A stretch of DNA of 64,000 nucleotides, taken from the NCBI GenBank assembly GCA_044892525.1, contig CM097885.1:12092001-12156000 (forward strand). Reading direction: 5' to 3'. How positions within the stretch are numbered: position 1 is the stretch's first letter; each line of letters begins with the position of its first letter. The translations under genes and the position numbers were made by a program. Below the pieces are notes generated by a model. The model did not search any database. It saw only the letters and a program-made list of their open reading frames with translations, and was not told where the DNA came from. Origin of the DNA: Schmidtea polychroa (taxonomy: Eukaryota). Below, piece after piece: positions 1 through 64,000 of this stretch.

Positions 1-231
1 TCATTCTCGTTTTAATAATAAAAAAAGAGAAACTTCAGTGATTTGAATATTATTTTTTCATTAATCAATCCGTTTTCAAAATTTCCAAATAATAATTAAT
101 TAATGACACATTTTATGATTTTTTGGAATTATTTCGAAGTTAAAATTTTTTAAAGTTTTTTTAATGTTTTACATAAATTTTCAAAACACATTTTTTAGTT
201 GTTTTAATAAACTAATATATTGCTTAATTTT

Positions 232-431
232 ATATTGTTTTTTATTATAAGAACTTTTTTTTTTAAATTTCACCACTGATTTCTTTTCCGTTGACATTGT
301 ATTTATTAAAAAGCTTAAAGACTATAAATCAGTAATATATCGATGTTTTTGATATTCACGAATTTTCGCACTGCCCTTTTCAAGTGAATTTGATTAGATC
401 AAGCTTTTTAATAAATACAATATTGTTTTTT
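232..431 (-). mobile_element. Short fold-back repeat family copy with hammerhead-like motif
   Basis: Family sequence TTTCACCACTGATTTC...TTGACATTGTATTTATTAAAA...CGATGTTTTTGATATTCACGAATTTTCGCACTGCCCTTTTCAAGTGAAT, then a short inverted copy. Flanked by the direct repeat ATATTGTTTTTT (232-243 / 420-431). Confidence 0.65.
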
Positions 432-2329
432 CATTTTAAATTATTGATCAATATTTTCAATAATCTGAAAAAATGAAGATCAAAGAAATTGAATTTTTTT
501 CTCTGACTATATTTTTGAGGTTGTAAAAATGAAGAGATTTAAATAACTATTGCAAGAAAATAATTAACAATAAGTAACAGTAAAAAAAATAAAATAGTTA
601 AAGTACAATGGGAAAAATCAGAAAAGAAACGAAATGGTGATAAATGAAGAAAATTGGAAGATAAGATAATAAATGTAAAAAGTTAATAAAATATTGGTTA
701 ATTTATGTAAAAATGGATTAAGTAAAAAACAAACAAAATTAATTAAGTGTAAGAGAAGAGAATAGAAAAGAAACGAAAACAAATGGCAAGTAATTATTGT
801 CGAATAAATGGTAATACATAATATATCAAAAAAGCTTAAAAAACTATGGAACATATTAGATAACGAAAAATTGCAAAAGTATCAATAATTAAAACAAAAT
901 TAAATCTGAGTAAAATGAAAACGGAAAAGGGATAAACATAAAATAAATACAATGTAAATTGAAAGGAAATCAGTAGTGAAAATTAAAAAAAAGTTCTTAT
1001 ATATTAAAATTATTTATAAAGAAACTTTCAAATCTTTAACTAAATAATAATTTGGATTTTTTAAGGATGTGCGCTCTACACAGGATTTTTAAGTAAGAAA
1101 AAAGGTTATTTCAATATTTTGATTTTTTACAATTATATTTTTGATTTAGATGAATTGTTTTAATAATGTATCATTTTCTTTTTAAACATTACAAACGTCT
1201 TCACACGTATACTGGAGACTCATCTTCATTGAAATCATTGCTGATAAAATTTATATGTTTAATTTCGGTTTGTCACAACTCCACAAATCAAAAATAATTG
1301 AAGATACTACTGAGGATATCTAAATAATAAAATTAAATTGTGAAATGAATAATAAAACGAACAACAAAGAAAGAAAAGAGGATTTCCTACTAAATTGATG
1401 CAAGTAGTGTAAATAAATTATTAATAAAGAGTGTTTTACTAATTGTCGGTTCAGCAGGAATAGTTGAGGGATCGTATATCTGAAATTGTTATTAAATAGT
1501 GCTATTCTTCACAAAGTGTTGTAATAAATACTTGATATCAATTGGTTTTGGTCCTGAATACTTAATTATATATTTTTTATATCCCGTATTTTTCTTTGAA
1601 AATCCATATAATCATAGCTACACTAATTGATTTTCACAATATTATTCTAAAGACTGCAAATACTTGCAGATTTATTTTAAAATTTAAGAATAATTTTAAT
1701 ATTTCGGGAATTATGGCATTATTGAATTTTAAAAATTATTGGCTAAATTAACAAGTGTCTCAAAATATGGGATGTTTGTTTTAATAATATTTAATTAAAA
1801 ACTCTGTAAATGTTTGATTGTTTTGATGTAAAACTTTATAATTGCTTTGGTTTTGATGGATACTGATATTCTAAATATGGTAAAAACTAATAAATATATA
1901 AAAACTAAATATATAAACTAATAATAAATTTAACTAAAAATATTTACAAAGTTTTTTAAATAATTTTAATATTTAAATGAAAAATGGATCATCTTTTTTC
2001 GGTTATTTAAATATAATATTGATAATATAATATAATATTATTTAAAATAATAAAATATGATAATAATTGCGATATAATTATTATAGTATAACAACAATTA
2101 GCTGAATCTACTTATTATTTTATTTTCAAAGGATTATCTACTGACTACCTTAAGTAATATATTAAAAAAGTAATAAATTTTAATTTTTATAGATCATTAT
2201 GATCATTATGAAATAAAGTTTAATTCTAAATTTTATATAGATATTATAGCTAAATAGTAGGTAGATAGTAGCCCACTGCTGCAACTTTTTTTTGCTGCAA
2301 CTTTTTTTGCTGCAACTTTTGATTACGCA

Positions 2330-3290
2330 ATTTTTCAGACTATAGTGAGGGGGTCTCGATGGTCCTGGGATTTTCAATACAAAAAAATTTTTTCAATACA
2401 AAAACGATGGTCCTGGGATTTTCAATACAAATAAAATTTTTTCAATACAAAAAGGCGGTCTCACTAAAAAAGCATGGAATTTTCAGACTATAGTGAGGGG
2501 GTCTCGATGGTCCTGGGATTTTCAATACAAAAAAAATTTTCTATACAAAAACGATGGTCCTGGGATTTTCAATACAAAAAAAATTTTCTATACAAAATCC
2601 GACTACCAATAAAAAAGCATGGATTATTCACGCTATAGTGAAGGGGTCTCGATGGTCCTGGGATTTTCAATACAAAAATTTTTTTTCAATACAAAAAGCT
2701 GGTCTACACTAAAAAAGCCAAGGAATTTTCAGACAATAGTGAGGGGGTCTCGATGGTCCTGGGATTTTCAATACAAAAAACTTTTTTCAATACAAAAATC
2801 CGACTATCAATAAAAAAGCATAGAATTTTCAGACTATAGTGAGGGGGTCTCGATGGTCCTGGGATTTTCAATACAAAAAAAATTTTCAATACAAAAACGA
2901 TGGTCCTGGGATTTTCAATACAAAAAATTTTTTTTCAATACAAAAACGATGGTCCTGGGATTTTCAATACAAAAAATTTTTTTCAATACAAAAAGCTGGT
3001 CTACACTAAAAAAGCCAAGGATTTTTCAGACTATAGTGAGGTGAGTCTCCTTGGTCCTGAGAAATAGGTGGTCTACACTAAAAAAAACGTGGTAATTTAA
3101 GGTCTCAGGATATTTTCAATACAAAAAGCTGGTCTACACTAAAAAAGCATGGTAATTTAAGGTCTCAGGATATTTTCAATACAAAAAGCTGGTCTACACT
3201 AAAAAAGCCAAGGATTTTTCAGACTATAGTGAGGTGAGTCTCCTTGGTCCTGAGAAATAGGTGGTCTACACTAAAAAACGTTGTAAATTT
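2330..3290 (+). repeat. Left subterminal modular tandem array
   Basis: Recurrent modules ACTATAGTGAGGGGGTCTCGATGGTCCTGGGATTTTCAATACAAAAA and GGTCTACACTAAAAAAGC. Confidence 0.9.
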
Positions 3291-3294
3291 TTCA

Positions 3295-3960
3295 ATTACA
3301 GTAAATTATGGTCCTAAAAATTAAATTAAAGTAAATAATGGTCCTAAAAAATTAAATTACAGTAAATTATGGCTCAAATTTTTAAATTACAGTAAATTAT
3401 GGTCCTAAAAAATAAATTACAGTAAATTATGGCTCAAATTTTTAAATTACAGTAAATTATGGTCCAAATTTTTAAATTAAAGTAAATAATGGTTCTAAAA
3501 ATTGAATTACAGTAAATAATGGTTCTAAAAATTAAATTAAAGTAAATTATGGTTCTAAAATATTAAATTAAAGTAAATAATGGTCCAGATTTTTCAATTA
3601 AAGTAAATAATGGTCCAAATTTTAAAATTAAAGTAAATTATAGTCCTAAAAAATTAAATTACAGTAAATTATGGTCCAAATTTTTCTATTACAGTTAATT
3701 ATGGTCCTAAAAAATTAAATTAAAGTAAATTATGGTTCTAAAAATTAAATTAAAGTAAATTATGGCTCAAATTTTTCAATTACAGTAAATTATGGTCTAA
3801 ATTTTTAAATTAAAGTAAATTATGGTCCTAAAAATTAAATTAAAGTAAATTATGGTTCTAAATTTTAAATTAAAGTAAATTAAGGTTCTAAAAAATTAAA
3901 ATAAAGTAAATTAAGGTCCAAATTTTAAATTAAGTAATCAATGGTAAAAAAATTTTAAAT
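3295..3960 (+). repeat. ~30-bp minisatellite (mirror copy at ~17400-17950)
   Basis: About 20 copies of AATTA(C/A)AGTAAATTATGGTCCTAAAAATTA variants. Unit order differs between the two arms. Confidence 0.9.
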
Positions 3961-4284
3961 AAGTAAATTAAAGTAATAATTTTTAAATTAAGTAATCAAT
4001 GGTAAAAAATTTTAAATAAGTAAATTAAAGTAAGATTTTAAAATTTAATTACAAAAAGTTGAAGGTGTTTGAGAATTGAAATTTTTTAATGAAAATTTTC
4101 AATGGTAATTTTTAATGAAAATTTTTATGGAATATTTTTTTTAAGTAATTTTTAATAGAAAATTTTATGAAATATTTTTCAATGGTAATTTTTAATGGAA
4201 ATTTTTATGAAATATTTTTCAATGATAATTTTTAATGGAAATTTTTAAGAAATATTTTTCAAAGACAAATTTTAATAATAATTC

Positions 4285-5660
4285 AACAACAAATCAACAA
4301 CTTAGTACCAACAACCAGTAACTTACGAACATGTATTACCAACCAGATACCTACAACCAGTTACCTGATACCAAGTACCAACAACCAAAAACATGCAACC
4401 AACTAGGTACCAAGTACTAACAACTAACTACCACCTACCAAGTACCTACAACCAACTACTAAGTACTAACAACCAAAAACAACCAACTAGGTACTAGATA
4501 CCAAGTACTTACAACAAACATCAACCAAGTACTTACTACCAACTACCAAGTACTTACAACTAGTTACTAACAACTAGTTACCTGCTACCAAGTACTTACA
4601 ATTAGTTACTAACAACCAGTTACCTGATACCAAGTACCTACAACCAACTACTAAGTACTAACAACAAAAAACAACAAAGTACCTACAACAAATTACCAGA
4701 TACCAAGTGCCTACAACTAGTTACTAACAACTAGTTACCTGATACTAAGTACCTACAACCACCTAACAAGTACTAACAACCAAAAACAAGCAACCAAACA
4801 GGTATCAGATACCACCTACTAAGTACCAACAACCAACTAGTTACCAGATACCTACAACTAGATACTAACAACTAGGTCTCAAACAACTAAATACTAACAA
4901 CCAGGTACTAAGCATTATCAACCAACTAAATACTAAGTACTAACAACCAACCAGTTACCTGATACCAAGTACTTACAACTAGTTACTAACAATCAGATAC
5001 CTACAACTAGTTACTAACAACTAGTTACCTGATAGCAACCAACTAGGTACCAGATACCAAGTACTAACAACCGCCAACAACCAGATACTTACAACTAGTT
5101 ACTAACAACCAGTTACCTGCTACTAAGTACCTACAACCAACTAGCTACCACCTACCAAGTACTAACAACTAGATACTAACAACCAGTTACCCATTAACTA
5201 GCTACCAACTACTAAGTACCTACAACCACCTACCCATTAACTAGCTACAACCAGTTAACAACTAGCTACCACCTACCAATTAACTAGCTACAACCAGCTA
5301 ACAACCAGTTACCTGCTACCAAGTATTTACAACTAGTTACTAACAACCAATTACCTGCTACCAAGTACTTACAACCAACATCAACCAGGTACTAAGCATC
5401 ATCAACTAGATACCAAGTACCTACAACCAACTAGCTACCACCTACCAATTAACTAGCTACAACCAGCTAACTAGGTACTAGATACCAAGTACCAACAACC
5501 AGTTACCAACTACTAAGCATTAATTACCTACAACTAGTTACTAACAACTAGATACCAAGTACATACAACCAACATCAACCAGGTACTAGATACCAAGTAC
5601 TAACAACCAAGTAACTTACCTAGTAATAAGCACTGTCAACTAGATACCAAACAATTACAA
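4285..5660 (+). repeat. A/C-rich patchwork satellite (mirror copy at ~15725-17100)
   Basis: Shuffled short words AAGTAC, AACAACC, CTAGTTAC, GATACC with strong strand skew. Confidence 0.85.
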
Positions 5661-5990
5661 CCAGATGACCACATGAAATTAATGGTTAAATATGAAAATA
5701 AGGATTATATTTAGTTGTTAAGTAAATTATGGTGTAAAATTAAGAAATAAAGAATAATTAGGTAAATTAAAGTAATAATTTTTAAAAAAGTAAATTAAGG
5801 TTCAAAATTTTAAATTAAAGGAAACAATGGTTTAAATTTTAAATTAAAGCTAAATGAGTAAATTAAAGTAATAATTTTTAAATAAGTAATGTAATAAGTA
5901 AATTAAACTAAGATTTTTAAATTTATTATCAAAAGATTGAATAACCACCAACTTTTTTGAGAAATGTAATTTTTAATGAAAATTTAAATG

Positions 5991-6045
<55 letters not shown>

Positions 6046-6453
6046 AATAATTCAACAGTTACCAACAATCGGTTACTAAATATTTTTAACTAGGTGCTAA
6101 CAAATACTTACAACATGATACCACGTACTAACTAACTCTCAAACAACCAGATACTTACAACTAACTACTAAATATTCTTCACTGTATTTTATGAAATGCT
6201 TTTTAAATTAATTTTTTATCTATCTTCAAAAATATATTTAATTACAATCATTAGAAAAACCTTTTCAAATTTAACAAAAATGTTGATTTTCATCAAAAAA
6301 CCACAACTCATCACCACGTGGAATTCAAAATAATTTTAATTATAATGAAAGACTAATGAATTCTAATTTGCAAAACATTCTTCTTTTAAATGATAACTAC
6401 TGACTTATTATTGCAAAGTAAAAATCGCATTCAATAAATACTTATTATATATA

Positions 6454-9400
6454 CTCTGAGTTTATCCGACAGGATGTTTTGACCCCCTAAGGGTACTGGT
6501 CGTAAGGGTATTAGTCGTAAGGGTACTGGTCGTAAAGGTACTAGTCGTAATGGTATTGATCACTCTCAATCCCCACCTACTCATTAATTAGCTACCATGT
6601 ACTAACCACTAGGTTTCAAACCACTAAATACTAAACACTTACAACCATGTACTAACAACCACCATCAAAACCCATCGAGAAATTAACAAATATCAACCTA
6701 CAACTAGATACTTACAACCAGATACCTGCTACCAAGTACTTACAACAAGATACCAAGTACCAACAATCAACTAACCACACATAAAAATAATAGCAATTAA
6801 ATACAAAATATTCTTCATCACATACAATATCTTCTTATCAAAATCTAAAAAGTCAATCAGATACCAACTACCAAGTACCAAGTACTAACAACCAACTACT
6901 TACAACCAACAACTATGTACTAACAAATTGATCTTTAAAAGCAAATACTCATCACTTGAAAAAATTAGATGAAAAATTAATTGAACTCAAGGCACTTTTA
7001 AGATATTTGAACTCAAGGCATCAATAACTTGGTAAAAATTGATTAAATTATTGTAAAAATTTAAATTATTCAAAATATACTAAATTAAAAAAATATAATT
7101 AATAGACAAGAAAGAACTTTAAATTCTAGTCATTGATCATTCAAGTTAATATGAATCAACTAAGATAATAAATTAATAAGAATTTTGAAATAAGATCTAG
7201 TAGATAATTGATTTAGATTGAATAAATTAATTTAAATAAAATTAAATTTAATTATTTTTTGTAAAAGTAATACATGTACTCAAATTGATTGACTGATTTC
7301 TCAATATATTCAAAAAATCAGTATAAATTCATTACAATTATCAAAGTCATCAATCTACAATAAAAATAATTATCATAAAATTCCAAAAGACACTGATAAC
7401 TAATGATAACATCTAATAAACCAGTAAATTAATTTAAATGACAATAATTGGTATATCCTAGTGAATTCTCCAATTTCTCATTTCCTCCCAAATATATCAA
7501 TATGTAAAGATTGGTATTGTAATGATAAATACTTGTTAAAGATCATATATTCACCTCGAACTAACAAGATTCCTTAAAATCCCTCAAATGACTATATTTC
7601 TACCCTTAATTCATATTATTACAAATATTTCACTAAAATCATCTAAAAAGCATCAAATTTCATTGAAATAACTCTATCTTTTAAGATTGATATTTTAATG
7701 ATAAGTACTTGTTAAAGATCATATATTCCCCTCAGACTAATAAGATTGCTTAAACTCCCCTTTAAATGACTATAATTCTAACTTTAATTCCTATTATCAT
7801 ACATGTTTCACTATTGATAAAACCAGTTATAATTAAATTTTTGTTAATCACTGTAAATTTTTGTAAATCACTGTACTTGAAATTTAAAATAAATATAACT
7901 GACTAGGTCCCATTGAAAGATTAAATTTATCCATTCAATAAAATATATTTCTTCAAATGATCATTTTACCGATATTCAACCGATTTAATTACTAATTAAA
8001 ATCAAGATTTTTTCCAATAAAGATCAATTTTATTTAGTCGATGTTTTAAGTCCATATTTCTCAACTTTTGTCATTCTCCGCCTAAATAAAGATAAAAATA
8101 AATTAAAGTTGATATCAATCCCAATTATCTGTAAAGATTTCATTGTCAAAACCAAGTAAATCGATCATTATCCCTACTTAATAAAACATTGTTCTAAATT
8201 AATTTACTGTGCATTAATCACAACCTAATAAAACGATATAATTATTATTGATTCATAACTGACTAATGTATTGCAATTTCCTTAAAAAAACATTGATATT
8301 TTACCAACATCACCCTTAAAAAATCATATATTCCCATCGAAACCCTTCCCTCATTAAAAGCAACCGACTATATCTCCCTTACAATAATATATTCCCATCT
8401 TAGCCCATCTCACATTAAATCTAACCGACTATATCCCCTTAAAAGATCATATTTTCCCCATCTTAACCGACCTCTCATTAAATCTAACCGACTATATCCC
8501 TTTAAAAATCGTATATTCCCATCTTAACCCATCCCTCATTAAATTTAATAACCGACAATATCCCATCTTATCCGATCTCTCAGCAAATATTTCTACCCTT
8601 TTAAACATCTAACCGAATATATCCTTCAATTCTACCCACTTGAATCCTCCTTTAATTCAATTCAGTCTTAAAATCTTTAAAGAACTTCAAAAATATGACT
8701 TAATTGTTATAGACACCAAATATTCTTCCATTGAAATAATTTAGTAGCTATGTAGTAAGAGTTCACTAAAAGATCAAAAATCAATATTTTCTACAAATAT
8801 TTACCATCAAATACTGGAGATGATATATATTGATTGATCATAATTCTTCATCGATTCAACCAATCATTTTCAAGCAATAATAGCAAACTACAATCATTTT
8901 CAAGTAAGTTAACTGGTTTCTTAGCTTATGTTTTTTAAAGTTCATCAATGAGTAAATATTCTTAGAAAAATATTGAAAACATTATTTAGTCAAATACATT
9001 ACAAAGTTATCATCAAAAATCACTTAATTATTAACCTAATTGTCAATGAAATTAATTTTTATTTAAAAACTATTCAATAAAATACAACTAATTATCAAGA
9101 AATTAATTAAATTTATCATAGAACTAACTTTAAATATTCATTCAATAAACATGAAATTCACAAAAAACGATAAAAATTCACAAAAATAATAGAAATTCAC
9201 AAAAATAATAGAAATTCACAAAATTGATAAAAATTCACAAAAAACGATAAAAATTCACAAGAATGATAGAAATTCACAAGAATGATAAAAATCCACAAGA
9301 ATAATAGAAATTCACAAGAATGATAGAAATTCATAAAAATGATAGAAATTCATAAAAATGATAGAAATTCACAAAAAAGATAGAAATTTACCTGAATAAA

Positions 9401-9572
9401 ACCATCAACTCTAAAAATTATCAACGAATGCCTTATACAAATTTGCTTAAATTCAAATAAAAAACATTAAATACCTTTACGACTAATACCCTTGCGACAT
9501 GTTGAATGTGAGTAGTACCCTTGTGAGCAATACCCATAGGGGGACAGAATATTTTGTCGGATAAACTCAGAG
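6454..9572. mobile_element. Nested ~3.1-kb non-coding TIR element, left-arm copy
   Basis: Perfect 18-bp TIR CTCTGAGTTTATCCGACA (6454-6471) / TGTCGGATAAACTCAGAG (9555-9572). Subterminal 15-bp repeats GGGTA(C/T)T(A/G)GTCGTAA occur in inverted orientation at both ends. Flanked by TATATA on both sides. Confidence 0.75.
9150..9390 (+). repeat. ~19-20-bp minisatellite (mirror copy at ~11955-12190)
   Basis: Tandem GATAGAAATTCACAA(A/G)AAT variants. Confidence 0.85.
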
Positions 9573-10144
9573 TATATATTAATTAACTCATTTTTCATTG
9601 AATTAGTCAAATTATCATAAATTTCGATAAAAAATCTAAAGTGGTAAGCAATGTAAAGAGAAATATTCTTTAAACTTTGATAAAATTAACAATGAAGGTG
9701 GTAAGAATCTTCATTAAAGTGAGGAAATTACTCGATGATAAATTCAAATGGGTGAAAATAATTGGTAGAATAATTCATTAATGGATCATTGAATGGGCAT
9801 AGATAAGAAGAAGGTTGATAAGAATGGAAATATATTATTTAAAATTATTTCATAAAATTCATAAATTTAATAAAAAAAAACAAATATTTGTGGGGAATAA
9901 TTAATCAAAATCGGGGGGATATTAGTGATTAATTAATGGAAAATAGAGAATCGGGGAATATAAGTGAATAATTAATGGAAATTCTAGGGAATACAAATGA
10001 TTAAATAGTGGAAATCGGGGGAATATAGGAGATTAAATAGTGGGATAATGAGAATCGGTGGAATATAAGTGAGAAGGATATGTAATTTAAACTATTTTAT
10101 TACGTAACAAGCCATGACTAGTTTATTGCATAACAAGCTGTGAA

Positions 10145-10947
10145 CGGGATTTTATCAACATTTTACCTAGTATGTACTTTAATTTTTATTGTATTTTTAA
10201 ATTGTATATATTTTCAATATCATTCTATTGTTTTATTCCAATAATAAGTTTAAAAAGTATATAATGATTAATAAATTAATATCGTGTTAACATTTATTTG
10301 AGAATTTAAAAAACTTTACTTAAAATTTAGTGAAATATTTAATTTTGATTGTATTTTATAAGACATATATTTGAGTATTTACTTATTTTGATTGAAGTAT
10401 TATATTCAATATTATGATGATTTTTTTTTTCTAAATTAAAATATTTTAGTGTAAAATAGTAAATTTAATAATGAATAGAATACAATATTAAAGGACTTTT
10501 TAAAAAGAAAAATTACTTTCTATTACCTAATTTCATCATTAAGTTTAAGAAGTCTATAACTGTTAATAAATCAATTTCTTATTCACATTTTCTTATAAAA
10601 TTTATATTTTTAAATTTAGTGTAAAGAATTTAATTTTAATTGTATTTTATAAGTCATTTATTTGAATATTTATCTTATTTTTATTGAAAGGAGTAATATA
10701 ATTAATAATATGATAATTGTTTTTGAAATATTTAGTGTAGAATAATAAATTTATTAATAAATAATTATTACAAAATTAAAGGACTTATACAACAAAATTT
10801 TTGTCTTATTCCATAAAAAAGTTTTAAAGTATATAACTGGTAATAAATTAATTTCTTATTTAAATTTATTTAAAAAAGCTTTACTTATAAAATTTGTATT
10901 TTCTAAGATATATATTTGAATATTCAACTTATTTTGAATGAAAAGGG

Positions 10948-11026
<79 letters not shown>

Positions 11027-11171
11027 TATTATTTTCTTTTATGATAATTGTTTTTGAAATACATAATGTAAATTAAAACATTTTAGTATTAATTAGTTAT
11101 TATTTTAGAATTTATTTTAGTCAAAAATTTAAAAAAATAAGACCTATTCCATATTTCTTATTCAAAAACCA
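10145..11171. repeat. Non-palindromic central spacer with three degenerate ~290-bp direct repeats and a (TA)n tract
   Basis: Arm similarity stops at ...AACAAGCTGTGAA (10144) and resumes at TTCACAGCTTGTT (11172). The motif TTGTATTTT..AAG..AT..ATTTGA.TATT..CTTATTTT recurs near 10350, 10640 and 10895. (TA)n lies at ~10950-11020. Confidence 0.7.
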
Positions 11172-11770
11172 TTCACAGCTTGTTATGTAATAAACTAGTC
11201 ACGGCTTGTTATGTAATAATCTAGTCGCGGCTTGTTACGTAATAAAATAGTTTAAATTACATATCCTTCTCACTTATATTCCACCGATTCTCAATACCCC
11301 ACTATTTAATCTCCTATATTCCCCCGATTTCCACTATTTAATCATTTGTATTCCCTAGAATTTCCATTAATTATTCACTTATATTCCCCGATTCTCTATT
11401 TTCCATTAATTAATCACTAATATCCCCCCGATTTTGATTAATTATTCCCCACAAATATTTGTTTTTTTTTTATTAAATTTATGAATTTTATGAAATAATT
11501 TTAAATAATATATTTCCATTCTTATCAACCTTCTTCTTATCTATGCCCATTCAATGATCCATTAATGAATTATTCTACCAATTATTTTCACCCATTTGAA
11601 TTTATCATCGAGTAATTTCCTCACTTTAATGAAGATTCTTACCACCTTCATTGTTAATTTTATCAAAGTTTAAAGAATATTTCTCTTTACATTGCTTACC
11701 ACTTTAGATTTTTTATCGAAATTTATGATAATTTGACTAATTCAATGAAAAATGAGTTAATTAATATATA

Positions 11771-14700
11771 CTCCTAGTCTATCCGACAAAATATTCTGTC
11801 CCCCTATGGGTATTGCTCACAAGGGTACTACTCACATTCAACATGTCGCAAGGGTATTAGTCGTAAAGGTATTTAATGTTTTTTATTTGAATTTAAGCAA
11901 ATTTGTATAAGGCATTCGTTGATAATTTTTAGAGTTGATGGTTTTATTCAAGTAAATTTCTATCTTTTTTGTGAATTTCTATCATTTTTATGAATTTCTA
12001 TCATTTTTATGAATTTCTATCATTCTTGTGAATTTCTATTATTCTTGTGGACTTTTTTCTTTCTTGTGAATTTCTATCATTCTTGTGAATTTTTATCGTT
12101 TTTTGTGAATTTTTATCAATTTTGTGAATTTCTATTATTTTTGTGAATTTCTATTATTTTTGTGAATTTTTATCGTTTTTTGTGAATTTCATGTTTATTG
12201 AATGAATATTTAAAGTTAGTTCTATGATAAATTTAATTAATTTCTTGATAATTAGTTGTATTTTATTGAATAGTTTTTAAATAAAGATTAATTTCATTGA
12301 CAATTAGGTTAATAATTAAGTGATTTTTGATGATAACTTTGTAATGTATTTGACTAAATAATGTTTTCAATATTTTTCTAAGAATATTTACTCATTGATG
12401 AACTTTAAAAAACATAAGCTAAGAAACCAGTTAACTTACTTGAAAATGATTGTAGTTTGCTATTATTGCTTGAAAATGATTGGTTGAATCGATGAAGAAT
12501 TATGATCAATCAATATATATCATCTCCAGTATTTGATGGTAAATATTTGTAGAAAATATTGATTTTTGATCTTTTAGTGAACTCTTACTACATAGCTACT
12601 AAATTATTTCAATGGAAGAATATTTGGTGTCTATAACAATTAAGTCATATTTTGAAGTTCTTTAAAGATTTTAAGACTGAATTGAATTAAAGGAGGATTC
12701 AAGTGGGTAGAATTGAAGGATATATTCGGTTAGATGTTTAAAAGGGTAGAAATATTTGCTGAGAGATCGGATAAGATGGGATATTGTCGGTTATTAAATT
12801 TAATGAGGGATGGGTTAAGATGGGAATATACGATTTTTAAAGGGATATAGTTGGTTAGATTTAATGAGAGATCGGTTAAGATGGGATATTGTTGGTTAGA
12901 TTTAATGAGAGGTCGGTTAAGATGGGGAAAATATGATCTTTTAAGGGGATATAGTCGGTTAGATTTAATGTGAGATGGGTTAAGATGGGAATATATTATT
13001 GTAAGGGAGATATAGTCGGTTGCTTTTAATGAGGGAAGGGTTTCGGTGGGAATATATGATTTTTTAAGGGTGATGTTGGTAAAATATCAATGTTTTTTAA
13101 GGAAATTGCAATACATTAGTCAGTTATGAATCAATAATAATTATATCGTTTTATTAGGTTGTGATTAATGCACAGTAAATTAATTTAGAACAATGTTTTA
13201 TTAAGTAGGGATAATGATCGATTTACTTGGTTTTGACAATGAAATCTTTACAGATAATTGGGATTGATATCAACTTTAATTTATTTTTATCTTTATTTAG
13301 GCGGAGAATGACAAAAGTTTAGAAATATGGACTTAAAACATCGACTAAATAAAATTGATCTTTATTGGAAGAAATCTTGATTTTAATTAGTAATTAAATC
13401 GGTTGAATATCGGTAAAATGATCATTTGAAGAAATATATTTTATTGAATGGATAAATTTAATCTTTCAATGGGACCTAGTCAGTTATATTTATTTTAAAT
13501 TTCAAGTACAGTGATTTACAAAAATTTACAGTGATTAACAAAAATTTAATTATAACTGGTTTTATCAATAGTGAAACATGTATGATAATAGGAATTAAAG
13601 TTAGAATTATAGTCATTTAAAGGGGAGTTTAAGCAATCTTATTAGTCTGAGGGGAATATATGATCTTTAACAAGTACTTATCATTAAAATATCAATCTTA
13701 AAAGATAGAGTTATTTCAATGAAATTTGATGCTTTTTAGATGATTTTAGTGAAATATTTGTAATAATATGAATTAAGGGTAGAAATATAGTCATTTGAGG
13801 GATTTTAAGGAATCTTGTTAGTTCGAGGTGAATATATGATCTTTAACAAGTATTTATCATTACAATACCAATCTTTACATATTGATATATTTGGGAGGAA
13901 ATGAGAAATTGGAGAATTCACTAGGATATACCAATTATTGTCATTTAAATTAATTTACTGGTTTATTAGATGTTATCATTAGTTATCAGTGTCTTTTGGA
14001 ATTTTATGATAATTATTTTTATTGTAGATTGATGACTTTGATAATTGTAATGAATTTATACTGATTTTTTGAATATATTGAGAAATCAGTCAATCAATTT
14101 GAGTACATGTATTACTTTTACAAAAAATAATTAAATTTAATTTTATTTAAATTAATTTATTCAATCTAAATCAATTATCTACTAGATCTTATTTCAAAAT
14201 TCTTATTAATTTATTATCTTAGTTGATTCATATTAACTTGAATGATCAATGACTAGAATTTAAAGTTCTTTCTTGTCTATTAATTATATTTTTTTAATTT
14301 AGTATATTTTGAATAATTTAAATTTTTACAATAATTTAATCAATTTTTACCAAGTTATTGATGCCTTGAGTTCAAATATCTTAAAAGTGCCTTGAGTTCA
14401 ATTAATTTTTCATCTAATTTTTTCAAGTGATGAGTATTTGCTTTTAAAGATCAATTTGTTAGTACATAGTTGTTGGTTGTAAGTAGTTGGTTGTTAGTAC
14501 TTGGTACTTGGTAGTTGGTATCTGATTGACTTTTTAGATTTTGATAAGAAGATATTGTATGTGATGAAGAATATTTTGTATTTAATTGCTATTATTTTTA
14601 TGTGTGGTTAGTTGATTGTTGGTACTTGGTATCTTGTTGTAAGTACTTGGTAGCAGGTATCTGGTTGTAAGTATCTAGTTGTAGGTTGATATTTGTTAAT

Positions 14701-14928
14701 TTCTCGATGGGTTTTGATGGTGGTTGTTAGTACATGGTTGTAAGTGTTTAGTATTTAGTGGTTTGAAACCTAGTGGTTAGTACATGGTAGCTAATTAATG
14801 AGTAGGTGGGGATTGAGAGTGATCAATACCATTACGACTAGTACCTTTACGACCAGTACCCTTACGACTAATACCCTTACGACCAGTACCCTTAGGGGGT
14901 CAAAACATCCTGTCGGATAAACTCAGAG
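11771..14928. mobile_element. Nested TIR element, right-arm (inverted) copy
   Basis: Reverse complement of 6454-9572, with an extra ~40-bp repeat unit near 12865-12905 and a variant inner TIR CTCCTAGTCTATCCGACA. Confidence 0.75.
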
Positions 14929-15330
14929 TATATATAATAAGTATTTATTGAATGCGATTTTTACTTTGCAATAATAAGTCAGTAGTTATCATTTAAAAGA
15001 AGAATGTTTTGCAAATTAGAATTCATTAGTCTTTCATTATAATTAAAATTATTTTGAATTCCACGTGGTGATGAGTTGTGGTTTTTTGATGAAAATCAAC
15101 ATTTTTGTTAAATTTGAAAAGGTTTTTCTAATGATTGTAATTAAATATATTTTTGAAGATAGATAAAAAATTAATTTAAAAAGCATTTCATAAAATACAG
15201 TGAAGAATATTTAGTAGTTAGTTGTAAGTATCTGGTTGTTTGAGAGTTAGTTAGTACGTGGTATCATGTTGTAAGTATTTGTTAGCACCTAGTTAAAAAT
15301 ATTTAGTAACCGATTGTTGGTAACTGTTGA

Positions 15331-15396
<66 letters not shown>

Positions 15397-17954
15397 CCAT
15401 TTAAATTTTCATTAAAAATTACATTTCTCAAAAAAGTTGGTGGTTATTCAATCTTTTGATAATAAATTTAAAAATCTTAGTTTAATTTACTTATTACATT
15501 ACTTATTTAAAAATTATTACTTTAATTTACTCATTTAGCTTTAATTTAAAATTTAAACCATTGTTTCCTTTAATTTAAAATTTTGAACCTTAATTTACTT
15601 TTTTAAAAATTATTACTTTAATTTACCTAATTATTCTTTATTTCTTAATTTTACACCATAATTTACTTAACAACTAAATATAATCCTTATTTTCATATTT
15701 AACCATTAATTTCATGTGGTCATCTGGTTGTAATTGTTTGGTATCTAGTTGACAGTGCTTATTACTAGGTAAGTTACTTGGTTGTTAGTACTTGGTATCT
15801 AGTACCTGGTTGATGTTGGTTGTATGTACTTGGTATCTAGTTGTTAGTAACTAGTTGTAGGTAATTAATGCTTAGTAGTTGGTAACTGGTTGTTGGTACT
15901 TGGTATCTAGTACCTAGTTAGCTGGTTGTAGCTAGTTAATTGGTAGGTGGTAGCTAGTTGGTTGTAGGTACTTGGTATCTAGTTGATGATGCTTAGTACC
16001 TGGTTGATGTTGGTTGTAAGTACTTGGTAGCAGGTAATTGGTTGTTAGTAACTAGTTGTAAGTACTTGGTAGCAGGTAACTGGTTGTTAGCTGGTTGTAG
16101 CTAGTTAATTGGTAGGTGGTAGCTAGTTGTTAACTGGTTGTAGCTAGTTAATGGGTAGGTGGTTGTAGGTACTTAGTAGTTGGTAGCTAGTTAATGGGTA
16201 ACTGGTTGTTAGTATCTAGTTGTTAGTACTTGGTAGGTGGTAGCTAGTTGGTTGTAGGTACTTAGTAGCAGGTAACTGGTTGTTAGTAACTAGTTGTAAG
16301 TATCTGGTTGTTGGCGGTTGTTAGTACTTGGTATCTGGTACCTAGTTGGTTGCTATCAGGTAACTAGTTGTTAGTAACTAGTTGTAGGTGTCTGGTTGTT
16401 AGTAACTAGTTGTAAGTACTTGGTATCAGGTAACTGGTTGGTTGTTAGTACTTAGTATTTAGTTGGTTGATAATGCTTAGTACCTGGTTGTTAGTATTTA
16501 GTTGTTTGAGACCTAGTTGTTAGTATCTAGTTGTAGGTATCTGGTAACTAGTTGGTTGTTGGTACTTAGTAGGTGGTATCTGATACCTGTTTGGTTGCTT
16601 GTTTTTGGTTGTTAGTACTTGTTAGGTGGTTGTAGGTACTTAGTATCAGGTAACTAGTTGTTAGTAACTAGTTGTAGGCACTTGGTATCTGGTAATTTGT
16701 TGTAGGTACTTTGTTGTTTTTTGTTGTTAGTACTTAGTAGTTGGTTGTAGGTACTTGGTATCAGGTAACTGGTTGTTAGTAACTAATTGTAAGTACTTGG
16801 TAGCAGGTAACTAGTTGTTAGTAACTAGTTGTAAGTACTTGGTAGTTGGTAGTAAGTACTTGGTTGATGTTTGTTGTAAGTACTTGGTATCTAGTACCTA
16901 GTTGGTTGTTTTTGGTTGTTAGTACTTAGTAGTTGGTTGTAGGTACTTGGTAGGTGGTAGTTAGTTGTTAGTACTTGGTACCTAGTTGGTTGCATGTTTT
17001 TGGTTGTTGGTACTTGGTATCAGGTAACTGGTTGTAGGTATCTGGTTGGTAATACATGTTCGTAAGTTACTGGTTGTTGGTACTAAGTTGTTGATTTGTT
17101 GTTGAATTATTATTAAAATTTGTCTTTGAAAAATATTTCTTAAAAATTTCCATTAAAAATTATCATTGAAAAATATTTCATAAAAATTTCCATTAAAAAT
17201 TACCATTGAAAAATATTTCATAAAATTTTCTATTAAAAATTACTTAAAAAAAATATTCCATAAAAATTTTCATTAAAAATTACCATTGAAAATTTTCATT
17301 AAAAAATTTCAATTCTCAAACACCTTCAACTTTTTGTAATTAAATTTTAAAATCTTACTTTAATTTACTTATTTAAAATTTTTTTACCATTGATTACTTA
17401 ATTTAAAATTTGGACCTTAATTTACTTTATTTTAATTTTTTAGAACCTTAATTTACTTTAATTTAAAATTTAGAACCATAATTTACTTTAATTTAATTTT
17501 TAGGACCATAATTTACTTTAATTTAAAAATTTAGACCATAATTTACTGTAATTTAATTTTTTAGGACTCTTATTTACTGTAATTGAAAAATTTGAGCCAT
17601 AATTTACTTTAATTTAATTTTTAGGACCATTATTTACTGTAATTTAATTTTTTAGAACCATAATTTACTGTAATTTAATTTTTTAGGACCATAATTTACT
17701 GTATTTGAAAAATTTGGATCATAATTTACTGTAATTTAATTTTTTAGGACCATTATTTACTGTAATTCAATTTTTAGAACCATTATTTACTGTAATTGAA
17801 AAATTTGAGCCATAATTTACTTTAATTTAATTTTTAGAACCATAATTTACTTTAATTTAAAAATTTGGACCATAATTTACTGTAATTTAAAAATTTGAGC
17901 CATAATTTACTTTAATTTATTTTTTTAGGACCATAATTTACTGTAATTGAAAAA

Positions 17955-18715
17955 TTTACAACGTTTTTTAGTGTAGACCACCTATTTCTCAGCACCAAGG
18001 AGACTCACCTCACTATAGTCTGAAAAATCCTTGGCTTTTTTAGTGTAGACCAGCTTTTTGTATTGAAAATATCCTGAGACCTTAAATTACCATGCTTTTT
18101 TAGTGGTAGTCGGATTTTTGTATTGAAAATATCCCGAGACTTTAAATTACCATGCTTCTTTATTGAAGACCGCCTTTTTGTATTGAAAATATCATGAGAC
18201 CTTAAATTACCATGCTTTTTTATTGATAGTCGGATTTTTCTATTGAAATTCTCAGGACCAAGGAGACCCACCTTAATTGACCTAGAAAAATCCATGCTCT
18301 TTTAGTGATAGTCGGATTTTTGTATTAAAAAATTTTTTTTGTATTGAAAATCCCAGGACCAAGGAGACCCACCTGAATTGACCTAGAAAATTCCATGCTT
18401 TTTTAGTGGTAGTCGGATTTTTGTATTGAAAATCCCAGGACCATCGAGACCCCCTCACTATAGTCTGAAAATTCCATGCTTTTTTATTGATAGTCGGATT
18501 TTTGTATTGAAAAAAATTTTTTGTATTGAAAATCCCAGGACCATCGAGACCCACCTGAATTGACCTAGAAAAATCCATGCTTTTTTAGTGGTAGTCGGAT
18601 TTTTGTATTGAAAAAATTTTATTTGTATTGAAAATCCCAGGACCATCGTTTTTGTATAGAAAAAATTTTTTTGTATTGAAAATCCCAGGACCATCGAGAC
18701 CCCCTCACTATAGTG
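17955..18715 (-). repeat. Right subterminal modular tandem array
   Basis: Reverse complement of the left-array modules, plus a module (CCCACCTGAATTGACCTAGAAAA) not seen in the left array. Confidence 0.9.
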
Positions 18716-18936
18716 TGATAAAAAAAAATTTGTACCAAAAATCCCTGAAAGCAAAAAATGTGAGTTGGAACAATTGCGTAATAAAAAGTTGGAACAATTT
18801 TACCCCCCCTGGGGGGGGGGGTAATTGTTCCAGTGCGCTACTATCTACCTACTCTAAATATTTGCTTTTTTTGAGTGCAATAAAATATTTTTTTTGAACT
18901 AATATTAACAAGAATTTTTTGCCCGTATAAATTTAC

Positions 18937-21192
<2,256 letters not shown>

Positions 21193-22379
21193 TAACACAA
21201 AAAATTCTTTTTCCGTTGTTAAAAAGTATTGAACTTTGGATTTTTTCATGCCAAAGATTTTGAAAATGACTTCAGTCTTATCGAATTGACTCAACATACT
21301 ATCATTTATTGGAAATATATAAATAATATCAGTTAATATAATACTTTTTATAAAATATATTGTACAGAATATTATTTATTTATAGAATATAACATGTTCT
21401 CCCCTAAAATATTTGCAAGGCTAATTTTAATTTAATCCATGTGTTTAGTGCCTAGTTCCGTTGATGGTAATTCAAAACCTGTGCAACAATTGCTGTGACC
21501 ATATGAAAACATTGTAAATATCATGCTTAAACCACATAGATTCGTTTTGTTACGTATATGGGGAATGTGGCGGGTTGTCAAATTATTGCAGATTCAATTA
21601 GGAAATGGTGTATGATGTAATGTTTCTACAGTTTCAAAGTTATTGACATTTTCTTTTCAATATTTTACATTTATCAATAAAATGTATTTATAAAGAATTG
21701 GGTAAGAAATTTATTTACTTAAATAAAATTTGTTATTTTTGTAAATTTATACAAATAATAAGCAACGTATTAATTCTGGAATTCCTCTGTGAATATCTGT
21801 CACAGAATCGCACCAGAAACCTATTCAGTTTAATATAGATGTCAGATTACCAGTTTCACTGTATTGCTCAGATGGCAAGATTTTGAGCATAAAATTGGCA
21901 AATGCGTGCAACTGAGACAATTAAATTATTGCATTAATTTTACTTTCAATTGCAATTTTAGTCACATCATTTGTTGATCCAAATGAATTTTAATTTGATT
22001 GTTTAACATGAATTTTCGTTATATTTTCAACAAATAAATAGTCATCATAATGAAGTGTAATTAGGTTAATAAATTTGTTTATTCAAGTTTTTAACAATGT
22101 TTGTAATTCTGGCTATTTTGTTTACATAAGCAACATCTCTGTCATTATTTGACATCTTCGGTTGCTTATCTTAACTATCAAACAGGAGTCTGTTCGTTTG
22201 TCTGAAGCAGCAAATATATTAAGCACCATCATAAATTTTGTATGAATTTCCCGTTCAAATCAACATTGTTAAACATAATTTCCATTATGAGGTATATAAT
22301 TTTGAAATATCTATGCCACAAAATGCAATATATTTTGTTTCAACCATAACAAAAATATACAAATGTATACTTTTGATGC

Positions 22380-22895
22380 TAAGATAAACACATACCATGG
22401 TTGTAACGGGTAACGGGAAATCATTGTTCGATTCCGGAGAGGGAGCCTGAGAAACAGCGACGGACGGCAGCAGTCGAGTAAATTACCCAATACCAGTGAC
22501 AAGAAAAAACAATATAGGCACTAGTGGTTCCATAATTGCAATGAGAACATTTTATATACTCTATCAAGTATCAATTGAATGGCAAGTTTGGTGCCAGCAG
22601 CCACGGTATTTCTAACTCCAATAGCGTATATTAAAGTTGTTACAGTTAAAAGCTCATGATTGAAATTGAGGAAAAAGATGATTTGAAATAGCTATTTTGT
22701 CCTTCGACGTCGTGTATATATTTGATGATCTTTATTGGGTGCTGAGAATGACACATGTTTACTTTGAAAATATTAGAGTGGTTATAGCAGGCTTACGTTT
22801 GTATATTGTTGCATGGAATAATAAAATAAGATTTCGGTTTTATTTTGTTGGTTTTCGAAACTGAAGTAATGATTAAAAGAGACTACCGGGGGCAT
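22380..22895 (+). pseudogene. Degraded internal 18S rRNA fragment
   Basis: Conserved SSU motifs TTCGATTCCGGAGAGGGAGCCTGAGAAAC, GGTGCCAGCAGCC(A)CGGTA, ATAGCGTATATTAAAGTTGTT and GTAATGATTAAAAGAGAC, with deletions and substitutions in normally invariant positions. Confidence 0.92.
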
Positions 22896-24428
22896 ATGAA
22901 TAATATGTATATATGGAATAAGTTACCATGAGTTTGATGATATACTAACATTATCACCAATGCAAATGCATGAAAAGAAATATTAGGAATAATTATAAGT
23001 GTTGAAATTATTGACCTGTTAATATTTCATTTATTTTCATTACCACTAGAAGTATTAATTAAATATTAACTTTTAAAGATTTATGTAAAATATTTTTTAA
23101 ACAGTATTTCCAAATTAACATTTTACATGTATAGTGTCAAATATTTTGTAAATTCAGAATTAATAAATTAAATATGTTAATTTGAATGGAATCTATAATG
23201 GATGAAATTTATCCTTCTAAAAACACAAATATATTACATTTAAAAAATTACTAAAAATATAAATTTTTTGAATAATTGTTTCGACAGTGTCAAAGGGAGG
23301 AATAGCTTTTCCATCTGACTGTGTGTGTGCGTGCATTGCTGGTCAAAAAATCGAAGATCAAACATCGTTGGTTCTATGTCAAGAAATATATTATAGACAT
23401 TTATATGCACATGTTTCAAACTCTATTTAATCGGATGGAAAAGATTGATTTTTGATTTTAATAAATTATTTGAAAATTGTTTGATTTATGAATGTTATAA
23501 ACACCAAATATAAGTTAGATAATGAAGATTGCAGATAAAAAATTTATTTACATATTTAACATCAATTTTTGGATCTAAACTCATAAAGAAAAAAAACGAA
23601 ATTTTGAAGAACACATATCAAATATCAGTAAATTATAAAATATTATACTTTGAATAATTAATTTTTGTTAATTTATTTCTTAGCAGCAAAAAGGGAGAGT
23701 ACAAATAAGGAAATCGAACATTATCTTATGTAATAACGGGTAGTTGATATTTTTTTAAATGAATTTGATGATTTATTTAGCGTAATTTATAAACTTGAAA
23801 TGCTAATTACAGCAATTTGACAAGTCATAATTTTAGAGAATAATTAATTATTTTGAATAATTATTATCAAATTAATGGGTAATTTAATGACATTTTAATT
23901 ATCCCTTTTTTGTTCTCAATGAGTGAGTCTAATTTCTATACACCTGATTACCAAGATTTTGAATTTACTTTTCTTTAGAAACATTTATAATGTAATTAAA
24001 ACGAAGCAATTATAATAACATATTTATTGGTAATATATTATAAGAACTTTTTTCAATTTCACCATTGATTCCTTTTCAGTTGACATTGTATTTATTGTAT
24101 TTTATTGTATTTACATTATTTATTTGTATTGTATTTATTGTATTTATTGTATTGTATTGTATTTACATTGTAATTATTTATTGTATTTATTATATTGTAT
24201 TTATTTTATTTTATTTATTGTATTTATTGTTTTAAATGTATTATATTATTAAATTAAATATTTACTAAATTTTAATATTCATATATATTCATATATATTT
24301 GTTACAAATTAAAAATGATTTATTATTTAAATTATAATTTTATAATTGAGAAAATATTTTTTTTATTAATAAAATGATATAATTAATAGGTTTGTTCATA
24401 AAATCTATAATATTTATAGTTATTCTAC

Positions 24429-24471
24429 TTTACCTGATGATAGTAGAAAAACTGACGAAATATATCGTAAA
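24429..24471 (+). ncRNA. Degenerate minimal type I hammerhead ribozyme motif
   Basis: TTTAC-CTGATGA-TAGTAGAAAAACTGAC-GAAA-TATA-TC-GTAAA. Helix I is TTTAC/GTAAA, the core is intact and helix III is palindromic, but helix II is imperfect. Confidence 0.6.
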
Positions 24472-26701
24472 ACGAATGTTTGAGTGACACTTTCTTATAA
24501 TTAAATTGTCGCCATGTATGTTTAATTATTTATAAAATGGTAATAATTATAAATTTAAACGGATGTCTTCTTTAGACATAAATTTACAATTTCAAATCAA
24601 ATATCATAAATAGAAATCAACATCAAGTTGGTCAGTCCTAGCAATATCAGCCCCAGCCTATTGGTATTTTATAGATACTTTAGTTTTGATCTATTTTAGA
24701 GAATTTTATTTTTGTGAATACCTATATAACAAAATCAATAAGACTAAACATTGAAATACGACAAAGTCGTTCTTTATTAACAAATAATATTTAAAACGAA
24801 AAACAGATTGAAAAATAAAATTATTTTATCTCAACAGTTTGTCTGAGATAAATAATGCACCACCGGGAAAGTCTTAAAGATAATTAGTTATAAATGTCAT
24901 AAATAACAGACTATGAAGATGAAAGACAACTTGGATTAAGTGACACGATTTTAAAAGAAAAACTGAGGAGAAAAGTTAAAATTAACGAAAGGCGAAGGCG
25001 AGGACAAAATGAATTTCGAAAGTATTGATTGTCGAAACCAGAATCAGTAAATTTTGTTGTTGTGAATTTTAATTACTTTTCGGGGTTTGATCCATAAAAC
25101 GCAGAAATGTTGCGGCTGCATTCCGCAAACCAAATGGCATTTTATTGTATTCCAACATGGCAATCGGTGTTACGATTGCTGTCTTCTTTATATTTTCTTT
25201 CCTAATTGGGATTTGATTTTAAGCCTTTTGGATGTATATTTTTGAGAAGAATTTTGCTTCTTTTAATCGTTTTATTATTATAGGCAGGGGTAGTTGTCTG
25301 GTTCTGTGGTTTTGTTTATCGTTCTTTAATTAATACAATGTCTATATTTCAGATTTGCATTTTGTTTTAGCATTAATGCAGATGACCATTTTGAGTTTGA
25401 ATGAGTTACTGTTTTGTTGTCGTGTAGTTCTTTGAAGATTTCATTTGTAATCTTGGTCTTTTGTGGGTCCAGTAGTCTAATTTTTGAGTGTACAGAATTC
25501 CAAATTGCTATGATTGCGTGTTCACTTTGGTTGTCTGAATTCTCGTCGAATTGTACTGGTGTGGTTAATTTGTTGAATTCTTTTAGTAGACATGTTTTTT
25601 CGGGACCGTGATTGTTTGTTTTGTTTTATTGATTGGGTTTGGTTGGATTAATCCAATGTCAATTTGTGTGTATGTTGTTGTTTGATTCGTTTTCATTTTT
25701 ATGATGGATGTCATGAGTATTTAGGGTTATGTTCTGAACTTGACTATATATAAATAATTATCTTTGTTAGTCGAGTGCTTAGTATGTTTTGCAGAAGATT
25801 TGTAAGAGCCCAGCAGAGTCTCCTTTAAAACTTGTATTGCGTCTGCTGGGATGCTTGTGTGTTGTGCGTGTGTATATATTAATCACAACTAAAATAAATG
25901 ATTACTTTCAATCAAAACAAAAAAATAGAACAAATTAACTTAATTACCTTTTATAATACAAAAAAAATATTAATAAATCAACCCTAAAATTTACTTGGCT
26001 CTTATAGATTGAAAATATTTTCTGATTTATTATTCTAATTCCTAGGTTTTGTAATCTGTATTCGAATTGTTATCTCGTTCTTCTTTATAGTAAAGTGGTT
26101 TTTATAATCGTTTTGTTTTCAATATTCCCTGATTATTGTTATCTGTATTGTTATTCTTAATTTTCCAGAACCTTCACTCCTTTTTTCCTTTCTTTTAAAG
26201 TATTATTTTGTTTCTTTTTTCAAGGCAATTTTGTTATTTGTTTTTGGAAATTTTCTGCTTAATTTATTTTTAGAATCTTCTGTTTGATTTTTTTATTGAT
26301 TGTTTTTTTCTTTCAATTTCACCATTGATTATTTTTTCCACTGAATTTATTAAAAAGAGAGTTTGAAGACTATAAATCAGCAATACTGATTTATAACTGA
26401 TTTATTACTGATTTATAGTCTTTAAAGTCTCTTTTTAATAAATTCAAAGAATAGTGCATACATTACAATGGAGTTTTCAACTATGATTTGTTTCTGCAGT
26501 CTGCTAGTAAATTGTAGTGTGATGAGAAATTAGAACCGATTATTATTGAAAAAAACAATATAGGAATAATTAAATAATTACGATTGATATATGAAATTAT
26601 TTCCACTCTTCATTTTTAATAAATCTTTCCTTGTATTGATTTATTGATTTGTTTTTATCTTAATAATTATCCTTAGTAATTATTATTTTCAAATTTTTGA
26701 A

Positions 26702-26747
<46 letters not shown>

Positions 26748-27760
26748 GCGACAACAACAATAATAACAACAATAAAATAATTATAAAAATAAAAATAGCG
26801 TACATCACAAGGGGTATATGCGGAGTAAATGAAGGGTATATGAGGGGTATGTGTAAGAAATTACAAACTATTGTAATTAGGTAATGAATATTAAATTGAT
26901 AGAAATGCAAGCAATTTATCGTAATTAACTGCTTAAACAAATATTAACAATAAACATGAAAATATTATCAATTAGTATAATTAAACCTGTTTTCTTTTGA
27001 AGTGGCAAGCAGAAAAGTAATTAAATTATTAATGTTTCATGTATATTAAATATATTTTTTATTATATCTACTGTAGAATTTATTATAGAATTATTTTTTC
27101 GTATCTTTTATTTACTTTACATAAATTTTAAAATTAAGTCATGCTAAAGTAATTTTGCAATTTAAAATAATTATCGTTGTGGAAATATTGAAGCCGGTAC
27201 TCCATCTAGATTTTTTTAATTAAAATTAAATTTACGTGTAGAAATTTTGTACAAAAATATTTTGAAATAAAAATAATCTTAGAACCTTTCTTGTTTTTGT
27301 TTTTTTTTAATTTTGTTTATTTATTTTATATTATTTGTCCATTTATAGATCAATTTAATCCCGAATTTCAATTTTTATTTTAATTTTTCAATTCAAGGTT
27401 TAAAATTTAAAGGATTAAAATAATCTTTATAATAATTTTTTCTCTTAAAGAAAATTTTCAAAAAGAATTTACTTAAGTTTTTTCAGATAATCTACTTAAA
27501 TTTGTTTATCATTCATGCAGGTAGATAACATTATGAAACTAATATCTAAAGCAGATGAAAATGTAAGAGATAAAATGTAAAAAAATTGTACGTGAATTTG
27601 AATTAAATATTTATTCATAATAAGGATAGAAATAATTTTTCATGGAAAATTTTATTGATCATCACAATTACAATTTTATTTCTATTTTGTTCATTACAAC
27701 TATACAGAATGATTAAAAATTTAAATGTTAATTAAATTCTTTCCACTTATTATAATTTAA

Positions 27761-28017
27761 CCTTTTGCACTCCGTTGGCTACTATATGCCACCACTATTT
27801 ATGAGCTATAAAACTTATAAATACTCATCGATTGTTGTTATTTTTGTTTAAATATATTAATTTACTAATATACCTAGTGTTTTGAATGCACATTTGCCTG
27901 ATACATTTTTTGTTTTTAATTAATTTCTTCCTAAGTCTACCATTTTTGCTTGAAATTGCCAAAATGTATGCTGTAGTTACAGGTATGTCACACAATAAAA
28001 TTCAAGAGTTAAAAGGG
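27761..28017. mobile_element. piggyBac-type MITE
   Basis: TTAA|CCTTTTGCACTC ... GAGTTAAAAGGG|TTAA, an imperfect TIR with a TTAA duplication. Confidence 0.65.
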
Positions 28018-29498
28018 TTAAATATTTTCCATTTAATACAAACTTAATATTAATTTTCAATCAATAAATTTGTGAAAATAATTTATAACGAATTTAATTA
28101 ATCAATCAAAATAACATACACTAATTGCATCTAATAATATTATAATCTACTTTTGTTATATTAAATCTTACAACTATTATTACTATACGTCTTAATTCAT
28201 GTTTAAATTTTAACTTTAGATAATCAGTTATATTTATGTCTGTAATAAGGTCAAAGTTAGTTTTTAAGTTTGATAACAAAATCATTTTTCATAAATTATC
28301 GATTTTAAATTAAGTCACTTGTTTAATTAGTTCGATTTCATTAGCTTTGGCGGTAAAATTTTGAAAAAGGAGAAGAATGTGAAAAACCAAATGATATAAA
28401 CAAATATGTGTTTAATTTTTGTATTTATTTAATTTACCTCATATTTAATTTGAATTATAAATATTTGTAAATTTTACTTATATTAATAATATTTAATAAA
28501 TATCAAAATGTCCTAGTAGTGTATATGTCAAACCACCCAACCTTTTTCTAAAAGGCTATATCTTATTGGAGGTTTTTTTATAAAACCTTTATAAATAAAA
28601 AAAATTCAATAATTCATTAGTAGTCATTTTAAACGTTTAAAGAGCGTTAAATCATACGTCGTTATATAGAAAATTATGTGTTTAAGTTATGTATTTAATT
28701 AAAAATCATATTTATTTATATTTTTCTTAAATATTCCTTTTCAAATATAAATCAGTGAGAAAATCAGTATCCTTTCATCAAAGGTCATGAGAACGTTTAA
28801 ACAAGCTGGTCTAGGTAAACTTATTGCCAAAGTCAAAGAACTTAATGTTATGACTCAATTGAATCATTTCTCTTCTCAAAAATAAATATAAAAATGCATT
28901 TAATAAATAACTATATAAATGTTCTACATTACACTAGTAAAGGATTTATCCTTCAATATCGTTTTCTTTTTGATAAAATTGTTATTTAGAGTTTTTTTCG
29001 AATTATCAGTTTGAAGGCAGAAAAATATATTTTCGCTTTTTATTGTTTTGTACTAATTAAATAGTTTTCATTGATTTTTGGCTATCAATCCAATTTTTTC
29101 TATACATCACTTTTCTATAATCAAAATAAAGTTTATAAATATAAATGAAAATGAAAAAAGATTTAAAAACTGAATAAATATAATGATATTTTAACAATGG
29201 AATCATAATATTATTGTAAGGGATTATTACAACAATTTTTAGTAAACTGATTATTTAATCAGGCCTTTATGACCTCAATATTTGTATGCAATGATGTAAG
29301 TATGTATGTGAACTGTATCAATAATATGTCTTAAATTAATTATACTCCAGTTTTCAGGTTATGCAATTGGAAGTATTATAAATATTAATACTATTGCATG
29401 TTCCGGTTTGGAATATCTTAAATAAATATTGTATAACAATATCTTTTAATGTTTTTTATTGTTCAAGTGAGATTTCTGATATCATATTGAAGAACAAA

Positions 29499-29583
<85 letters not shown>

Positions 29584-30233
29584 TCCATCCACAAATTATG
29601 TTAATAGGCTATTGATATTAAAATATTAAATTATTTTGTTTCTAAATTTTATTAAATCTAACTTAAATTATTCAAACACCACAAAAGTAGTGGTGAAAAA
29701 AATTTAATTATATTTTCAAGATTAAATTACTGTTGTTTTTCGCTGAAAGTTTTTTGAATTTACAAAATTGAAAGTATTATATAAATAGATCTTTGAAATT
29801 TTCAAATATTTCACTCCTGGAATTTCTTTAAAGAAAATTCAACGAATAATTACTCAATTTAGTTGTGGAAAAAATCGGTTTCCTCTAATTTTGAATAAGT
29901 AAAGATATTGAAAAATATTTTTTTTGTTTTTGTTGAAAATATAATAATAAAATATTTTATGAATGAATTCTTGAGCGCTTGAGAAAGTGAAATTTTAATT
30001 CAGTTCAGGATAAATTAATTTATTATCACATCGTCTAATGGGCAGAAAATCTTTGGGAAAAAACAATTAGAAAATATTTTTATTAATATATGCAATAAAT
30101 CTTCTTCTGTTCTAATTTTAATCATTGTACGCTATAGTTTAAATATATGTCTTTGATAAACTGTTATTATTGAGTAAAACTGAGAAAATATCACCCGTTA
30201 ATATTTCAAATTATATTAACATTTGAAATAAAA

Positions 30234-30446
30234 ACAACTGTTAAATTTTAAGTACTTTTTTCAATCATCACCACTGATTTCTTTTTAATTGAAATTGTAT
30301 TTATTAAAAAACTTGAATATGAATCAATAATACATAAAGATATTGATTAATACCACTTGAAAAGGCAGTGCCGAAAATTAGTGAATAAAAAAAACATCGA
30401 TATCTGATTCATAGTCAAGTTTTTTAATAAATACAACTGTTAAATT
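30234..30446 (+). mobile_element. Short fold-back repeat family copy with U3-A8 hammerhead-like motif
   Basis: CAC-TTGAAAA-GGCAGTGCC-GAAA-ATTA-GTG at 30354-30383, preceded by an inverted copy of the family tail. Flanked by the direct repeat ACAACTGTTAAATT (30234-30247 / 30433-30446). Confidence 0.7.
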
Positions 30447-32512
30447 GATAAAATTTGTGTCCTTTTTATTTATATTTGCTATTCAATGTCATTTATTTTA
30501 TTACTGCTAAAATTGAATGTAATATAATTTTTGCATTTTTTAATTAATATTTATGAAAATATTAAAGAAATTATAATAATAATTAAAATTGAAAAATAAA
30601 ATTGCATGAAACGGAAAAGAATGAATAAATTTAGATATATTGAATGTATGTGTAATTTTTAACTAATTAAAACAAATTAATTTTTTTAAAAATTTTATTT
30701 ATAACATGATCAGAGATTTGAATGGGAAAACGATTGCAGCGGAAGAAAAAATTTTCAATGCTAAATATTCTTAATTATAAAAAATTACATACTATTAAAA
30801 GTATAAAATGAAGGTTTCTTAGAACAAGAAAAATAATATTAAACAATTAAAAAAAATTTTATTTTTATACCATAAAAAATCGAAAAGAAAGAGTAACAAA
30901 ATATTTTAATGTAAATTTATCGGAAATTATAACAAACAAATTTCAAAATAAAATACAATATTATAAACAGCTTCATAAATTAACATTTATCATATCAAAT
31001 ATAATCATAACAGTATCAAACAAAATTTTATAGTTGTCATACTGGACCGAATTAAATCATTATATGAAGGATTCATTTAATTTTTATTATTAATTATATT
31101 AAAAAATTGTTTTTACTGGAACAGCTTAAAATGTTTGTCTAATTTTCTCTTTTTAAACAAAGATTATTCTCAAAGATATTAATTGCATTAAAACAAAATT
31201 GGAAGTAATTTTAAATATTGTCGCATTCGTTCATCGCCAATTTATGGAATTGCACGTTATTTCAGTTGTTTTAATCAACTTGCAAACTCAGTGCATAAAT
31301 TAGAATATTTGAGCTCGATTAATTTCACTGTTATCTCTGTTATTTCACAAAAGGAAATCATTTCAATGCTGATTAAATTTTAATTAACAAATAGATTATT
31401 ATTCGGAGAAATATCACAGAGCCTCCCAAATATTGGGAATTCTGCCCAGAATTGATGTCCTCATTTTATGACAATTTTATTAAATCTATTGTATTTACAA
31501 GGTTTGTTATCCAGCGGCAATAAATATAATTGTATTTCTCTTTTGGATTTAATTTATTTAAATATTATTTATCATTTACTTCATTTGATTTTTAATAAAT
31601 TTCATTAAACATAAATATTAAATATATATGTTATTTTTATATTTTAACTTTAAAAATAAATTGTCGCTAGCGGAGTCATTTATAAAATACTGTTATGGTT
31701 GGATTATTCTATGTTGATTATTATTTTTTATTAATGCTTTGTGTTAAGAAGATTTGTAGAACCCGATAGAGTCATCGATAAAAAATGTGGCGGGACAATC
31801 GGTGTGCGTGTATGTTATCTAAAAATATTTTAATGTGTGTAATATGACTACAATTAAAATTCGAGAAATATTAACAAATAAAATACAAATTAACTTAATT
31901 AAACAAATTTTATTAACAAATAGAAATAATTAAAGGACCTGAAATCTCGAATAATAAGGACTTTGTAATATTCTTTTCTAATCCTTTTCCGGACTTGATT
32001 TGCAGAATCCTTTTTAATCTTCTTCTGACAAAACCAATTAAGTGACCTTAGATCTCAAATCGTAAGGATTTTGTAATATCCTTTTCTAATCTTTTTTTGA
32101 ACTTATTTTATAGAATTCTTTTTAATATTCTTCTGATTTAGTTTTATAATATTATTTTTGATTCTTTTCTGAACTAGTCTTATAATATTCTTTTCAATTT
32201 CCTTCTGGATTTGTTCTATGGTATTCTTTTCTTAATTCTGGTTGTCCAAATTTTTATTCCATTTCTTTATTGATTTTTTTTAATTTGTAATTTTATTATA
32301 GCGATAATTTACTATAGTAAATTATCGCTATATAGTTTTTTAAATCTAATTTTCCCGACGCTACGGGAACGATTATGTTCATAAAAAAACAAAACCTAAT
32401 TGAGTTATTGTTGAAAATAAACATAACGACAAAAATACAACAATCTACTACAAATACAATTCGGATAAATAACTATTTAAACCATGATCGGCAATGTTTA
32501 TTCATGAAATGA

Positions 32513-32597
<85 letters not shown>

Positions 32598-33062
32598 TCA
32601 TAAATAAATAATTAAGTAATTTCCGCAGTGTTTATTAATTGAATATATTGCGACCAAATATATGCCATGTTCATTCCAATACGAAAATTTAACCGATTTT
32701 TCTCTCTTCTTATTTAATACAATCTTTCTAATCCTTTTCCTTGTTCTTCACTATATATATTTCATGAATTATAACAATTTAAACAAATTATAATACTTTA
32801 TAATACATTTTCATAATTATCTCTTTTTAATTTCAATAATTTTCATAATGTTTGTAAGACTATAGATCAGAACAATATATATAAGTACACGATATTTCGG
32901 TATGGACTTTAACAAGAATTTAAATAAATTTATCTATTTTATAAAATTTTTGTTTATTTTTTAAAATTATTTTTATTTAATTAAATTATATTTTTATAAA
33001 TAATTCCGCGATCGACAAGTTAGTTTAAAGTTATTATTATTATTTATTATTAATATTATTAC

Positions 33063-33117
<55 letters not shown>

Positions 33118-33596
33118 TAATATTAAAATTGAGTTTTTAAAGTACTTTAATTCAAAATTACTTTTAAAACTTGAAACTTTAATAACATTTTGCATTTGTA
33201 AAAAATACTTCTACATGGATGTGAATGCTTGTTCCCCCATTTTAGCATTGTCTGCATTTTTAGAAAAGTTATAAAAAGCATGAGTGTATGCATGTTATAT
33301 TAACCTTTTCTTACTCTTACTATTTCTTCTTTCATCATAAATGATATTTTCTTTTTCAGATATCCAATACGTTTGCAAATAATTGTCAGTTTTACAGTTT
33401 GTTTGCATGTATTTTTATAACATACATTAATATTGAAGAGCTCTTTTTACATAAAAATGTTCACTTGAACCAAAATGGAATTAAAATTTTGTACAATACT
33501 GTCTATTAATAAGTAAGATATGATAAAATACAATTTATTAATTGTTTTTATCGAAAACAGTTTCATTTTATTTGTTTATGTTAACACGTTTATTAA

Positions 33597-33788
33597 CACG
33601 TTGACTGCGTCTGGCACCTATACGTGACTGAACGGTTCTTAGCGCGGTATGCAAAGCACACATAAATAGCGTGAAAATCATTTTGTAAAGACATTAATCA
33701 TTGACTTACTTTAAAAATAGCATATTCGTTTAAAAAACCGGCGCCACTCCTAGCGAAAGTGTGATAAATTTGTGCAACAGCGAATGGG
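33597..33788. mobile_element. Possible old piggyBac-type MITE
   Basis: TTAA|CACGTTGACTG ... CAGCGAATGGG|TTAA. The TIR matches only 7/11; GC is locally higher. Confidence 0.4.
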
Positions 33789-35580
33789 TTAAACGAGTAT
33801 GAGGCTTTGTACCTTCAATAAATATAATGATGAGGAAGATCTCCGCTCTTTGGATTATATAATCATTTCGTATAGACAATAAAATACATATGTTTAAACA
33901 GTAATATGTGGAAATGAAAAATGGTCATATTATTTTATTTTGAATATTTATTTAAAACAAACTAACAGAAAAAAGGATTGATGTTTAATTTTTTTTTGGG
34001 GGGGGGGTGTTTTATAAATTATAATGTATAAATTATATATAAGAAATACAAGTTGATGTTCTTTGAAATTGGAAGATGTTGGAGATCCTTAATGTTATGT
34101 GAACTGGTTTCAAAAGGTCATTCTAGAAAATTATTTCATTAATTTTTTTTTGCTTTTTTTTATTATTAAAAAATCAATAATTAATTATTAATTAATTTAA
34201 TTTAAATAAAAATTACACCCCCAAAGTTAAACATTAACCGAAAAACATAATAAAAATTATAGATAATAAGAAATAAATAAAAATTCATTGTATTAAAATG
34301 ATAACAATATTATCAATAAAAAGTAAGTTTGTTTTTTAATTCGTTTCAAAATATTTATTTGAGTAAATCATAATTTAAATTATTTTTGGATTTAATTAAA
34401 ACATTAATTACCTTCAATTACTGACTCTTCTAATGATGCTATCAACTACCGTGTACATCATTTAAACAAAAAATATAATTTAATATAAAATTTAATGGAA
34501 TTGATAATCTACAAATATTTTAAATTATTCTGTTTTAGAAGTAAAAACTTTCTTTCAAAATTGCTTGAAAATATTTGTTTCTCGAAGGGAATTAAATTAG
34601 AGTTTCAATGTAATTACTTAAGCGTGTTTTTTCATACAAATTATAATTTTCACTTAACCTGCCATCATCCACTAGGAGAAACATAGTCCAAGGAGGCGTG
34701 AAATAAAAAAAAGTAGAATTAAGTTGTACTAATATTTAAATAACTATATCATTTTAGACTTAGTTGAAGACAAAATACCATTGGAGGGTACCTTAAACAG
34801 AACAATGGTATAATAATTACATAGTTAACCTTTTCGGGTCTTTCAAACCTGACTTTGATCAACTATATTCAAAATATTTAACTGATACATTATTTTATTG
34901 GGAATTTGTAAAAATTTAATTCTGTGTTTTAATAGTTCTCTACAGCACAAGTTATTTATCAATAAAATTAATAAAGAGATTTTAGTAATTTGTCCTTTGT
35001 TCTTTTGCTTTTCATGTAACAGCCAAACGAACATTTAAAATTTAAAATTTTGGAATCTTTAGAGCAGTAATTCTTAACCATATTGAAAGAATCGCCCCCT
35101 TTACCACAGTAAAATTATCCAGCGCTCCCCCCACACAAAAACATCGAAATGTTAAAATTACACTCTTCTCTATGCATGTATTTCATGCAATTTATTTCCT
35201 ACAACAAAAAAATATAAGAAATATAAATAAAACACATGTTTATAAACATTATGTATTTATTGTCATATAAACATTACATACAACAAAATCAATTACATTA
35301 CAAAAATCAATAAGATTCTTGAGCCTCATGTGACTGCGCTAGTTTTGTATTATTAGGTTTATTAGAATTCTCATCCGTTAAAATATTAATATCAGTTTGC
35401 AAATCACTACATAATTCCATAAATTTTATTTAATAAATTATACACTCAAAACTTGTCTTTCCTTTTGTTTGTTATTTAAACAATTTTCAAACTTTCTTTT
35501 AAAATATTTTTCGATAAAAATATTTTTTAAATTTAACAAAATTTTTAATTAAAACTTTAAGAATCTTTCAACCCCATCAT

Positions 35581-36030
35581 ATCCCCCTCCTTAAGAAATT
35601 TTTTAAGTTTCTCCGCGTTTCTTTCAATTTTTTTACCATTCTCATTTCTTAAGATATATCGTATGTCATGCACTTTCTCGATCACTTTAAATGGTCCATC
35701 ATATCTGTCTTGGCTTTTGTTGCGTGTTTCTAATTTTATTAACACATTTTCTCCTACGTTGAATTTCCTCCTTGTTTGTTCTTCTTGTTCTTCCTTTACC
35801 TATTTTTTCTTTGACCCGTACCATTTTTCCCTGCTAATCCTTTTTCCAAAAACTATCTCTGCCGGGCTTTTTACTGTCGATTTTTGTTTGGTTGCATTTA
35901 ATGTAAATTCGACTTCTGGTAGTATCTCTGCCCAATCCGTCTTCCTTCTGTCTCATAAAGTAGCATTTATCAGCTCTGGTATTGTCCTGAATTGCCTTTC
36001 TATCTGTCCATTTGTTTGGTTTGGAGAAAC
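35581..36030 (-). mobile_element. Ty3/Gypsy integrase C-terminal remnant with polypurine tract
   Basis: The minus-strand translation reads QTNGQIERQFRTI...WAEILPEVEFTLNAT...SPAEIVFG...RYDGPFKVIEK, with internal stops. It is followed by AAGGAGGGGGATA and then TGATGGGG, consistent with a PPT and an LTR start at ~35579. Confidence 0.85.
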
Positions 36031-36910
36031 GATTTAAAGAAATTAGCGCTATTGAATAAATTCGAGTTAAAGCTTAGAAATCAAATAGGTCAAATAGATT
36101 ATTGAAACCAGAGATAGTATTGAAGTAGTTGTGAGTTCCAAATTGTATTGTAAAAGTGCTATTCCTCCCGAACGTTTCTAATATGCACTCAATTTGTCAT
36201 TGAAACTGATAATTCTTTGTGTCGCTGTAAATTGGTAATAAGGTGTGTTAATCAATTATACTGCCTAGAGCTCATTATTATTATTAAAGAAGGCACGCTT
36301 TGGAATCAGATCAATAATTGATAATATTTAATTTCAACGACAACCCCAACATTATTAGTATTTCATAATTCCGTGCTCGCATTTATATTCAATGGGAACT
36401 TTTTTTTATAAAGTAATTTAATAATAAAACAGTGATGGTTTTTTTAGATAAACGTAAACTTTAAATGTAAATAAATTTCTTCAAAATTTAATTTCAGCAA
36501 AAAATCATAAACATAAATTTTAAAAATTACATACTACTTAATTAATTAGCAGTAGTAGGAAAATGAAATTTTTTAATTTATTATTTTATATGAATGTCAG
36601 ATTATAATTATTGGTTATAACAATTTAAGAGTTTTAGTAAATTAATATTTTTTTGAAACTTTTATAATTCATGAAAATTATTAATCACAAATTTATCCAA
36701 AATTATGAGATAAAAAAATAGATTCATTGAAATGGAACGCATTACGTAGAGATAAAATACCACTGGATTAAGGAGGAAAACCAAAAATATGTGTTCTATT
36801 TAATTTTTTGATTTTTGATCCAAATGAAAAAAAAATATCAAAAAAGGAAAACAGATCAAAAGTGAACAAAAAAATGAAAGATTTTACTGCAAGCGTGTTA
36901 TTATATTTAT

Positions 36911-37183
36911 TATAATTTGCATTATAAGAACTCCTGTCGATTTTCACCTCTGATTATTTTCAATTTTCTTTGTATTTATAAAATATTTGACTATGAATCA
37001 GTAAATATATCGATGTGTCTTTGATATTCACGAATTTTCCGCACTGCCTTTCTAATCAAGTAATTTTTTTTCAAGTGAAAATCATGTGAAAAAGGTTGTA
37101 ATGAAAATTTGTGAATAATAAAAACATCGATATCTTTACTTATTCGTAGTCTAATTTTTTATAAATACAATGAATATAATTTG
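36911..37183. mobile_element. Short fold-back repeat family copy (two degenerate head-to-head halves)
   Basis: TTGACTATGAATCAGTAAATATATCGATG...ATTCACGAATTTTCCGCACTGCCTTT followed by the reverse-complement half. Flanked by TATAATTTG direct repeats. Confidence 0.6.
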
Positions 37184-37262
37184 TATTTATAGATTGATGT
37201 TTATCTTATTTTTAGCATGTAAAAAAGTCCATTCCACTTGATATTTCTGTTATGCCCTAAAT

Positions 37263-37511
37263 CAGTGGTGGCCAACCAAAATCAATCGAAGGGCCAAAAT
37301 TTCGGAAAAATACTATCACGGGCCACAATAAATTCATTTAAATAAATATAACTCGTTTTTACGATTCAAGTAAACTTAGAATCAATTTTTTAAATTAAAA
37401 ATATGCTTAATTCGAATATGAATTCTAAAAAAGACAATTATTGATTTGATATTTAAAATTGTGTCCGGGCCACATCAAAACGCTTCGCGGGCCACCGGTT
37501 GGCCCTGGCTG
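37263..37511. mobile_element. hAT (Charlie-like) MITE
   Basis: Ends CAGTGGTGGCCAACC / GGTTGGCCCTGGCTG, GGGCC(A) subterminal motifs, and 8-bp TSD CCCTAAAT / CCCTTAAT (7/8). Confidence 0.8.
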
Positions 37512-37860
37512 CCCTTAATGTATATTAAATATCAGTTTTATCACTGTTATAAATTAAATTCATTTGACATTTAACAAACTACAATTTCTCGAAAATATTC
37601 AAAAATTTGAAATACTATATTTTATTGAAATTAAATGCGCACTCAAATATAACACGCGTATTTTATTCGAATATTAGCATAATTCTTTCAGGTAGTTTTA
37701 TATAAATAAAAATAAACTAACATTGTAAATTTCAAAGGTTTATTTCTTAGCTTTATTTCATTTTATAAAAAAATAATAATTTATAAATGAATTTATAATT
37801 AAATCGTTGTCATGTATGTTTAACTATTTATTCAATAATAATAATAATAATAATAATAAT

Positions 37861-37903
<43 letters not shown>

Positions 37904-37931
37904 TTAATTATTATTATTATTATTATTATTA

Positions 37932-38012
<81 letters not shown>

Positions 38013-38999
38013 TAGTATATCGTATGCTGTATATAATACTTACATTACGATATTTATTATTTGCATATTAATTAAATTAGAAATGATATTTAATTATTTT
38101 TAACATTATCCTTACCTTCACTAAACACTGTTCTGGAGTATGCTTAGATAATCATATCCTGTTAGATCCGGAATGATAGCCGTCAACAAGACGGTTGCGT
38201 CATTTTGTTCGTTTGAATTAAGACAGTCATTCATTTGTAAAATCTAAGAATAAATTTTATGTTATGATTTATAAACAATTGATAAATTATTTTATTCCTA
38301 GGCTTCCATCCACATCCAAATTATTTCTCGTAGACAAAATGGTCACAACCCCAGCTATAAGTATATCTACATGAATTGTTATTAAAAACAAAAATTTCCT
38401 TTGATGAATATTAGCAAACAAAAAGATTAAAATTAATGTTATTTTTATGTTTGAAATTTTATTACTTATTAATTGTCTACCATGCCATCAAGAACAATAT
38501 TACTTAAAATTGTTCCTATTTTTGTAATGTCTACCATGATATCAATGCGGCTTACTTTGATTTGGACAGTTGTTTTGCTCATTTATTGAAACAATTATCC
38601 TTCTATGTCTGTTGCTCACTCTTTAGAAGAATACGACAATATCAAGCTCTTTCTGGACAAGACCAGTTAAGAACGATACTAATGAGATCTTTATGAAAGT
38701 TTCAAGAAGTTACGATTTTTACTTGGACTGTTATTCTTGTTTCCTTTATCTTGGGGATAATTGGGAAACCAAAGATAATTCAATTTGGCTACTCGAATTT
38801 GTTTATAAATCAAGAAATACATTTGAAATAATTCTAACCTAAAAGAAATGAAAGGTTTCTGTGTGACTGGAAGAAGAATAAAAGTGTAATTTCTGAAATA
38901 TCGAAGTTAAAAGGTGCGTAAAGGGATTTTCATATTCAGAGAGGGAAATAAATTGAGGAGATTTAAAATAATCACAAACTGGATTCTTTATTATAAAGA

Positions 39000-39440
39000 G
39001 ATTCATTTCTTTCGGTGAATAGTAACAAGTATCTAAATCAAGAGGCTTCTTCTGAGTGGTGCACTGAAGTCATTAACACTAAGACAGAGAACCAAAATTG
39101 TAGAAAACATCCAACTACCTTTGATGACAGGATACATTCTTTTCATTCTTTTGTTGTTAGTCTTCGTGAAATACGAATGATCTTTCACAAATAAGGAATA
39201 TCAATGAATGAAACACCAATAACATTTGATATGCCCGGAAAATTGAACTATAGACTCGGTTGGTTCGAGAACTATTATGGTAATGACAACTGGTTATGGG
39301 AAAACCCATTTTTCAGTATTCTATCGTGTACGGATGATGGTGCAAAATTAAAGTCTATTACATTATTCAAACGAAAACTTTGCCGCAAGATGCCGAATTA
39401 TAATCTGCATTTATTTTTCAGGCCCATTCTAAAGAATTGA
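39000..39440 (+). mobile_element. pogo/Tigger-like DDE transposase remnant
   Basis: The peptides NETPITFDMP and ILSCTDDGAKLKSITLFKRK resemble the DETP..FDMP and L.C.ADG.KL....IFK blocks of pogo-family transposases. The frame is disrupted. Confidence 0.7.
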
Positions 39441-39632
39441 CACAATCATTGTTAAGAAGTGTTTGGAACATACTGAGGTCAACAACACAGAAAATCATGC
39501 TGAGAATGTTTTCTGCTTATTCAATATAATTTCAAAATAAAGTATGTCGAATAATAAGCTTCAGTTTACATTTCTTTTTTTTGGCTGCCCCATATCACGC
39601 AATCTTTTCAATATTATAAAATCAGTAAAAGC

Positions 39633-40088
39633 TAAGCTTGCCAACTCTCCCGTTTTTGCCGGGAGTTTCCCGTCTCCCGGTTAACTATGACCGGGGAGAT
39701 GTAAATCTCCCGTCTTTCCGTTTTTACAATATTTTACAATTTTCAAGAAAAATGTGCAGATTTTGATTTCTATATAATAATGATAGTCAAGACTTATTTT
39801 TGCTCAGTCACCGAAAGTTTAAGTTTGTTCACGGCGAGTGATTTTATGTTTTTCTTCTTCCACGTTATTAGTCTGTCACTGTCACCTTTTTTTCACTTTT
39901 AAAATATAATATGTAAAAATAATTGTTTTGTTTAAATCTTTATGGTATTAGTCATCATATAGTTAAAATCGCTAACATGTGTAAACCAACAAAGTGAAAA
40001 AAACACCTGTTATATTATTTCTTAAGCGTTATACTGTTTCCAATTTTATAATCACCCGGGTTCGAGGTTGTAGGAGTTGGCAACTTTA
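39633..40088. mobile_element. hAT (Blackjack/Tip100-like) MITE
   Basis: TIR TAAGCTTGCCAACTC / GAGTTGGCAACTTTA, TCCCG subterminal repeats, and 8-bp flanks GTAAAAGC / GTAAAGGT (6/8). Confidence 0.7.
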
Positions 40089-40110
40089 GTAAAGGTCCAT
40101 TCTTCCTATG

Positions 40111-40680
40111 GGGGGAACGTACCTGTATCGTAATATGACTTCTTAACTATATCGTAAAGATAGAAATGGACCAATATCGTAAAAGTTAAAAATGGAACAA
40201 TATTGCAAAATTGAAAAATGGATCTATATCGTAATCTGTATATTATAGAGAAATAGAGAGTTTTTTTACGATACAGATAGTGGCAATGACTAAGTTGTTG
40301 TTATATAATTGTAGGTTAATATTTGTTAATTTCTCGATGGGTTTTGATGGTGGTTGTTAGTATCTATTTAATGGGTAGGTGAGGTTGAGTGTGACCAATA
40401 CCCTTACGACCAGTACCCTTCGACTAATACCATTACGACCAGTACCCTTATCACCAGTACCCTTAGGGGGTTAAAACATCCTGTCGGATAAACTCCGAGT
40501 AAATTCATTAACAAATGAAAAATTTATTGGATTATTAGTATACTCATTTAATTGGGATTGCAGGATATTATTTTGTTTTTTAATTTACGATATTAATTAA
40601 CATTGCTTCTTACGATACAGAATTTTCACGATATAATTCCCATATTACGATAAGTTTTTTTACGATACAGGTAGTGGCAA
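40111..40680. mobile_element. MULE-like non-autonomous element carrying a terminal fragment of the nested TIR element
   Basis: 10-bp direct repeat TCTTCCTATG at 40101-40110 and 40681-40690. Subterminal inverted repeat TACCTGTATCGTAA / TTACGATACAGGTA and many TATCGTAA motifs. The interval ~40310-40499 matches 14680-14928. Confidence 0.7.
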
Positions 40681-42039
40681 TCTTCCTATGTATTGTTAAC
40701 ACCAATAATGAATTTGGGACAAAATGAGGTCGAAGCAAATTAGAGATTTTAAAATATCAGAGAACACCTAATAAACAATGTTTTGTAATTTTGGTTTATC
40801 TGTTAATAAGACTAAATTCGATATGTGAATGAAATTATAAATGCAAAATGAGACCCGAAATCATTTTCAGGTATTGAAAAATAAAACTTGTGTCAATTTA
40901 ATTTAAATTTGTATAGAAATTACTAAAAATAAATAAAAATAGGCTGACTATTGTCAGTAGCACGAATGCGCTAATAATATGTAATATTCATCATTATTCT
41001 TAACCGCCTGTCCGCGAAATCTTTAAAAGTATAAGTCGGAAGAAAAGGGTTAGGCTATCGAAACAATTATCCTTCTATGTCTGTTGCTAACTCTTTACAA
41101 ATGATAGGAAAATACGACAATATCAAGTTCTTTCTGTACAAAACCAGTTAAGAATGATAAATAAATAATGATAAATAAATATTAAATATTTTATTTATAA
41201 TTTAAAAATTGTTTAACATAATTTTTAAAAGATTTTTAAAGTAATTGAGTTAACCTACATCAAATTTGAGTTGACCTACATAAAAACTCAAAAACTTTTT
41301 CTTTTATTTTAAACATTTTTTTAAAATTTCACCACTAATTTATTTTTCATTGACATTTTATTTATTAAAAGGCTTGACTATGAATCAGTAAATATAATTT
41401 TTAAGCCCTTTAAAAAAAAACGATGTTAAGGAAAGATAAAAATGTAAATTAGCATTTTTATTAAATTCGGAATAAAACGTTTAATGAAAGAAAAAAAACC
41501 TAGTATTTATTTACGGTGATAATTGATAAAATTACCGAAATTAAATTGTATTGTAATAAATTATTGTCAATTGTCATCTAAATCTATCCTAAATAAATTT
41601 CGTCGGTTTGATTGTAGTGAGGCCCTCCTTCTTTTTACTGTCTTAGAAAAAAGTTAAAATGCAAACATAATTTATTATTTTGTGGAGACTCAATTTTCAA
41701 AATTGATGAAATCATCTAAATGAATTACCTAAATTATTCAAAAACAAATAAAATCCTCTTTGAAAAAAATGTTTAACTTTTATAAATTATCATAAATTCA
41801 AATTCCATTGTTGTTAAATATTATTTACAAATTTTTTCTTTGAAACTGAGACTAATTTCCATCAGTTTAAACAAAAATCCTTAATTAAAATTGTTTCATA
41901 TTTTTTTAAGTCTACATTTTTTCTTGAAATGTAATTTTTATTCAATTAACAAATGAAGAATTATTTGAATTTTTTAGTTTTAGTTTTTTCATTTGATATT
42001 ATATTTAAATTTTTTTAATTTGTTTAAATTGGTGCTTAA

Positions 42040-42663
42040 CACAAGATTTACTGACATTAAATGTATACCTATTTTTACTGAAACCCGTCATTTTGACGGA
42101 AATATTAAAAGTACATTTATTAATTTTATTATATTATAAATATAAAAATATTAAAATATTAAAATTGCGTTTTTCAGTTTCATCTGAAAATAATTAATTT
42201 TAATTTGAAACAATGTATTTTTATTATAATAGTTTTATTTCTTACACTTTTTACAAATAACATCAATTTTCCACATACATATTTATTACATTCATTGTTA
42301 GATCTATTTTTTTTACACAAACCTATTTGACAAGACTTTAGATTACGGATATTCGAAATATTAGATGGTAGGTTGAAAATAATACTGGGAGCATCTCTGT
42401 TGTCAATTTCTAGATCTTTGGCCAATCGAAAAATAAAATTTTTTCTTGATATCTTTACTCCAGTAACCTCTTTATAGAAATAATAGGTATATACAACACA
42501 TTTCCGCTAAACTAAAAGGGCGAAAAAAAAGGATTGTGATATATTCACGTATCAGTGTATCATTAATAACCAACATAAAAAAATTGGAATAAATAATATT
42601 TCTCTTGTATTTTTAATTTTAAAAATTGAATCCATCAAAATGGCGGGTTCCGTAAATCTAGTT
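42040..42663 (-). mobile_element. Internally deleted piggyBac element retaining the Cys-rich transposase C-terminus
   Basis: TTAA|CACAAGATTTAC ... GTAAATCTAGTT|TTAA. Subterminal inverted repeat AACCCGTCATTTTGACGGA / TCCATCAAAATGGCGGGTT. Minus-strand peptide ISRKNFIFRLAKDL...CQIGLCKKNRSNNECNKYVCGK. Confidence 0.75.
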
Positions 42664-43829
42664 TTAATATGCTTTAATGTTAAACAAACACGATCAGCGT
42701 AGTTTCGCAGTTTACACTAAAATGTTCAGTGAGGAGAGTTCAAATATTAAAAGATGCCGTGTTGATAAAAAGTTTAAAACAATGAAGAATATTAATATTT
42801 TAGTAAACTAACCGGAGATTGTTCAAAAGTAAAAGTTAAAAACAAGTATTACTCATTTAATTGTTATATTAAACTAAAGAATGTAAGAGAATACGAGGAA
42901 TGATTAAATTTGAGAAAGAAAATTGAATTGAAATTTTCGATCAGCTATGTATGTTCAGTGGGGCCAAAGATAAAAATGGTTAAGAAGAAATAAAAACTAA
43001 GGAACTAACAATAAAAATAAATGATTAAGTGGGTCGACTAAAACAAAGATGAATGTAGAAAATAAAACCAACATAATAATATTACAAAAAAACTGCAAAT
43101 TTATTGTAATATATTTATTGTTTTAACCGTTAATAAACTTGCAGAAATTATTCATTATCTCATAATTTAATTATTAATAATTTTGTTTTAATAATGGTTG
43201 CAAATTTTGTTCAGTGTTGAGAAAAATTGAATTAAATTTCTTTTTATTTAAATTAGTCAACTTTCATTAAAGAAATTGAAGCGTATAAAGTTCTTATAAA
43301 AATATTCTAATGTAATTCATCTGAATTGAAGAGAGCATAATCCATCAACCATATCATATTCCATTCATATAGAGAAAATGAGGAAACTTACATTATATTT
43401 CCCTTTAGGGTGGACTTTGTCAAATGCATTTTAATAAATTTATTTTTTCAGATTATTTCTGTGTTTATTCGACATTGAGATTAGTAAATAGTCACCAACG
43501 GAAGTAAAGTTTTTTTGTAATAAATTCATTGTCAATTGTCGATTTCTTTTATTATGATTTAGTGGATACGCCCAAATTGAACCTAAAAAAAATCTCAAAG
43601 AAAATCTCACAAAGCCTTTCGAACCTCTTTCTATGAAAAAATAAAAACAACAATTATATTTTTTCAATCATTTTTTAACATTCTATAAAAATATTTACAA
43701 ATAAAGTGAAAACTTAAGCTTGTCTTATAAAATATAAAATAATTTAAATAGAATATGTAATTATTTATTAATTATTAAAAAAAATTATTATAAATTATAT
43801 TGATTATATTATTTACTATTAATAATAAA

Positions 43830-44305
43830 GTCTCCTGCATAGTACTGATGAGAGCCAAAAGCTCGAAATTAGTCTACTATTGGGGATTCACACTGGGTAT
43901 CACAAAGCGTGTACGGTTTATATTAGTCAAGTGTAAGACATTCAAAAAAACGTTTTACACCATTACTTTATAAGTTTAAAATGTTAAAGGTAATCGAATG
44001 CACTAGTAAACAGTTTCTGTGTATCAACTAATTTTTTATTCCGCAGAGGTGATTATGATTTTCATACGCCATGTTTACAAGTTTACAGGTTTTCTGTGAC
44101 CAAGCTAATAAGCAAGTAATGTGATTTCTGTGTACCAGGGAAAGTATGCAATAAAGCTGAATCAGCAATATTGTATAATTACTTGGCACGATATGAAAAC
44201 TTCGCGTCTCCTGCATAGTATTGATGAGAGCTAAAAGCTCGAAACTAGTCAATTATTGGAATTTGCACTGGGTATCACAAAGCTTGTCCTGTTTATATTA
44301 TTCAA
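43830..44305 (+). mobile_element. Retrozyme-like unit: two ~100-bp direct repeats each containing a minimal hammerhead ribozyme (376-bp period)
   Basis: TAGTA-CTGATGA-GAGCCAAAAGCTC-GAAA-TTAG-TC-TACTA (43840-43879) and TAGTA-TTGATGA-GAGCTAAAAGCTC-GAAA-CTAG-TC-AATTA (44216-44255). The downstream sequence CACTGGGTATCACAAAGC is shared. Confidence 0.8.
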
Positions 44306-47300
44306 TAAATATTATTAATTATATTCATCATTTAAAACAAACAAATCATTTTAAAATAATTAATAAATAATATCATTTATGTATTATTTTAAAAAAAGTT
44401 TAAAAATTTAGCTTATATAGAAATTCTTATAAAAATAATTATTAAATTATATATAAATCTTTGGTGCTAAGTTTTATTGAAAACCAAAAATGAAATAATG
44501 CGGATATTTTCCATTTAAAAAATTATCATTAAAACTTGCTTATTATATTAATTATTAATTAATTTTTTATTTAATTTATACTGCAATCAGGAAACCGTCA
44601 TTTCATATTATATTAATTATTATCATAATATTACCGTTATTTTAGAAAATGAGTCGCAAAATGTTATTATCATTATAAATAGAAATTTTTCTATTGTGTT
44701 TTAATGCTATGGTGATAAGATTATTTGGCTGATATTTAAACTAAGATTAATTTAGCGAATTTTGTTGCAAACAATGCTTTTGAATCTGATATTGTCGTCT
44801 TACTTATTGTCATTCAAAAATTATGAAAAATAAAATAATAGAAATAATATTAAAGTAAATTATTTTCAATGGAAATTTAAATAATATTGAAATGAAATAA
44901 AAATAAAGTTCCTTGTAACATAAAAAAAGAATGAAAAAATAAAAACAAACAGTGTAAATACTGTGTAATTATTTATTAAATAATTAATATTGCTTTATAC
45001 AGTCAAACAATTCTAAACTTATTACGTAATGACAAAATTGTGCAAAGGAGTACAGAAATAAAATGTACATGCTTATTTAATTTTTGTGTCATTGACAAAA
45101 CTGACAATAAAAAATTCCATTGATAATAAGCAATATAAAAAAGTTTGAAAATTTTAAAGCAAAATAAATTCATACACACAATTATGGTGCACAAAATTTC
45201 TATAATAAAAAAATTAAACAGTTGAACAATAAATAAGGGTCCTTGACAATATGTAAACGTCTCATTTTAAACCTAAAAAGAAATTAAGCATATTCTCGAA
45301 GAAGCTTTAGATATTTGCAATTACACCATGCCAATCAATATGCAAGGTTTTAGATGTAAATATTATATAAGAAATTATAGACACATTTAGAACATAATCA
45401 AAGTATTTATTTTTCTTATTTTTGTGATGATTAAATCCATCAATTTTAAAAATTCTTTTTAAATCAAAAGCATGAAAATTTATTACTAGATACGCCAAAT
45501 CGTAATTGATAATGATTTTATTGACTTTAAATACGATAAGTCAATTGAGCTTTGCTTTGGTTTAAATATTGATATAAAAATTTATGTTAAATTTTATATA
45601 TTTTAAATGATTTATTATTATTTTTTCATTTAATATGACTATTTGAAATTATCTTTTAGATTTTATGATAAATTTATGATAAAAAAGTAAGCCATTTTTA
45701 TATAATTTATTTATTAAATTTCAGTCTTTCTATATTTTATTTTAACACATTACTGTTTTCTTTTTCTTTCCAATAATATGGCCTATTTCGTAAAATTCAC
45801 AACCGCTTTCCATTACATCAATAATATTTTTTATCAGCAATGGTTATTCTATATAAAGATCTTATAAATTGACTAAAGTTTAATGAAAAACATATAAATT
45901 TTTCAAAAAAAAATAATGTAAAAATAAAGGAAATAAATAATTCCGAATGATATATACCGATATATACTAATACATTTTTATATTTGGTTTTAAAACTGAA
46001 ATTTTAAAGCTTATTAAATGTCCAGAAACTTAATAAATATCCAAGTGTGTGTATTTTTATTATAGAAATTTTGTGAACCATGTTTGTGTGTATTTATTTA
46101 TTTTTCTTCCAACATCGATTTTTTCTATCTTTCTATAGTGTAAGAGCCTATTTAATGTCACGAAGTTTCAATTACTTTAATGAATTTTGAAGTCTTTGCA
46201 GTTACAAAAGAAACAGGTTTAGATAAAACCAGTGGAAAAGAATGTATCGAAATAGGGTTTCATTTCGAATGGTCTATTAAAAACATTTTGTCTAATTAGC
46301 TAGACAGCGTCCTTACAGCATGACCATCCAGTTTACTTCCTCCTAGTGCTGCGGAAGAGTATTAAAGATTTATCAGTATTCCGCGGCTTTCTAATTCTTT
46401 TAATTCTATTTTAATTTTATGTTTTATTTTCCTTATTTATTTTGTTGTTATATTTATTTTATATATATTTTAAAATTATTTTTGATTTTTAAAGCACTTT
46501 GGTTGTTACCTATTATTATTCTCCTGTTAACTTACTTATGCTATTTTTATTTTTTGTTTTTATCTTACTTCTTAACTCAACAATATTGAAACAGTAAGTA
46601 AGTCAAATAAAATGATTAAAATATTTCAAAGTTATAGCGAAAGACATAAAATTCAAAAATAGAATTCTAATTTTTATTCACAAAAGATCTGTTTAACCTC
46701 TTTGAATGGTTTACTAACAACTAGTTCAACTCAATTAATATAATACTAAATTGTTAATAACCAACCAACTAAATTATTGATAAAATGATGTTAATCAAGG
46801 ACAAATTATTTTAAAATTTCTTATTACAAAAAATAAATTGAATTTAAATTCATTATATATTTAAGTATTTGTGTAAATCTAAATTAACATCAACCAATCT
46901 TTGAATAAAACTTTTAAATAGGTTAATTAATTTGTCCTGTCTTAAAATAAATTAATTTGTAGGTTTAGAATACATTTGATATTACTTTGAATAAATTTTC
47001 AGATCTTTAAGACACACATTAAATTAATCAAATAAAGTTTTTATTTTTGAAATAAAATTGTCGTAAAAAATGATCCTAACACAATAATCATCAACAAAGT
47101 ACCAACTACCAGCTACAAAACTACTAGGTACTAACAGATAAGTACCAATAACTAGGTAGTAACAACCATATACCGACAACCAAGTGTCAACAGACATCTA
47201 CCAACTAGGTTCCAACAACTAGTTATCAATGATTAAGTGCTTACAACCATTTACTAACAACTACCGTCCCTCCAGAGGAGTATGCACGCGTATACCCGTT

Positions 47301-48571
47301 GGGTGGAGTCTTTTCAAAAAAAATAATTGGCTATGACTGGATTCATGAAATGAAATATCAATCCAACTATTTACTCAGCACTATTCTGTAACCGGCGATT
47401 CTTCAAAATATCATGCCATAATTTTAAAATATTACTTTACTTATTTAAAAATTATTTTGCTTTAATTATTTTTTTTTAATTATAGCCATAATTTCACATA
47501 AAACTTTGATTCATCAAAATATATTACCATAAAATTAAAAATCTATTACATTTTTATAATTATTACTTTAATTTTTTATAAGGTCTTGAATTTTTTAAAT
47601 ATCTAACCAAAAATTCATGTACAAAAAATCAAGGGACCAAAAAATATTTTGGCCTTTTTTTCAATGTACAAAAAACTTTACAGACCTTTAAACACTTTGG
47701 TTCTTTATAACGAGAAGCTTTATCTAATACAAAAAATCCTGGAACCTAATTTACCACTCACTATTAACTGCCGATAGCAATAGACTTCTACAGATATTAT
47801 TTTTAAAATAAAAAATTATCCACCGGGAATAATTGTTCGTCCCAATGAAAATGTTATGTAAATGAGGATATATTTGAAAAGTTAATAAAAGAAACCCGGA
47901 GAAAACGCCCATTACCTTTTTTTAAAACTCAACTCTACATTAATTTTGGATAATAATATGGTAATATGGGTAAAATGGGAAAATTTCAAGCTAATATATT
48001 AATGCTTTCTTCATTTTCCATGACAGAAAATGTCTACTTTTGCTATATGAGATATCCTAGAAAGATCTTAAACTTTTAAATTAAAATTCCAAAAACTTGA
48101 GTATAATATTTTAAAAACAATTTAAACAAAATAGAAAATGCACCAATGCAACAAATTCCCAATAATCTTTCCTTACATTTAGTATTCATTGAATTAAAAA
48201 TTTTCAAAACTCTTTTAATTATTAACCAATCAAATTAATTAAAAATATTATAAGTAAAATTATTTATTTTTTGTTTACTTTTGATCTAAATTTTCCTTTA
48301 GAATTTTAATAATCCTTTTTTTTGTTTTTTTCCTATTTCACATTAATTTTTACAATGTCTTTTTCAAGTGTTAAAATTACACTGGATAAAGCCAATGCCT
48401 AAAGTTTATGATAAATAAGTAAAAAAAAACAATAATTGATTAAAATCAAAATGAAAAAACAAATAAAATTTTAAAATATTTTTAATAAAATAAATTTTTC
48501 ATTCAGAATTCATCTTGGTAGTAATTTATGCTATTAAAAATGGTAATAAATATATATTTTCAAAATTAAAT

Positions 48572-48760
48572 TGTATTTATCAAAAAGCTTGACTATGAAT
48601 CATTAAATATATCGATGTATTTGAATTCTAAATTCACTTGAAAAATCCAGTGCCGAAAATTCGTGAATATCAAAAACATCGATATATTTACTGATTCATA
48701 GTCAAGCATTTTAATAAATAAAATGTCAATGAAAAATAAATTAGTGGTGAAATTTTAAAA
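48572..48760 (+). mobile_element. Short fold-back repeat family copy just downstream of the channel stop codon
   Basis: ATTCAC-TTGAAAA-ATCCAGTGCC-GAAA-ATTC-GTGAAT at 48632-48668, followed by the family tail and preceded by an inverted partial copy. Confidence 0.65.
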
Positions 48761-48954
48761 AAATGTTTAAAATAAAAGAAAAAGTATAAAAGAAAAAGTA
48801 AATAAATTTTAAAAAAATGTATTAGCATATAAACTCGCCATAAAATAATTTTAAAAAAATAACTGAAAATGTTTATGATATGTATCATATCATTAATATG
48901 TAGAGAACATAATCAAATCCACTGTAGAAAAAAAGACAAATAATCTTTGAAGAA

Positions 48955-49761
48955 TTATGCAACTGGCGGCTCATTTGACGCAGAATGTATTCGTACGAAA
49001 TTCGACGGATCCTTGTTTTTATCTGATAAATCTTCTGAATGAGGCAAACGGTTTAATATTTCATTTAACTGACAATTTAATTTTTCTATTTCTTGTTTTA
49101 TATGATTAGTTTGAGATTTTATTTCGTTGGTTGATTTTTCAATTGACTTTTCAATTGTTGAAACAATTATTTGATTGAGTATTGTCATGTCTATTTGAAT
49201 AGTTTGAGATTTATTTGTCGTAGAATCTGTCACTGATTTTGAATGATCTTCTTCGTCTTCTTCTTTTATTGTTTGACCTTCAATTTGTGACTTTTTGTTG
49301 ATTAGCCTATTCCATTTCGGAACGTTTTGGCTGATCGAATGAGACGGTTTAACTTCGACTTTCTGTAAGTTGTTTCCAGGAGATATGAAACTGAACTCAG
49401 TTTTTTGAACTGGTTCTGGATTAGAATCTGTTGGAGAAGGAGGAGTTGGAGCAGTTTTGTTTTTGTTTCCAAACATCCCTGACCATTTGTTGACTTTGAC
49501 TGCTGGGGTGTCCGGCGGAGGATCAGGTGGATGAGGTCCATCATCGTCAGGAGTGCTGTCAGACATAATACTTGTCACTGACTGACGACGACCCTCGCCG
49601 AATTCTGAATTGGACCCTCTCGGCGCATCGGCCTTCTTAAATCGAGAAAGTAATTTTCTTACAGCATGATCAGCAGCTAAATTATTTAAAGGGGGATCAT
49701 TTTTTCTTCTTTCAGCAAGTTCTTTTTCTTTTTTGACATCGGCAATTTTACGAAACAATAT
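48955..49761 (-). CDS. eag: EAG-family K+ channel, terminal exon (post-CNBHD region, low-complexity linker, predicted coiled coil)
   Basis: Acceptor tttag|ATA. ILFRKIADVKKEKELAERRKNDPPL...DHAVRKLLSRFKK resembles the Kv10/eag post-CNBHD segment. Stop TAA at 48955. Confidence 0.9.
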   Translation of the reverse strand: MLFRKIADVKKEKELAERRKNDPPLNNLAADHAVRKLLSRFKKADAPRGSNSEFGEGRRQSVTSIMSDSTPDDDGPHPPDPPPDTPAVKVNKWSGMFGNKNKTAPTPPSPTDSNPEPVQKTEFSFISPGNNLQKVEVKPSHSISQNVPKWNRLINKKSQIEGQTIKEEDEEDHSKSVTDSTTNKSQTIQIDMTILNQIIVSTIEKSIEKSTNEIKSQTNHIKQEIEKLNCQLNEILNRLPHSEDLSDKNKDPSNFVRIHSASNEPPVA

Positions 49762-49798
49762 CTAAATATATATTTATATAAAAATGATTATAATAATA

Positions 49799-49981
<183 letters not shown>

Positions 49982-50011
49982 GTGATGATTTCTTGGTAGC
50001 AGCATTTATTA

Positions 50012-53262
<3,251 letters not shown>

Positions 53263-54084
53263 TTAAAGAGAAGAATCACATTATATATATTTTTATCCGA
53301 ACAAAAATAAAATGAACTATAAAAATAAAATTCTGAAAACTTAATCCACTTAAATGACAGGAATGAGATGAAGTGAAAAAGGAACTCTTCCTGTTTATTG
53401 AAGGTATTTTAAGAAATCAAGCAAATTAATCTTGTTTTAGTTTTTGATCGGTATTTAGAATTTTAATTTTTATTAATTTGGCATCATTTAGTCTTTTTTT
53501 AATATTCATAGTTGGCTTGTAAAATACCCTTCTGAATTCAACTTTATTTTCCATTTAATAATTGTTTTATTTAAAACAAAATTATCTTTTTTTACACAAT
53601 AATTTCCATAGAAATAGAAATTTGATCAAGTATTACCATGATCAAAACCCTCTTATGTTTTATTAAAAATTTTTTAATCTGTAATATATTTATATTCTTC
53701 TGATTGACGGTCTCACTTATAAAATTGAATAGTTCAAGCCGATTATAGTCGCGATAACTGGTTATGGTTAAAGGGAAGGATACTGTGGTGAAAATAAAGG
53801 AACATGGAAAACCAATGTTCAACTTTAATTAAAAAAGAAAGTACCCCATTAACATATACATAACTCGAATTAAATTTGGGTTTATAATTAATTACCGCAA
53901 ATTAAAAATTAAACCATGTGCTTAATTTCTGACAAATTAATAATGTTATAAAATAAATTAATTAAAAATAATAAAAATAGTTAATTGATTTAAAAGCCAG
54001 ATTTAATTAAAATTAATTACAATTAATTAAAAATTAATTAAAATTAATTAAAAATTAATTAAAATTTTTAAAAATTATTCCTAC

Positions 54085-54281
54085 CCTTTGTCTCAAATTA
54101 TATGTCAGCAATAGATTTCTGGAGAATGAATTGGCAAATGTATGATGAAATTCTAGGACGCTTTGCAGCTTATCTCTTTTAATACAATGCAAATCACAAT
54201 ATGTCAGTGCACGAATAGTGGCAGTTGAAGGACTCGTATGTTTGTCTTTCCAACTATAATCACCAAATATGTCATCTTTTC
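54085..54281 (-). CDS. eag: EAG-family K+ channel exon (CNBHD C-terminal part)
   Basis: aag|GA...AGG|gtagg; translates (G)KDDIFGD...[17 protein letters not shown]...[14 protein letters not shown], including the YNL intrinsic-ligand motif. Confidence 0.93.
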
Positions 54282-54330
54282 CTTAAATTTAATTAATAAT
54301 CATTAATAATTCATTGAAAATTTCAAATAC

Positions 54331-54583
54331 CTAAAATCGCTACTATTTCATCGTCTTGTATTACTTCTAACGATCCAGAAACAATGAAACACAATTGGTC
54401 AACACTTTCTCCTTGGTGGTATATCAAATCTCCAGGAGCTGTATGTAGGGTTGTAAAGTTTATGGCAAGAGCTCTCAAACACCCGTCGCTAGCTAATCTA
54501 AATGCTGGGTGTTCATTGAATACCATTCTATTAAGATGAACACATAGATCAGCTTTCATATCTTTGGGACAGTAGTTAAGTAC
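54331..54583 (-). CDS. eag: EAG-family K+ channel exon (C-linker/CNBHD)
   Basis: tag|GTA...TTAG|gtattt; translates [19 protein letters not shown]...[13 protein letters not shown]...[15 protein letters not shown]. Confidence 0.95.
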
Positions 54584-54628
54584 CTATTCAAACACATGTT
54601 ATTAATCATATCGTTTGTCTCATTTAAC

Positions 54629-54828
54629 CTTCGCCGGGTCGATTCCTTTCGTAATTGCCCATGTTGACGTTACATAGTCGATAACTCTCTCACATAACTC
54701 TTTTTTTACATCATGTATTTTTAGGAAATCCTTTATACTTTTCATCATTTCATTGTATCTAGACCGATTGGCATACATTTCAGATACTATTGTCGTTACA
54801 TTACCAAAGATCGCTGCATATATCAATG
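54629..54828 (-). CDS. eag: EAG-family K+ channel exon (S6 end and C-linker)
   Basis: tttag|CA...AAG|gttaaa; translates ALIYAAIFGNVTTIVSEMY...ERVIDYVTSTWAITKGID. Confidence 0.95.
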
Positions 54829-56532
54829 CTAAAAGTAAATATCTATAAATTATTTATTAGAAAACGGGAAAGAAATAAATCTTTATTGTTTTCGATTTGG
54901 GAAACAACCTCAGTTAAAACTATAGTTTTTATTTGACAGGAAATCGATAAATATGTGCCTTATTTGCAAATTAAAAATATGTTTAAAATTTTTAAAAATT
55001 TTAAAAAAATTTTAAAAACATTTATAAATTAAATTAATAAAATTAAATTATAAAATAAATTAAATTGAATTGATTTTTTGCAATAAGTTAAACTATTTTA
55101 TTTAACCAAATTTTACATAGGTAAATGTTGAAGAAAAATACAATTTGGAAAACCTATTATTATTATTGTAACTACTATCTGCAAGAGCCTTTTATAAGAC
55201 ATTGGTAACTCACGCTGTAATGCTTCAAAGGGTGATTGTTTCGTATTTTATTTTTCATACAATATTTACACTTGCACACATCTATATATTTACCGCTTAC
55301 AAATAATAATAAAATGTATAAACGTAAACATATTTACATTTTCAACTAATTTTGGATATAAGGTATTCCTAAGAAATGAAGTAAATTTTAAAACATTCGA
55401 TTTATACTGATTTTTAAACTTATCCTGGATACCGACAGAATGTCAAATGTTCTTACTTGCATAGTGTCAGCGGGGTCAGCAAATACTTTTCAATGAACTC
55501 ACTGCCCTCTTTACAATAACTTAAAATTAACTCAAAAATGTGTGGTCATTTGTCATTTTAATGAATATGAATAGTCTAGTTTTTTAATTAGATCAATCGA
55601 AAGAAAAAAAAAGAAACAGTAAATTGGCAGTTAATGAATTTTGATGATTGACAAATAACTTACTGTGATAGAATGAATGTTAGACTAAAATGTTATTTTT
55701 TAAAAATACTTGAAAAAAATTGTAATGAAATTGGAATCGAGCTGTGTGTTTTATTTATATAAGAAGAATCGAAATGATCGATTGATAAAATTGGTTTATT
55801 TTGATTGGTGAATATGCGGAAACTGCAATGATAAATAAATCAATAACAGTTGAAATTGTAATCTAGTTAACTTTGCTAAAGAATAAAATTGCTTAGAATA
55901 GATTTTAAAAAAGTTGCATATTTTCAAGAAAATGTTTTTTTAACTTGTTTGGTTTTTGACGTTACTTAAAAGAAAAATTGGGATCCAGTAAAATAACTGA
56001 CTACGAAAGAATTTGTAATAATTTTTAAAAAAATATTAAAATTAACATTTATCAGTGAATCAAAAATTTCATTCTTTTTAAAAAAGATTTCTTATAAATT
56101 TGATAAATTAAAGTTTTCTACTAAATAAATATTCAATGGATTTTTTATTTGTTTATTTATTTACTATTTAAACTATTCATTGAAATCTCCATTGTGGACA
56201 TATGTTTTCTTTAGAAATTATTTGATAGCATTTGGTGAAAAACTATTAAGAAATTAATTTTTTGTTTGTTGTTTGTTAATATTATTTTAGAAAAATTATG
56301 CTTCATTTTTATATGTAATAATGACCATGCATAATTATAATCATATTTCGTTTCGCAGAATAAATTTGCATTTTTCCCATTAATCTTGTAGAAATTTCTA
56401 CTCTTAACACTGTAAATGTATTGGTAAAAATAATATATAAATTACTCTTAGTTACAAAGAAAAAACTAAAAATATCTAATACAAAAATGTTATAAAATTA
56501 TTTTAATACATTGTTGAAAAATGAATTAATTA

Positions 56533-56598
<66 letters not shown>

Positions 56599-56719
56599 GC
56601 AACAATTTTAAAAATAATTAAAACTTTATGTTGTTTGAAAATTTAAATAATGTTTAAAAAAATTGGATAAAATTATAAACTGAATGGTAAATTTAATATA
56701 AAATTTAAAAAAAAAGAAT

Positions 56720-57447
<728 letters not shown>

Positions 57448-58091
57448 TAATAATATTAATATTAATAATAATTACAATAATAATAATTAGTAACGATATA
57501 ATTTAAATTTGCAATATTTATAAAAATTCTAAACAGTCTGTAAAATTTTATTAATCATAGTTCTAATTATACAATTTATTTAATTTAGTATTAATAGAAC
57601 TAAATTTGAAACTCAATTTATATGTCAACAATATTCAATTTTCAGCATATTTAACAATCAATATTTATTTTATTTCTCCAATTAATGTTTTCACAATCTT
57701 TGCATCTTTTAAGTTTTAAATAATTTTATATAATTTTTATTAATTAATTTTTATTCTATGCTTTGCATGTAATACATGATGCAATGTTCGCTCAGAAACA
57801 TATTTTATTTTGTGTTTTATAGATTTCAGTTTTGCAAATATTTTCTTTGTTTTATGTTGATTGTGACTGTGCCCCAATATATAGGACTTATGTGCTATAC
57901 TAATTACAAGGCCAGCGAGTTTAGGTTCTTTGAAGATATTAAAGTTTAGTTAATGAGTGTAATTTTATGATAAAAGTGCTTCTCTTTTGTATTTTTTGAA
58001 AAACACATTTAATATTGGAGTATCCATTTTAATGTAGGGTTTTGTTAAATATTTTTATTGTGTACAATCACTGTCTTTTTCGGTGAAACTA

Positions 58092-58535
58092 GTGACTACC
58101 TCACTGAACCGGTATTGTGTAATTTACGCGCCTACTGCCTTCCGTGGATGTGGTAGCCGTTTTTCAGGCTCCCTCTCCGGAATCGAACACTGATTCTTCA
58201 TTTCTCGTTACAACCATGGTAAGCGTTTATCTTACCATCGAAAGTTGATAGGTCAGCCATTTTAAGAGATATGTCGTCAGCACAAAGGTAAAATTATCCA
58301 GAGTCATCAAAATACCGTATTTCAATTGGTTGATTTTGATCTAATAAATCCGCCGCTTCGTGAGTCACGGCATTCTTAAAAATATGAATTATCTTGTGGC
58401 AAAATGATAGAATCTCTCAAATCATAGTTGTTATAATGAGTCATCCGTGGTTTCAGAATACTAGTCTGTGTACTAAGATATTCATGGCTTAATCTTTGAG
58501 ATAACCATGTGACTACTGGCAGGACCAACCAGATA
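58092..58535 (-). pseudogene. Degraded 5' fragment of 18S rRNA in a channel intron
   Basis: The minus strand starts TATCTGGTTGGTCCTGCCAGTAGTCACATGGTTATCTCAAAGATTAAGCCATG (18S 5' end). It includes TATCAACTTTCGATGGTA and GATTCCGGAGAGGGAGCCTGA, and is mutated and truncated. Confidence 0.93.
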
Positions 58536-59092
58536 TTTTTTAGTATAATGTTTAAATATGGTTATTGTTTTAACTGATTTCTTAAAATAAAACTCCATAT
58601 TTGTGATTTTTCAATTTAAATAAAACTTTAAGTATTTATTTAACATTATTAATATGTCACAATATAAATATCACCATTTTTATAAAATAAAAATAAAGAA
58701 AAATATATATTTTTTAATTTAAATAATTTTAGACTTAGAATATCAAAAAACTATTAATAGACATTTATTGAAAATTCCTTTTTATAAATTACATATTATT
58801 ACAATTTCTCTTAAAATATTTGAAATAGATAATTTTTGTTAGAATTTAATTCATATTGTAGAAATCTTACTGACAAAATATTATTTTTTTACTTTTTTCG
58901 AGTATTTTTATCGATTTTTGAAAAGATTAGAATAAATAAATTTTCCGCATAATCTAACCGCGTAATCATCTTGAATTCAAAATATTTTTAGACTTCTAAA
59001 ATTTATTTTTGCAATATATTATGACAGCTTGACTGTAATATCCAAGCACCAGACTAATTCAATAAAGCGATTAATATTAAATATTAACATAG

Positions 59093-59232
59093 TGATATTT
59101 TATTTATTAAAAAACTTGACTATGAATCAGTAAATATATCAAAAAAACATCGATATATTTAAGTCAAGTGTTTTAATAAATACAATGTCAATTAAAAAGA
59201 AATCAGTGGTAAAAATTGAAAAAATGATATTT
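59093..59232. mobile_element. Short fold-back repeat family copy lacking the ribozyme-like core
   Basis: TTGACTATGAATCAGTAAATATATC followed by the reverse-orientation tail. Flanked by TGATATTT direct repeats. Confidence 0.55.
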
Positions 59233-61505
59233 GCAGATTCCAATAAAATGTTACTAACAATTTATTCGTGAATAAATTAATTTGTAAGTTGATTTTTCGG
59301 TTAAATGATTTTATCACGTAAACCTCTCAATACATTCGCAATAGTTTTTGAAACCCTTAGATAACACTTTAAAATTTATTTATATAGAAAATTACCATTT
59401 TTATTTTATGTTTTATAAAGTATTGTTATTATTCAAAATTAATTTTAATAAATTTTAATTAATACAAAATCGTAAACCAATTTCAAATAAAAATATGATA
59501 TCTACATCTTAATAATTACTTAAGTGAAATAGTAATTATTTTAGTATTTTTGTTTTAATTGCTAACCTCGTCTTCATAAAAACTTTTATAAGAAAAATTG
59601 CTGCAGAATTTAAAATGTTGCGATTGGACAATATTCAAAATTACTCAAATTTTTCAAAAAAAATTAAAATTCTTCCCTAAAATTCAATTAAGTTACTGAA
59701 TAGTTTATGGAGTTTTATTTAAACAAAGAAAATTATAATTATTTCTTTGTTTGAAAAATCAAAGAAAACAATGTTTTAATATAAGTAAAATTTCTAAATC
59801 ATTGAAAAGAAAATTCTGTTAATTAAGAGAAATATAAGTTATATTATTAAAAATACCAAAATATACATCAATTTTTAAAATATATCTGTTTGAAGTGATA
59901 AGCACATATTACTGTGACATTACAGTGACACCTAAGATAAAACATGTCAAATGTTGCAGTTTGTGTTTAGACATTGAATAAATTGTTTTATATGGGAATA
60001 TTTTGATTAACGCTTTATTTACCAATTGTGTTTTAGCACTGCAAGCAACAAATGAATCCGATGTTACTTAATGAGTCGAATCACTGCATATACATCATTT
60101 ATAAATTTAAGCCTAAAAACGTGAACAGTACTCGATTTGTGGCATGCAATCAAAAACACGTGAATACAACTCAATCCTTGATTAAATTCAACCGGGTATA
60201 ATTAAACATATTTATCTTTTACTGTCTCGTTTAGTTTATTTACAAATAACTTATTTCTATGACATGTTACACCAATATGACTTATATTGTATCTGGTTAT
60301 AACAGATTTAATTTGAAAATTATGTAAGTTTTATAGTTACATGCGTTATTTCAGTGAAATCTACACTATAGCCCATTTCCAGATTGAGTCTGTTATATGC
60401 AAATCATTTGTACGTCGCATTCACGTTACAATTTTTGTGATTGTCAACAAAATACATCAACACACAATTGACTGAAAACTATATCCTCGATTTTCATTTT
60501 GATGGAATGAATTGAACCGGATCATTCTTTGCAACACGTTTGATTTTTCAAAAAAAAAGAAAAAATTCGTCTAATTTTTAAAAATATTCATATTTAAAGC
60601 TCTGTTGACAAACTAAATCTTAGTATGAAACATGTAACACTATCAATAAAAACTGTACAATTAATTTTGTTTTGTTTGTCGGTGAAATGAGAAATTAACT
60701 AATTATTTCACTTAAAGCGTCAACTGATTAAAGGCAATATTAAATTCCAAATAATATAAATTTTTATTGATCAGCCCAATTGCAATTTAGTTTACGCTTT
60801 TCTGGTTACATCAACATAAAATGATTCAACAATTTTATAGATTTTAGTGCGTATAACATTGCACTTTATATATAAATTTACCTTTTTCTATTATGTACTT
60901 TTCTTAGTTATTATTTATGATGATTTTAATATTTATTGATATTCTTTTTTTGTGGAGAGGGAGGGTTATAATAAAATATTATTATAATTGGAAAAAGAAA
61001 GCTGCGTAAAGGGACGATTGATCTACATGATTTAAAAGTTTTATGTAAAACTTAGTAATAAGTGGGGGAAAGCTTTATTTGAAGTATTGTCAGCAAGGAA
61101 TTTATTGAAATAATTTAATTAACTCATTAAATCATAACTATTAAATCATTATTGTTTTCCTATAACTTTTGACCGAGATTACTATGGTAGACTGATGATG
61201 ATGAGGATAATTTCTTAGAAATATATTTAAGTCTTAAGTTTTTTATTAAAAATGGACCATCATTTTTTTGATATATATGTATTCATATTTTATTTTAATT
61301 ATGGCTTATCAGCTGATTTCAGATTGTGGATTCAATTTTTTAACCTGCCATCTTGAATTTCGTTGTAAAATGACAGCCACGTTTGAAGGTGTTTTAAACG
61401 TTGTAGGGTTATTAGCTTCAAACATCTATAGATCAGGGACTTTTAAGTTTATTAAGCAACTTATGTGACCCATATTTTAACTTATATAATAAAATATAAA
61501 CTCAC

Positions 61506-61917
61506 CTCCAATCAACATACAAAATATTGTCATTATTTGTTCGTTCTGCGTCGATGCTGCAACGTTTCCGAATCCAATTGTTGTAACAAGGGATATCGTA
61601 TAATAAAGAGATGTCAAATACACCATTAAAGTATCGTTAGCGGTAACTGCATCGGAAATGAAGGCCGGATCGAGATTGCGAGAAATTAAAGAAGAATTAA
61701 ACATTCTTGGAATCCATCCATAAAGAATCCCATTTTGTAAATCACTTATTCCAACTTTATACCAAATACATGCTAACCAGTGAGCAAGAATCAAAAATGC
61801 AAATATCATCAGAGCGAGCACAGAAACAACATATTCCAAATACATTTCCATTCTTCGTAAAATTCTAAATAAACGTAACAATCTGGCTACTTTGATATCT
61901 TTGAATACTGAAGAGTT
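61506..61917 (-). CDS. eag: EAG-family K+ channel exon (S4, S5, pore, start of S6)
   Basis: ttcag|AAC...GGAG|gtgag; translates KVARLLRLFRILRR (S4), AHWLACIWY (S5) and TTIGFGNVA (GFG selectivity filter of KCNH channels). Confidence 0.96.
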
Positions 61918-63467
61918 CTGAAATAAATTAATGATAAAAATAAATATCTACAGACAAAGAATAAAGTTATTCAAAAAAACCCACTTGAAAGTCAAAGGGT
62001 GTTTATGAAAGTATCCATTGATAGACATTCAAGTTTATTGCTTTTTTCCATGAGGATATCATAAAAAAGTAGTTGGAATAAAATATTTATTAATAAAAGT
62101 CTTTTTGTTCTTATATGGATATCATTGTAAAAATGTATTTAATTCGATTAATTAAATTATTAATATTTGATTTTTTCTAGATTTTGATTATTAAATTCAC
62201 TCTGATATATTAAGATCACTCTGAATTCACAAATATCCCTCGTGTGGATTTCTCATATCTTTCTTCGTATACCATTTTATTTAAAAAAAGGACTTTGAAA
62301 TAAATCAATCCCTAATATATTATTTATTCATCGTGTGATTATTTCAATACTTTGCCATACACAACAAGTTGGTTTGCAATTATGCACCAAATAAAGTGAG
62401 AAGTAATGAGAAGTAAATAAGAAGTAACTTTTGAAGCATCTTTTTATTTGGAAAACATTAAAAATCTATGAAAGTATGTCTTAAATACTACTTTTTAAAA
62501 CACCAAACATTTTTATAAATGCAATTAAGTTTAAAATTCATACCAAAAGTAGTCAAACAAAACGACTGTAGGCATACTGAAAAAAATAATACATTACTTT
62601 TTCCTGCAAGTAAGTAAAGCAAAGTGCATATTTCCTGGAATATGTGGATGAGTGTAAGTAAAAGGTAATTGCAAAAATATTTAAGTGCACATTAATTAAA
62701 ATTAATCAGAATTCAATAAAGCAAAATTGAAATATAAAAACTAATTTAAAATCAGAAAAATCTATATTTTTCGGCGGAAAGCTAGATATGGGCAGCAAAC
62801 AATAAATTAAAGACAAGGCCGAACAAAGAAGACAGGTAAAAGTTGCTACTTCTAATAGGCTAAAATTATTTTAGTTAAATTTGATATTTAACGTATAATA
62901 ATATATATCATCGTTTTAATAAGTTATATTGTTTTATCTTTGTAAAAGCAAGGTTTGTAAAATAATATCTTAACACTATCAATGTTATGAATGACGTATT
63001 TTTTTAGTATTTATTTACATACATAAGTATGTAAAATACTTACAAGTTTTACTTATTTAATAAATGAGCAGTAGGTTTAAAATATCCATGAACGTAACAA
63101 AGATTGTACAATTAGTATTTCTTCACTAAACATGTACTATTGCATATATACTTGGCGCAGCCCTGGGTAAAGGTAAATATGCTAATTTTAGAACGATAGG
63201 GGTAATGCAATTACAAAATGACAAATTAATCAATTAAAATTGTGTTGACGTCATTAATCATTTTCATAATTTTATTATTGTTTTTCACTTAAAAAATGAA
63301 AAACAAAACCATTTCTATGTTTCCCAGAAATGAATAGTTAATGGCGTAATAAATTAATAAAAGAGAGGAGGATTCGATAAATTTTTCAGTGTGGATTTGT
63401 TAAGTGCTTTTTAAGCTTTAGCCAGATATCGCTTATCATATTTGCAAGAACCTTCGTAATGACTTAC

Positions 63468-63863
63468 TTGATTTGAAGAAGATTGTCCAGTGGTTAAAAG
63501 ATCATACGGCAAACATGATAGAACATCAACAATGAACCATCCTTTGAAGTAGTTGATTCGTATTATTACCGGGTCTGAAACGACTTCTCCGTTTGGTCCA
63601 ACGAAAGTGGTATGAAAGTTTAGTACAATATCAATAAAAAATATGATATCAATTATGCTGTCAACAATAATAAATTTTGTCAGTTCTGAGGTTGTGAACA
63701 AATACGTGAGATAAAGCGGGACCACAATCGCATTATATCCTACTAAAACCAAAATCATCCAGTCCCACATCGTTTTGAATGGAGCATAATGAAGAATTAT
63801 GTGAGGTGGAGTTTTTGGAGTTTCTTGCTTGTAAAGGGGTAAATCTTCCATTAAATTGTCGAT
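63468..63863 (-). CDS. eag: EAG-family K+ channel exon (S1-S3)
   Basis: tctag|ATC...CAA|gtaagt; translates LPLYKQETPKTPPHIILHY...WDWMIL...DIVLNFHTTFVGPNGEVVSDP...WFIVDVLSCLPYD. Confidence 0.96.
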
Positions 63864-63903
63864 CTAGAAATAAATAATAATGGGCTTCATTATATTATTT
63901 TAC

Positions 63904-64000
63904 TTCTTCAAACTTGGGAAACTCGTTTTTCATGAATTCATCCATTGAAATTGTGTGATTTTGATCTGATTTCGGGCCGTTTTCTATTGGGTAATTTCCC
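63904..64000 (-). CDS. eag: Probable upstream exon of the channel (partial, runs off the window)
   Basis: Open frame GNYPIENGPKSDQNHTISMDEFMKNEFPKFEE ending GAA|gtaaaa in phase 0, giving a 40-bp intron compatible with the next exon. No recognisable conserved motif. Confidence 0.55.

Follow-up and report, generated by a model that had tools for sequence, protein, structure and literature searches.

A multi-copy palindromic element of Schmidtea polychroa is probably a helper-dependent Polinton satellite with the layout of copy-back defective viral genomes

Introduction

Gene-less derivatives of Polintons exist, and other replicons that are copied by protein priming give rise to palindromic hairpin or duplex deletion forms, such as the defective palindromes of adenovirus and the hairpin derivative of the kalilo plasmid. 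Foldback (FB, Galileo-like) transposons typically have modular, satellite-rich long inverted repeats; they use cut-and-paste transposases and make target-site duplications of other lengths than the one described below.

Polintons (Mavericks) are 15-25 kb long and carry pPolB and an integrase (PMC6431247), end in AG...CT and are flanked by a 6-bp duplication (PMC6431247, PMC3014272); their pPolB includes the terminal protein, and they are regarded as endogenous viruses (PMC11161782). Reported Polinton terminal repeats measure 584 bp in a lizard (PMC3014272) and 744 bp in C. elegans (10.1101/2024.01.15.575659). Protist elements have short terminal palindromes (10.64898/2026.07.28.741278), which are a different thing from the whole-element palindrome described here. 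The available portions of planarian papers name Polintons/Mavericks just as a repeat class (PMC8532177, 10.64898/2025.12.11.693146). Copy-back and snap-back genomes are described mostly for RNA viruses; in them one end is mirrored around a loop, both ends are retained and propagation depends on a helper (PMC13506859). Within the full-text literature searched, itself accessible in part, we found no description of a whole-element palindromic Polinton; Repbase, Dfam, subscription papers and supplements lay outside that scope and may list the family.

Here we describe a palindromic element in a window of 64,000 nt, the whole stretch of DNA analyzed (C1:12092001-12156000, where C1 is contig CM097885.1), from the 781-Mb genome of Schmidtea polychroa. 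The family to which it belongs resembles Polintons/Mavericks (class Polintoviricetes) and their non-autonomous derivatives in its ends, duplication, size class and homologous terminal repeat, but it is gene-less, consists to 94% of inverted repeat rather than carrying repeats of 584 or 744 bp, has not shrunk to MITE size and outnumbers its helper. With copy-back and snap-back defective viral genomes it shares the retention of both ends, a probable reliance on a helper and the mirrored end around a loop, a layout that is found in literal form in gene-bearing relatives; unlike those genomes, it is integrated, inherited and present in hundreds of copies, and its inner arms are non-viral. The same replication chemistry is expected for the palindromic derivatives of adenovirus and kalilo, but these are transient and are not known to form integrated families. 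Long satellite-rich inverted arms and a central loop also recall the FB and Galileo-like transposons, although the partner here is an element with pPolB and integrase.

Results

The palindromic element spans window positions 2256-18853 (16,598 bp) and is bracketed by CTAAAT hexamers at 2250-2255 and 18854-18859, a 6-mer match with a chance probability of ~0.001 at the local composition. Its termini read AGTAGGTAGATAGTAGC[C/G]CACTG, alike over 23 bp with one mismatch. The inverted repeat accounts for 93.8% of the element, with a left arm of ~7.9 kb (2256 to ~10145), a right arm of ~7.7 kb (~11168-18853) and a loop of ~1.0 kb. An earlier note on this DNA had given ~94% inverted repeat, arms of ~7.9 and ~7.7 kb, a ~1-kb spacer and a CTAAAT target-site duplication, and our measurements bear these figures out. 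Identity between the arms is 98.6-100% per 500 bp in the inner 5.5 kb and 82-90% in the outer 1.5 kb. The DNA flanking the element on the left is unrelated to that on the right; therefore, the symmetry ends exactly at the duplication.

Read inward on the plus strand, the left arm is modular. Its outer part (2256-4285) is the Polinton terminal inverted repeat common to the gene-bearing helpers, 73-85% identical to both ends of gene-bearing copies; it comprises the 23-bp terminus and, as resolved by TRF, satellites of ~50-145 bp (2334-3255), a 30-bp satellite (3280-4050) and a 13-bp satellite (4074-4276). A C/A-rich degenerate 7/14-bp satellite follows (4286-5655, by TRF), a filler that the helper does not have and whose length ranges among copies from ~0.2 to 2.0 kb per arm. 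In the next segment (5665-6440), as TRF and comparison with the helper showed, the inner end of the terminal repeat occurs a second time, along with (AAT)20 and unique filler. Beyond it lie a 3.1-kb block (6445-9580) with inverted ends that are 77% alike over 111 bp and with 61-bp and 19-bp satellites, and the innermost arm (9581-10147), which has 32-bp and 26-bp repeats at its end. The A+T-rich loop (10148-11167) is single-copy, contains a 71% internal direct repeat and (AT)40, and serves as a marker of the family. On the minus strand, the right inner arm (11168-17102) mirrors 4286-10147 at 98.6-100% over most of its length, and the right terminal inverted repeat (17103-18853) is a variant that differs from the left one in the outer 1.5 kb, as given above. 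A subterminal C-run/G-run hairpin at 18788-18835 (minus strand; z = -4.3 for the terminal 100 nt) is present at most family and helper ends and absent from the left end of the window copy.

The earlier note held that the element encodes nothing recognizable, and our searches led to the same result. The longest ORF, stop to stop, is at most 118 aa, and tblastn with eight helper proteins detected no remnant in the window copy or in 10 other copies. The genes of an autonomous Polinton/Maverick (pPolB, rve integrase, ATPase, capsid and protease) were absent from the element by both ORF inspection and tblastn, and a search of the element against Rfam returned no family above noise; SRP/7SL RNA gave no match in this copy even when E values up to 1 were admitted. 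The note also placed a nested TE in the arms. The 3.1-kb block, which is present in each arm, does have inverted ends, but all six sampled matches of its end motif, which occurs 6,338 times genome-wide in exact form, were inside the same gene-less palindrome family. Among the listed matches in the first 9.5 Mb of C1, this motif often occurs in outward-facing pairs separated by ~1 kb, a possible sign of additional palindrome subfamilies. A solo copy of one end of the block (86%) lies outside any palindrome at window 40360-40504.

Elsewhere in the window, a gene for a voltage-gated potassium channel (Ion_trans), which we take from its motifs to be EAG-like, has exons at 48955-63863 on the minus strand; the palindromic element lies ~30 kb downstream of this gene. 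The interval 49800-53300 contains a GIY-YIG fragment and an 80% inverted repeat (49822-50396 versus 52674-53259), and is probably a decayed Penelope-like element.

The terminal 23-mer had 528 exact matches in the genome (reversed control, 0), two variants of the 23-bp end had 349 and 111, and a loose 17-bp end motif had 5,065. A 20-mer from the loop (at 10360) matched exactly 453 times, indicating at least 453 copies with the loop motif. Both ends were read in 40 gene-less copies, among them that in the window; the 6-bp duplication was perfect in 36, had one mismatch in one and was lacking in three, one of these with inverted flanks; its sequence varied between copies. The search that had been proposed, for other palindromic copies with different 6-bp duplications, was in this way answered in the affirmative. 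Module order was identical in all 11 whole copies first compared, two of which carry large deletions, one of them together with a retroelement-like insertion. Contigs in Logan from runs X3 and X4, which may be the source of the assembly itself, bridge the left junction of the window copy with 0-1 differences. Contigs from runs X1 and X2, representing a diverged allele, match the flank to position 2256 and continue with 108 other letters (not themselves displayed), as a possible empty site would.

Several loci of the family stood out individually. One copy (C1:12035669-12052823) lies just 41 kb upstream of the window element, and another tandem pair lies at C1:52185941 and 52204354. The duplication TATGGT recurs at three loci (C1:29620477, 30052336 and 83933929), at one of them at the right end only, which suggests that a filled site was duplicated or that ectopic exchange took place. 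At C1:116199592-116214261, the flanking hexamers are reverse complements with no direct repeat; a larger inversion or an assembly fold-back is possible there.

The earlier note interpreted the ends as Polinton-type and called for autonomous elements that share them. pPolB genes are numerous in this genome (91 scored among 8,822 candidates), and copies with pPolB, rve integrase, an A32-type ATPase and a likely capsid do carry the same 23-bp ends. In the helper that we examined (C1:1836403-1853479; 17,077 bp, duplication TTAGTT), the genes are pPolB, an rve integrase with a chromodomain, the A32-type ATPase, a TBP-like ORF and a probable double-jelly-roll capsid ORF. Pfam gave no capsid and no polymerase-B match among the helper ORFs, nor did NCBIfam or PDB sequences. 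The polymerase label derives from the genome-wide scoring of pPolB candidates; the probable capsid assignment derives from an ESM Atlas feature match (0.98), with the family on 16% of members and recognition just below threshold. The scan of this helper copy revealed no protease gene. The TBP-like ORF (PF00352, E 5e-16; L063:5874-6386) is head to head with the ATPase. Within the surrounding interval C1:1827339-1855000, the gene-bearing Polinton interrupts a gene-less palindrome of a related family.

The terminal repeats of the helper correspond to the outer 2 kb of the window arms at the identity given above. The rest of the arms had no match to this helper except the short internal duplicate of the terminal repeat, and the filler, ~12 kb of the element, and the loop are not derived from it. 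The gene-less element is therefore not wholly parent-virus-derived, as its matches to this helper lie just in the outer 2 kb of each arm. A 24-mer from the helper ATPase gave 256 matches, fewer than the satellite loop. Helper proteins are 98-100% identical between copies, which indicates recent activity. The first 151 Mb of C1 yielded 69 end pairs, and in these each of the two end variants was present on gene-less as well as on gene-bearing copies. Four gene-less and three gene-bearing copies had mixed-variant ends, with the duplication intact in six of the seven (four gene-less, two gene-bearing). Because the end variants are common to both classes and mixed on both, the satellite is tied directly to the helper; as judged from these sequences, ends and outer 2 kb have apparently been swapped between gene-less copies and Polintons of 16-18 kb. 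The family accordingly combines shared termini, 6-bp duplications that differ between copies, and dispersed non-coding copies, three features of a non-autonomous Polinton derivative.

The two arms of a copy are far more alike than the same arm in different copies. At four non-satellite markers, median arm-to-arm divergence within a copy was 0% (at most 1% in 21-24 of 23-28 copies), compared with 4.3-7.2% between copies. Across 26 left arms, distances at markers 0.6-4 kb apart were scarcely correlated (Mantel r -0.12 to 0.25, P<0.05 in one of six pairs), whereas odd and even columns within a marker, taken as a control, gave r of 0.76-0.89. Since the distances at one marker fail to predict those at another, the copies are mosaics, and both arms of a copy carry its mosaic. 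Asymmetry was concentrated at the ends: counted from the end inward, 13, 11, 6, 6, 4, 4, 3 and 4 of 27 copies were asymmetric per segment, the first two segments being the halves of the terminal repeat. Nine copies were fully symmetric. The asymmetric portion was a single block from the end in 9/14 asymmetric copies and patchy in 5/14. Two pairs of copies at distant sites had 99-100% of their inner-arm 21-mers in common.

Gene-bearing relatives with a plain copy-back layout, 10-17 kb long and flanked by duplications, substantiate the comparison with copy-back genomes that the earlier note had drawn. In a 17,433-bp palindrome at C1:216068162-216085594 (duplication TATGAT), both arms track the helper from its ATPase end to 8.4 kb, and the loop corresponds to helper 8.4-9.1 kb. 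Palindromes of the ATPase/integrase end at C1:140241038-140252554 (11.5 kb) and C1:174745706-174755842 (10.1 kb) each have a 6-bp duplication, as does one of 12.6 kb formed from the polymerase end. Three palindromes of ~16 kb contain the polymerase gene in both arms (C1:126056156-126072149, C1:14588190-14604110 and C1:87508561-87524337); their padding is non-helper sequence, partly common to the window family. One idea, that such polymerase palindromes represent head-to-head dimers with a closing terminus at the center, was dropped because in two copies (the first two loci) the loop is a ~300-bp mini-element of two Polinton ends, one of them truncated. Two further inverted polymerase pairs had no central terminus in the sequence tiles examined. 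A third type of end could not be maintained as a single class, since four sampled copies comprised two polymerase palindromes and two gene-less elements; together with one earlier copy, three of five carried the polymerase.

Gene-less copies had a median length of 16.7 kb (quartiles 16.0-17.3, range 10.7-36.6, n=35). Helper copies with a single ATPase match measured 16.1-18.1 kb (median 17.5, n=14, a set that omits three copies with several ATPase matches), and copies with the third end type had a median of 15.8 kb (n=41). Another 17 end pairs were unclassified; nine that were sampled, all 14-17 kb, were gene-less. The closeness of the gene-less lengths to those of the helper is real. Only one of the 69 end pairs spanned less than 8 kb. 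Among 28 spans obtained by pairing the first 100 of the 5,065 loose-motif ends with no check for duplications, 10 were 7-14 kb, 11 were 14-18.6 kb, seven were longer and none was below 7 kb. In 27 of 28 copies, one being omitted for a deletion, total length varied less than expected from shuffled segments (SD 832 versus 1,103 bp, P=0.018); with a control for picking copies of 14-18 kb, this compensation was not significant (P=0.085), and the copies are related to one another.

Discussion

We conclude that the window element is almost certainly a multi-copy, helper-dependent Polinton satellite, and that it is likely built in the manner of a copy-back defective virus genome. The gene-less family keeps just the ~2-kb terminal repeat of the helper at both ends; the remainder is host-like satellite filler. 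Against this reading stand the filler and loop, which do not come from the helper examined, and the helper copy scanned, in which no protease gene was identified. The earlier note proposed that the whole palindrome integrated as one unit by means of a helper integrase and a protein-primed polymerase. The 6-bp duplications uphold integration as one unit; the part assigned to helper enzymes is what we infer.

We envisage that the terminal-protein-primed polymerase of the helper would replicate the satellite in the form of a free linear molecule, starting at either of its ends, and the helper integrase would then insert this molecule. Satellite molecules may recombine with one another and with helper ends, producing mosaic arms and mismatched outer ends; single crossovers between molecules would swap the outer part of one arm. 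A fold-back step would then remake one arm from the other and restore symmetry, either because the polymerase switches to the strand just made or displaced, or through repair of a displaced strand that has annealed to itself. Recombination followed by such re-symmetrization during replication is in our judgment the probable source of the mosaic symmetric arms. Similar patterns could be produced by chromosomal gene conversion between copies and between arms, and the five patchy asymmetric copies and the three copies that lack a duplication, one with inverted flanks, do not fit the model well.

What sets the length is less clear, and two explanations deserve weight. Adenovirus and phi29 replicate by two-ended strand displacement. 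If polymerases starting from both ends of a Polinton meet in mid-genome and switch template there, a palindrome of about unit length would result and would afterwards regenerate its own length by descent, and no capsid would be needed. A Polinton-derived polymerase displaces strands processively (PMC3511435), and the turn of one gene-bearing copy-back, at 8.4-9.1 kb, falls midway along a helper of 17.1-17.5 kb. Other copy-backs, 10-12.6 kb long, turn earlier, and this geometry leaves the 12 kb of non-helper filler in the gene-less family unexplained. We give length by replication geometry or descent even or slightly less than even weight.

Alternatively, the capsid may set the length, such that just genomes of near-unit length are packaged and spread between cells and the satellite has been padded to helper size. 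The earlier note had suggested a constraint of this kind on packaging or replication. In its favor are the lengths of the three groups, the near absence of short members (one pair of 69 below 8 kb), the 12 kb of filler, the ATPase and likely capsid of the helper, and the reduced spread of total length. The last of these was borderline after the selection control, among related copies; 10 of the 28 loose-motif spans, their duplications unchecked, fall at 7-14 kb; and clean duplications also flank palindromes that measure 10.1, 11.5 and 12.6 kb, from which it follows that unit length is not required for integration. Lengths just under that of the helper therefore survive from the suggestion, and a strict requirement does not. 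We regard length set by the capsid as possible and incline against it; a softer advantage in spread for near-unit length is also possible.

Arm-to-arm conversion is a known behavior of long palindromes, as on the Y chromosome, and the element could be an ordinary non-autonomous Polinton whose arms were homogenized and shuffled after insertion by conversion between arms and between copies. The patchy asymmetry in 5/14 copies and the right end and flank common to two of the TATGGT loci are compatible with this. However, insertions and deletions confined to one arm persist, siblings with the same mosaic occur at different sites with different duplications, and copy-backs of helper sequence indicate that the symmetric form was made and inserted as such; we consider post-insertion conversion improbable as the main explanation. 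That the element is a foldback-type cut-and-paste transposon of another superfamily with merely Polinton-like ends is very improbable: its modular, satellite-rich arms are typical of foldback elements, but its ends and outer 2 kb are common to, and mixed on, copies that bear pPolB and integrase, and the gene-bearing elements found with these ends were Polintons, with no DDE cut-and-paste partner among them. Long palindromes are a known long-read artefact and one other copy has inverted flanks, yet an assembly fold-back is hardly credible for the window element, because at least 453 copies have the loop motif and 36/40 have perfect duplications of their own, and in view of the unrelated flanks, direct 6-bp repeat, 1-kb loop and outer-arm differences, and of contigs from two runs, possibly the source runs, that bridge the left junction.

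Returning to the helper-dependent satellite, the replication of animal Polintons and their formation of particles have so far been inferred mostly from gene content. With a high-copy palindromic satellite and its recently active helper side by side in the same genome, observation can be used to test these questions, since fold-back intermediates, the turn points of copy-backs, limits on length and the exchange of ends between helper and satellite can be read from the DNA. If whole, the 453 or more copies, each near 16.5 kb, would amount to ~1% of the genome, and with ~5,065 related ends, such long palindromes matter for assembly, annotation and genome stability. A bolder reading, which we put forward as rather doubtful, is that these elements are a class of defective-interfering genomes, derived from an animal DNA virus, that are integrated and heritable: gene-less and self-complementary, of unit length, packaged in Polinton capsids, recombining with their helper as a free population and outnumbering it. 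If this were true, the satellites would be a record of animal Polintons replicating outside the chromosome by fold-back and spreading as particles.
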